Assembly: GCA_002269645.1 (NCBI GenBank)
Contig: NIVC01001150.1
Coordinates: forward strand, 260,422 to 324,421
Reading direction: 5' to 3'
DNA: 64,000 bases
DNA from: Macrostomum lignano
Lineage: Eukaryota
Part shown: positions 1 through 64,000 of the stretch, piece after piece
Layout: each line of letters begins with the position of its first letter
How positions within the stretch are numbered: the first letter of the stretch is position 1
Made by a program: the position numbers and the translations under genes
The notes under the pieces: model-generated
Databases searched by the model: none
What the model saw: only the letters and a program-made list of their open reading frames with translations
What the model was told of the DNA's origin: nothing

Positions 1-250
1 AGTACTGGGCTTTAGGTGTCAGTACTGGGCTCCAGGTGTCAGTACTGGGCTCCAGGTGTCAGTACTGGGCTTTAGGTGTCAGTACTGGGCTTTAGGTGTC
101 AGTACTGCGCTCCAGGTGTCAGTACTGGGCTTTAGGTGTCAGTACTGGGCTTTAGGTGTCAGTACTGCGCTCCAGGTGTCAGTACTGGGCTGCAGGTGTC
201 ATTACTGGGCTGCAGGTGTCAGTACTGGGCTCCAGGTGTCAGTACTGGGC
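1..250. repeat. 20-bp minisatellite (AGTACTGGGCTYYAGGTGTC)n
   Basis: Directly visible tandem array of about 12 units, running off the window start. Confidence 0.95.
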
Positions 251-347
251 TCCAGGTGCCAGTACTATGTGCCAGGTATTAAGTGCTAGGTTCAATGCTA
301 GCTTCAGTAACATGTACCAGTTGTCAATACCAGCCGTCAGTACCCAT

Positions 348-790
348 GTGTCAGTGCCAGGTGTCAGTGCCAGGTGTCAGTGCCAGGTGTCAGTGCCAGG
401 TGTCAGTGCCAGGTGTCAGTGCCAGGTGTCAGTGCCAGGTGTCAGTGCCAGGTGTCAGTGCCAGGTGTCAGTGCCAGGTGTCAGTGCCAGGTGTCAGTGT
501 CAGGTGTCAGTGCCAGGTGCCAGTGCCAGGTGTCAGTGCCAGGTGTCAGTGCCAGGTGTCAGTGCCAGGTGTCAGTGCCAGGTGTCAGTGCCAGGTGTCA
601 GTGCCAGGTGTCAGTGCCAGGTGTCAGTGCCAGGTGTCAGTGCCAGGTGTCAGTGCCAGGTGTCAGTGCCAGGTGTCAGTGCCAGGTGTCAGTGCCAGGT
701 GTCAGTGCCAGGTGTCAGTGCCAGGTGTCAGTGCCAGGTGTCAGTGCCAGGTGTCAGTGCCAGGTGTCAGTGCCAGGTGTCAGTGCCCGG
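348..790. repeat. 13-bp minisatellite (CCAGGTGTCAGTG)n
   Basis: Near-perfect tandem array. It explains the spurious CQCQVSVPGVSAR ORFs. Confidence 0.97.
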
Positions 791-861
791 TGAGTGCCAA
801 ATGCCAGTACCAAGCGTCATTAGCCCAGCAGCCTGGACGGTGGGCCCCGAATTGCCCGCAG

Positions 862-3800
862 GTGCTCAGTGCAGGCTGGAATGAGACCTGGATGCTGCTG
901 GTGTCCCCGGGTGCTGCCAGCTCGTTGCCCAACTTCCTTGACAGCGGCATCGACCCATTCAGTAGAAGCGCTCTGAGCAGCTGGAGGACCCGAATCTACC
1001 GAGTCGTCCTTCAGGTGAGCGCAGGTTCCAGCTTCTGCTTGAGCATTGCAGCCGGGCAGAAGATCAAACCGCCCCACCTCGTCTCTTGCAGCCAGTCTCC
1101 ATGGAGGATGCGCTGAGGCAAATCCTGACCGTTGCAGCTGAGGTGAGAAGACAAAATATTAATCGCTTGCCAGTCTCAACTCGTAGCTTGCCAGTCTCAA
1201 CTCGTAGCTTGCCAGTCTCAACTCGTAGCTTGCCAGTCAACTCGTAGCTTGCCAGTCTCAACTCATAGCTTGCCAGTCTCAACTCGTAGCTTGCCAGTCT
1301 CAACTCGTAGCTTGCCAGTCTCAACTCGTAGCTTGCCAGTCTCAACTCGTAGCTTGCCAGTCTCAACTCGTAGCTTGCCAGTCTCAACTCTTAGCTTGCC
1401 AGTCTCAACTCGTAGCTTGCCAGTCAACTCGTAGCTTGCCAGTCTCAACTCGTAGCTTGCCAGTCTCAACTCGTAGCTTGCCAGTCTCAACTCGTAGCTT
1501 GCCAGTCTCAACTCGTAGCTTGCCAGTCTCAACTCGTAGCTTGCCAGTCTCAACTCGTAGCTTGCCAGTCTCAACTCGTAGCTTGCCAGTCTCAACTCGT
1601 AGCTTGCCAGTCTCAACTCGTAGCTTGCCAGTCTCAACTCGTAGCTTGCCAGTCTCAACTCGTAGCTTGCCAGTCTCAAGTCGTATTTTTGCTACTCTCA
1701 ATGCATTGCTGACTCAAAAAACTCGCAGGCGGTGAAAAACGGGTCAGCGACTGGGACCGAATTTCAGGCCAATGTGGAAATTTGCTCTGGTAAGTGCTTT
1801 GCACACCTAGCATTTATAGTGACATCATGAGAATAAATTTCATGAGGTCACGAAACCCGTTCACCAATTTTCATGGCTGTTCGCATCGTTCGAATGAATT
1901 GATGTCTGGCGTAAACAAAACCTTGGAAAAAGCTCCAAAATTTACTTTTCTCTGTCAGGAATCGGGCCAACCAAGCTCGCCTCCTATGCTCCGAACGGAA
2001 GCGTCGTATTGGAAACGGCGCCAGGCAACCTCACTGAAGAGCTCAGCAATGAGACCCAGCGGCTCACCGTGGTGTTCACCCAGAATCCGCCATTCAGCTT
2101 CTTCTCCGAGGGCCGCGTTCGGGGAATCTGTGTTGACATCCTCGACCTGCTGTCCCCGCTGCTAAACCTCAGGTAGCTCTGCTGACCTGCTGTCCTCTGC
2201 TGAACCTCAGGTAGCTCTGCTGACCCCCTGCTGAACCTCAGGTAGCTCTGCTGACCCCCTGCTGAACCTCAGGTAGCTCTGCTGACCCCCTGCTGAACCT
2301 CAGGTAGCTCTGCTGACCCCCTGCTGAACCTCAGGTAGCTCTGCTGACCCCCTGCTGAACCTCAGGTAGCTCTGCTGACCCCCTGCTGAACCTCAGGTAG
2401 CTCTGCTGACCCCCTGCTGAACCTCAGGTAGCTCTGCTGACCCCCTGCTGAACCTCAGGTAGCTCTGCTGACCCCCTGCTGAACCTCAGGTAGCTCTGCT
2501 GACCCCCTGCTGAACCTCAGGTAGCTCTGCTGACCCCCTGCTGAACCTCAGGTAGCTCTGCTGACCCCCTGCTGAACCTCAGGTAGCTCTGCTGACCCCC
2601 TGCTAAACCTCAGGTAGCTCTGCTGACCCACTGCTGAACCTCAGGTAGCTCTGCTGACCCACTGCTGAACCTCAGGTAGCTCTGCTGACCCCCTGCTAAA
2701 CCTCAGGTAGCTCTGCTGACCCCCTGCTGAACCTCAGGTAGCTCTGCTGACCCCCTGCTAAACCTCAGGTAGCTCTGCTGACCCCCTGCTGAACCTCAGG
2801 TAGCTCTGCTGACCCCCTGCTGAACCTCGGGTAGCTCTGCCGACCCCCTACTGAACTTCAGGTAGCTCTCCTTTTGGAATTGAGTCCATTTCAACACTCT
2901 CCTTTTTAGCTTTCAATTCCAAGGACTGGAAAACGGAACTTGGGAGTCAGCTGTGCTCATGCTTGCGAACAGGGTGAGTTTCTACTGGACTGTGGAGTCA
3001 GCTGTGCTCATGCTTGCGAACAGGGTGAGTTTCCTACTGGACTGTGGAGTCAGCTGTGCTCCTGCTTGCGAACAGGGTGAGTTTCCTGTGGGTTCAGCCA
3101 AGCAGGATGCCAGTAGGGAGAGTTAGCGTCAGGTGAAACACAAATTCGTCAGCTATTTGATGAGGGTCCAGTGCCAGCCTCCTCCTCCCGCTCCGCAGTC
3201 AGCCGATCTCGCCAGCTGCGACCTCTCCGTGACGTGGCAGCGGGCGCAGCTCGTTGACTTCAGCCTGCCCTGGACCCTGGAGTTCAAGGGCGCCGTGATT
3301 CCCGTGCTGAAGCCGTCCGTGGACTTCTTCAGACTCTTCCGGCCGTTCGACCCTTGGTGAGCTGCAGGCGGAGCCGATGTTGCCTCCATGTTGCTGCAAG
3401 GACCACCGGAAGCACTCCATTTTGGTACTCCTGTCCCACAGGGCCTACCTGGTGACCACCTTGGCCATTCTGGTGGGCGCGTCGCTGTTGGCCTGGATGG
3501 CCTGGCTCAGCCCCATCTCGCTGTGGAATCTGCACGCCCTGCACGTGAAGGGAATCCCGACGCTCGCCTATCGGGACGAGGTGTCCGTGAAGCAGAATGC
3601 TTGGAATTTGTTCGGCGTTCTGCTGCACCAAGGTAGAAAGGATGTCTGCCTGAATTGAACGAATTCGCAGTCTACTCCAACTGCGGATTGATGCACCCGC
3701 CCGCAGGCCAGGACTTCTACCCCAACTCCCCATCGTCCCGCACGCTCATGTTCTGCTGGTGGGCGGTGTCGCTCATCCTGCTGTCCACATACACGGCCTC

Positions 3801-5236
3801 CATGGTGGCCTCCCTGACGGTGCCAGAGAAGGCCAGCTCGCCACGGAGCCTTTCAGAGATGCTCGCCCAGGGCTACGAGTTCCTGCTGCCAGAGGGCGGC
3901 AGCACACAGCAGCTGTTTGACACAGCGCCGCCGGCAGCGCGATGGCCGCCATCCGGGACTCCGGCCGGCTACGGCTGGCCGGTCTGGGCTCCAAGCCCTA
4001 CGGCCTGCTGGCCGGCGACAGTCAGAAGCGACTGGCCTTCGTGGCCGATCGAACGAAGCTGAGCGCCGACGTCAAGGACAACTGCAGCAGTCTGCTGCTC
4101 ACCGAACTCGCCTTCAGCCCCAACAGCCTCGCTTTCGGCGTCGCCCGGGACGCCGTCTGGCTCGAGCGGTTCAACAGAGCGTGAGTTTGTCCGTGTCAGT
4201 GCAGCTGCGGTTTCAGGGGCTGGGAGTGCAGCTGCGGTCTCAGGGGCTGGGATTGCAGCTGCGGTCTCAGGGCTGGGATTGCAGCTGCGGTCTCAGGGCT
4301 GGGATTGCAGCTGCGGTTTCAGGGGCTGGAATTGCAGCTGCGGTTTCAGGGGCTGGAATTGCAGCTGCGGTTTCAGGGGCTGGGATTGCAGCTGCGGTTT
4401 CAGGGGCTGGGATTGCAGCTGCGGTTTCAGGGGCTGGGATTGCAGCTGCGGTTTCAGGGGCTAGGATTGCAGCTGCAGTTTCAGGGGCTGGGATTGCAGC
4501 TGCGGTTTCAGGGGCTGGAATTGCAGCTGCAGTTTCAGGGGCTGGGATTGCAGCTGCGGTTTCAGGGGCTGGGATTGCAGCTGCGGTTTCAGGGGCTGGG
4601 ATTGCAGCTGCGGTTTCAGGGGCTAGGATTGCAGCTGCAGTTTCAGGGGCTGGGATTGCAGCTGCGGTTTCAAGCCGCCAGTAGACCTGCTTTTAATTTA
4701 GGTAAAAGAAGTCGAAGAGCTCAACGCTCATTGCTAACCGGTGAAGCCGTTCGCACAGCCAGAATCACCTGTGTTCACTTCTCAGGCTGCAGCTCCTGCT
4801 AGAGAAGGGTCTCATTGAGCGGCTGCGCCTGAAGTACTGGACGCCCTCCGTGATCTGCCAGGCCGGCCAGCCGGACATCCTGGATCTCAGCCAAGCGGCC
4901 GGCATCTTCTTGCTGTTTCTCGTCTTCTGCGCGGCTGGAGGCGTCACTCTGGCCTTCGAGTTGCTCAGCCAAGCCTGCGGCTGGACCGCCTGCGGCCACG
5001 CCCTGTCTGTCAGTGGCAGCGGGAAGCGCCACCTCGGCTGCCTGGCCGACCTCGCCCGCGCCGCCCACAAGCGCGGCTTCAAACGGCACCGGCGGACCCT
5101 GTGGAAGGCGACAAAGGAGGATCAGCAGCCCAGCTGCCAGAGGAATTTCGAAACATTCGCTGGCGGCCGGAGGGAGCGGAGGGAGTCGAAGTACCACCCG
5201 TTCTTGTCATCACCGACATCAAATGACTGCAAATAG
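862..5236 (+). CDS. Divergent ionotropic glutamate receptor family subunit (iGluR/IR-like), 5'-partial, with one 1-nt frameshift
   Basis: Phase-consistent GT-AG exons: 862-1014, 1092-1142, 1729-1789, 1959-2172, 2910-2973, 3199-3356, 3442-3632, 3707-4180, 4786-5236. Motifs: S1 (LTVVFTQNPPFSF..GICVDILDLL; NGTWESAVLML; ADLASCDLSVTWQRAQLVDFSLPW), M1, pore (NAWNLFGVLLHQG), M3 (TYTASMVASLT, cf. SYTANLAAFLT), S2 (GGSTQQLF; AFVADRT; LAFG), M4 (LSQAAGIFLLFLVF). Exon 3707-4180 is 1 nt short of frame (shift near 3920-3942). Confidence 0.9.
1165..1680. repeat. 21-bp intronic minisatellite (GCTTGCCAGTCTCAACTCGTA)n
   Basis: Tandem array inside iGluR intron 1143-1728. Source of the RLASYEL and TGKLRVE ORFs. 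Confidence 0.97.
2159..2868. repeat. 31-bp minisatellite containing the exon end and 5' splice site (CTGCTGAACCTCAG|GTAGCTCTGCTGACCCC)n
   Basis: About 22 units. The first unit overlaps the end of exon 1959-2172 and its donor at 2173. Confidence 0.95.
2942..3087. repeat. Three 51-52 bp tandem copies of an exon end plus donor (..CTTGCGAACAGG|GTGAGTTTC..)
   Basis: Copies start near 2944, 2995 and 3047. The first is the real end of exon 2910-2973. Confidence 0.93.
4199..4672. repeat. 27-bp intronic minisatellite (GGGATTGCAGCTGCGGTTTCAGGGGCT)n
   Basis: Tandem array in iGluR intron 4181-4785. Confidence 0.95.
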
Positions 5237-5445
5237 CTGGTGAACACTGACTGCAACTGACTGCAAATAGCTGGTGAACACTGACTGCAACTGACTGCAA
5301 ATAGCTGGTGAACACTGACTGCAACTGACTGCAAATAGCTGGTGAACACTGACTGCAACTGACTGCAAATAGCTGGTGAACACTGACTGCAACTGGCTGC
5401 AAATAGCTGGTGAACACTGACTGCAACCGACTGCAACTGGCTGCA
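5224..5445. repeat. 34-bp minisatellite overlapping the iGluR stop codon
   Basis: Unit GACTGCAAATAGCTGGTGAACACTGACTGCAACT, about 6 copies. The first copy provides ..DCK-TAG (5234-5236). Confidence 0.93.
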
Positions 5446-8211
5446 ACTCCTTTCAAGTCAATACTTCTGCAATGAATGAAAATTAAAAATTCCTTTGTAG
5501 TCCCGGACTGACTCCCTCCCAGTGCAATTGTCTTTTCTTTGCTGAGCGTTCCAATCGTATACCTAAATGTGAAGCTAAACTGCGAAACAAAACACATTCT
5601 GCACATGCAATGAATATATGCATTCGATTGAAGTATGACAGATGACTGGATTTGAGCACTGCAGCGGCCAGTGCTCAGAGTCTCACCCGCAGCGGAAGAG
5701 AGGGCAATCAATTGAGGCTGACTGAACAAGCGAGTGAGGCTGCGATTCCATTGCACAGGGCTGTGAAGTGCAGTCAAGGCATGGCGACATGGGAGAGGTT
5801 GCTGGGAAAAGAAACTCAGCAGAAGTCCCACAGAACTGTCAATGGCCTCTCTGTTCTTTGGCTATGATGCTCACGCATTCACGCCTCATCAGACGATTCT
5901 GAGTGGTCCCACTTTTCAGGTCACGTGGGTCATCCAGCAGTGTCCTTAGCTCAGAAAGCTCACAAAAGTCTTCCAAGCTCTTCGAGGCTTTGCTAGCGCA
6001 AATACCAAACTTTGACCAGGCAAAAACCTTCCAAGCTTGTTTGAACAAGGGTCACTGCTGCAAGAACAGCATCTGCCGCACAGTTAAGTGTCTCACCCTG
6101 CAAATAATCAAGCCTGCGCAAAAGGTCTGCGAGTACTGATGCCGGACAGCAGCAGCTCAGTAACTCAATCAAGAACTCATTCCTCCCTCAGAGCAATGTG
6201 CAGGCAGACCATGCATACCCATAGTTCTCTATGCGAACTCCCGTGCCATTAATCCTTTTATGAGGCCGGCAAGCAAAGTGGAATAATCACTCACGCAGAC
6301 TGGACTCGCCGCAACCCTCTCATTTGTGGACTGGCCACGGAAATTCCGGCATTGCATGATCCCTATGAATTATTTCCCATTTAGAATTATAAACACTGAC
6401 TGGACCTCTCAAATCAGCAGTTAGAAACACGAAGTCAGATCGAATATACATGTATGTATGTTTCATTTCGCCAAAAAGACAGTTTTGGCTTAGTAGAGAT
6501 AACGAACCATTGAAAACATTCATGATTTGCATGCATAGCGAAGCTGCAGTGTACTTCGCAAAATTTAAAGTGTCTAACTGGTCCGTGAAGTGCCATGGGA
6601 TTTTTCTTTATCGAAAAAAAACGAAGAACTTCTATTCCCATCAAACACTGATGGTCCTCAAGACGAAATGTATGTTCCAACTTTCTTTAATCCTTTGACC
6701 TACTACCAGTCTACTTTCAGCTGTCCATGTCCTTCATACTTTACATATCCATGTGTTACATGTATGTACAAGTATTTTATTGTCTCATTTACCAGTTAAA
6801 CGCCAAGTATGAGACTATTTTATATGTATTGCACGATTCCGCCTACTTTAGATATTCAGCTCAACTCTATGGGTTTAAGTTGGCAGGCATTAGATCCCAT
6901 TTTTCATTATTATTCCAACTGGCCGGCTCAGTGAGACGTAGAGAGATGGATCGAACTTTCGATCGAGTATACACGCTGCCGGTCCCGAGCAGGCCGGAGA
7001 GACAGAAAAGCCACTTGCCTTTTCTGTTGATATTTTTTTTTCACACCAAACCGGAAGATAATATTGATAGCTAAAGTGCTAAAATTCGAATGCCACAAGA
7101 AAAATTGGTCCGATACGTCGGAAAGAAAACTATTGAAATCCGATGCTGCTCATACATACATGTATACTGCACCATGTAATACAAAGTTCAAATTTGTTGA
7201 TGAAAATAATCGTTAAAAAGTAGAAATGCATAAATTTATTTTCTTGATCATTGCTTGCTTTATGATATTTTAGATTATTTAGGCGCGTGCGCTACCCTTT
7301 GTTTGAATCGTTCAAAAAATCAACATACCGTTGCTGGTAAAATGTATCAAAAATAAACAAAATTTTTTTTCTTGTAGATCTTCAATTAATAAAAGCAATA
7401 TAAACGCACAAATGCATTGTAGCTTTAGGTTTTTATTTTGAAACAAATTTTCTAAATTGTTTAATTATGGAATTCAGCTGCCACTATGGTTAGGGTTTTC
7501 ATTTTAAGTTCAGTTTTCCGAAAGACAATTTTTCTAAACATTCGTGAAATTTCAACAACACGATAACCGATAATATAGGTTCAGTGAGTAATCTCTAAGC
7601 TATGGAAGACAACAAGTACACTGTGTCGTGTATCCTTTTAACTCGCGGTGTTTAATATTTTTCCCTATAGTTTTCTTTGTCCTTTATAAACTTTATATTT
7701 TTGTGCTACTTTTTGACTGAAAATAGTCATGATTTCGGTATGATACTTGTAATTTTCTATAAAAGTTTCTTTTAGGACAGGAACTTATAATATTTGTAAA
7801 CAGGTAAATTGAGTACAAGTTATTTTTTTATAAATACGATTCATTTATAAATATTTTCATTTTAACTCAAGCGAGAACTTAAATTAAACTAAGAATCATA
7901 AGTCCAACTTATACAAGACTTCCTAACATGAACATTCAAGACTTCGTATTTAAAATTAATGTTTTTTTTATTTATTTTACCTAATTTAATCTTGCTTGAA
8001 TTTAATCCGCAGCTTCATTTCGAAAATAAAATAATAACCTTGTTTGGGAGAGTTGGAATAGTTTATTAAACTTTAACAACATAAATAGGAAAATAAAATA
8101 CCATATTTCTGTTAAAGAATGGTTTTCTTTTTGTCTGTTTTAGAATCTTATATCTATTCAGTTTATTTTGATATACCCGCTAATTTCCTTAACAAAGCAA
8201 TAAAAAATCAG

Positions 8212-11200
8212 TTGAGCAACTGCCAGACGAAAATCCATCTGAGTACAACTATGAGGAAGTCCCTGTTGAAGATGATTTTCCAGCCATGGGTGAGTAAATA
8301 ATTTTCAGTTGAAATAATCCTCTTTTTGTTTTGTAAAGCATTTTTTAAATTCTATAAATGAAAACTCTATTAAATGGATTTGTTGGAGACTTTGAACTAT
8401 AAAATTGTATTTATTTAATAAGACTTTATTTATTTAATAAGCAAAAAACTTACTTGTAGCAGTGCTAACAAATAAGAGTAACAAATAGGTTATTATGACT
8501 ATTGCAGCTTATCCAAAAGTTAGACATATAACTTTTTATTTTAGTCATGATTTTAGTGAGAAAATAATAAGTGTCGTTATGCAAGAAACAATTTAACTAC
8601 AGTGTACAAGAGCGGTTTGCTGCTGAGCAGACAACGAGGGGTGGAGTAGCTCAGCGACTGACTCTCGCGCCACGGCCCTGCTTGGATTTCAGTGCACGGC
8701 AGCATTAATTTTGGGCTTGTGCGCGAAAATTGACGATTAGACAGTCTGGGCCGCTTTACACCCTGTGTGAGGGTGTGCACGAGTGCGTGCCCCCCCTACA
8801 GTATACACACGCTTGTAGTGCTGGTTGTGGGAAGATGTCGCCGAAACTGTTTCACCAGAACACCCAAAGTTCTTTCCTGCAATTATTATTATTATTAACA
8901 GACAACGACGAGGAACTCGTCGCCACGGTGCGGGTTCTGCAGGAGGCTGCGGACGATGACACGGCGATGACAGAGCGGGCCGCGGCAGCCCGGCCTGTGC
9001 TCATCACCTGCCCGCCGAGCGTGGACGACTTTGTGCGCAGCTTCTTGCTGAAGATTGGCATGCAGCGGACTCTCGACACTTTTCAGGTGCGCGCTTGGTT
9101 TCTGAGGCAGAGGCTTGAGCACCAGAGCTCCTGTAGCCGCTTTTTGCTTCCTTTTTGATTCGTAGATTTAAATCTCTAAAGGGGCTCCAAGAGATCCTCA
9201 GGGCGCGCCCTGTGCTGACGGGAGGGGCTCCATGAGATCCTCAGGGCGCGCCCTGTGCTGACGGGAGGGGCTCCAAGAGATCCTCAGGGCGCGCCCTGTG
9301 CTGACGGGAGGGGCTCCAAGAGATCCTCAGGGCGCGCCCTGTGCTGACGGGAGGGGCTCCAAGAGATCCTCAGGGCGCGCCCTGTGCTGACGGGAGGGGC
9401 TCCATGAGATCCCACAGTTGTCACTCAGCGAGGTAAATAGCTCCTCACGCGGGGTCATAAAATTCATTCCGGGCTCTCCCGCTGCAGGCCGAGTTCTTCG
9501 AGCTGCAGCAGAAGGGCCAGCTGCGCGAGGAGGACCTGTTCGACGTGCCGGACATCTACGCCCGCAACCAGCAGCTGGACGACCAGCTCAAGGTGATGCG
9601 GCACGAGCGAGACAAGTACAAAGCGGCCTCCATGGCAGCCAGGGAGATGTACGTGAAGCTGCGCAACGAGCGGGACTACCACAGGATGAACCACCGCCGG
9701 GTCATGCAGGAGAAAAACAAGCTGCTGGACGACATCAAGCTGTGAGGCTGCCTCCTGCACAAAAACACCTTGCAGATGCCAAGATTTAAATAGATCGCAC
9801 TTGAACTATTCGAGAGCGCCATGGCTTTTTCTCCCGCAGGATGAAGCGTCACTACGCAGCCTATGAGCCAACACTGGAGCAGCTGCGCCACAAGTACGAA
9901 GTGGCGATGAAGGAGAAGATGCTGAGCAAGCTGGAGCGGGACCGGGCCATGGGCCAGGTGGCCGGCCTGCAGTCGACCTTGAAGAGTCTCGAGCAGATGC
10001 GCGGCAGCTCCGCGCAGAGGCCTGCGGGCGGAGGCGGCACCGGCGACGCGGCAGAGCTGCGGGCGGCCCCAACGGCTGGCGGGCGCGCCGGTGGCGGCCG
10101 CGAGCTGACGGGCAAGGAGCAGATGGCCGAGCGGAGGCGGGCAGAGGCTCGCCAGGATGTGGCCAACTTGCCCGCTGGCTATGTGCGGCATCCCAAGGTG
10201 CGGCCCAGAGCTGACATACAGTTGGCATCCCCCTGTTCTCCTGGATCGTAGAAGGCCGCGCAATGGGACTACATGTACTTCTTTGTAGCACACACATGCA
10301 CTTCTAGCACACACATGCACTTCTAGCACACACATGTATATGTACTTCTAGCACACACATGCACTTCTAGCACACACATGCACTTCTAGCACACACATGC
10401 ACTTCTAGCACACACATGCACTTCTAGCACACACATGCACTTCTAGCACACACATGTATATGTACTTCTAGCACACACATGCACTTCTAGCACACACATG
10501 TACATGTACTTCTAGCACAGCCGCAGAGGATCGCAATTCCTATCACCAGACTGTACTCTACTAGCCAAAAAACTCAGGGCAGAGACCTCAAACGAATATG
10601 ATCCCTCCTCACCCTCAACTCAGTTACACATTTGCTTACATGTAGCTGAATACACAACACCTTCATATCCTTCAGGACAAAGACTTCCCGAAGGACCGCG
10701 GCATCAACCCGGCACTTGCAAATGGCCGCGGCGCTCCGGTGCACCTGACGCGGTCGGGCGGCCTGAAGCTGTCCAACACCTGGGAGGCCCACGAGGCGGC
10801 GGTGAGCAGCCTGGCGCTCAACCCGCTGGGCAAGCAGGAGCTTGTGACCACAGGCGATGACGCGGTGTGGAAGCTGTGGTCACTGCCGGGCGGCGAGTGC
10901 CAGTTCACGGGCGAAGGCCACTCGCAGTGGGTGTCGAGCGCGCACTTCCACCCGTCTGGCTCGCAGCTGGTCACCGGCGGCGGGGACAGCCTGGTGAAGC
11001 TGTGGGACCTGCACGTCGGCGAGTGCCTGCACACCTTCAACGAGCACAGCAGCGCTGTCTGGTCTCTGCAGTACCACTGGACCGGCAACTTCATCGCCAG
11101 CGCCAGCATGGACAACACGGTGCGCCTGTTCGACCTTGGCTCCGTCCGCTGCCGCCAGATCCTGCGGGGCCACGCCGAGTCCGTCAACTCCGTCAGCTGG

Positions 11201-12239
11201 CTGCCGCACGGCAACCTGCTGCTGACCTGCTCCGCCGACAAGACCCTGCTGGTCTGGGACCCGCGCGTTGGCACCTCCGTGCACACCTTCTACGGCCACC
11301 TGCACAGCGTGAACCACGCCGCCTTCAGCCCCAAGGGCGACACCGTGGCCTCCGTGGACTCCTTCGGCTTCCTCAAGGTGTTCGACGTGCGCGCCGACCG
11401 GCCCAAGTCGGCGCTCGACCTCGGCCCGCACGCGGCGAACTGCGTCGCTTTCGACCCCTCGTCCACTCTGCTGGCCGTTGCCAGCAACGACGCCACCGTC
11501 AAGATGATCGAAGTCGCGACTGGAGGGGTGAGTCAGCGGCTGCAGGGAGCTTAGCTCAGCTAGATGTGGGATGAGGCGGGTGTGGGATGAGGCGGGTGTG
11601 GGATGAGGCGGGTGTGGGATTGGCCGGTTTGGAATGAGGCGGGTGTGGGAATGACGACGCGGTGTGGGATGAGGCGAGTGTGGGAATGACGACGCGGTGT
11701 GGGATGAGGCGGGTGTGGGAATGACGACGCGGTGTGGGATGAGGCGGGTGTGGGAATGACGACGCGGTGTGGGATGAGGCGGGTGTGGGATCAAGGGGTG
11801 TGGAATGAGGCAGGTGAGGTGTGGGATGAGGCGGGTGTGGGATCAAGGGGTGTGGAATGAGGCAGGTGAGGTGTGGGATGAGGCGGGTGTGGGATCAAGG
11901 GGTGTGGAATGAGGCAGGTGAGGTGTGGGATGAGGCGGGTGTGGGATGAGGCGGGTGTGGAATGAGGCAGGTGAGGTGTGGGATGAGGCGGGTGTGGGAA
12001 TGAGGCCGGTTATAGAAAAGCAGTGATTGGTCTCCCAGTTTACCTTTTTCACTGTCAAAAGTTCATGACGGCAGCCAATTTCTTGATTGGACTCAATACT
12101 AAAAATCAACTCACTGAACGGCCCGCAGGTGAGCAAGCTGGAAGGCCACGAAGACTCCGTGCAGTTCTGCAGCTTCGACCAGCACGGGGACTGCCTGATC
12201 TCGGCTGGCAGCGACCGCACAGTCCGCGTTTGGAACTGA
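8212..12239 (+). CDS. SPAG16: Sperm-associated antigen 16 (PF20), axonemal central-pair WD40 protein; start exon not located
   Basis: Exons 8212-8289 (EYNYEEVPVEDDF), 8902-9086 (VDDFVRSFLLKIGMQRTLDTFQ), 9488-9741 (AEFFELQQKG..ERDYHRMNHRRVMQEKNKL), 9840-10197 (HYAAYEPTL..KEKMLSKLERD), 10676-11527 (WD40 repeats) and 12129-12239 (KLEGHEDSV..SDRTVRVWN*). Phases are consistent and the motifs match recalled SPAG16 sequence. Confidence 0.93.
9180..9412. repeat. 44-bp intronic minisatellite
   Basis: GGGCTCCAAGAGATCCTCAGGGCGCGCCCTGTGCTGACGGGAGG, about 5 copies, in SPAG16 intron 9087-9487. Confidence 0.93.
10265..10520. repeat. 19-bp intronic minisatellite (CACTTCTAGCACACACATG)n
   Basis: Tandem array in SPAG16 intron 10198-10675. 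Confidence 0.92.
11565..12005. repeat. G-rich composite intronic minisatellite (GTGTGGGATGAGGCGG-based)
   Basis: Mixed 16-bp and longer variant units in SPAG16 intron 11528-12128. Confidence 0.92.
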
Positions 12240-12551
12240 AGGCCCGGGAATTTCGTTGTCTGCTTGTACAAGTATTTGTTGACAGTTTTCTTGCGCACTG
12301 CGATTTACTTTATGAATTTCTATTACAAAATAAATCACTTTTTGAATGAAATGTGAACCTGCCTTGCACGGCTTGCAGTGACAGAACTATTAGGTTCGGT
12401 TCAAAGAGTGGCCTCCACTTTTGATCGCTTTTAATGCTTTATTGTGCATGAGATCGAGGGACCAACAAACTCTTGAGTGCTGTTGGATGCGTGGCGAACC
12501 GGTTTTCTCAGGATGTCGTACTTTATTTGGCTCCGGAGATTACACGAGTGC

Positions 12552-12882
12552 TAACAGCAGCAAGGTGTCCGAAACCAGAGGGTCTCCATGCACCCAGCTG
12601 CCAGCTAATACATGTAACTAACAGCAGCAAGGTTTCCGAAACCAGAGGGTTCTCCATGCACCCAGCTGCCAGCTAATACATGTAGCTAACAGCAGCAAGG
12701 TGTCCGAAACCAGAGGGTTCTCCATGCACCCAGCTGCCAGCTAATACATGTAGCTAACAGCAGCAGGGTGTCCGAAACCAGAGGGTTCTCCATGCACCCA
12801 GCTGCCAGCTAATACATGTAGCTAACAGCAGCAGGGTGTCCGAAACCAGAGGGTTCTCCATGCACCCAGCTGCCAGCTAATA
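12552..12882. repeat. 67-68 bp tandem repeat, about 5 copies, between the convergent 3' ends of SPAG16 and VAC14
   Basis: Unit TAACAGCAGCAAGGTGTCCGAAACCAGAGGGTTCTCCATGCACCCAGCTGCCAGCTAATACATGTAGC. Confidence 0.93.
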
Positions 12883-13374
12883 CCATTGGCCGTACTGAGC
12901 AGTCCAGCGCTTCAAAAAATTATTGAGTCGCGAAAGCAAGATTCGAAATCGATATTAAAAATCTGCACAAAGCACGCAGGAATGCGGCATCCATTGCAGG
13001 AATTTATTCGCTGTGCTGCGGTGGAGAAGCGAAATGGCGGCAATACTGGCACTCCAGCTGGCATTCGAATGGCTTGAAAGGCGGCAATCAAATGGGAAAT
13101 AAAAAAGTGATGCACCGAGGCAATCTGGATTGAATTAACAGGGAAATCACAAGGCACCAGACTCACAATTCCATCCTCATCAGGCAGATATAAATAATTA
13201 TGCTGAAAACTTGTGCACTCTACTGATACAAAGTAGTGAGAGAGTGGCCTCTCATGATACGCATTGACACCAAGTGGAGTGGCGAATCGCAGCGGGGCAG
13301 AGCAAGTCAGCTTGACTGCACGCTGCTACTGAAAGTAGTGCAATAAAAATGTCTGTTCACTTTTGCCAAGCCGG

Positions 13375-16300
13375 TCACCGGATGTTGCTGGCTGACTGAG
13401 TCCGTTCGATCGTCGAGGCGGTCGACACCAGCGACAGCGGCAGCGTCTGCGGCTGCCGGCTGTGGCCGGTGGACAGGCGGGCCTGGCGGTGCAGCTCCTG
13501 GATCTGGGCGAACTGCTCCAGGCTGGGGTCGCAGTCCAGCAGCCACTTGCTGTGCACCTGCGGCTGCTGCTGCTGGTGCTGCAGGTGGAGGGGTGGCAGG
13601 CAGGACAGGCGCCGGTGCAGCTGGTGGAAGGCCTCGGTTTGCGGCAGGCACATCAGCAGGCCGAACAGGCAGCCCGTGAGGTCGGGGCTGCAGCCGGGGT
13701 TCAGCAGGTCCAGACGGACGTCTGCGGGAGCGGAGCGGGGATGGGCGTTGGGAAACCCCTGCAACTACGGGAAGGAACACATTCTGGGAGTGCCAGACAA
13801 AACGGGGATCTGAGAAGAGACAGCATGGGGATTTAGGGAGTGCCAGACAGCATGGGGATTGGAGAGTGCCAGACAGCATGGGGATCGGAGAGTGCCAGAC
13901 ATCACGGGGATCGGAGAGTGCCAGACATCACGGTGATTTGGGGAGTGCCAGACAGCACGGGGATCGGAGAGTGCCAGACAGCATGGGGATTATGGGAGTG
14001 CCAGACATCACGGGGATCGGAGAGTGCCAGACAGCATGGGGATTATGGGAGTGCCAGACATCACGGGGATCGGAGAGTGCCAGACAGCATGGGGATTTAG
14101 GGAGTGCCAGACATCACGGGGATCGGAGAGTGCCAGACAGCATGGGGATCGGAGAGTGCCAGACATCACGGGGATCGGAGAGTGCCAGACATCACGGTGA
14201 TTTGGGGAGTGCCAGACAGCACGGGGATCGGAGAGTGCCAGACAGCATGGGGATTATGGGAGTGCCAGACATCACGGGGATCGGAGAGTGCCAGACAGCA
14301 TGGGGATTATGGGAGTGCCAGACATCACGGGGATCGGAGAGTGCCAGACAGCATGGGGATTATGGGAGTGCCAGACATCACGGGGATCGGAGAGTGCCAG
14401 AAAGCATGGGGATTATGGGAGTGCCAGACATCACGGGGATCGGAGAGTGCCAGACAGCACGGAGATTTGGGGAGTGCCAGACAGCATGGAAATCTGGTGA
14501 GTGGAGCAATTGGAATGCTAGACTAAACTTTTAGGCTCAAGCTAAACAGCAAAGCGGTGCACATTATAAAAAGCAAGAAGAGGATGTCTCACACAGGAAG
14601 ATGGGGGACTCCAGCAGCTGGATCAGTTTGTCCAGCTCGATCAGCAGAGGCGTCGTGATTTCAATGTCTGCGCTAAAATTCAAGTGGTTGAAATTGGTTG
14701 TAAATTTATTAACGAAAGTTGGAAACTGGGCCAGCAATACAACCTTAACACACTACTCACAATTTGCTGACCAGTAGCTTGGCGTGGGCATAATTGCGCG
14801 ACAAGAAGCAGAGGGCGAGCGTGGCCGCGGGGTTGTGGCACCAGGCCCGGTACAGCGTGGCGCAGATGTCTGCGATGGCCTGCGGACAGGGGTGGACAAC
14901 TGATCCCACTCTCATGGGCTGTGATCCCACTCTCATGGTCTGTGATCCCACTCTCATGGACAACTGATCCCACTCTCATGGTCTGTGATCCCACTCTCAT
15001 GGGCTGTGATCCCACTCTCATGGGCTGTGATCCCACTCTCATGGTCTGTGATCCCACTCTCATGGGCTGTGATCCCACTCTCATGGTCTGTGATCCCACT
15101 CTCATGGTCTGTGATCCCACTCTTATCTTGTGTTTAGTTTCGTGACGCTGGTCCCATACCCTCAATGACGCTGGTCCCATACCCTCAGTGACGCTGGTCC
15201 CACACCCACGAATGCAACCCACCTGGTTATCCAGCCGGTGCAGCTGCAGCCGGAACTCGTGCAGGCTGGAGTCCGTGAGCAGGATGAGGCTCAGGGCGCC
15301 AATCATGTAGAAGGCGGCCTCCAGCTCGGATGAGTCGGCGGCGGCCTCGGCCGGGAAGGCGTGCAGGATGTGCAGCGCCAGGGCGGAGAAGACCCGCTGC
15401 GGGGTGAGCAGGCGGCTCAGGCAGGTGACGATGGCGTGGCCGCTGTCAGTCAGCTTGGACCTGCTGCGGAACAGCTTGAAGATCTCGTGCACCAGCCGCA
15501 CGAAGCAGGGGTGCTCGGTGGCCAGCCGCTGCCGCAGCGTCTCCGGCACGGCCTCCAGTAGGGCCTGGCCGGCCTCGGCCAGTTCCGGACACTCGGCCAG
15601 AGCCGCCAGCGTCGCCAGGCTGTCGGCTAGCGCGTCCGGCGCCGATGCAGCGCTGAGCTCGGCCAGCGTGTTGGCCAGCACGGGGAACAGGGAGGTCACG
15701 TGACGGGAGAGCAGGGCGGGCACCTGGGAGAGGAGGCGGCGCAGCCACACCAGGGCCACCGGCAGGCTGGGCGGCGAGGCGCAGGCGTGCAGCAGCACGG
15801 AGACCAGCGCCTCCACCGACTGTTCGGAGGGCGGCTGCTCGCGGCTCACGAGGCCCAGCAGCAGGTCGTTGGCACCGCGGGCCAGCTCGGACAGGCGGGC
15901 GGCCGGAGCCGGCAGCACCAGCGATGGCAGCAGGGCCTGCAGGTGACAATGGAAATGTTCTGGGATCCTGCCAGGTGTATTCTGGGATCCTGCCAGGTGT
16001 ATTCTGGGATCCTGCCAGGTGTATTTTGGGATCCCGTCAAGTGAATTCCGAGATACTGTCAAGTGTATTCTAGGATGATATAGGGAGTATTTAAGATCAT
16101 AGAGCTTTCTTAGATCCCATCATGAGTAACTCAAAGATCCCATCATGAATAACTCAAAGATCCCGTCATGAGTAACTCAAAGATCCCATCACACCGAGGT
16201 ACCCCACTGACTCCCGGACTCGAACCTGCAGGAAGCTGGCCGCGTGCCCCCTAACAGTGTCGGGACAGAGCGGGATGAGCTGCGCGAGCCAGCGAAGCGC

Positions 16301-19300
16301 CGCCTGTCGCACGGGCTCCTGCCTGCTGACGCAGTGCTGGGCGATGATGTTGATCATGCCAGTGAAGTCCGCCTCTGCTGAGCCCCGCCGCTCCAGGTCG
16401 CCCAGCAGCTGGTCGAGCAGCTCGAGCGTCATGCGGTAGATCTCCGGCCGCTCATCGCCGAGGATCAGCAGGAGGCCGTCCAGCAGCTCGTGCAGGAACG
16501 GCAGCAGGTTGAACTGCGGCGATGAGTGCAGGGTGCTCACCTGGGGAAGGAGGGCGGGTTGATAAAGTTCAATCTGTCCCTGTATACACAAGTAAATTGC
16601 TCAGAATGCTGCCCAGCGGCCAGAGCCTACTCACCCAGGAAACCAGGAACTGGCGCACGTAGACATTCTCAGAGTACATTCTGTCCTTGGCTAGACTGAC
16701 GAACTCCTCCATGCTGAGCCGCTCGGCGCTCGAGTCCAGCACCACCTCCTGCGGGAGTGGGGGCAAGGAGTCACGGGGAGTGGGGACGGTGGATGGAAGT
16801 GCGGCTGAAATCCGGTGAAAGAAAAAGCAGACAGACAGAGTAGAAACAGAGACAGACTGCTTTCACAGGCTTTGAGCGCTGCCACAGGTCAAGGCGGAAA
16901 TCGACTCGCAGCCAGCGGGGAGGCAAAGAATCCGCAGAGCCCTGAGCGCTCAAATGCACACAGGGTGCACAGCGGCCCTGAGCACTCACATGCAAACAGG
17001 GTGCACAGCGGCCCTGAGCACTCACTTGCACACAGGGTGCACAGCGGCCCTGAGCACTCACATGCACACAGGGTGCACAGCGGCCCTGAGCACTCACTTG
17101 CACACAGGTGCACAGCGGCCCTGAGCACTCACATGCACACAGGGTGCACAGCGGCCCTGAGCACTCACTTGCACACAGGGTGCACAGCGGCCCTGAGTTT
17201 CTCATCGTCGGGCATGCATACACAATTCTGTGCCTTGGAGTTGACCATCATGGTCATGGAAGAGAATAGCAAAAGCCCAGAGCTAATTTTGGCACAAGAA
17301 CCCAGACAGACAGACAGACAGACAGTCAGACACTACGAGTAAGACAGAGACAGACAGACACTAAGACAGACACTAAGACAGAGACAGACAGACAGACAGA
17401 CAGACACTAAGACAGAGACAGACAGACACTAAAACACGGACAGGCAGTACACAAGTGCAAATGGTATATAGTAATACAAGCCAAACCTTGAGCAGCTTGT
17501 CGAGCATCTCGGACCCCTTCCGAATGGTGGCCTCAGGGTCCTGGGCGCAGGCGGAGAGCCCGGCGAACAGCAGGCTGAAGTGCGGATGACGCTGGCCCGG
17601 ATGACCTTGACGATGTTGTACAGCGCTTCGCAGGCGTAGTAGCGGACGCGGCTGTCCCTGTCGTTGCACAGGATGTCGCAGGCGGGCCGGAACAGCTCGT
17701 CCGTGTACTTCGGCGCCTCCTGTACCGGAAGGATGAGTTGATTTTTTAAATATGTAGCCCCTAAATCGTTCTTATCTTTTGGACTTCTGCCTCATGAGTT
17801 GCCTGGAGCAGGTGTACACAGGGGCAGGTGTACACAGGGGCAGGTGTACACAGGGGCAGGTGTACACAGGGGCAGGTGTAACAGGGGCAGGTGTATACAG
17901 AGGAAGTTGCATATAGGGGCAGGTGTACACAGGGCAGGTGTACACAGAGAAGGTGAACACAGGAGCAGGTGAACACAGGGGCAGGTGTACACAGGGGCAG
18001 GTGTAAACAGGGGCAGGTGTACACAGGGGCAGGTGTACACAGGGGCAGGTGTACACAGGGGCAGGTGTATACAGAGGAAGTTGCATATAGGGGCAGGTGT
18101 ACACAGGGGCAGGTGTACACAGGGGCAGGTGTACACAGGGGCAGGTGTATACAGAGGAAGTTGCATATAGGGGCAGGTGTACACAGGGCAGGTGTACACA
18201 GAGAAGGTGAACACAGGGGCAGGTGAACACAGGGGCAGGTGTACACAGGGGCAGGTGTAAACAGGGGCAGGTGTACACAGGGGCAGGTGTACACAGGGGC
18301 AGGTGTACACAGGGGCAGGTGTACACAGGGGCAGGTGTAAACAGGGGCAGGTGTACACAGGGGCAGGTGTACACAGGGGCAGGTGTACACAGGGGCAGGT
18401 GTAACAGGGGCAGGTGTATACAGAGGAAGTTGCATATAGGGGCAGGTGTACACAGGGCAGGTGTACACAGAGAAGGTGAACACAGGGGCAGGTGAACACA
18501 GGGGCAGGTGTACACAGGGGCAGGTGTAAACAGGGGCAGGTGTACACAGGGGCAGGTGTACACAGGGGCAGGTGTACACAGGGCAGGTGTATACAGAGGA
18601 AGTTGCATATAGGGGCAGGTGTACACAGGGGCAGGTGTACACAGGGGCAGGTGTACACAGGGGCAGGTGTATACAGAGGAAGTTGCATATAGGGGCAGGT
18701 GTACACAGGGCAGGTGTACACAGAGAAGGTGTACACAGGGGCAGGTGTACACAGGGGCAGGTGTATACAGAGGAAGTTGCATATAGGGGCAGGTGTACAC
18801 AGGGGCAGGTGTACACAGGGGCAGGTGTACACAGGGGCAGGTGTATACAGAGGAAGTTGCATATAGGGGCAGGTGTACACAGGGCAGGTGTACACAGGGC
18901 AGGTGTACACAGGGCAGGTGTACACAGGGAAGGTGTATACAGGGACAGGTGTTAGGGTTATTATTATTATTAATAGATAATTAGCGATTCGCAGCCCCAA
19001 AAGCCGACCTTTCCCAGCGCGATGGCTGACGCTGCCAGGCCGATGAGGCCGCCCTTGCGCGTATTGGGGTTGGCCGACTCCAGGAACTCCGACCGCAGCA
19101 GGAACAGCAGGCTGCGAGTGTCCGCCTCCTTGCCGTCCTTCTGGTAGTCCCGCACTATCCTGCGGGCGGCAGTGTGTAAATTGTGGGCGGAGTCCGCAGT
19201 ATATACTCTGGGACAGGTGTCCACTGGGACAGATGTACATTGAAAAGGTGTACACTGGGACAGGTGTACATTGAACAGGTGTACACTGGGATAGGTGTAC

Positions 19301-19661
19301 ATTGGTGCAGGTGTACACTGGGGCAGGTGTACATTAGGGCAGGTGTACATTGGGGCAGGTGTACCCTATGGCAGGTGTACACTGGGGCAGTTGTACACTG
19401 GGGCAGGTGTACATTGGGACAGGTGTACACTAGGACAGGTGTACATTGGTGCAGGTGTACACTGGGACAGGTGTACACTGGGGCAGGTGTACACTGGGGC
19501 AGGTGTACACTGGGGCAGGTGTACACTGGTGCAGGTGTGTGAATCAAATGTAATTACCGCTCAATATCCATGGCCGCCGTCTTCCGCTTCTCATAGAGCT
19601 TGTCCGTGAGGTTCTTGACGCAGGTGACGGTCAGCGGACCGACTGGCTTGTCTGCACTCAT
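13375..19661 (-). CDS. VAC14: VAC14, scaffold of the PIKfyve/FIG4 PI(3,5)P2 complex; one 1-nt frameshift in exon 3
   Basis: Exons (high to low): 19661-19558 ([10 protein letters not shown]), 19159-19009 ([12 protein letters not shown]), 17719-17487 ([18 protein letters not shown]), 16748-16635 ([14 protein letters not shown]), 16540-16226, 15936-15223, 14879-14761 (LYRAWCHNP), 14672-14593 and 13721-13375 (junction reads [22 protein letters not shown]; [13 protein letters not shown]). Exon 3 is 233 nt between two phase-0 junctions, so 1 nt is missing near 17584. Confidence 0.94.
13790..14500. repeat. About 26-bp intronic minisatellite (GGGATCGGAGAGTGCCAGACAKCAYG-like)
   Basis: Variant tandem units in VAC14 intron 13722-14592. 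Confidence 0.93.
14898..15125. repeat. 21-bp intronic minisatellite (TGATCCCACTCTCATGGKCTG)n
   Basis: Tandem array in VAC14 intron 14880-15222. Confidence 0.93.
15957..16195. repeat. Two short intronic tandem repeats (22-bp CTGGGATCCTGCCAGGTGTATT; 26-bp AAGATCCCATCATGAGTAACTC-based)
   Basis: Three to four copies each in VAC14 intron 15937-16225. Confidence 0.8.
16955..17197. repeat. About 36-bp intronic minisatellite (CACAGGGTGCACAGCGGCCCTGAGCACTCACWTGCA)
   Basis: About 6-7 copies in VAC14 intron 16749-17486. A GACA-rich tract follows near 17300-17430. Confidence 0.92.
17805..18950. repeat. 15-bp minisatellite (GGGGCAGGTGTACACA-type) with higher-order structure
   Basis: Large array in VAC14 intron 17720-19008. 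Variant units GAGGAAGTTGCATATAGG and GAGAAGGTGAACAC recur periodically. Confidence 0.95.
19208..19540. repeat. 16-bp minisatellite (GGGCAGGTGTACACTG)n
   Basis: Array in VAC14 intron 19160-19557, related to the array in the next intron. Confidence 0.93.
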
Positions 19662-20066
19662 TGCTGCCGCGGCTGGGGTCAGTCAGCGGCAGGAATTGTG
19701 TCAGGCCGGGTGTCAGAGCAGGCAGCTGAAGAATGCCCGCCATTGGGATCGTCTAGAACTGGCATAGTATGGCAAAAGTTCCCACAAAAAAATTCAAGGC
19801 AACGAAAAGAAATCAGGCGGCAGGTGGAAATTTTCCGCATCAAGCTGACAGTGTGTCAGATTTTATTAATCTCCCTGACAGCGGCGGAGGCCAGGGTGTC
19901 AGGACTGGGATCGAGCGCTGGCAGCAAAATGCAGTCCATAACAAAGAGTACCTTGACTCAGAGGTGGCAGCTATGTAATAAGCTTTGATAATATGAGCCA
20001 GTGATTAACACTAGTTTGCAAGGGAAATGCCAAACAAGATACTTTCTCCTAGAAGCAGCAAAACTT

Positions 20067-22187
20067 TCATTTCCGTTTGCCCAGAGTCTTGGACTTCATA
20101 AGCGACTTCATCTTCTGATTGGCCCGACCGCTGGCAGCTGCCTTCTTGTACTTGCGGCTCTTGCTGTCCCGCGCGTTCTGCCGCCTCGACTTGCCGCCCT
20201 CGGTAGACACTTTGCCCGCCGTCTTCTTCTTCTGCGGCCGCCTCCGCCCGTCGACCGCGTTGGCAGCGTCGCCGGACTGCTCCCGCTGCTGCTGCAGCCG
20301 GTTGACGGCCCGCTCCGTGTTGAGCGGATCGGTTCGGCGGGCCGCCAGCTCCTTCAGCACCTGCTCCTGAATGCCCCGCTCTGCTGTCAGCGAGCCCGTG
20401 TTGGGCAGGAAATGCCGCCGCCTGCCCTGCAGGTGACCGACCTGCGGGATGAGGGCAACGATAGGTGAGATGTTTGGTTGCAGCGGGATGGGATTATTGG
20501 TTGCTACGGGATGGGATCATTGATGGCAGCGGGATGGGATCATTGGTTGCAGCGGGATGGGATCATTGGTTGCAGCGGGATGGGATCATTGATTGCAGCG
20601 GGATGGGATCATTGGTTGCAGCGGGATGGGATCATTGATGGCAGCGGGATGGGATCATTGGTTGCAGCGGGATGGGATTATTGGTTGCAGCGGGATGGGA
20701 TCATTGATGGCAGCGGGATGGGATCATTGGTTGCAGCGGGATGGGATCATTAATTGCAGTGGGATGGGATTATTGATTGCAGCGGGATGGGATTATTGGT
20801 TACAACTGGATGGGATTATTGATTGCAGCGGGATGGGTTGCAGTTGGATGGGATTATTGGTTGCAGCGGGATGGGATTATTGGTTACAACTGGATGGGAT
20901 TATTGATTGCAGCGGGATGGGATTATTGATTGCAGCGGGATGGGATCATTGGTTGCAGTTGGATGGGATTATTGGTTACAGCGGGATGGGATTATTAGTT
21001 GCAACTGGATGGGATTATTGGTTGCAGCTGGATGGGATTATTGATTGCAGCGGGATGGGATTATTGGTTACAACTGGATGGGATTATTGATTGCAGCGGG
21101 ATAGAATTATTGATTGCAGCGGGATGGGATCATTGGTTACAGCGGGATGGGATTATTGGTTACAACTGGATGGGAGTATTGGTTGCAGCTGGATGGGATT
21201 ATTGATTGCAGCGGGATGGGTTGCAGTTGGATCGGATTATTGGTTACAACTGGATGGGATTATTGGTTGCAGCTGGATGGGATTATTGTTGCAGCGGGAT
21301 GGGATCATTGGTTGCAGTTGGATGGGATTATTGGTTGCAGCGGGATGGGATTATTGGTTGCAACCGGATGGGATTATTGGTTGCAGCGGGATGGGATCAT
21401 TGGTTGCAACTGGATGGGATTATTGGTGCAAGTTAAAGTGCTAATAGTACGTCAACTGTGCTGAGAAAGCACTGCTCATGGCTATTAATTACTTGCTATT
21501 TGAATGCGCTAAACGAACCTTTTCCCCGCCCACTTTGGCCGAGAACTGTCCGACTGAGGCGTCAGACCGTTTGGCCACCACCAGGGCCCGCTTAAGCTCC
21601 TTGCTGGAGCTGGTGGCGCCGCCGCCGCCGGCGCTGAGGGCGGGCAGGGTGCCGCCGAGGCGCATGTTCCGGCTGATGTTCTTCAGTCGCTGCAGCTCGT
21701 TTTTGGCCACGCGCTCTTTCTTCTCCTTCTTCAGCCGGCCGAACTGGTCCTCGTTGGGGTCGGCCGAGGCCGGCACCTCCAGCAGCCACTCCTTGCTGGG
21801 GTCGGCCCGCCCGTAGCCCCAGCGGGGCCGCCACTCGCCAGTGGCCTCGTCCCACACCGCCTGCTCCTTCTTGTTTCTGCGGATGCTCTTGAGGCGGGCG
21901 AACTCCTCCCAGCGGCTCGGCGGCTTTGGCTTCGGCGGCGGCTTCTCCCGCGGCAACGGCGTGCTGGGTGGCGGCAGGGGCGCCACCACCGCGTCCTCCA
22001 CGCGCTCCGCGGGCAGCCGCTGCCAGATCTCCGACAGCAGCGACTGCGCATTCTCGCGGGCCACCGCGGCCAGGTAGGGCTCGAGTTCGGGACCTCGCGT
22101 GGAGGCCGGATCCAGTGGGTTCGGGTTGTTGATAAGCAGCAAGCCGAGGTCGAAGGTGGGCGGCACGCTGGTTGCCAAAACAGACAT
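20067..22187 (-). CDS. RRS1: Ribosome biogenesis regulatory protein RRS1
   Basis: Exon 22187-21519 (FDLGLLL..LPREKPPPKPKPPSRWEEFARLKSI..WDEATGEWRPRWGY..KKERVAKNELQRLKN..SDASVGQF) is spliced in phase 0 to exon 20441-20067 (Lys/Arg-rich tail). Motifs match the RRS1 family. Confidence 0.93.
20478..21430. repeat. 23-bp intronic minisatellite (GCAGCGGGATGGGATYATTGRTT)n
   Basis: Fills almost the whole RRS1 intron 20442-21518. Confidence 0.95.
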
Positions 22188-22859
22188 GGCGTGCAGCAAG
22201 AGGCGGCGAGTGCTGACTTATTGCTGCCAACAGTAAAAATTTTAAGCATGCTAACAGCTAGCCAATACTAATGCCATCTGTTCGCCTTATCCAAGTGGCC
22301 TATACTAAAAAACGTTTTGACCTGTTTGATAACAAATAAAATGGCTTCATTTCAATGCCTATCACAGCATATGCAAGCTCTGTTTAAAGCAAAGAAACTA
22401 AAATTGTCATCTACGAGTATCTATATTTTAATACTTTCTAGGTATAAACAGTCACATTTTCATGAAAACTATCACACTAGTTTCAGATAAAATCAAGTTG
22501 CACATGCATGAACATTATTTATATTAGCTTTATTTTATTTTATAGTTTTTTTTATAATAATATATAGAGCCTATAGAAATCTACTAGCCATTTTTCCCCC
22601 CTCCGGGTGGCTTCTTAGCAGTTTAGCGCTTGTCTATAAGCAGTTTTGCACAGTCGCTGAGCAAATCTCACTAATCTCCAAGCAGTTCTGCAGTAGCAAA
22701 TCTCTAAGCAGTTGTACACCAATTTTACTGAGACTAAAAAGTTCGAAAAAGTTACTTTTCTTAATGTTTGAAACTTTGCAATGTCAATTCATTTATAGTT
22801 CTTTTATGATTATTTGTTATTTTTAAATCCTCACCAGATTAGTACAATTCTCCTACATT

Positions 22860-24560
22860 AGCCCTACACCCCCAGATTAGCCCCACTTCCCCCAGATTAG
22901 CACTGCTCCACAGATTACCGCCGCTTCCCAGATAGTTTCACCTCCCCAGATTAGCACTACTTCTCCAGATTCGCACCACTCCGCTAAAATTCGCATCGCT
23001 ACTTCTTCTAGATTAGCCCCAATCCCCCAGATTAGCCCCAATCCCTCAGATTAGCCCTAATCCAGCAGATTAGCCCCCACTCCCTTAAATCAGCACCGCT
23101 CCCCAGATTAGCCCCCACTCCCTTAAATCAGCACCGCTCCCCAGATTAGCACCACTTCCAAACTGCTAAAAGGCGACTACTATTATCGCCTCAGAAGTTT
23201 AAAGTTAAACCCTCCCAGAAATCGGCAGTTATCCCCAAAACAACCTGAAATAATCCCTTCTAATTCCGCAAAACAGACTGCAGTCGTACAACTCATTTGT
23301 ACTCTACAACTTTTATTATTATTATTCATTTATCCCTCAAGGACCCAGAATTGTCCCCACAGCAAGCTAAAACTATTCACAGTTAGATATCCTCCTCAGA
23401 AGTCTGCCATTATTATCCTAGCAGTCTGCAGCTATCCCCTCAGCAGTTTGCAGCTTATACGCTCATGAGTCTCGAGAAACTAACTAACGTCAGCAGTTTG
23501 CAGTTTGTCCCCTTTGCAGTCTGCAATGATCCCTTCAACAATCTGCTGTTCCCTCAGCAGTCTGCAGTCAATTCATTTGCAGTCAGCAAGTGTTTCCTTA
23601 ATAATTCTCATTTATCCCCTTAGCAGTATGCAGTTCTCTCAGCTGGCCCCTCAATGATTTAAAAATTTGCTCAGCATTTACTACGGCTCACTAATCAATT
23701 TTCGATACATATCGCCAGTCTTGCGCAACTCAGCATTTAGCAATACCTTCAGGAGTTTAGCTGCTTAGCAGCATCGTCTGCAATTTAGCAGCCTATGTAT
23801 GGCTCACTGATTAGCACTGCTCTAGAAGCTTAACGCAGCCCCAGCAAAAGTATCTTTAAATTTAAATTTTTAATACCTGCATGACAATGATTATTCTCAC
23901 AGGTCACAAAGATAAATTCGCTGCTTCAATGCAGACTCGAACTGCCGACTTTCTGCTTAGCCTATGCCTGTTATTGCCTTCTATAGTAACAGGCATAGCT
24001 AGGCTGCCTATTGACAGATGGTCAAAAAATCCTTATACTATTCAAAAAGTTCACCAACTCCAGCAGTTCGAAGTTAACCTTTCTCAGCCTCCCCCCAGAA
24101 ATCGGCAGTTATCCTCACAACAACCTGAAATTAGCTATCCCTTTTAATCCCGCAAAACAGGCTGCAGTAATACTCTTAGCAGCCTGCAGTTATCCACTTT
24201 GCCGTCTAAAACTTTCATTAACATCAGCAAACTGCAATAATTCACTCAGCAGTCCGCAGTTATCCACTCAACAACTTGCACTTAATACTTCACCGTTATC
24301 CACTTAAGACTCTCTAAATAGTTATCCCCTCAGCAGTTTGCAGCTATACACTCATAAGTCTGGAGGAACTACCTCAGCAATCAGCATCAGTATCAGCATC
24401 AGTATCCTCAGCAAACTGCAATGATCCTTTCAACAATGTAGAAATTAGCTCAGCATTGTATGGCTTACTAATCGATTTTCGATACATATCGGCAATCTTT
24501 TGGCACCACTCAGCATTTAGCAATACCTCAGCAGTTTAGCAGCATTGTCTGCAGTTAAGT
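22860..24560. repeat. Degenerate repeat block: CCCCAGATTAGC-type repeats, then an old tandem duplication (about 23200-23800 versus 24070-24560)
   Basis: Collinear shared segments such as CCCAGAAATCGGCAGTTATCC, ATCCCCTCAGCAGTTTGCAGCT and TTTTCGATACATATCG occur in both halves. Confidence 0.75.
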
Positions 24561-25648
24561 AATTTAATTAATACTTCCATAGACCTAGATAATAACAATG
24601 GGATCTTAGGATTTTACAAATCAAATCAAGTGGCTTGTGCGAGTAGCAAAAATAAATTATTGTAATTAATAAAAAAATTTAATTACAATTAATCAAAAAA
24701 TGCTCAAAACAGTCGAGGCAGAAGCTAATAATGAATTAATTTATTTAATTTTAATTATCCGCTGGGGAGGCGAACTCGAACATTGGACCTTATGCCTAGC
24801 CTAAACCTGGTCCTAGTGCCTACACTGCGGCTATTCCGCCTACTGATCGGAGGGCGCAAAAATCAGCCATATATGCTTAGGCACTGCAGTCAAATACATA
24901 GCAGTGAAAGGCTGCTCAGTGTACACAGGTTGTGTGCAGACAGAGCCAATGCACAGTTGAGTGAAATCTATTAATAGCAATTTTCTATGCAGTCCGCCAG
25001 TCAGCCAGGGTCAGAATGTACACACGCAGCCACTGAGCATTATTTTCCTCTCCCTTATTGCAGCCAGTATTGAGGCGTACACAGTGAACAAAGAAAAGTT
25101 GTGGCGCAATCTTAATTGGAATTGAAATTCAGTTAGTGAGATTTTGACCTTTTCTAGCCTCCCATTGAAAGCATAGGGAAAACTCGTTTTTCGAATATTT
25201 AACCATCTTCCCATTCGAATTTTTTCAATGCAATTACACCCACACAATCTCACAAGAATTTGCAATTGAATAAAGCAAGTTTGAAAAAAATCGGTTCAGG
25301 CATTCAGGCTGTGGACTGGAATACCGGTCAAACCTTAGAGATTTAGTATATTGATGATGATGATGGGAAAAGCTTTATATTACCATAGCTTTATAAAGCT
25401 AGACTAAGTTTATACATCAACTCCTATAGCCATAGTAATGAGATCAATTGTTTCTATAAGCATATTCATAAATATTGCATATATTTACTTTTTTATAATT
25501 ACCATAACATTCTAAATAGGTTGTATAGCTACAATCATATTAGCATATTATTTAGAATATATGCTTACTATGATAATAATGATAAAACCATTGCCTTACT
25601 CTAGTTTTTTTATATTAATTTTAGAGACAGGAGAATATAACATTTTGA

Positions 25649-26260
25649 TGTAACCGCCCTTGCTGCCCGTCTGCTCCGTTGAGAGACAAACGCATGACCA
25701 TGGGCAATGACCATAGGCTGCCTATGACCAAGCAATGACCTGATGGACCTCCAGCACTAGACTGTCCCTCCCACATGATTGATAGCTTTGGTAGCGCTCT
25801 TGTGACCAGAGGGCCAAGGACCCACATGGCCCCCAACTGTAGCCAAGGTACAATAGTTGGTCACTCGGTCATAGCATGACCGAGTGGCTGCCACCACTCT
25901 ATGTGAACTGGCGCACCTAGATCTTACTACCAGACCTCTCGAGGCTAGAGCCCTGCCTGGGGACAGCACAGGAAAACAGTGCACAAAGAGACAAAAAGAT
26001 GAGAATTGGGAAAAGTACATAATGAATAAGGTAGAGTGCATAGAGAGCAGGTGAGGTACAGAGATAGGGGCTCTGGAAAGGCATGTGTGGCAGAGTAGGA
26101 GATGGAGCCAAGGCAGCAGGGGGTGCAGCAGAGCAGGAGTCTGCAGGCCAGGTCAAAGACCTGGCCCAGTCTCAACAGCTCTGCTCAGGAGGTGCACGGA
26201 GATCGGAGGTACTTTTGAAAAATTTCCCCTGCCATATCCCGCAACCAGAGCATGGTTACA
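25649..26260. mobile_element. Probable solo LTR
   Basis: 612-bp GC-richer island in AT-rich DNA with TGTAACC...GGTTACA inverted termini. No clean TSD is seen. Confidence 0.45.
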
Positions 26261-26366
26261 TCAATTTTCAAGATTTTTAGGACTTGAGATCTGTATATTT
26301 AAGATAATTGAGATTCAATTGAGAATCAAGGTTATGTCTAATTATTAATATCTACTAGACCTCTTT

Positions 26367-27110
26367 TAGAGCTTGAACGGGAGTAGAATTTTCGGGATCG
26401 GGCGGGATCGGGATTGAAAATAATTTTGGGATCGGGATTCGGGATTAGTATTCGGGATTCGGGAATCTGGGATCTGGGAATATATTACTTACTAACTAAT
26501 GAATCAAGGATTCAAGGATAGTTTTATCTGACTATAAACCCATGAGGGGCTTTTCATATTGTCAATTCTTGTTCCAGACCCTTTTTCCAAAGTATAGCCT
26601 AAAAATTATCGGAATACTTCATGGAATAGTTAATGGAAAAGTTAACGGAATACTTAATGGAAAAGTTAATGGAAAAGTTGACAGAATAGTTGACGGAATA
26701 GTTAATAGAAAATTTAATGGAAAAGTTGACGAAAAAGTTGACGGCCAAAGTTATACTCGTCTTTTTTCTTGTAAAATTCTGTTTCTGGAATTGCTTCGTG
26801 AAAAGCCTCATACTTGTTAGTTCGTTATTTACGAGTACAACTCTTTACAAATCTGTTACTAAGTAAAAATCTGCTGCTTTATTTGGTGAATTCAAGGTCA
26901 GACTTTCAACATATTTATAGTTGCTGTTACAAAAATTAGCTTAGTATTGATTACTGCTCTTGATTGTTGAAAGCATCATCTTCATTATCAATCTATTGTG
27001 CTCCCGAATCCCGAGTTCTCTAAGCCTTCGGGATCCCGATCCCGAATTCCCGAAAAATCTTTGGGATCCCGAGAATTCGAGATCGGGATCGGGATCCCGT
27101 TTGAGCTCTA
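26367..27110. mobile_element. Non-autonomous hAT-type element (MITE)
   Basis: TIRs TAGAGCTTGAACGGGA / TCCCGTTTGAGCTCTA, an exact 8-bp TSD ACCTCTTT (26359-26366 and 27111-27118), and subterminal CGGGAT repeats. Confidence 0.85.
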
Positions 27111-28338
27111 ACCTCTTTACACTATTATATCTATCAATGCTATTGTATTGTACAATAACAATAATAGAAGGAAAAACAATGAATATTTAATATTGAGCTT
27201 ATAAAATAGCTTGATATATATCAATTGTAAGTATAATAGGTCTAATATTGATCTTAGGTAATAAAATCAAGTAACGAATTATAACAATAGATAATAGACA
27301 CAAATCTCATTTTTTCTTGAGATCTTGAAAGTAAGATAGATTGAGAAAAATTCCAAGATTTTGATAATCTAGATTAAGATTACAATCTTATCAAGACTAA
27401 TCCTGGACTCCAGATAGTATATATATATATACTAGAAAAGTCTAGTATATAGAGGAACCTGGAGTATACCATTGGCATATAACAATGCCTGGCATGCTCT
27501 CTTAGCATAAAGCTTGATATATAGAAATTGCCAAGATTATTGGAAAATAGGTGGGACTAAGTTCCAAGTCCAAACCAATGTACAAATCATTTAGTGTACA
27601 AAAGCTAAGTTTAAATTTAGTGTAGTCTCCACATGCATGTAGTTAGAGTAGCTAAATTTTGATCAACAAAAATATCAAAAAATTAATGAAAAAGAAATTA
27701 AAAAACTATATATTCCACTTTTTGAAAAAGTTAAAAGTTAAACAAAAATAATTAAAGAATATCAGTTTTTAGTTCAAAAGAATATCAACCAGTTTTTATT
27801 TAGCTATTTTTGCAAAAAAAACATAAGCTTAGTTAAAATATAGTTTGTCATTTCTCATTTTTGTCTTGGCACATTTTGTATGCAATATAAATCTGTTATA
27901 TATATTGGCATATAGGAGCTAAGGAAACAAATTTTATTCTACCATACACTAGTATAGGATCCTGACACTAGGACTAATCTCTAATGAATTATAGTATACA
28001 AATTTTTCAATGCAATTACACCCACACAATCTCACAAGAATTTTGAGTTGAATAAAGCAAGTTTGAAAAAAATTGGTTCAGGCATTCAGGCTGTAGACTG
28101 AAATACCGGTCAAACAAACCTTAGAGATTTAGTATATTGTGATAGTAAATAATATAAAATATGATACTAACTTACTAAGCTAGAAGTTTTTAATTTTATG
28201 ATTGATATTTCTATCGTATTGTATATTGGTTACTTGACTACTTTTAAACATTATACAATAGAAATAACTAGCAAATTTTATAAGTTGTCAATATATGATA
28301 AATCAAACTTGTCTTTTAGGTCAAGATACTAGGATAAT

Positions 28339-29298
28339 ATGTGAGGGTTTCCCGACAGATATTCAGACAGATATTCAAAACGATCATCTACTACTTTTAA
28401 CAAAATGGACCAAACGGAACCATATTTTTGGCAGATGTTTACGCATATGTTTGCAATCAAATGAGCCCAAATGTGTTTTATAAAATAAAAAACTTTACAA
28501 AGTGCATTGTTTCAAAGATTGCTTGGCAACACCATGATTCAGCATCTCTTCAATGTTTTCTGAAAATGATTCAATTTTTACATCCCATAAATGGGCGACG
28601 CCTGAGGTGTCATTTTAAAGCTGGGACGTGCGTAAAAGAGCGAGTTAAGTTTTATGTTTCGTAAGCAAAAAATGGTGTCACAATTTCTTGGCGTATATTT
28701 CGACATAAAACGTCAAGCGTTATTGACTCAAAAGCAAAGCACACTTTAGAGTCGAATATCTCAGGAAATACTGTTTCTTTTTCAGCTTCAATGGTGTCAT
28801 TCTAAAGCTGGGATGTGCGTAAGAATGGAACTATAAATTCATTTAATTTGAGAGCGAAATGGAGTTCTAACATCAGCAAATATGTGCTGTTTCTTGACTT
28901 GCCTTCAAAAAAGCAAATCGCCAAGCACACTTTAAAAGAAAATAATTCAAGAAGTAAAGTATTTTATTAGACGCGTGATGCGGCATTTTACAGCTGAAAC
29001 ATGCGTAAGAGTTAGTCCACTGTCTTTTTAGGATACGGGGCACATTTATGGGATGTAAAAATTGAATCATTTTCAGAAAACGTTGAAGAGATGCTGAATC
29101 ATGGTGTTGCCAAGCAATCTTTGAAACAATGCACTCTGTAAAGTTTTTTTATTTTATAAAACAAATTTGGGCTCATTTGATTGCAAACACATGCATAAAC
29201 ATCTGCCAAAAATATGGTTCTGTTTGGTCCATTTTGTTAAAAGTAGTAGATGATCATTTTGAATATCTGTCTGAATATCTGTCGGGAAACCCTCACAT
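28339..29298. mobile_element. Mutator-like non-autonomous element with about 255-bp TIRs
   Basis: Long near-perfect inverted arms (ATGTGAGGGTTTCCCGAC... / ...GTCGGGAAACCCTCACAT) and an exact 9-bp TSD TAGGATAAT (28330-28338 and 29299-29307). No ORF. Confidence 0.85.
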
Positions 29299-32076
29299 TA
29301 GGATAATTCCATAGTCTAGATAGATCATGCCTCATGCTAGGTATATGCCCAAACAAAAATTGAATAATTACAAATGCACATTGAAAAAAATTAAGTACAT
29401 GCCTATTCTCAAAACTGTGTTGTGATAATGAATCACTTTTTTATATTGTGACAATAAATAACATCTTTTAAATTGCATAATAGATGCATTTTAGCAAAAA
29501 TTGGTTGATTTGTATGCTTTTTTGTAATACTATTTATAGTAGAAAATTAATACTTGCAAAGATTTGTTTAAATGCTTTATTATGGGCTTAAAAACACAGA
29601 AAGCTTGAAATTTATGCTTAAAATGAACTTTTTTTCATCTTTTTTCTATTTCACAATAACTCTTCTATGTGATTCTATAAAGTGCATACTAGGTATGCAT
29701 ATATACTATTTTTTAGGAGTGATGCATGCCAACTATTACTTTTGGCATGCAAGACCAATGCATGTCCAAATTTTTGGGCATATACTACATGATCCAGAGT
29801 ATAAGGATAATTATATAGGGAATAAGCTTTAGGCAATTCTAGTTTGAATTTTTGTTTGAATCTGAATTTCCAAACTTTAAAATTAATAATATTTATATAC
29901 CTTATAGCTGCTTTCTAGGAGATACACATTAAACTTGGTTAGTTGACTGGTCTATTCAGCTTTATATATTTAAAGATAAGTCTCTACTCTACTTTAGTCC
30001 ACTACTAAGAGGTTACGATCATTTTAACAAAAAGTAATTTCAGGGAAAGTAATTTCAGCAAAATTCATTTTAGCAAAAAATTTAACCATATTTAGAAGGT
30101 GCTATATAGTTATAGGGTATTACCTCTTTGTTTATCAGTTGTTAATTGTGGTTTTTTGAATATTTAAAAAATGTATACTTATGGGCAAAAGAACTTAACT
30201 TTGATTCATAAAAATGTTTAGTGTAACACTAAATGAACAGTTTAATGTAGGTAAAAATGGAGAACCTTGAAAATTAGACATGTTTCAAGTAAGCCATAGT
30301 AACTTGTCTTTGACTTGATAAGTACAACATAAAAGTACAAAACTGTATAAGTACAAAGTTAAAACTACACAAAATAAGCTAAACCATCTAAGCTAAAAGT
30401 TAAACTAAAATTTTGACTACTCCTAATACAAGTCTTCACCCTTCACTTTACCTGATGCTACACTTTAGATGATACCATTGCTGGCATTTATCACATTAAA
30501 GTGCTAATTGACATGCAGTTATTGCTTTGTTTTGGCTATTTTGGAATTCTCAAGCTAATTGTACATGTGTACACTAAGTGATGTCTATTTTTAGTAACAC
30601 TCTCAAGGTTAGCCATTAGCCACACATTGGCTGAGTGGTAAGTAAAATTGGCACAGAAGATAGAATTATACCTTGCTAAATGATTCAGAAGACAGCAAGT
30701 TTTAAGAGTGCAATGCAAACATATCAACCGATTGCACACCATAGCAATCAATTGTTACTTATTTTGCTTCAAATTTTATGCACTTGTTGCACACACTTGT
30801 TGTATACAATATTACTGAAAAATTCCTCAAATTAACAATGTTTGAATTTTATATCACTAGAAAAACATTTGTTTCATAACAAACTTAACTTGCACCATTT
30901 TACATGTATTAGTAAGTTTTTTGTTGAAATTACTTTTCTTAAATAGGCCTCTTGCCAAAATGACTTTTAGCCAAAAATTGGCAAAATGATTTGCTAATGA
31001 TTGGCCAAAATGATTGGCAATGATTGGTACCCCTACACCCACTGAGTTCTGGCAGAAGCTACTAGTACTAAGGGCCAATGCTGATCCCTGAACACAGGAA
31101 CACTTAATAGATATCTAAAACAAAAAGATAAGAATCGAAACAACAATCTGAACTGATGTATGTCTGTATGATAGTCAGAATGCTTGATAGCAACAAAGAA
31201 TTGTTAGGTTTTTTTACAATAGGCTACATCATAGATCTCTTAGGGTTCGGCCACTGCGGCGCGTCTAGGGTGTCTAGCTAGGGAGTAAGTCAGTGGCAAC
31301 AGTGCGAGAGGCAGATTTAGAAATACAAAATGGGGGGCGAGCTTTAACCATCAGGCATCAGATCAGTGGGGGCGCCATAATATACATACACTGGGCGATC
31401 CTGAAGATTCCCGCGTTTAATTATTTTACGGAATTATTTCGCCCTCTATTCAAGGGTGGTGGGGGGGTGGGGGTTATAATTAAACGCGGGAAACTAAGAA
31501 ATCGCCATACACTGCACTTGACTTAGAAGGGAGCCATAATACACTCGAGGGGCACCATACTGAGCACACTGAGTGCGGTGGGGACCTTTTTTAGGGCAAA
31601 GGAAAAAGGGCACCATCATCGCTAGACACAAGAGACACAGGATAATCCGCCACTGAACAGTCACACACACAGTGCTACTAAACTACGACAACTGAATGAA
31701 CGCGTACGTCTTACACTGAGTTCATGAATTCGTCGAAAATTTCAACACTTTAAAACCTTCTGTCCATTCAAACAAAATCTATAGATTGCGGTAGAGATTC
31801 CGCAAGTTTTTAATTCAAATTTTAATTATACGTTAAAAAGTAGGAGCTGTGCTTTAGCAGAACAAAATTGGATCATCAAAAAAGCAATCCAATAATTTTT
31901 GCAACCGCGAACATCGATTGCCTGATTATCTTATAGTACGAGCGTAAGTTGAAAATTTGTTGTGCATGATACCGTAAGCGCAGTGCTTCTGTAGCAAAGG
32001 ACGCGCAGCACTAGTTATTTTAATAAATACACGGACTATTTACATGTAAATATTTATATAGTTTAGTTTTCTCTGT

Positions 32077-32463
32077 CCCTAGAGGATATTCTGTTTCTCA
32101 AACTTAGCAGATCTTGTCTCTGTGCCATTCTTAGCAGATCTTGTCAATCTGCTCGGTTCTTGCAGGATCTTCTAAGATGGGAGGTACATTACTTTTTTTA
32201 TTCATTTGGCTAAAGTGTTCTAGCTGAACTATATTTTGTTTTATGACAAGATGGGACAATAAATTTAAGAAAATATGCGATTCGAAGCTATAAAAAGATA
32301 TAAAAGATAAGATCTTGTACGATGTAGCAAGTCGCCCATATCTGGTAAGTTTACCTAAGTATTATTATAGTAAAGATCTTGCACGTTCTTGCAAGTACTT
32401 GCGCAGCAACCCAAGAAGATAGATAAGATCTGCTAAGAATCAACAAATCAATTTCTTCTAGGG
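32077..32463. mobile_element. Possible small CACTA/EnSpm-type MITE
   Basis: CCCTAGA...TCTAGGG termini, inverted subterminal TTCTTAGCAGATCTT motifs, and a possible 2-bp GT TSD (weak evidence). Confidence 0.4.
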
Positions 32464-33202
32464 GTGCACAGCGGGGTTGCTAATCATGCAGTCACGGAGG
32501 ATTCCTTTGCTACATGTACGTAAGGTTCAGTGTAAGCTATAAAGAGCTAAGCTATCAAGCGGCCATTAAATCCTTGTACAACTTTCCTTTTACAAAAAAT
32601 AGCTAGGTAACACGTAACACGCATTTGATTACAGAGTGAATTAAGTCTTAAAAACTAAAAAGTGCATAAAATCGGCTGGATTCACTGCAGCTTGCATACA
32701 AGGACTACAAGGACTTAAGTTGTCCTTGCTTGCATATTGCTTGAGGGAAGTTGCATTAATGATTAAGATTTCGAGCGCAATAAGCGCGGCAATATTGACA
32801 AATCTGCTTGGCAAAGTTTGTATGTGTTATGGGTTGATATAGCTGAAAGTAATCAAACAATAACCCAAAGACTGGGTCCAATCCGACCTTACCCCCAGTT
32901 GGTCCTTTCATTTGCGAGCTTTTGAGAGTATAGTAACACAGGTTTGCCGCGAATGTGCGCACTTTCTAACCTATAAAATCTGCCTTTCTAGCTCTACCCA
33001 CTGTATTCTATTCACTGGAGAGGTTGGCTGCCCCTTCAGTGTGCGCTCCGTTGAGCATCCAATAATCGAATAGCTGGGCAAGCAAGCTGCGCTCGCCACC
33101 CCATGCAGCTCTCACAGAGTGCTTTCTATTTTTTGTGTAGGTTTTGTGTAAATTTGCCCAGAGACGCTTGCAGTTGCCAGTTTTCTGCCAAGCTGGAAGG
33201 AA

Positions 33203-33871
33203 ATGGCAGCCTCAGGCGCAGTGTGTTGTATCTTGGCCATCACCTGCACCATCGCAGCGGTGGACCTGGGCCTGAGCATCGCCGAGATCGCCATGGGTTA
33301 CATTCACCTTCAAGACTGTCCCGTGCAGGCGAAGATCCCCATCTACCTGGTGGTGGCGGGCTGCACCGGTCTCATATTGGCCCTCGGAAACTTCGTTAAG
33401 GCAAAGAAGACCAAAGGCGACTCGCAGCGGAGGGAGGCTGCAGAGCAGAGCACGGCGTCGAATTGCGCGAACGGCATCATCTCGCTGCTGTCTCTGTTTG
33501 CCTTCGTCTGGCTCATCTGTGGCACCGTCTGGGTATTCAGCACTTCGCCAACCTTCCAGCAGGCACAGGAGTTGAGCAACGCTACCACCAGCACCAGTGC
33601 TACCACAGCGCCTGCTTTAGTGACTGTCCCGGAAGCCAGTAACAGTATATCGCCAGTCAACACGTACTGCTACGAGCCCCTGTACAAGTTCGTCATGGCA
33701 ACCGTCCTTCTGCGCTACGCAGTAATGGGTCTGTACCTCTGCCTCATTCTTTGCACCTGCTGCGCCTGCTGCGGCGCCATGTGCTGCGTAAAGTGCCTGG
33801 TGGACAAGGAAGACGGCGCATCCTCTGGCGAGCGGCAGGAGCAGGCCGTGAGCATGGTGGAGAAGAGCTGA
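33203..33871 (+). CDS. TMEM272-like four-helix membrane protein, single exon
   Basis: 222-aa ORF with four hydrophobic segments, family-like motifs (GYIHLQDCPVQAKIPIYLVVAG; FVWLICGTVWVFS; YCYEPLYKF) and a Cys-rich juxtamembrane tail. Confidence 0.75.
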   Translation: MAASGAVCCILAITCTIAAVDLGLSIAEIAMGYIHLQDCPVQAKIPIYLVVAGCTGLILALGNFVKAKKTKGDSQRREAAEQSTASNCANGIISLLSLFAFVWLICGTVWVFSTSPTFQQAQELSNATTSTSATTAPALVTVPEASNSISPVNTYCYEPLYKFVMATVLLRYAVMGLYLCLILCTCCACCGAMCCVKCLVDKEDGASSGERQEQAVSMVEKS

Positions 33872-34791
33872 GCAGCCGGGGCCAAAGCTTACAGGCTCTG
33901 CGCTTTTAACTGTCCCGAAATTGTGACTCGCACAGACGTGTCCACGTGTCATGTACAAAAATCGAACACTTTGTTGGGCTGGTCGATGAAGCTCTAATGA
34001 AAAATAAATACTTAAAGCTACCGTGTTTTTGTCGATTGACTCTCAGTCCTATGCTGAAGAAGTTGTGTCTAATCCTTGTAAAGAAAATATATATTAGGTT
34101 TGTAGAAAACTCACGAGGCGTTGCCGGCAAAAGTCCCTTGAAAAAAGAAGCTTTAGCTTTTCCCGGGTTTAAATTTTTTGAAAAAGTTGGTCGAATGAAC
34201 CTCGAGATAAGATATAGACGAGCCGTTCAGGCGAACTCCTTTGAGTGCATCCTGATCCGCAACACCGAAAGGTGAGGCATCGAAATGGCCCGGATTCGCC
34301 AGGTTCATAAAACCCTTTCGAAAGTTGTATCAAAGCAGTACGCTTGAGGCGAAGCTCAGGTTCGACACTCCGGACGAATTGGCAGCCGGCACCAACTATT
34401 CAGAGTGCAGTGCAGCACGCACTCGGACTCGACGGCAGCGGTCGCGGGCTCCAGGCCAGACAGAGCACTCGGACAGGTGTTGGTCAGAAGCTCATACACT
34501 GCAGAGCATTGCTCGCATGCTACAGCTGGGTAGCACAAAAACAAAAGCGAAATTACACCAACTAACATTGCAAAATATGCTGCTGTTTTATCAGAACTTG
34601 CTGGGTGGCGCTCCCCTGCGTTATGCGAATATATATATATATATAGTGTCTTTTTGAAGCGCTGCAATCACCAATTACACGCCAGCTCTTTTAGCCAGCA
34701 TTTGTCTCATTAGCGGAACGGCCGGAGGGAGAGAGCAAAGGCAAGGATTGGAGAGCACGAGCAAAACATCCCAAAAACCCGAACAAAGGGA

Positions 34792-35490
34792 TTAAAAAGT
34801 AGGGTACACGGCGACGGGGCGAGTCAGGCGAGCGCTAGGAGGTGCCGACAGCACACGGTTGACCATTGGGCGCAGGAGACGGAGGCAACCTCCCGACTGC
34901 GGCAGGTAGCGTGAAACGGCGCCGCTGCGCCAGCCGCCCAGCCGCTTGATCTGCTCCACGTCGAGGCCGCTGTCGAACGCCAGACAGGCGCCACCCCGTC
35001 GTAGAGAGTGGCCTGAGAAAGCTGTCGCCGCCCAACCCGCATCTGTCAGAGCCCGAGCGAGGCGGCGGTCGAATTGACGCGATGACATCGGGCACCAGCT
35101 TCCGGCGATGTGGACGCAAAACAGCCGAGTGAGCGCCGGCGCAGACCGCAGCTTGTTAGTCTGAAAATGCCGCCGCAGGGCTTGGACAGGGCATAGTGGG
35201 TGGCTTCCGAGCGCTGGCAGCACCGCCTCCTGGTGGTCTTGTCCGCATTGGTTGGTCTTCGACTGTCGAACTCGGAGTCTCCAGCACTGACTATCGGCCT
35301 GAGTGTCGCTGACGAGAATGGAGTGGCGCCCGCAGACATTTGCTTTCCTGAGAAGCGCCCAGAAGCAGCAGAGCACGGCGGCCCAAAAGGCGGCGTCTGC
35401 AGGGTCTCTTGGGTTCACCTGGTTTGCCAGTGAAAGCAGAACAGCCGGGGTGATGGGGTCTTTCTGCTTGCACAGGAGTGTACAGCGGCC
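34792..35490 (-). mobile_element. Tyrosine recombinase fragment of a DIRS/Ngaro-type retrotransposon
   Basis: Open frame DPITPAVLL..DAAFWAAVLCCFWALLRKAN..RQSKTNQ..CPVQAL..FSGHSLRRGGA..GGWRSGAVSRYL carries the R-K-HxxR-W-Y catalytic set. No RT/RNase H is adjacent and the 5' end is truncated. Confidence 0.85.
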
Positions 35491-35981
35491 TTAAATGACG
35501 CTTCTATGATTTTATCATGACGCTGCATTTCAAGTCGAAAGAGCTGCTTGACCTTTGCAAAAAACATGTTTTTCGAATATTTAATCCCTTTAGCATCGAG
35601 AAATTTCTTAGCCACGATGCATGTACCATCACGGAAAAATTTCTAAACGATCAGTGCAAGTTCGAAGAAAATCGATTGAGCCGTTTTTTCTAAAATCGAT
35701 CTCATACCTATCCACCGTACCGACAGACCATGTTTAGTTTAGCTCCTGACCTGACTTGCGCTTGGAATCAAGCCTGGGCCGCTGGCACGCCAGAGCATCG
35801 CGCTATACCATGCACTTGTTTTGAAATGGCCTTTACAAGCCATTGTTTGAAATTCTCTGACATGTAAGCAGAAGATAATTGGAAAACAAAGACTTAAATT
35901 TGCTTTCCTGACCATCAGAATAAAGCCAGTTAGTGTTGCACAATGTCTGTGGGCTATAAAAAGAGTCCTTCAATGAGTTGT

Positions 35982-37136
35982 CTATCCATTCCTATCAAAG
36001 TATTGCAGATTGGCGATCAGAGTGGGCCGACTGCCGTAGACCTCCAGCTCTGCCGGCACATCGCAGGCGGTCATTGGCCGCGAATCTCGCCGTCTAACGC
36101 TGATGCTCACCATGAGCATCCTGGAGCAGCTCACAACGAAGTATTCGCCCTTGTCGATTGGCAAGCAGAAGCCCATGTACCTGACGTTCCCTAATCTGCG
36201 CTCCACGGAGTCGAATGTGTAGTCATTGGGGTCGAAACTGCAGTCATTCCCTTTCCGCTTCCAGACTACGATCTTCTCCACAAACCTTTTTGTCGACAAG
36301 CTGCCAAAGTTGAATTGCAATGAGCTGCCGATGGTCATATTTGAGTTCTCGTCTGGACCGAAGTTGTCCTCACGGATACCGTCAATGGCCTTCATGATGG
36401 TGGGATTGAAGATGCTCCTAGAGCTGTTGCTATCCCTGTCAATCATCGGGTTCATGTAGGAATCGCCCGTGAAGGCAGACAGAACCTCGAAAGCGTCTGC
36501 AAGATGCGTTGAGTTCAGTCAGACGAGTTTTCTATCGAAATTCGAAATAGAAAACAGGTATGAATTTCGTGCTACGACCCCTGGTTTGACTACGTGCGTG
36601 ACCAACATTCATTTGAGGCCTGTGCATGAAAGTTGGCTGGGGATTGACGCATTCACACCCATTAGGGCCAACCCCATCTTATAGGTGATCAGCAATCAGC
36701 GGAATGGAGACAAAATTGCCGCATCGTTGTGGGACGTGGGCTGTTGTCGAAGGCGTGTTGTGCCAGGGAGCCCACAGCACTCCTGTGAACATTACTATCA
36801 TCAATGCCTTATAAAAGAGAAGAGTTCATAGTGTTACGCGAGTACAGTAAACTTCAGCTTCAGCTGTGGAACTTGGTATGAAAAAATCGGACACAATCTG
36901 GATTAGGTCAAAATGCACGGTTAAGGACAGCGCAAGAGCTCCGTCATGTGCTCACCGTAGCAGTCTTTGTTAAGCGGCAGCCTGGCAAAGCCCCGCCCGG
37001 GACAGGGGACGCAGCCATCGCTGCTCACCATCTGGAACTCGGTGCATCCGTGCGTCCTCCGCAGCGACGCGGCGTCCTCTTGGGCAGCAACAGTCGCGAC
37101 TGCGGCCAGCAATGCCAAGCTTGCAGAGAAAATCAT
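35982..37136 (-). CDS. Secreted protein with a possible divergent F-type lectin / discoidin (F5/8C)-like domain
   Basis: Exon 37136-36956 (signal peptide MIFSASLALLAAVATVAAQ, Cys-rich segment, GTGAGC donor, phase 1) joins in phase to exon 36496-35982, giving 231 aa. KAIDGIREDNF, VEKIVVWKR, ERRL and ELEVYG resemble F-lectin-fold motifs. The domain call is tentative. Confidence 0.5.
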
Positions 37137-38332
37137 TGCGTTAAGATTTCAGTGCAGGATTGAGCCCACATGCATTTCAGTTCGGGGTCGCACATTTGAA
37201 GCATTTATTTACCCGCGTCATAAACTTTCATCTGATAATTGGCTGCACGTTGCATGCAAACAACATGCAGCTACGTAGACTTTGGAATTTGAACTGAAGC
37301 GTCTTCTACCCTTAGTTTTAATTATTTATCTTATTCCGTTGCTAATTCTCTACTATCTAGACTTCGGTCATCTCCAAGCTGTTAACCTACCAGGCATGTC
37401 TTCTTCGTATTTTGCACCGAGCTGACCCGAGCAATCGTAAACAAACCGGCCAGAAGGGAGACGCCGAAGCCAAGACAGGCACTTGGGGGCAAAGTTTTCT
37501 GTCAGCCATCGTGTCGTTCGTGGGTTCGTCGGTCTATTTGATGGCGATGTAAACAAGCCTTAAAGTACATCGCCTGAAGCAAATCGGATGAAAGGGGCTG
37601 AGGGAGCTGTTGTTGTTAAACGGGGGTGCCATCGAGTGCGAAATGCCCGTCTGACAGGGTCGAGCGTGAGATCAATTTCGCCACCGGTGAACACTTGATC
37701 CCCCTGCCGTAAGCACGCGAGAGCCTGTCACTCATCTCCATTGCCTAGAATCGCGGTATCTGGTGGGTCACACTGTCAGGGTACCAATAACTTCTGGGGC
37801 TCATGCCTTCCAGGTGATCCATTTACCAGCTCCCTTCGCGGGTAGATTCACCTAGCGCAATGACAGCTCAAAGCAGCACAGAGCGCGGCACTCTTCCTGA
37901 AATACGAGCAGCTCAGCCGCCAAGTTCGTCAGCCAGCCCCGGTCAGACAAAAGTACCCTCCGGGCAGAGTGCACCCAAACACGCAATCGCGAGAGATCGT
38001 CTTTACGTCTCAATTGGCTGAGTTGCGGGGAAAATCTCCCATTTACTGGGGCAATTTACCGGACCACTGCAGACTAGCCATTGCGAATTTTTGGGCTCAT
38101 TATTTATGGGCGAATAGCTAAAGAATCGAGCGCACTACTATAATTCATTGCATTCAGTAGTACGAACACCGACAGCATTAATTCGTAAATAAAAATATTT
38201 GAGAGATTGGAGAAATGGCGAGCACTTATTATAATTTCTTCTTCACCGCAAACTCAGCCTTTCATCTGAATTGCAGTCGCCAGAACAAAACCAAAATGTG
38301 AGCTGCATTCATCCACTCTCCCATCCGTTGGC

Positions 38333-38622
38333 AGTCAGTCAGTTAGCCAGTCAGTCAGTCAGTCAGCCAGTCAGTCAGTCAGTCAGTCAGTCAGCCAGTC
38401 AGTCAGTCAGTCAGTCAGTCAGTCAGTCAGTCAGTCAGTCAGTCAGTCAGTCAGTCAGTCAGTCAGTCAGTCAGCCAGTCAGTCAGTCAGTCAGTCAGCC
38501 AGTCAGTCAGTCAGTCAGCCAGTCAGTCAGTCAGTCAGTCAGTCAGTCAGTCAGTCAGTCAGTCAGCCAGTCAGTCAGTCAGTCAGCCAGTCAGTCAGTC
38601 AGTCAGTCAGTCAGCCTGTCAG
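38333..38622. repeat. (CAGT)n microsatellite
   Basis: About 70 units with occasional CAGC variants. Confidence 0.98.
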
Positions 38623-39074
38623 TCGCTCGGCCACCGGCTGGTGCCGCCAATTCAAGCAGATTTAAATAAAAATTGCAGTTCCCGTGCGCGCGCCATAAAG
38701 CAAAATCATTGGTGATTTTGCCCCGGACAAAAAAGCCCCGGACAAAGGAGACGATGCAAAAGCGAAAAAGTTGGGCTGACTGGCTGCAGGAGGATTCGGG
38801 GTACTTAAAAAGCTCTTCAGCTTAATCGAATGACTAATGGTAAAATGCAAGAGCGATCACTGACTGGCTCTGTGTCTCAAAAATTCCGGTGCAGTGCCAT
38901 CTCAAATGTGGGCTATAATTAAAGTAAAAAATCGCAAGCTTCATCATCCCCTCTCATCAGTTTCTCGATCAAGAAGCAAATTTAAAAGCTTTGCGATTCA
39001 ATGAGAAACTGGCAATTCCAGGCTGACAGATCCGCCCACCTGCGGAGTGACGCGCTGACAACTTCAACAGTTGG

Positions 39075-39260
39075 ATGCTGGCTGTGTCAGCCGTGTCAGC
39101 TGTGTCAGCAGGACTAGAGGAAACTGTCAGCAGGGATGCTGGCTGTGTCAAACGTGTCAGCTGTGTCAGCAGGACTAGAGGAAACTGTCAGCAGGGATAC
39201 TGGCTGTGTCAGCAGGACTAGAGGAAACTGTCAGCAGGGATGCTGGCTGTGTCAGCAGGA
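39075..39260. repeat. About 44-bp tandem repeat (CTGGCTGTGTCAGCAGGACTAGAGGAAACTGTCAGCAGGGATR)
   Basis: About 4 imperfect copies. Confidence 0.85.
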
Positions 39261-40375
39261 CTATAGGGAACAATTTAGCGCTGCACTGTCTCGCAAAAGC
39301 AATTTGACAATTTGCAAATGTTTTGCGGACTCCAACCAACTCGTCCGTCATACAGTCTGCCCCATTATAAAAAGCAACTGGGCCCTAAAAATAGGCCGCC
39401 TGACAGCTCCACACGAGCTGTGACAAAAGCAAATTGGCAAGTCTGCTGCCACTAAAAGCAATCTCTCCTAGAGAAAAGTCCAAGCCAATTATCGCACCTG
39501 TGTAATGCCTCGCGCCAGTCTCAGACAGAAATGGCGTCTCCAGACTCATCAGTCATAAAAAACTGTTGCTGCCTGCAGGAGGGACACCGTAAAGAACGCA
39601 GCTTTTTAATCGCCGAGGGGCATCAGCGCCGAGTGCGACTCTAATGGTGGTCTGTGGGGCGAGTCGCAGCCCGTGTGATTGACAGCCCCGCTAATGCCTT
39701 CCTGGGCCCGGCCGGGTCTTGAGAGCGGCAGCGATGATGCCGTGCAGCATCAGTCAGTTTCTGATGGTGTAAAAACAGCCCCGATGCCGGCTCTGCTTGC
39801 TGAGAGCAAACAGCCTCAGTGTCTCCCCCGCAGCAGCATTGTTGCCATTCGGTGAGCACAGGCAGCCTCTTGCTGGCGCGCCGAACCACTTTGCTCAGGT
39901 GGGCAGCTCAGGCAGTCCCGTGTTTGCCAAGGCCTGGTCAGGTGCGGGTGACTGCTGCTGTTTCTTGGAAGTCTACCTAATCGCTTTGTGATCGATTGCC
40001 TATTTTTAAAACAATAAAAAATCCGAACGATGAAGGATTGAGGGAAGCTGAGACCTGCCTAAGCTGGGGGGGGGTAAGTGATGAGGCTCAATAATTCTGC
40101 AGCGGCGCGGGATGGCTGGCTTCAGCAGCAGGAAATCTATCTTCGGTCATTTGATGACGGACTGGAGGCCGCAGCTCAGACGAAGCTGGGACATTTTTGG
40201 ATCTGCCTACGGCTTCTTTGGGAATAAAGAATCTCAAAGAGCCTCTGAAATAGCCGAAGAACTCCGCGGCACTGCAGCGGAGGCTCCCGTGTCAATCATA
40301 ATTAGCTCCACTTCGGCTCACAGGGACTCACTAGGGGCCTTGCAACCTAATCGCGTCGCTTGCGCCCCCGTCAGT

Positions 40376-40438
<63 letters not shown>
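40376..40438. repeat. (TAAG)n microsatellite
   Basis: Perfect array directly visible. Confidence 0.97.
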
Positions 40439-40439
<1 letters not shown>

Positions 40440-40540
40440 GGCACACTGTACTTTCAAGAAATAGGAAAAGGAAAATCAGGACTAGCAAAATCATTGCTGG
40501 GAGAATTAAATTATATTGGCCTAAAGGAGTTACGAGCGTA

Positions 40541-41325
40541 TGTGTCTGCAGCTGACATGGCCGGAGATTGCAGGTGTCTGCAGCTGACATGGCCGGAGAT
40601 TGCATGTGTCTGCAGCTGACATGGCCGGAGATTCCAGGTGTCTGCAGCTGACAAGGCCGGAGATTGCATGTGTCTGCAGCTGACATGGCCAGAGATTCCA
40701 GGTGTCTGCAGCTGACATGGCCGGAGATTGCATGTGTCTGCAGCTGACATGGCCGGAGATTGCATGTGTCTGCAGCTGACATGGCCGGAGATTGCAGGTG
40801 TCTGCAGCTGACATGGCCGGAGATTGCAGGTGTCTGCAGCTGACATGGCCGGAGATTGCAGGTGTCTGCAGCTGACAAGGCCGGAGATTGCATGTGTCTG
40901 CAGCTGACATGGCCGGAGATTGCAGGTGTCTGCAGCTGACATGGCCGGAGATTGCAGGTGTCTGCAGCTGACATGGCCGGAGATTGCAGGTGTCTGCAGC
41001 TGACATGGCCGGAGATTGCAGGTGTCTGCAGCTGACATGGCCGGAGATTGCATGTGTCTGCAGCTGACATGGCCGGAGATTGCAGGTGTCTGCAGCTGAC
41101 ATGGCCGGAGATTGCATGTGTCTGCAGCTGACATGGCCGGAGATTGCAGGTGTCTGCAGCTGACATGGCCGGAGATTGCAGGTGTCTGCAGCTGACATGG
41201 CCGGAGATTGCAGGTGTCTGCAGCTGACATGGCCGGAGATTGCATGTGTCTGCAGCTGACATGGCCGGAGATTGCAGGTGTCTGCAGCTGACATGGCCGG
41301 AGATTGGGCTGTCCGCAGCTGACAT
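40541..41325. repeat. 30-bp minisatellite (TGTCTGCAGCTGACATGGCCGGAGATTGCA-based)
   Basis: About 26 near-identical units. Source of the SAADTCNLRPCQ ORFs. Confidence 0.97.
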
Positions 41326-41895
41326 GCAGCTAATGTTTTTCAAAGTGACAATGTAAAAACTATTGCAATTGATCTCGCCAATCCAAACTAGACTGAGTGA
41401 TGGCAAATAGCATTCAATTCTTTTGCATCTCAACGCAAGGACGGCTTACTTACAAATAAAATGCATTCTTAAGCCCATAATAAAGTGTTTTAGCCGTCAG
41501 CGGTTTACAATGCTGCCCAAATTCAGGATAAAACACGAGTGATCGACAATATTGCAAGTACTCTGTGCATAGCTGCTCAGACTCACAAGTCTTATCTCGG
41601 GTAAGAGAATTTCGGGGTGGGCGCACCGCGCATTCAAGTGACGCGAACGGGCCAAGATTCGTCCAATGCACATTAATTGTACGCTGCCACAAATGCAGTA
41701 CGTACTCTCGTACACTCCAGCACGTTGCTATGGGAACACAAGAGAGACCATAGCGGGAGGAATTGTGCATTCGAAGGTAAAAATGATTCCCACGCTGGCT
41801 TGCCAGGGTTTAACTGAAAGCAATTAAAAACAGAAGCAGGCCTTTTAAATCTTTCTCAGGCCATCTCTGAGTCCGCCCAATTCAGCACCGCAACA

Positions 41896-44226
41896 ATGGA
41901 CAGCGCGAGCAAGCAAGAGGATGGCAGCGCCAAGCAGCGGCTGCCCAGCGCGAGCAAGCAAGAGGATGGCAGCGCCAAGCAACGGCTGCCCAGCGCGAGC
42001 AAGCGAGAGGATGGCAGCGCCAAGCAACGGCTGCCCAGCGCGAGCAAGCAAGAGGATGGCAGCGCCAAGCAACGGCTGCCCAGCGCGAGCAAGCAAGAGA
42101 ATGGCAGCGCCAAGCAACGGCTGCCCAGCGCGAGCAAGCAAGAGGATGGCAGCGCCAAGCAACGGCTGCCCAGCGCGAGCAAGCAAGAGGATGGCAGCGC
42201 CAAGCAACGGCTGCCCAGCGCGAGCAAGCAAGAGGATGGCAGCGCCAAGCAACGGCTGCCCAGCGCGAGCAAGCAAGAAGATGGTAGCGCCAAGCAGCGG
42301 CTGGCAGTGCTGGTGTGCGGACACTCCGCCAGTCGCCAGTGGCTGAACGCAGCATCTGAAAAGTTGCAGGCGGTCAGCGACAGACGTATCGAATGCCGTG
42401 AGGCCACAGAGGTGGCGCCTCGCAGCCTTCGCGCCCGCGCCCGCCTCGTACAGGCGAGCGGAGCGGCGCTGGTGCTGGCTGAGGCGCGACTACAGCGGAG
42501 TCCAATTCTAATGGAGCTGATCAACTTCATCCATGCCAGCGGCTTGCCAATCGCGGTGCTGCTGATGCAGAGCTTCTACGAGCCTAGTGGCGCCCTGGCC
42601 GCCATCGGCACCGCGCATGACTGCATCCTCAGTGGCGCCGGAGATCCAGCCTCCGACTGGGCCAGCCGGGCGGCCTCGCACCTGATGTCCCGCGCTAAGC
42701 CGGTGCGAGCCGCCGCGGCCGCTGGCGCAACTGACGACGCAGACGAGAAGCAGCTGGTTGGAGTGGAGGCGGCCAGCAAGGCGGGTGGGTCGGGGGTTTT
42801 CCTCTCCTACCAGCCAGACGGGGAAAAGGCGGTTGCACTGGTCCAGACCAGTCTTAGCACCGCCGTGCGCTGCAGACCGGACCGCCGAAACCGGGAGGCC
42901 ATCGAAGCGTGCCGTGTGTTCGTTGCCATAATGTCTCCCGGGTACGAGGCCAGTGCCGACTCGCTGCACGATCTTGACTTCGCCCGCCTGCGCCGCAAAG
43001 AGGTGGTGCCGGTGAACGCCGTGCCGAAGGCGCAGAAGTGGCGACCCTCCGGCTGGCTGGCGCTGGCAGTGGCCGGCCGGCTGTACCACCGACTGTCGGA
43101 CGAGGCGTCGGCGGCGGAGCAGCACTACGACTCCACACCGCTGAAAGACTTCGTTGCCGCTGTTCAAGCTGGCCTACAGGACAGACCGACTGAGGAGGAA
43201 GCCGAGGCGGCCGAAGTTCGGGCCCTGACCGCTGAGGCGGAGGCCTGCAAGAAGGAGCTGCTTGACTTGGGAGGCACTTGGCCGCCCGCTGAAAAGTCAA
43301 CAGCGATGGAGCTTAGTCAGGCTTTTAAGCACTTGACGGTGGAGGAGAGCCAACCAAAGACGCAGGCCAACCTTCCCTACAACCTGATCCAATATAGCGT
43401 AACTCGAATGTCGCTGGAGCCGCCGAAGCCGCTGTTTGACGCCAGAGGCGTGCCGATCGTCCGCAGCTTTGACGCGATGCTGTCCTACCAGTGGGCATCG
43501 CAGGACTTGGTGCGGACGTTTCGCGAGCAGCTCAGCGTGTACAATGTGGACGCCTGGATGGACATCTGGGGCGGCATGCAGGGAAATGTCAACGACAGCA
43601 TGGCTAGGGCGGTGGAGAGCTCCAGGATGATCGTCTGCTTCTTCACTGCTAAGTACCAGCAGTCAGCCAACTGTCTGCTGGAGCTGAAGTACGCGGTGCG
43701 TAGAGACCGGCCGCTTCTCTTCCTGCTGGTGGAGCCATCGACCCGGCCGCTGGACTGGGTGTCCGAGCTCATGGCCAAATCAGTTGTGATTCCCTTCACT
43801 GGGATGAGCGACGCTCCCAAGCTTGAAGACGGAATTCCCCGGTTGGTCCGCGTCATCGAGACGGTCAAGAAGGTCTCGGCTCATGAAGCGCTGCGACCGC
43901 GCAGGCGAGAAGACGTCAGCGAGGAGGTCTACCGGCTTGAGAGGCAGATCAGCGCCGCCAAGGACGCCGTCCACGAGCTGAAGGGCACTCAGCGGTTCAG
44001 CACCTGCAGTCGCTGCTCGGTGAAATACGACCCGACATCGGTGGGTTCCGATTCCTGTGCCAAGCACTCGGCCTACTACATCGGGGGCAACATCATGGCT
44101 GGGCGGTGGGTCTGCTGCAGCCAGACGGACACGAAGGCGCCGGGCTGCAGCAAGGCGCCGCACATCAGCGAGCCCCGACAGTGGGCCACCATCACCGGCG
44201 GCGCCAAGAAGTGGCTTCCCGAGTAG
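41896..44226 (+). CDS. Multi-TIR-domain protein: 15-aa N-terminal repeats, three TIR_2-like domains, coiled coil, C-terminal Cys/His zinc cluster
   Basis: Uninterrupted 776-aa ORF. The third domain is a clear TIR_2 (FDAMLSYQWASQ..AWMDIWGGMQGNVNDSMARAVESSRMIVCFFTAKYQQSANCLLELKYA). The second reads VFLSYQ..EAIEACRVFVAIMSPGYEASADSLHDLDFA..WRPSGWLALAVAGRLY. The first is degenerate. The tail is CSRC..CAKH..RWVCC..APGC..H. Confidence 0.85.
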   Translation: MDSASKQEDGSAKQRLPSASKQEDGSAKQRLPSASKREDGSAKQRLPSASKQEDGSAKQRLPSASKQENGSAKQRLPSASKQEDGSAKQRLPSASKQEDGSAKQRLPSASKQEDGSAKQRLPSASKQEDGSAKQRLAVLVCGHSASRQWLNAASEKLQAVSDRRIECREATEVAPRSLRARARLVQASGAALVLAEARLQRSPILMELINFIHASGLPIAVLLMQSFYEPSGALAAIGTAHDCILSGAGDPASDWASRAASHLMSRAKPVRAAAAAGATDDADEKQLVGVEAASKAGGSGVFLSYQPDGEKAVALVQTSLSTAVRCRPDRRNREAIEACRVFVAIMSPGYEASADSLHDLDFARLRRKEVVPVNAVPKAQKWRPSGWLALAVAGRLYHRLSDEASAAEQHYDSTPLKDFVAAVQAGLQDRPTEEEAEAAEVRALTAEAEACKKELLDLGGTWPPAEKSTAMELSQAFKHLTVEESQPKTQANLPYNLIQYSVTRMSLEPPKPLFDARGVPIVRSFDAMLSYQWASQDLVRTFREQLSVYNVDAWMDIWGGMQGNVNDSMARAVESSRMIVCFFTAKYQQSANCLLELKYAVRRDRPLLFLLVEPSTRPLDWVSELMAKSVVIPFTGMSDAPKLEDGIPRLVRVIETVKKVSAHEALRPRRREDVSEEVYRLERQISAAKDAVHELKGTQRFSTCSRCSVKYDPTSVGSDSCAKHSAYYIGGNIMAGRWVCCSQTDTKAPGCSKAPHISEPRQWATITGGAKKWLPE
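41900..42300 (+). repeat. In-frame coding 45-bp minisatellite, (SASKQEDGSAKQRLP) x9
   Basis: Tandem 45-bp units start immediately after the ATG at 41896. Confidence 0.95.
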
Positions 44227-46129
44227 CAACTGGCCGTCACAGTTGCTCTCTCCACTGAGTCAGGTCACCCCTCTGCATGTCTAGTTTTAGAAGCTGCTCA
44301 ACACCTGCTGGGATCATGCAGTTTTGCACTGGGCAGTTAACTTTGAACAAATTAGGAGTAATATTTTTGCACTGACTCTGTTGAGTTGCATGCTATCTTC
44401 AAAACTGAAATTTACGTTTTCGATATCCAACAAAAAGACTTAAACAAAGATTTTTTTAATATAAAAGAAGGCTTATTAAAAACCTTACTATGCGTTTCAA
44501 TTGTTGAAAACAGTCTAATCACAGTGTCACGTTATTGGCGTAGCGGCCAGCTATGCGGTGACCCTTAAAAGGGCCGTTTCAGTCCCAAAATAAGTTGAAG
44601 TCAATTCTTGTAAAGCGGATTTTGTAGCGGAGCACTTGGCGATAAAGGCAGGAACTGCCGTAGTTGTCTTTATTATCAATATAAATAGTAAGTTTGGTTG
44701 TTACTGGCAAATAACAAACTTTGGTTTCCTGGGCACTGGCGGCTGCAACAATGGTTTCTTTCAAGATAAATTGGATGTGAGTTCAAGCGACAGACGAGTG
44801 ATGTAATGGCGACGTGACGTGAGCAGTGGCTATGAGCACAGTGAAGGCAGTGAAACGTAGTGGCGAGTTTGGCGTCGGTCGTGGCGTGAGACAGTCAAGT
44901 GTGTGAGCAGGCTGGCCCAGACAGAAGGGCCGTGGTGAGAAATAAGGAGGCTCGAGGCAGCCAGACAAACAGATAAGACAGCTAAGAGGCAGCAGGGAAG
45001 GAAACAAGGAACAAGCGGAGTGCCGCCGCCAGGCGGGGGGGGTTAATAAAAGAGCGCAGAGGGGGGTAGCGCGAGCACGAGTGATTTCATTGGCTGGCGA
45101 GAGAACTTAAAATTATCGATCGTGCCAATTTTATACGGTCGCGAGAGAGGATAGCAAAATATACAGTGAATTAGAAATTGCCACAAAATCGTTGGGCACT
45201 ACTACAAGTAAACGTCGCAATAAACGAATGGAAAAGTTTAGTTGAAACGGTGAAACTGAAGGGTTGAAACTATAGAGAAACAGCAGTCCAACGGCCCTTT
45301 TCGGGACCACCTTAAACTGACAACGTCACACACAGGATGTCTTTTTACACCTTTTTGCGTTCTATTTCGATAAAACTGCATTCAAGTTCGGCAAACTGGC
45401 TTTCATTTTCGGCATCAGCTATGGCCGCAAATCCAAACTGCATTCGAATTCGACAAACCTAGAAACAATTTAGGCAAACTGCATTCAATTTCAGCATTGT
45501 ATATTCAATTTCGACAGCCACCGCCTCAGACACAGACTGTCTATGGAAATAAGCGCATCTTAACCCAAAACTGATTTTCAATTTCGGCAAACTGCACTCA
45601 ATTTCGACACGGAAAATATCGATCGAAGAGAGAGGTTAAAGAGAGGCATTTGGAGTACAGTGTAAACCGCAATAGCTGAAGAAACAATTAAACGCGAAGA
45701 AACAAAGCACATAGGAAGAAACGATTGCACACCGAGGAAATAATATCGAGGAAATATCGAAGAAATAACCTCGTGAATTAAATAGCTCGTATAAGTCATG
45801 CAATATTTAAACCTCAAAGAATCGGTGATCCGTGTTGTAATACCGGCTAAAATGCGTGCCTCGCCCATAGATCTTATATAAGATCTATATAAGATTTTTG
45901 CCTCGCCATCTACATGTATAGATTTGCGTCAGTGAGCAAGGACACCATCTGATCTTCCAGTAAAAACGGACATCCACGGCAATCGATGTCGGTAGGTGCG
46001 TCCTGCTTCAAGCTGCTGCACGGCTTCGCCATTGCCTTCCTCATTATTCCGCCTGCATGGGCTTACTGGTGTTGAGACTCTGGGTAATCCCTGCAAACAC
46101 GGCGTCACGTACTGCACAACAGCAGGTGT

Positions 46130-46425
46130 TGCTGCACACAGGGTGTCACTGCTGCATGACTAAGGCTGTCACTGCACAGGATGTCACTGCATGACAAAGG
46201 GTGTCACTGCATGACAAAGGGTGTCACTGCACAGGGTGTCCCTGCATGACAAAGGGTGTTACTGCACAGGATGTCACTGCATGACAAAGGGTGTCACTGC
46301 GTGAAAAAAGGGTGTCACTGCATGAAAAAGGGTGTCACTGCACAGGGTGTCGCTGCACAAGGTGTCACTGCACAGGGTGTCACTGCATGACAAAGGGTGT
46401 CACTGCACAGGGTGTCACTGCACAC
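46130..46425. repeat. Composite minisatellite (GGGTGTCACTGCACA / GGGTGTCACTGCATGACAAA)
   Basis: Variant tandem units directly visible. Confidence 0.9.
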
Positions 46426-46579
46426 AGCACCAAGCCACGCCGCTAAAGTTGGCTTCACTAAAGATGGCGCGCGCCAGCGAAAAAGTGACAACACACTGAC
46501 GTGTCACTATTTTTTCACAAATCGATCGAGAACATCCTATAGCTATATACTAAAAATATTTCCAGTGACATTGACATTA

Positions 46580-46740
46580 ACTCTGTGATCAGAGTGGGTG
46601 AGCTAGCAGGCGGGCAGCTGTCTCTGTGATCAGAGTGGGTGAGCTGGCATGGTGGATAGCTGTCCCTGTGATCAGAGTGCATGGGTGAGCTGGCATGGTG
46701 GATAGCTGTCCCTGTGATCAGAGTGGGTGAGCTGGCAGGA
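46580..46740. repeat. About 42-bp tandem repeat (TGTCCCTGTGATCAGAGTGGGTGAGCTGGCATGGTGGATAGC)
   Basis: About 4 imperfect copies. Confidence 0.85.
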
Positions 46741-47638
46741 CTATTCAATCCTTTAAAAGCCGCGCTTTAATATCTACCTTCATTCAGTCTTGAAATGAGC
46801 ATATGCAAGCACAAGCTGTAAGAAATACTCATAAATTAAGGATTAATGAGAAAATTCAATTCTAAATATTTTGCTTGGATGATATTGATCGATATATTAA
46901 AACGAAATGATTCGGGATACACACAAATTTAAACATGGCAGCAAAGAAAGGAGAAGAGAACCAAAAAAGTAAATTACTCATTTACAAATTTATTATTGTC
47001 TTCCAAGTTTCCTTTGCAAATGGATTAATATTTCGGTTTCATATGAGAAACCAAAGCGATCTCGAGAGACCAAGCAAAGCAAGTCGCACTGTGCATTTCC
47101 AGAGGTGGACATGTTTGACCACCCCAGATTTTCACCATAACCAATACATCACATTTGTCTGGAGAATCTGTCGACAGGTTGTTGAGAAACCATCGTTTTT
47201 TCTGATTTTCATTCTTTTTTATGCATTTTCTTTAACAGTATGCAATGAACATAAATATTTTGAATACCTTAAATTTTCCTTGGCAGTCATTCTCAAATTT
47301 GTCTAAATTTCCATTTTTTTAACTTTAACCGTCCGCGCCTTTCCTCGGATCGTTCTTTTTGTTATTTTCTGTCGACTTTCTTGCTTTTAAAATCTACAAA
47401 GGCATTAATTTCCGTCACCTAGTAGAGAATTGGTAAAACAAAATTAAATAGGCATCTGCTTTCAAACCTCAGCACTAGATGCTTATCGCGTATCATTTAC
47501 AGATTCTATGTAAAGTGCAAACGAGCGCAAAACTATACAAATTTCCCTAAAAGAATCAGGCTTTTAAGTAGAAAAATGTGCAGTTAAAATCAAAATCTGA
47601 GTTAGTAGTCAGGTAGTCACGCAGTGAGCCTGCCCAGC

Positions 47639-50600
47639 TCAGTCCATGTTCACCAGCATTATGGCGCTGATGGGGCTGCGGCAGAGCGGGCACGTGTCCA
47701 GGTTTTTGGCACACCTGGAGCAGCAGCACAGATGATTGCAGTTTAACAATGTCACATTGATGATGCTGTCCATGCACACTTTGCAGGCTCTCCAGTCCAG
47801 CTCCTCATCGCCCAGCGGCTTGGGCTCCCGGTTGCTGATCAGAGACTGGTCCCGCTGGGCCCGCTCGAAAAACTCGCGGCCGCTGAGTCCCTGCGAGTGG
47901 CGCTGCCTGAGCTGCGTCAGGGTGCTCTCCAGGAACAGCTCGCTGCTCTGAAAGTCGTCGCCGGCGGTCTTCAGCTGGAGGAACTGCGCAGTCTTGGCGT
48001 CATCGGGGTCGCAGCCCAGCTGCAGGAGGCCCAGCGCGGGCGGGAAGTCCTCGCGGGCCTTGAAGAAGCGCGGCTCGATGCGGTAGTCGACCAGAGAGGC
48101 GGTGGCGGACGGTGCCGACGGGTCCGCCGCGATTGGCGCCGTCTCGCTCGCGGCCGGCAGCGGCTGCAGCGGGTAGGGCGGGTGGCGGGCACGGCTGTAC
48201 AGCACGAAGGCGTGCCCGCGCTCCAGCAGCAGGTGGCAGCAGCGCGGCGACCACCGGGCGTGCTCAACCCAGGGATCGTCCTCCCCAGCCAAGTGCAGGA
48301 CGCGCAGGCCGCACCAGTGGCAGGCGGTGGCGCCCAGCGGCTGGCCAGCCAGCGGGAAGAAGCCCGCATCGGCCAGCTGGTCGGCCGGCACCGGGCGAAC
48401 GGAGCCGGACAGGCGGGCGAGCGCCTCCTGACGGCAGCGGCGGTCCCGCCAGGCGGGGTGGCACATGGGATGGTAGGTGGCGGCCTTACCACTGCCGGCA
48501 GCGATCTGCAGGCTGCGGGCCAGCAGTTCCAGATTTCCAGCAGCAGTCGGACTGCAGGCAGCAGCGGCTGTGGCTGAGGACACCGGCGGGCGCGGCCGCC
48601 TGCTGAGTTGGGCCTCGCGCTCCAGCTCCGAGTCGGCCTGCTGGAGTGGCGCAGCAATGGCGGACAGATTCTCAGCGGCAATGGCGGCAGTGCTGGCAGG
48701 CTGGCTGTCAAATTCGGCAGTGGCAGCCACAGGGACCACCTCGGCCTCGGTGCACTGGGTGGACAGCCTGACTTTGGCATCCTCGGGCTTCTGGATTGGC
48801 ACATTGCCAACATCCAGGCTGAGCAGCATGGGGCAGGTGGCAAATCGCAGGCGGTGGGCTTCAGCCACATCCTCATTTGGGTCCCAGTTGAACAGAGTGC
48901 CGAGGCAGAAAGCACATTTCACCCGATCCGATTCCTACATTGGATTAAGATTGTTAATGATGTGAATATAGCTAAATATAGTGAGCAATTAGTTCTATGA
49001 AAAGATAGGCTTATTTGATACCATCTTTTTCCTTTGCAATAATTTATATCTAATTGACTCTGATCTATTAATTTTAATGATATTATGCATTAAATTTGCT
49101 TTATCTGCATTAGCTCTTTATGCAATATCAGCCATGAGCTACACAAACAATAAGCACAATGTAGCAGACTATAAATTAGACTTTTCAAGGGTTGGGGCAA
49201 ATATGGTAGTTAAGCATTAGCCTAGTTATGGTAAATGGCATAGTAGTTAAGTATAAGCCAAGTTATTGCAAGAAAGCATTTATTGGGCTTATGCTCAACT
49301 ACTATGCTATCTGCCCTAACTTCTGGAAAGTTGGTTCATATTCTAATAAATATTGATATATATATAAGAAATTTTAATCTAGGCTAAACTAGAGGAATAG
49401 ACTGGTTGGTATATATATATATATGTATATATATATTAATATATTATATATACATATATTAAATTAATAATTATTAAGTATTTATATATAATTAATATAT
49501 AATAATTAATATATATTAAATGGAAATACTATACTTATATTATGCATAAATAAATAGGAATGTATGTTGGGCCCTACTAATGAATAGTAAGAAATATTCA
49601 AACATTTATTGAGATATTCTAAGACTTATTAAAAAATAAATCTTTAGAATTTAGATTTAATTTGGTAATTTTTAGTTAAGAAGAGCCTTAACTTTGGTTT
49701 AGTAACAATAATACTATAGGATTAACTAAAGATCTTTACCATAATTTTTAATATCAGTAATATAAGTAATAATAAATAAAAGAGTTCTAAAAACAATTGT
49801 TACTAAATAATATAACTTTTTATTTAGGCCTAAGTATTAAAAAGACATTGCTATATATTAATATTATTATCAAGTCATAATATCTATAGTAAAGTCATAG
49901 CTAAAAAAATATTAGTTATAATATTGTAAAATTCTTATTATTTTAGGTTTATTTCTTATGATATGGGTTATATAAAAGATGTAACAAACTATATAACTAT
50001 AACTAAGTCTATTATTAGTCAACTATACATATTTACAATAGATGATCTATTTATAACATTCAATATTTACCTGTAAGTAGAAAAAACCATTTGCTGCCAG
50101 TGTCTCTGGTTTTTGACCAGTCTTGAATTTAACTTGCTTGCCACTTAGGTTGAATGAAGATAAACGATTTACTTCATATTTCATATTTGATTTTTCTATA
50201 GGAATACCAGCAGGTAGGTGGCTCATGTCAAATGGTCGATCTTTGAAATTCAAAATTTGTGGCTCACATTGGACTGATGTAGACCTTCTAGGAGAAATCT
50301 GCTTGTAATGCTTTAGTTGAATACAAAGCTTATAAGCACTTACATAGCCTTTACTCACAACACTTTCTTGCAACTTCAGTAGTTTTTTATCACAATAGAA
50401 TTTATAACCTCTGCTTAAAGCTGCTATGATACAGTCAAGAATTCCTATTGATTTGATAAGATCATCATCATTAGGTCTAGAAGAAGCCACAGACACGCTG
50501 ATTTTACTTCTGGATAAGTAGTCCATTAACCGCTGTATTTCTGCGATATAAAATAGTAGGCAAATACATTTGTCAGAGCAGATAACTGTTTCAGGCGAGG

Positions 50601-50946
50601 ATAGTTGGTGACATCGATCCTTTCCTACAAACTTTCGTTGTATCGATTGACAATTACCAGGTACTCGGCGTATGGGATCAGCTTCATTTGCAGCACGTCT
50701 TTCCAGAACTCTTGGATGCGCCCGTTTGCCATGTTTTTCGACAGAGTTTGAGGCACTTTTATTATTTCCACATAATTGACGCTGCTCAAGACTCAAATCT
50801 TGCTTGCGTTGCACTTGTGGTTGTGGAGACTTGTAATCATGATCGCTAAAATCGCTTGGTGCTGCTTTAATCCAACCTTGTATTCTTCCATCATGACAGG
50901 CACCATGATTGGCATTATCGAATTGTAATGGAGCTCCGCTAGCCAT
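47639..50946 (-). CDS. Inhibitor of apoptosis (IAP/BIRC family): BIR-BIR-UBA-like-RING; 5' end uncertain
   Basis: Exon 50946-50071 ends YEVNRLSSF..PETLAANGFFYLQ|gt and splices in phase 0 to exon 48934-47639 (ESDRVKCAFCLGTLFNWDPNEDVAEAHRLRFATCP), completing a BIR. Second BIR: LADAGFFP..CHWCG..DDPWVEHARWSPRC. RING: CKVCMD..CNHLCCCSRCAKNLDTCPLCR. Confidence 0.9.
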
Positions 50947-52345
50947 TGATTCCTTGATTGACGATGGCCTTTTAATCCGTTTCTTTCCGAATCGTTTGAT
51001 TTGTCCATGGAATTGCCGCGGAATATGGAACTAAACATTGCTATCTACGAAAATGCAGGGCATTCCATGGCAGTCCCACGGCAAGCCCGCATATATTTAT
51101 TGCTGTACAGCGTACTACGATAAAACAAAAGCAAGAAATTTATTGATACACTGTGCAAGTAAAATAAACGAGTTTGATATAAAACCAGTATAACGTACAC
51201 TACACTAAAAACCGAACTTACAGTCATTCGAATAGATACTGGCGTACGATTATGTACTCGAGTAGGAAGGGCTGACATTGTGGATATGTTATATTGTGTA
51301 CAGGCGAGGATTACGTACAGGAAAATTGGAGGGAGCAACCCTGCTGTACTAGCCGTTCCAAAAGTGTTACAGTAGGTCAGAAATCGTCAAAACGAGGCGA
51401 AAATATGTATTACAACTTTTTTCGGCCCCCAGCCGGATTAAGTAAGTGGTATACACTTGTACATGCGTAGAGTTTGGGCTGTATTAATTAGCGTACTTGA
51501 TGATGATGCAAATTGCAATGATAGAGCTTATCAGCGTTCAAAACGCTGATATGCTATTACAAACTTATCATAGATATTTAATGTTAGACCCACCCATTTG
51601 CCTGCACTAAAACAGCCACGCAGACCATGCGTGCCCTCTCCGTGTGTTAATTCATCTAACTAGCTAACTATGCAAAAAAGCGAATAAGATTGGGTGGGGC
51701 GGAAAAATATCACGCCACCACCCCAACGCTGCCCCCGAGCACAATGTCGAGCATTATAAATACAATGCAATTGAAAAAGCCGAGGCTAGCTCTCCACTGC
51801 CGAGTTTAGTAAAGTTTGAGCTCAAACCTAAGAAAAGGACTTGTCTCAGTTCTTCGAAGCTTCTGTCTGTCGTGGCAGAGGGGTAGCAGGCGTGTAAGGT
51901 AGTTGGCGTGAGAGGCCTTTCAGAGACTACCGATAAACGTGTGGACACAATCAGCATCCTTCATGTTAACTAGTTAAGTTTCAACTTGTTTACTATCGTT
52001 TTAGCTAGCTAAGAACAGATAGCTAAAAACTTCAGAAACTGTACAAAACATATACATTTTCACTCAAACAAGTCATCATCTTTCTCTCCACATCTTCTTA
52101 CATTGGCGAAAGGCGTGCGTACGACTATAGTCAGTCAGTATTTTGTCAGTCAGTAGTCTCGCTGCACCTTTTAATCAACAGCAAGATTTCGATAGCAACT
52201 TGTTCAATTTTCTTTACTTTCCTAAAGTTTTATTTATAAGCCTACACCAGCCTACTCAAACCTACACCAGCCTATGCTCATAAATCATGCATCTACCAGC
52301 TGTAGATTCCTAGAGAGCATGGGATCTTACTATTCTTTTAGTAAT

Positions 52346-55300
52346 TGTAATGAACGTGCAACCGAGAGAAAACGTGTATTATTCAAGAGTGCCAAAAAGC
52401 ATATTATATAGAGGGGCGAGGGGGGCTGAGCAATCGATAGCAACGTACATGATTGGGGACGGGGCGGCTGGGGCGCAGATGTGCGTACAATAAATTATAG
52501 TTACAAGTGCATCACTGACATCTCTCTTCTAATAGCAAAAATCGGGAGGAATTAAAATCAATGGCTCGAAGGAATTATCGCTTCAAAAACATTTCATTAT
52601 TTGCGCATTAGGCATGTGCGAAAACTCAAAAAATATTTCTTTTAAAACAAATGAAAAAAACTATTTTTTTCGATATTTTTAGACAAAAAAATCAACAACG
52701 AAATTCGATTTAGATAAGGAATAAAAATATTTGGAATATTTTCTGGGGGCTCATTGTCACTGACCAGCTCTTCGACGATACCGAACCTGGCGAACATCGA
52801 CTTAATTCGAGCAATCACCAAGTCAGCTCCAGACTGTTGACCTAACTTTGCCAGTTCGATCCAGTTGCTGTAATAACAGGTAACGATTAGCCACTTGTCA
52901 CCATTGAAGTCCAGCAGATCACAACCAACCTTGGTCCATGGTGCATTCGGAATCTGATGGTTCAACAGCGGTTCCTTTCGGTTGGCCGGCTGAAACGTTT
53001 GACAAATGCTGCAGTTCTTCACGAAGTTCTTAATGTCCGCTGACATGCCTGGCCAGTACAGAATTTGACGAGCTCGGGCCTCCGTCTTGCCCGCGCCACC
53101 ATGACCTTCGTGTAAAATTTGCAGAATCTTCTGCCGCAACGATGCTGGAACAATAACGCGGTCCAACTTCATCAGCACGCCATCATTGTAGGTCAAGTCC
53201 TCCTTGAAGCTCCAATACGGACGGACAGAGTGGCAAATGTTCCGAAAGTTGCTTGGCCAACCCGTCTGAACAAACCGGGCTACAGAACTTAAGTCCGAAT
53301 CTTTGCGGGTCTCGTCTCGGATTTCTTGCAAACGAATGGCAGAAATCGGGAGGCTCTTGCTCATTTGATGCACCTCCACCTCAATTTCGTCGTCTAGAGC
53401 AGCCTCGGCCTCCGGAAGGTAAGCTCTTGAAAGCGTATCGGCAATCAGCATCTTGGATCCCGGTGCCCAGGATACACGCAGATTATATCTTTTGAGTTGG
53501 TAAAGCATTCGAGCAATGCGTGGCGGAAGATGCAGCAAGTCACGCTTAAAAATAACCTCCAGGGGCTTGTGGTCTGTAGTCACTCGTACTACTGGTAGGC
53601 CATAGATGTAGTCATGAAATTTCTTGCAAGCAATAACAACGGCCAGAGTCTCCTTCTCAATCTGAGCATAGTTCTTTTGCGTGTTGGTCAGCGCAGCCGA
53701 TCCATACGCCACAGGCTGTCCATTCTGCAGCAAAACGCAACCAACTCCGACCGACGAACTGTCAACTTGAAGCTCAACTTCCATATCGGCGTCAAACAAC
53801 CTTAGCACAGGAGCGTCCGACAGAACATCTTTTAGCTTCTCAAAAGCTTGCTGCTGCTTCTCTTGCCAGTCAAAAAGCACCTCCTTCTTGAGCAGGGCAC
53901 GAAGAGGTTCAGTGATGTCCGACGCATTCGGAATAAACTTGCCCAGGTACGTTGCCATGCCAAGCAGCCGCATCACTGCCTGCTTATCACCTGGAACCGG
54001 AAGCTCTTGAATGGCTTTTACTTTAGCAGGATCTGGACGAACACCGTCAGATGAGATCACATGACCGACATAGTTTACTGAAGAAACACCAACTTTCAAT
54101 TTCTTGCGATTTAGCTTTAAATTCGACTGACGGGCCTCACTGAGCACCTTGAGTAGCTTCTGATCGTGCTCTTCGCGGGTCCGTCCCCAGACAAGCATAT
54201 CATCAACAATTACCTCAGCCCAGCTGCTGAAAATTTTGCTTAGCTCACGTTGGTAGACTTCCGGTGCATCAATAGTTCCTGGGGGCAGGCGAACGAACTT
54301 GTATCTGCCCCACGGAGTGTTGAAAGTACAGAGCTGTGTACTTTCTTCGTCAAGTCTTATCTGCCAAAAACCAGTCTTTGCATCCAGCACGGTGAAGTAC
54401 TTGGCACCTGGGATGCGCGCAACAACTTGCTCGACTGTTGTCATCGGGTAGTGAGCGCGCTTGATAGCTTTGTTGAGATGTGTCGGATCGATACACAGTC
54501 GCAGGCTGCCATCTGGCTTGTGCACAGTAACCAAAGAGTTTACCCAATCCGTTGGCTCAGAAACTTTAACGATGACTCCGAGGGCCTCCATGCGCTTTAA
54601 CTCCTCCTGAACTTTGCCTTGCAGCGCAAAGGGAATCTTTCTCGGAGCATTGACGACAGGAACAGCATGTTTATCAAGAGTAAACGAGTGCACGTAAGGC
54701 AAACAGCCAAGTTTGTCGTCAAACAGGTCACTAAATTCCTCTAGCACGAACTTTTCGTCAATCACTGGTGGCTGTCTAACGCTTTCAACTCGTCGAATTA
54801 GGTCCAGATCCTTTAGCGCTGGTAAACCAATGATTGCTTGTTGAACCTCTGAAACCATAAACTCTATCTCGCACGGCCGACCCTGCACCTTTACCTTCAA
54901 ACGACACTTTCCAACGACAGGACTGCGAGCTCCTCCAAAGGCCGTCAACACAGTGTGAGTTTTTAGCAACTGCTCACCGACTGGGAAATAATCTGCTGGC
55001 AACACGCTCACCTCTGCTCCGGTGTCTAGCTTGCATTGCAGCTTTTTACCATCTGGAAGCTGAACTTCTGCTAACCAACTGGAACCGTTATCAGTCTGCA
55101 GCGTTCCGATAAAATACACCTCTTCACCAGCACTAGCATCCTCACCTTCAGCTGCTGTTACAGTCATAACCCTCCGGTTATTGTTGCTTCGACATTGACT
55201 GCGAAAGTGGTTCAGGCGGCCACAGGACAGACACCGCTTACCAAAAGCCGGACACTTGCCATCACGATGACTGTAACCGCCGTTGTGACAGCGACTTTCT

Positions 55301-56218
55301 CCAGGAAGGCGTCCCTGAAGTTGACTCGGGTTCGAATTTTGGCCAGGTTGGCCCTGCGCCGTCGACTGGGCCGCTGTACTCGACACTGGGCGCCCTGAGT
55401 TGCGGATTTGTTGCTGCCGAGGCGCTGCCGGAGCAGGTGACAACCTTACGACGTTTAGGCCTTTCTCGACTTCCTTTAGCTGATGTCGCGCGGACTCTGC
55501 AGCTCTGCACATGTCAATTGCCGTTCTCAGGTCCAAGTCCGGTTCTCGAAGTAGCCGCTCTCGCATTCGTGAGTCGTTGCACCCCAGGACAATCTTGTCT
55601 CGAATCATTTTCTCTTTTTGTGTTTCGAAATTGCACGTTCCAGCCAGACGTTTCAAATCAGTCACAAACAGGTCGACTGGCTCAGAGTCCTTCTGGTCGC
55701 GTTCCCAGAACTTAAAACGCTCGAAGACTTCACTCGTACGCGGACTGAAGTGGTCATCGAATAGCTCCAGCAACTCGTCAAAAGCTATTGGTCGCCTTGC
55801 CGTTGCACCCTCCGCTGTTTCCTCTTCTATTTCTGTCTCCAGGGTGTTATAAATGTCAAGGCCATTGTCACCGATCAGGTGCAAAAACAAATTTATTCGA
55901 CGCTCTTCGCCAACAATTCCAGTTGCCTTGAGGTATATCAAAAATCTCTGTCGCCAGCGTTTCCAAGACTCGTTGGAGTCCGTCTCCAACTCTTCGGGTG
56001 GCTTCAGGTCCATGCTCTGAGGCTAGCTAGCTTGCGACGCCATGTAATGAACGTGCAACCGAGAGAAAACGTGTATTATTCAAGAGTGCCAAAAAGCATA
56101 TTATATAGAGGGGCGAGGGGGGCTGAGCAATCGATAGCAACGTACATGATTGGGGGACGGGGCGGCTGGGGCGCAGATGTGCGTACAATAAATTATAGTT
56201 ACAAGTGCATCACTGACA
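52346..56218 (-). mobile_element. Ty3/Gypsy (Mag-like) LTR retrotransposon with truncated integrase
   Basis: LTRs at 52346-52520 and 56043-56218 (TG..CA; only a single G-run indel seen), a 5-bp TSD GTAAT, a TGG-initiated PBS-like site next to the 5' LTR and a PPT AGAAGAGAGA. ORF 56013-52642 encodes gag with zinc knuckles, protease (KLDTGAEVS), RT (LDAKTGFWQI; IVDDML), RNase H (VDSS; EKE; TDHKPL) and integrase (HHCC; GCD; VSDN), then loses homology. Confidence 0.96.
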
Positions 56219-57352
56219 GTAATAAATTTTGAAACTGAAACTTAGCATGAAAAAAAACAAAAAAATCCACACTTGTGACTTTTCTCCATCTCCACGAAAA
56301 AAATTAAACTGTTTGCGACTTGCCATCGACATTACACTTCAGTAGCTAGCTTGTTAACTTTTTGACGGCAATGCTCAAGATTTTTTTCAAAGAAGGACAA
56401 CAAAGCTTAAGTCTCCCAAGCTGCAAGGCCATGCATGCATTGCTGATTCATTCAGTGTGTGTGGGTAGGGCTCCAAATGGATTACGCGTTACGAGTAATT
56501 ATGCAATTACTAATGAAACAATTGGAATTACTAACAGACGAAACTAATTCCCTGGAAATTCATGCACATGCGCCAACGAATAGCGTACAGTAACTGTGTG
56601 CTACAAAGTGTATATTATTTGTTAGAATGCACTAGCATTGCGAGTATAAATACCGCGCGCACTAGTTTGAATCTCCGCGCGCTTGTTGGCCCTAGATAGT
56701 CCGCTCTCGTTTGCCCGGACTGTGTGCTCCCAGTCTAGTTAAGTTTGGCTTGTGTAGGCCCGGCCTGTAGTGCCTAGTAACTTAGTTAATCAGTTAGTTA
56801 TCAATACTCAGCATGAATCTTAGTGTTATTAAATTTTTAGTATATGGAAGTTCGTGCATATTGAGAATAGTTATTAGACTAGACCTAAATATTATTAGCT
56901 CTAACAGAAAGCATGTGTTGGTAAAGACACAGGAGGCCGAGCTTATATTTATGTGTCTTTGTTAATTATTTTTATGTCAAGTTTCTATCGTTAATTTACT
57001 GCTGGTGCGCTAGTTAATTTGTTTGTTCAAAAATTACATTTGTCAATATTAGTTCAAAGTTCAATTTGAGTTATTACATTTAAGTTCAACTAATCAAATC
57101 TTTCTTTGAGGAACGGCTTGCCTCAGTCAATTTAATCATAGCTTCGATTGGTGGCAGCGAACTATCTTTCGTGATTTATGTAGCTTTGGGATTAATTATT
57201 GATCGACAAGGGAACGCAATTTAGCTCGTATTCAAGAAATTATCGGTCGCACTCTATCAGACCATCTCAGGGTAGCGCTCTTCGGCTGGTGCAGTATAAG
57301 TAGTATAGCTTTAGGCCCTATTATCGCAGCTACCGATAGTATAAGTTACTAT

Positions 57353-57760
57353 TGTCAGCGGAAATAGAGAAACTAGTCACTCCGCCTGTTAAGAGTTCGC
57401 GGATGTTGAGCCCATTTCATCCGCGCCAGACGCTGAGTCATTACCGGTTAAAAGTCCGAGTGACTCACGGTCTGCAGTCAGACAAAGACCTAGAGAGACA
57501 GAGAGCCCACTGGAAATCTAGGAGTCTAGCGAGACGAAGAGACCAAGGAATTTATAGGGCGCGCGAGACAATAAGCCCATTCCGGCTTAGCGCTAGATTT
57601 CAGATCCGCGAGAGACTACTCGTTAGTAGCAGAGTTAGAACTAGGATTAATATTTTAACACCGTTACGTTTAATCAATTTTACGCTTATTTCATTTGGTT
57701 CGCAGCGGTGGAATTTAATACTTAGCACCGTCAAGTTAATTTAATTTCAAACCCGTTACA
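57353..57760. mobile_element. Possible solo LTR or LTR relic
   Basis: TGTCAGCGG...CCGTTACA termini and LTR-like composition. No TSD is found. A TATAAATA-containing LTR-like stretch also lies near 56600-56830. Confidence 0.3.
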
Positions 57761-58683
57761 GGTGTACTAATTAATTCAAAGCTGCGCGACGCTACCACGG
57801 AAAGTTACGCCAGCATTACTTTCCCTGCCTCGTCTAGTTGTGGAGAAAAAAACAGTTGAAAAGCAACCAGGGGGTGCCAAAAACTCCTCCAGTTGAACTC
57901 AAAGAAGCTCATAATCTTCAAATCGTATATTTATCTGTCATTCTGAAATCAGCTGCGCGTACATTTAAAAATTTACTAAGTTTATAAAATTAGTCTTACT
58001 ATTTCTGTCCATGAAACTATATACTGAAGTAAATATTGAAATTACTGAGAGTAGAGTAGTTTTTAAGCGTTTTTGCCCCATGCAATTTTTCTCTATCGTC
58101 ATTTAATTTTGGAGTATTTATTCCTCCATGTTAGCTAGAACTGGGACGATCATTCTAAGTTCGAATGAGTATTGAGTGCCATTTTGGATTAATATGGATC
58201 GGCCAGCTTAATAGAACTCACATTCTACAGTATAGTTTAGAGCGATTCACACAGAGCCAGTCAGATTGCAGAATATACGAGCTACGCCTTCTGAGTGGGT
58301 AAGAGAGAAGACCAACATTGTCTTTGCGACATTTGAACTGATTCATCCTACGTGCCATGCTCTTATAGTGCAGGACACAGTGCCATAGTCATGGACAATG
58401 ATGCCGGGGATCTAAGATAAAATTACGCGATAAACCTCCCATTTGTTACTATGGTACCGAAAAACCACAAAAAGCGTAGGGAAAGATGCGGAAGGCTAAA
58501 AATAGGCAATGCCAGCGTAAGCTGATTTGGTCTATGGTCTGAGACCCGAGCTTCTGCAGCCTTTCCCTCAAATTTCGCTTCTCATGCAAGTAGCATTGGA
58601 GCGCACGCACGCAAACAGAACCGTGCATGCAGAGTCGAGCGCAGTAGAAATTGCAGACTCCAGCACCGCAGGGTGGCTCGGTT

Positions 58684-59811
58684 ATGTCCAAGCCAAAAGA
58701 TTCGAAGCAGTCGGATACCGGGTCAACCGACACTGCGGTGCAGAGGTCAATATTCGAGGCCGACCTGAAGCAGTTAGCGCTGCGGCTGATGAGCATGAAC
58801 ACCTCCAGCAGTCACAACCACGTGCAGCTGTCCTCTGCCGAGTGCCTCACCGTCTGCCACTTGGCTGTCGAGAGCATGAAAACGAGAGACATCTGCCTTA
58901 TGCTGCAGTCGCCTCTGAATGTGGTAGCGGATATTCACGGCCAGTTCCATGACCTGCTCCGAATATTTGACTCGCTCGGCAAGCCACCGGACTCAAAGTA
59001 CCTGTTTCTCGGAGACTACGTGGACCGAGGCAAGTTCTCGCTGGAAGTGATTATGCTACTGTTTGTGCAGATGCTGATGCACCCGAACTCCGTGTTCCTG
59101 CTGCGTGGCAACCATGAGACTGCCAGCGTCTGCTGCAGGTATGGCTTCAGAGCGGAAATTCAGCAGCGATTCTCCAAGATTCAGGCCAACCAGGTGCTTA
59201 GCGGCTTCATTCGCGCTTTCCATTGGATGCCGCTCTGCGCGATTGTCGACGGCCGAATCATCTGCTGCCACGGTGGCCTGTCGCCCTCGATGATGCTCAA
59301 GCCGTTCGACACAAATGGCAACCGACAGTTGAACCTGAATGCCCTCAGCAGCCAGCTGCACCGGCCTCTGGAACCCAAGCGATCGGGCCTGGCCATGGAC
59401 CTCCTGTGGGCCGACCCGAATCCCGGCTCCACAATGGTCTACTTCAGCAACAGCAACGAGATGAAAGAGGCCAAGTGGGTGCACAGCGCGCGCCGCCAGT
59501 GCTCGTTCCTGTTCTCGGGCGCCGCCTTGCAGCAGGTGCTGCGAATGTTCCGCGTCAAGCTGCTAGTGCGAGGCCACCAGATGGCGCAGGCCGGCTTTCG
59601 AGTGAGTCTGGATAGGCGCTGCATCACGCTGTTCAGCGCACCCGGCTACTGCGGCATCCAGACCAACAGTGGTGGAGTGCTGCAGATCATCCAGTCAAGC
59701 AAAGAGGCCCGAGAGGCTGGCACCTTCTTTGTGATGAAGCCATCCAAGTGGGAGCAGTCCGATTTGGAGCAGCTGTTCTGGACCGACATGACTGAAGGCC
59801 CTGGCGGATGA
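58684..59811 (+). CDS. Intronless divergent PP1-like Ser/Thr phosphatase (PPP family)
   Basis: Motifs ADIHGQFHDLLRIF, FLGDYVDRG, LRGNHE, CHGGLSP, DLLWADP, VRGHQ and TLFSAPGYCG. First ATG at 58684, preceded by an AG acceptor near 58656. Confidence 0.92.
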   Translation: MSKPKDSKQSDTGSTDTAVQRSIFEADLKQLALRLMSMNTSSSHNHVQLSSAECLTVCHLAVESMKTRDICLMLQSPLNVVADIHGQFHDLLRIFDSLGKPPDSKYLFLGDYVDRGKFSLEVIMLLFVQMLMHPNSVFLLRGNHETASVCCRYGFRAEIQQRFSKIQANQVLSGFIRAFHWMPLCAIVDGRIICCHGGLSPSMMLKPFDTNGNRQLNLNALSSQLHRPLEPKRSGLAMDLLWADPNPGSTMVYFSNSNEMKEAKWVHSARRQCSFLFSGAALQQVLRMFRVKLLVRGHQMAQAGFRVSLDRRCITLFSAPGYCGIQTNSGGVLQIIQSSKEAREAGTFFVMKPSKWEQSDLEQLFWTDMTEGPGG

Positions 59812-60656
59812 TTGGCGTTAACCATCCTCATTTTTTGTTTTTTTTGTATGCGGCTTATCACTTTGTACTTTTAAGGCGCAAAGCTGTGCGCTCAAACCAT
59901 TTTTTTTGTAAAATACATAATGAGTTCTCTACTTTTCAAAAAATGATCCACGATTTTGTGGCGATTTCCCTGGTGAATGAATGACTTTCAACTCTAATAG
60001 TTGCGCAGTTTGTCGATCGTGAAATCGAATCAAATCCAGCTGTTTATGGTTGTACAAGCCATGCTCGAAGTCCATATAATATCGTAAAGCATTTAGGAAG
60101 CTGCGGCTCTGTCCAGTCAGTCAGGTTGAGTCCAAGTTGTAATTCAGTGTATTTTTTCAGTGACCCATAGTAAAAATAATTTGCGAATAAAGCAGAGTGC
60201 AGTCAAGAAGCTACCAGCGGAGCGCGGACGGAAAGCATGCATGTGGCAGACTGTTTATACACTAAAATTCTGTTGTATGGACTCGGTCCTCTTACTTCTA
60301 TGTGATAATCAGGTAAATATAGGTCAAGAAATAAAAACAAAGAATACGAGGTGGCTATAATTCGGTAATAAGAGTATTAAAATATTCATAAACAGCAGGG
60401 TTTCGTGCTCGGTCCCGGAAACAAGAAATAATGCAATAGAATATTCTGCAGGACAGGGAGCAGAGGTGCAGGTTCACATCGAGAATACAACAGCTAATGC
60501 AACTATATGCTGCTGAAACTCTCCAGCTCGAACTCTTGTTCTGCCAACAACCTTAATTAGTCAGAAGTTCGGTCAGTATGATCAATCCAAGTTCAATAAT
60601 CTTGTCATTTATGCGACGCTGAACTGCTCCATGCAGTCCATAGGCAGTCAGTTCAG

Positions 60657-60919
60657 TCATTTCCGCTGCTGACCGGAACTACCGGGCCGCGTCCTGGGCA
60701 ACGCATGCGACTTGGTCGGCTCCGGCGTGCGAGGCAGCTTGGGCCGGCTGATGAAGGCTTCATCGGCTTTGCCTCCGCCGCCTCCACCGCCTTCGCCTCT
60801 GCCACCGCCGCCAGTGCCGGTCCGCGCCTTGCGGTCTCCCTGGCCAGTCCGTGGCCGGCTCTCCGTGCTGACCGGCCGCGAGTCACCGCCAGTCCGGGGT
60901 CTCCGGCCGGTGTCCTGCC

Positions 60920-60956
<37 letters not shown>

Positions 60957-63716
60957 TCCGGCCTCAAGCTCCTCCATCTCCAGAGCCTGCAGACCCCCCG
61001 TCTTGCCCGCTCGGGTTGGAGGCCGATTGCCCGGCGTCACCGGACGCGTCAGCAGCTCGCCAGAGGTCGCAGCAGCGGACCCTGCCTCCTGCTGGGGCGA
61101 GTAGTTTCGAAGAAGGGCTTCACCCGATGGAGAATGCGCCACTGAGTCGTCTCTGTCGACATCAGGTTCTGTGGATGGGGAAAATTTTCAGACGATGCAG
61201 TTTTTATGGATACTCGTAGGCTTTCCACTAAAGCAAAGTGGAATCGAAAATCTGAGTCCGTCAGTCAGCACTGTGGCAGCGCTCGCCAAGCACCCACCGA
61301 TCACATCGGCTTCTTCGTCTTCGTCATCGTCAGGCTCGGCCTCGTCCTCGGAGTCGCGCAATTCGGCCTCCTCCTCGGAGTTGAGCTGTCGGATAATAAA
61401 CTCCAGCTGCCGGTTCATGTCCGGCGAGTCCTCCTTGATGAAGCAGTTGAGCACAGCCTCCAGGTCCATGGCGCGGGCCTCAGCTCTGATGGCGGGCACA
61501 GCCAGGATGCTGTAGAGAGCGCCGTTTACGTACGGCAGAATGTCACGGTTCTCGTGACCGAGCAGGTCACTGAGTACCTTCAGTACTTTTTTAGCCCGGG
61601 GCGGCGAGCAGTACTTCTTGCCGGCAGTGCGAAGGCAGAGGTTCATAAGCAGCGCCACCGTGTACTCGAGGCCGTAGTCGCTGAGGCCGTCGTGCTCAGC
61701 CAGCTGGTCGGCCAGCCAGTCGATGAGGTCCCGCCGGATCATGCCAGTCTGCATTCGACGGCGCAGGCTCAGCTTTTGTAGGGCGCCCACTAGTTGGTCG
61801 CGCACTGCCGGAGACCCTGTCTGGAGAGGACATGATATGCAGCAAACTTAACCTTAACTATAGTGTAGAGAGCGAAAGCTAGCAGCATGAAGGCAGGCGC
61901 ATACGACCAGCTCCTCGCCAAAGAGGAATTAATCTAACAGGGCTTCAACTCCTAGAGTTCTACGCCTCTCCCAACGAATCTCGTGTAGCAACCTACCTGA
62001 TCCTCCGGCGACTCTCTGCAGAGCTGCACCAGCGCCTGCAGCAGGCTGTCGCTGGCCTGGCCGGATGTCAGGTAGGTCCGGCCTCGGCACACGGATGCAA
62101 AAGCGTTTAGCAGCCGGCCGGCCGACTCCCGTACTCGCCGGTCATTGGAGCGCAGGCAGCCAAGCAGCAGCGGGGGCGGCTCCGCCTGCCCTGCCATGCC
62201 CAGGAGGTCGTGGGATACCCACTGGCCTACGCAGCGCTGCCTGGCCTCGCCCTCAGCCCTGGTGAGGCGCCATCGTAGCGCCTGGAGGAGGCCGGCGCGC
62301 AGAGCGTCGTCAGAGCTGGCAAGATCCCGTCGCAGTCGATCGTAGTCGGTGGCGCCCGCGGCGGCGGCAGCGGATGCGGAGGCCGCTCCAGCCGAGGCCG
62401 GGACGGCGTTGGCGGCTGCCTTGCCAGAGTCGCGGACGCTCTGCCTCAGCGCCTGGCCGGCAGAGCCCGGCCGAGTGAGGTCAAGGCTGCCCGTCTGCGC
62501 CTGAAACAGCCGCGCGCAGATCTGCTGCAGGAACTGCGGGTTCACCGGCCGGCCCTGCAGCGAGGCCTCGAGTGTGTCCACCAGCTCGGCAGTGATGCCG
62601 ATGAGGTTGTGATAGTCCGCCTGCACCTTGTTGTGCCGTCTCACGTACTGCGTCGCCCGCCTCTCTGCCTCAACTAGTTGGGCCTGCGAATGCGCAGCAA
62701 AGGCAGGGCTAATAAACATGCCAGCTTAGCTGGTAACAGCTGGTTTAACATTGGATCTTGTAAGTTTCTAGACGATGTAAAATATAGAATTCATTGTCTA
62801 TTAATTCTTGTTGGGTGAGTAATAATTGACCTGAAAGGCCGTGGCACCCACCTGCAGATCGGTCGCGGAGCCGCCAGCAGAGCCGGAGCCGGCGCCCCGG
62901 TACAGCTCGAAGAGGCGGCACTGGTTCCGCTCCGAATCCAGTACCATGGCGAGGAACCGCTCCAGCCTCAGCTGCAGTTCCGGTACCCAGCGATCGCTGA
63001 AGACATCCCGAAAGCTCGGATGGCTGCGCGGATCAGGAACATAGGGCAGGGCGTAGAAAGGCAGGAACTCGGTCGTCTGGCTGAGCTGGGCGCCTTTTGT
63101 TTCTAGGAAGTGCCGAAAGTCGGACACGGCTTCATCGTCTGTGATGCCTTCGTGTCTCACCTGAAATTTAGGAGCATAAAAAATAAAAATAAACGGGAGT
63201 CAGACAGTTTGAATTAATGCGAGACAGGTAGATATGTGACAGGGTGTGCGATTTCCACCGTGTCAAATCACCTATGGACAAGTGGCAACTGTACCTCTGA
63301 CTGGTGGAGAGGTAAATAATTGGGACCCGGGGATTCTCTGTCATTTTCGACTCGTAATTTTGCGGCAAAAAGACATTGATTACCGAGTACGTGGCGAAGT
63401 AGATGTGCAGGTAGAACTCCAGTTTCTGGGCCACTGAGTCTACCTGGCGCAGCTTGTGACTCAGCTGCTGCTCCCACAGTTGGAAGAAGGCCTCTCTTTC
63501 TCCCTTGTGAAAGTGGCGCAGCATGGTCTTTTGCGCCGTAACGGACGCAGAGTTGGTGCGCAATGCGGCGGGAACGCTCGGTACCGGCTTGCTGCGCTCG
63601 GCGCATTCGCGATCAAATGCGGCTGACGTCTGGTCATAGCCCAGGCTCTCCAGGTACTCCTTCACTATGTTGTTCAGCTCCGTCTCATAGGCCACGGTTG
63701 ATACAAAAGCTGACAT
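60657..63716 (-). CDS. ARMC9: LisH domain-containing ciliary protein ARMC9
   Basis: Exons 63716-63384 ([25 protein letters not shown]), 63160-62852 ([21 protein letters not shown]), 62683-61997 ([19 protein letters not shown]; [10 protein letters not shown]), 61820-61298 ([19 protein letters not shown]; LSDLLGHEN; [10 protein letters not shown]) and 61168-60657 (RPVTPG; poly-Q). All phases are consistent. Confidence 0.95.
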
Positions 63717-63867
63717 AGCTGCGAACGAGGCATGCAATTTAGTATTCGATTCATAAATTTTTGACACTGGAAAGTTTTTTTTTAACTTCTCTTATGAATT
63801 CATAATTGCTGCTGTCAATTGCAACATCGCGTGCATTGAAATCTGATAAACCAAAATAGACGAGTCT

Positions 63868-64000
63868 CAGGGGCGGATCCAGGGGGGGGGGGGGCTGGCG
63901 CAAGGGGGCCATGAAGGGGGCTCGGCCGTGACCAAAAAGAATTGGGCCATACTTTTGTACTGTAACTATGCAATATCTATTTTTTCAACATTAAGTTGTA
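63868..64000 (+). mobile_element. Probable left end of a hAT-type DNA transposon or MITE
   Basis: CAGGGGCGGATCCAGGGGG terminus typical of invertebrate hAT elements. The partner end is outside the window. Confidence 0.45.

What the first reader, a model, noticed from the sequence alone, without database searches (positions are those of the whole stretch)
41896..44226. Triple-TIR protein with a graded catalytic site and a C-terminal zinc cluster: candidate unusual innate-immune NADase or sensor
Seen in sequence: one uninterrupted 776-aa ORF with three tandem TIR_2-like units. The first two end in related motifs (YEPSGAL; WRPSGWL..GRLY) and the third ends RPLDWV. Only the third keeps the glutamate at the alpha-C position (SANCLLELKYA); the second has Asp (SLHDLDFA) and the first is degenerate. 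A short coiled coil and a CxxC..CxxH..CC..C..H cluster (Btk-motif/REXO1/CHORD-like) follow. There is no LRR, TM, SAM, death or NACHT domain. Established: this Glu is catalytic in SARM1, plant and bacterial (Thoeris) TIR NADases, which activate by TIR oligomerisation. Inference: one active TIR pre-assembled with two pseudo-TIRs in a single chain could be a self-scaffolded or auto-inhibited NAD+ hydrolase or signal synthase, an architecture I do not recognise from characterised proteins.
Basis: partly seen in the sequence, partly recalled or inferred. Interest (0 to 1): 0.72.

Follow-up and report, generated by a model that had tools for sequence, protein, structure and literature searches.

The report
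Flatworm triple-TIR protein with zinc module
This is a real flatworm gene from an uncharacterised protein family that was catalogued in 2016 and is found in animals, a chytrid fungus, oomycetes and a cryptophyte alga; it has three TIR-type domains and a zinc-binding tail, and only the third TIR looks able to break down the metabolite NAD+.

Summary
The 776-aa ORF is real. The window is Macrostomum lignano contig NIVC01001150.1, gene BOX15_Mlig033212g1.

All three units are TIR-derived:
- Unit 3 is a clear Pfam TIR_2 domain.
- Unit 2 is weak by itself, but its orthologues score above the Pfam threshold.
- Unit 1 has no Pfam hit. It is supported by orthologue hits, profile-profile matches and a confident fold model whose best match is the BCAP cryptic TIR.

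The C-terminus is a two-zinc module with eight invariant Cys/His ligands. It contains a BTK motif and has CHORD-like ligand spacing.

The architecture is not new. It is "Novel Gene 2" of van der Burg et al. 2016. Full-length relatives occur in Nematostella, Hydra, an annelid, a nemertean, a chytrid, oomycetes and Guillardia. No member has been tested.

Only unit 3 keeps the canonical catalytic Glu (29 of 30 homologues). It is 37% identical to a coelacanth TIR that depleted NAD+ in a 2026 preprint. The "graded" catalytic site is not a family trait:
- The unit-2 Asp sits in a variable column.
- The unit-1 Glu is one helical position out of register.

Best reading: an NAD+-consuming TIR enzyme with two built-in pseudo-TIR partners. 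The cis-scaffold or auto-inhibition idea remains untested.

The parts
41896..44226 (+). Complete ORF, 776 aa plus stop. This is gene BOX15_Mlig033212g1 of Macrostomum lignano.
   Evidence: Homologues align end to end at 37-39% identity over 99-100% of the query.
41901..42303 (+). 45-bp x 9 tandem repeat encoding nine copies of SASKQEDGSAKQRLP (residues 3-137). It is a low-complexity N-terminal extension.
   Evidence: Tandem Repeats Finder: period 45, 9.0 copies, 97% matches; units listed. The deposited 671-aa model keeps only 2 copies.
42295..42699 (+). Unit 1 (residues 134-268): a cryptic, divergent TIR-type domain. Glu207 (codon 42514-42516) lies one helical position before the canonical catalytic register.
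   Evidence: No Pfam hit for this sequence. 10 of 27 orthologous segments hit TIR_2, best E 1.5e-9. hhalign to unit 2: 97%. AF2 model pLDDT 90.6 with a five-strand/five-helix alternating topology. Best Foldseek match is the 5for 'Cryptic TIR'.
42793..43185 (+). Unit 2 (residues 300-430): a TIR_2-type pseudo-enzyme domain. Asp359 (codon 42970-42972) is at the canonical position. The invariant GWLALA.AG.LY motif is at 386-397.
   Evidence: TIR_2 at E 7.3e-5, 23.7 bits. Orthologues reach 36-37 bits, above the cut-off of 28. hhalign to unit 3: 95%. Column statistics.
43192..43266 (+). Long acidic helix between units 2 and 3 (residues 433-457), followed by a conserved WPP motif.
   Evidence: AF2 helix at P0001 328-352. 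Conserved in alignments A1 and A2.
43396..43470 (+). Conserved motif before unit 3 (residues 501-525; family consensus IHY.VTR..F.PP..LFD..GVP).
   Evidence: Mean pairwise identity 0.36 across 30 homologues. Invariant or near-invariant Asp, Arg, Gly and Pro.
43471..43896 (+). Unit 3 (residues 526-667): canonical TIR_2 domain with the putative catalytic Glu596 (codon 43681-43683) in the motif S.NC.LE.
   Evidence: Pfam TIR_2 at E 3.4e-20 and TIR at 2.4e-5. Glu in 29 of 30 homologues. Aligns with the corresponding Glu of flax L6. 37% identity, E 2e-25, to the Latimeria H2ZXV5 TIR, which is reported active.
43921..43995 (+). Predicted long helix (residues 676-700) linking unit 3 to the zinc module.
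   Evidence: AF2 helix at P0001 571-595, partly low pLDDT. No coiled-coil test was run.
44002..44223 (+). C-terminal two-zinc module plus tail (residues 703-776). Invariant C704, C707, C721, H724, W738, C740, C741, C751 and H756. BTK motif at 734-753. The ligand spacing is CHORD-like.
   Evidence: Invariant columns. Pfam BTK in 28 of 28 members. Profile vs PDB: ITK Btk motif E 0.0015, CHP-1 CHORD 2yrt E 0.006. hhalign vs the 2yrt fragment: 92.6%, E 4.7e-7. It is the most conserved region, identity 0.45.

Best explanation
The gene encodes a cytosolic member of an old eukaryotic protein family, 'NG2', with the layout TIR-TIR-TIR-zinc module.

The third TIR is the working enzyme domain. It keeps the canonical alpha-C glutamate (Glu596). 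By homology it most likely cleaves NAD+, either depleting it or making ADPR/cADPR-type products.

The two N-terminal TIR-derived domains have lost the canonical glutamate but are still under constraint. TIR enzymes are known to become active only when TIR domains pack against each other. These two domains are therefore inferred to act as built-in TIR partners that either complete or restrain unit 3's assembly.

The C-terminal two-zinc BTK/CHORD-like module is the most conserved part. It is inferred to be the docking or regulatory site for a partner.

Shown here: domain identities, conservation, family membership and distribution. Inferred: catalysis, the role of the pseudo-TIRs and the role of the zinc module.
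For: - Unit 3 is a clear TIR_2 domain. Its Glu is kept in 29 of 30 full-length homologues, within a conserved S.NC.LE motif, and aligns with the corresponding Glu of flax L6.
- Unit 3 is 37% identical (E 2e-25) to the Latimeria H2ZXV5 TIR. Table S4 of Hurieva et al. 2026 (bioRxiv 10.64898/2026.04.20.719644) lists that TIR as active with NAD+ depletion, and a Clupea relative as producing cADPR. Both have Asn or Ser rather than Trp four residues before the Glu, as unit 3 does.
- Units 1 and 2 are TIR homologues and are far more conserved than the linker between them: identity 0.25 and 0.27 against 0.10.
- The zinc module has 8 invariant ligands and is the most conserved region.
- The whole architecture is conserved from animals to oomycetes and a cryptophyte.
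- Established knowledge behind the pseudo-TIR inference: TIR NADase active sites form at TIR-TIR interfaces on oligomerisation (SARM1, AbTir, plant TNL resistosomes).
Against: - No member of this family has been assayed. In Hurieva's tables the family's TIRs (A7ST59_1, L1JXD3_2) are marked untested.
- Table S4 has no 'Active' entry for several isolated TIRs of the same broad subfamily: Didymodactylos, Rhizoclosmatium, and TPR-TIRs of amphioxus, gar and Phallusia. A conserved Glu therefore does not guarantee activity.
- The full-length AF2 model gives no confident inter-domain packing (pTM 0.43), so nothing supports a cis TIR-TIR interface.
- The Foldseek hits for unit 1 mix TIRs with other flavodoxin-like folds at similar scores.
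Confidence: 0.5

Rival explanations
1. It is a non-enzymatic adaptor. All three TIR domains serve only as protein-protein interaction surfaces, as in MyD88, TIRAP or BCAP. They would bridge an upstream receptor to a partner bound by the zinc module. In many lineages the protein would be membrane-tethered through N-myristoylation.
For: - The best structural match of unit 1 is the BCAP 'cryptic TIR', an adaptor domain.
- 10 of 30 homologues start with MGxxxS/T, as myristoylated signalling adaptors do.
- Table S4 has no 'Active' entry for several related isolated TIRs that carry the Glu.
- Two of the three units lack a canonical catalytic residue.
Against: - The unit-3 Glu and its surrounding S.NC.LE motif are kept in 29 of 30 homologues across eukaryotic supergroups. 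That is hard to explain for a pure scaffold.
- The nearest tested relatives, at 37% identity, consume NAD+ or make cADPR.
Confidence: 0.3
2. The zinc module is a true CHORD-type domain that recruits HSP90, as in RAR1, CHP-1 and melusin. The protein would then mainly be a chaperone-linked client or co-chaperone, with the TIRs stabilised or released by HSP90.
For: - The ligand pattern is C-x2-C...C-x2-H...CC...C-x4-H with a conserved Trp before the CC pair.
- Profile match to the CHP-1 CHORD 2yrt at E 0.006, spanning the ligands. hhalign 92.6%, E 4.7e-7.
- Hurieva's domain table annotates 'CHORD' after the TIR in two chytrid proteins.
Against: - The Pfam CHORD model hit none of 28 members at E <= 1, whereas the BTK motif hit all 28.
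- The first Cys pair has different spacing from the CHORD fragment.
- HSP90 binding cannot be inferred from ligand spacing alone.
Confidence: 0.12
3. The ORF is an annotation artefact or a decaying pseudogene, and the apparent units are chance similarity.
For: The deposited model differs from the ORF by 315 nt in the repeat array. Unit 1 has no direct Pfam hit.
Against: - The 2331-nt frame is intact and lies in a local G+C peak.
- It aligns end to end with homologues from several phyla at 37-39% identity, with invariant Cys/His ligands.
- The inter-unit profile E-values range from 2.5e-11 to 3.9e-6.
Confidence: 0.02

Closest known systems
'Novel Gene 2' (NG2) of van der Burg et al. 2016 (PMC5094078): TIR_2 x1-2 plus BTK motif; A7ST59_NEMVE, H3H1G6_PHYRM, L1JXD3_GUITH
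   Same: Same family. The P. ramorum, G. theta and N. vectensis proteins are full-length homologues of the window protein with the same order of domains.
   Different: [quoted passage not shown] The N-terminal cryptic TIR, the eight-ligand two-zinc CHORD-like reading, and the members in Spiralia, Hydra and a chytrid were worked out here and are not in that description. The M. lignano member has a 9 x 15-aa repeat in place of the myristoylation-type N-terminus.
Single-TIR proteins of fish tested by Hurieva et al. 2026 (Latimeria H2ZXV5, Clupea A0A6P8EVF3)
   Same: Unit 3 shares the SYQW...GN(I/V)N...S.(N/S)C..E..YA...W motifs and 37% identity. The GWLG...AG.L(Y/W) motif of those TIRs also recurs in unit 2.
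   Different: Those are short one-TIR proteins of 236-296 aa. They have no pseudo-TIRs and no zinc module.
SARM1
   Same: A multi-domain, cytosolic TIR protein whose C-terminal TIR carries a catalytic Glu and is held in check by other domains of the same chain. The SARM1 TIR is among the structural matches.
   Different: The window protein has no ARM or SAM domains. Any regulatory parts here would be TIR-derived. Octamerisation through SAM domains has no counterpart.
BCAP (PIK3AP1) cryptic TIR domain, PDB 5for
   Same: It is the best structural match to unit 1: E 4.6e-4, TM 0.58/0.61. Both are TIR folds that ordinary sequence models miss.
   Different: There is no detectable sequence relationship (16% identity in the structural alignment). 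BCAP has one TIR followed by other domains.
CHORD domains (CHP-1/CHORDC1, RAR1, melusin) and the Btk motif of Tec kinases
   Same: Two-zinc Cys/His pattern, with the H...CC-x9-C part matching the Btk motif.
   Different: No Pfam CHORD hit. There is a single copy rather than tandem CHORDs, no CS domain, and no PH domain next to the Btk motif.
Other tandem-TIR proteins: mollusc Tolls with two TIRs (PMC4929906), cotton dual-TIR protein (PMC10170703), Dictyostelium TirE (bioRxiv 10.64898/2026.04.30.722052)
   Same: More than one TIR in one chain, some of them too diverged for Pfam models.
   Different: They have different partner domains (LRR-TM, RCC1) and show no evidence of common descent with this family.

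Membership tests
TIR domain (Pfam TIR_2, PF13676): unit 3 | Sequence match above the curated cut-off | tested here: met
   73.2 bits against a cut-off of 28, E 3.4e-20, residues 528-618. Also PF01582 at 24.6 bits against 21.3.
TIR domain (Pfam TIR_2): unit 2 | Sequence match above the curated cut-off, or homology to a member | tested here: met
   The window sequence scores 23.7 bits, below the cut-off of 28. Orthologous segments reach 36.4 and 37.3 bits. hhalign to unit 3 gives 95%, E 3.5e-8.
TIR domain: unit 1 | Sequence or structural match to TIR | tested here: met
   Met by transitive evidence only. The window sequence has no Pfam hit, and a profile search against PDB found nothing significant. 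However, 10 of 27 orthologous segments hit TIR_2, best E 1.5e-9, and hhalign to unit 2 gives 97%, E 2.5e-11. The AF2 model has pLDDT 90.6 with a five-strand/five-helix alternating topology. The top Foldseek hit is the BCAP cryptic TIR, but dehydroquinase and DNPH1 folds score similarly.
Catalytic TIR NADase / cADPR synthase | Glutamate on helix alpha-C at the canonical position | tested here: met
   Unit 3: Glu596, present in 29 of 30 homologues and aligned with the corresponding Glu of flax L6. Unit 2: Asp359 in a variable column. Unit 1: Glu207, one position out of register.
Catalytic TIR NADase / cADPR synthase | Glu-dependent NAD+ turnover | not testable with these tools
   Evidence is by homology only. 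A TIR with 37% identity (Latimeria) depletes NAD+, but several related TIRs have no activity recorded.
Catalytic TIR NADase / cADPR synthase | Activation by TIR-TIR assembly (composite active site) | not testable with these tools
   The full-length model has pTM 0.43 and no usable inter-domain geometry.
NG2 family (TIR_2 + BTK motif; van der Burg 2016) | TIR_2 domain(s) upstream of a BTK motif, and full-length homology to H3H1G6, L1JXD3 and A7ST59 | tested here: met
   Pfam architecture. Full-length hits P0027 (E 1.7e-131) and P0032 (E 3.1e-111), whose 90% clusters contain H3H1G6 and L1JXD3 respectively. Nematostella P0173 at E 2e-207. The IDs were confirmed in the paper's Table S10.
BTK motif (PF00779) | Match above the curated cut-off; H...CC...C zinc ligands | tested here: met
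   30.8 bits against a cut-off of 24. 28 of 28 homologues match. H724, C740, C741 and C751 are invariant.
CHORD domain (PF04968) | Match to the CHORD model | tested here: not met
   No member of the 28-sequence alignment hit PF04968 at E <= 1.
CHORD domain (PF04968) | Eight Cys/His ligands with CHORD-like spacing; similarity to a solved CHORD | tested here: inconclusive
   Eight invariant ligands. Profile vs 2yrt at E 0.006. hhalign 92.6%, E 4.7e-7, against a single 59-aa fragment.
SARM1 family | ARM repeats and tandem SAM domains N-terminal to the TIR | tested here: not met
   No ARM or SAM hits in Pfam at E <= 1.
MyD88-type adaptors / TLRs | Death domain, or LRR ectodomain plus a TM helix | tested here: not met
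   No such Pfam hits. No TM-like segment outside a folded core.

The most novel reading that the evidence does not exclude
The family is a pan-eukaryotic, possibly ancestral, self-contained TIR signalling enzyme. In this reading, two pseudo-TIRs in the same chain supply the partner surfaces that complete or gate the composite active site of the third TIR. A CHORD-type zinc module couples the enzyme to HSP90 or another partner. That would make it a single-chain counterpart of the plant pairing of TIR immune receptors with the CHORD protein RAR1.
Probability: 0.15. Interest if true: 0.75.

Novelty: new member of a known kind. Interest (0 to 1): 0.42.

Why it matters
TIR domains are now known to be enzymes in bacteria and plants, and according to a 2026 preprint in many animals. 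How animal TIR enzymes outside SARM1 are regulated is still open.

This family keeps the same three-TIR plus zinc-module layout in animals, a chytrid, oomycetes and a cryptophyte, so it must do something basic, yet nobody has tested a member. M. lignano is a tractable flatworm with RNAi and transgenesis.

If the pseudo-TIRs gate the active TIR in cis, this would be a simple natural model for how TIR assembly controls catalysis.

As it stands, this is an ordinary, already catalogued but uncharacterised gene with a clearer domain map than before.

Tried and rejected
- A direct phmmer search of the whole protein against PDB gave only marginal hits with E 0.5-0.9.
- A unit-1 profile search against PDB gave nothing significant. 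The best hit was spermidine synthase at E 0.38; TLR5 scored 1.2 and RPP1 1.4. Unit 1 therefore rests on orthologue Pfam hits, hhalign and the fold model.
- Foldseek with the full-length model mixed TIR hits with multi-domain alpha/beta enzymes and could not say which unit matched. A unit-1-only model was built instead.
- Literature searches for the locus tag and for M. lignano TIR proteins found nothing on this gene.
- The 'ecTIR-DC' classification paper (Gerdol et al. 2017) is not in the library, so I could not check whether this family has an ecTIR-DC number.
- I first read the 671-aa public protein as a copy-number variant. That was rejected because the DNA is identical and the model simply omits 315 nt.
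- The second word-indexed homologue search added little beyond Nematostella and Nothophytophthora.
- SARM1, MyD88 and TLR membership were considered and rejected for lack of their defining domains.
Full report
**1. What is there**

The window has patchy G+C content, micro- and minisatellites, a retroelement pol ORF and a BIR+RING gene, so it is eukaryotic. Window 33896-52226 is identical to Macrostomum lignano assembly GCA_002269645.1, contig NIVC01001150.1. The ORF at 41896-44226 (+) is uninterrupted, 776 aa long, and lies in a local G+C peak of 64%. It is gene BOX15_Mlig033212g1, 'hypothetical protein' / 'TIR domain-containing protein'.

The deposited protein is 671 aa, yet its gene range is the same 2331 nt. 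The model leaves out 315 nt, which is seven of the nine 45-bp repeat units at 41901-42303. Only one GT dinucleotide lies in the array, at 42284, so no canonical GT-AG intron fits that gap. I infer that the repeat collapsed in the transcript-based model, but this needs cDNA evidence.

It encodes SASKQEDGSAKQRLP x 9, residues 3-137.

**2. The three units**

- **Unit 3.** Pfam finds TIR_2 at 528-618 (E 3.4e-20) and a BTK motif at 734-753.
- **Unit 2.** Scanned alone, it matches TIR_2 at 23.7 bits, below the cut-off of 28. Six of ten orthologous unit-2 segments match TIR_2, two of them above the cut-off.
- **Unit 1.** Scanned alone, it matches nothing. Ten of 27 orthologous unit-1 segments match TIR_2, best E 1.5e-9.

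Profile-profile comparison of sub-alignments gives unit 1 vs 2 at 97% (E 2.5e-11), unit 2 vs 3 at 95% (E 3.5e-8) and unit 1 vs 3 at 87% (E 3.9e-6).

The full-length AF2 model is mediocre overall (pLDDT 63, pTM 0.43). It does show three alternating five-strand/five-helix units at pLDDT 70-85. Its Foldseek hits include the Hydra TRR-2, MyD88, RPS4, L6, RUN1 and SARM1 TIRs, but cannot be assigned to a particular unit.

A model of unit 1 alone is confident (pLDDT 90.6, pTM 0.87). Its best PDB match is 5for, the 'cryptic TIR' of BCAP (E 4.6e-4). RPS4/RRS1, RPP1, TRR-2, L6 and SARM1 TIRs follow, interleaved with other flavodoxin-like folds at similar scores.

Taken together, all three units are TIR-derived. 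For unit 1 the fold evidence alone would not be enough. That motif is common to this TIR_2 subfamily, including fish and TPR-TIR proteins.

**3. The catalytic position**

I aligned 30 full-length homologues and read the alpha-C columns.

- **Unit 3** has S.NC.LE, with Glu in 29 of 30 and Asp in one. Glu596 is the sixth residue of the modelled alpha-C helix and aligns with the corresponding Glu of flax L6.
That column is variable in the family (L7, E5, I4, H4, D2 and others). A conserved acidic residue (E20, D6) sits two positions later; it is Asp361 here. Hurieva et al. list 'HIS' at the catalytic position of L1JXD3_2. This agrees with the His of the Guillardia unit 2 in my alignment, if their '_2' is unit 2, and so would support the register.
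- **Unit 1** has Glu207, Glu in 23 of 30 homologues. It is the fifth residue of a helix of the same length, one position before the canonical register.

So one canonical site plus two non-canonical ones holds across the family. A 'graded' Glu-Asp-nothing series does not.

**4. The C-terminus**

C704, C707, C721, H724, W738, C740, C741, C751 and H756 are invariant in 28-30 homologues. That is eight ligands, enough for two zinc ions.

- All 28 members match the Pfam BTK motif. None matches Pfam CHORD at E <= 1.
- A profile search of PDB finds the ITK Btk motif (E 0.0015) and the CHP-1 CHORD domain 2yrt (E 0.006). The CHORD alignment spans all ligands after the first.
- hhalign against that CHORD fragment gives 92.6%, E 4.7e-7.

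I call it a BTK-motif-containing, CHORD-like two-zinc module. CHORD membership is not established.

It is the most conserved region of the protein. Mean pairwise identities are 0.45 for the zinc module, 0.38 for unit 3, 0.27 for unit 2, 0.25 for unit 1 and 0.10 for the unit 1-2 linker.

**5. Relatives and literature**

The first search found full-length homologues at 37-39% identity, including one from the annelid Owenia fusiformis. An exhaustive profile search found 112 cluster representatives at E <= 1e-30. About 35-40 of them cover the whole profile.

Named members come from:
- Lineus longissimus, Hydra vulgaris, Lagenidium giganteum, Phytophthora ramorum (H3H1G6) and Guillardia theta (L1JXD3);
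- the chytrid Obelidium mucronatum;
- Nematostella vectensis and Nothophytophthora.

No vertebrate full-length member appeared among the labelled hits, but most hits carry no label.

Ten of 30 homologues begin MGxxxS/T, an N-myristoylation-type start. The M. lignano protein instead begins MDSASK followed by the repeat.

Van der Burg et al. [quoted passage not shown] The architecture is therefore catalogued and widespread, but I found no functional study.

Hurieva et al. 2026 (bioRxiv 10.64898/2026.04.20.719644) include A7ST59_1 and L1JXD3_2 in their TIR survey, marked untested.

Their Table S4 does contain close relatives of unit 3:
- The Latimeria H2ZXV5 TIR is 37% identical to unit 3 over 107 residues (E 2e-25). 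It is listed as active with NAD+ depletion.
- The Clupea A0A6P8EVF3 TIR is listed as producing cADPR.
- Related TIRs from Didymodactylos, Rhizoclosmatium and several TPR-TIR proteins have no activity recorded.

The active fish TIRs have Asn or Ser four residues before the Glu, like unit 3. The missing Trp of the W...E pattern seen in SARM1, AbTIR and TLR4 (sequences) is therefore no obstacle.

**6. Mechanism**

Shown here: three TIR-derived domains, one canonical Glu, a two-zinc module and deep conservation of the whole layout.

Established knowledge: the alpha-C Glu is essential for TIR NAD+ cleavage. TIR active sites form only when TIRs assemble (SARM1, AbTir filaments, plant resistosomes).

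Inference: unit 3 cleaves NAD+. Units 1 and 2 are constrained but lack the canonical Glu, and they act as built-in TIR partners that promote or block unit 3's assembly. The zinc module docks a partner or regulator. In many lineages a myristoyl anchor places the protein on a membrane.

I put 0.5 on the enzyme model and 0.3 on a pure adaptor. I put 0.12 on a mainly HSP90/CHORD-driven role and 0.02 on an artefact. The direction of regulation, scaffold versus auto-inhibition, cannot be judged. The full-length model has no reliable inter-domain geometry.

**7. Comparison and verdict**

The protein is a member of the NG2 family. Unit 3 belongs to the 'SYQW...NC..E' TIR_2 subfamily, which has tested fish members. 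It resembles SARM1 in logic: a C-terminal catalytic TIR controlled by other domains of the chain. It is not a SARM1 family member because it has no ARM or SAM domains. It is not a TLR or MyD88-type protein.

What this work adds to the published description:
- the cryptic first TIR;
- the eight-ligand CHORD-like reading of the zinc module;
- the wide phyletic spread;
- the myristoylation-type N-termini;
- the link to experimentally active TIRs.

This is a new member of a known but uncharacterised kind. It is of moderate interest, mainly as a testable candidate.

Noticed in passing
window 41901-42303 (and L001 8001-10331): The public CDS model (671 aa) spans the same 2331 nt as the 776-aa ORF but omits 315 nt, which is 7 of the 9 near-identical 45-bp repeat units. 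Only one GT lies in the array, so no canonical intron fits. The likely cause is a repeat collapse in the transcript-based annotation.
   Followed up: partly
window 47639-50946 (-): A BIR + RING (IAP-like) gene lies about 3.4 kb downstream and converges on the TIR gene. The 427-aa ORF at 47639-48922 is the 3' part of an annotated 678-aa gene. It is a second cell-death/immunity-type gene next door, which may be coincidence.
   Followed up: partly
window 52642-56013 (-): A long ORF of 1123 aa has reverse transcriptase, RNase H and integrase zinc-binding domains. It is the pol of an LTR-retrotransposon-like element. It was not examined further.
   Followed up: no
window 38332-38624, 40376-40439, 40542-41326: Dense satellite DNA lies just upstream of the gene: (CAGT)x73, (AGTA)x16 and a 32-bp x 24.6 minisatellite. 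These generate long spurious ORFs on both strands.
   Followed up: no
window 58651-59811 (+): An ORF of 386 aa has a calcineurin-like metallophosphoesterase domain (E 6e-31).
   Followed up: no
homologues P0004, P0005, P0008, P0021, P0022, P0027, P0030, P0034, P0036, P0037: Ten of 30 full-length homologues, from Owenia, oomycetes and unlabelled sources, start with MGxxxS/T, an N-myristoylation-type signal. The M. lignano protein lacks it.
   Followed up: partly
Hurieva et al. 2026, supplementary table with domain annotations: Two chytrid proteins (Rhizoclosmatium A0A1Y2BZP5 and Chytriomyces A0A507FAF9) are annotated as a single TIR followed by 'CHORD'. They may be one-TIR relatives of this family.
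   Followed up: no
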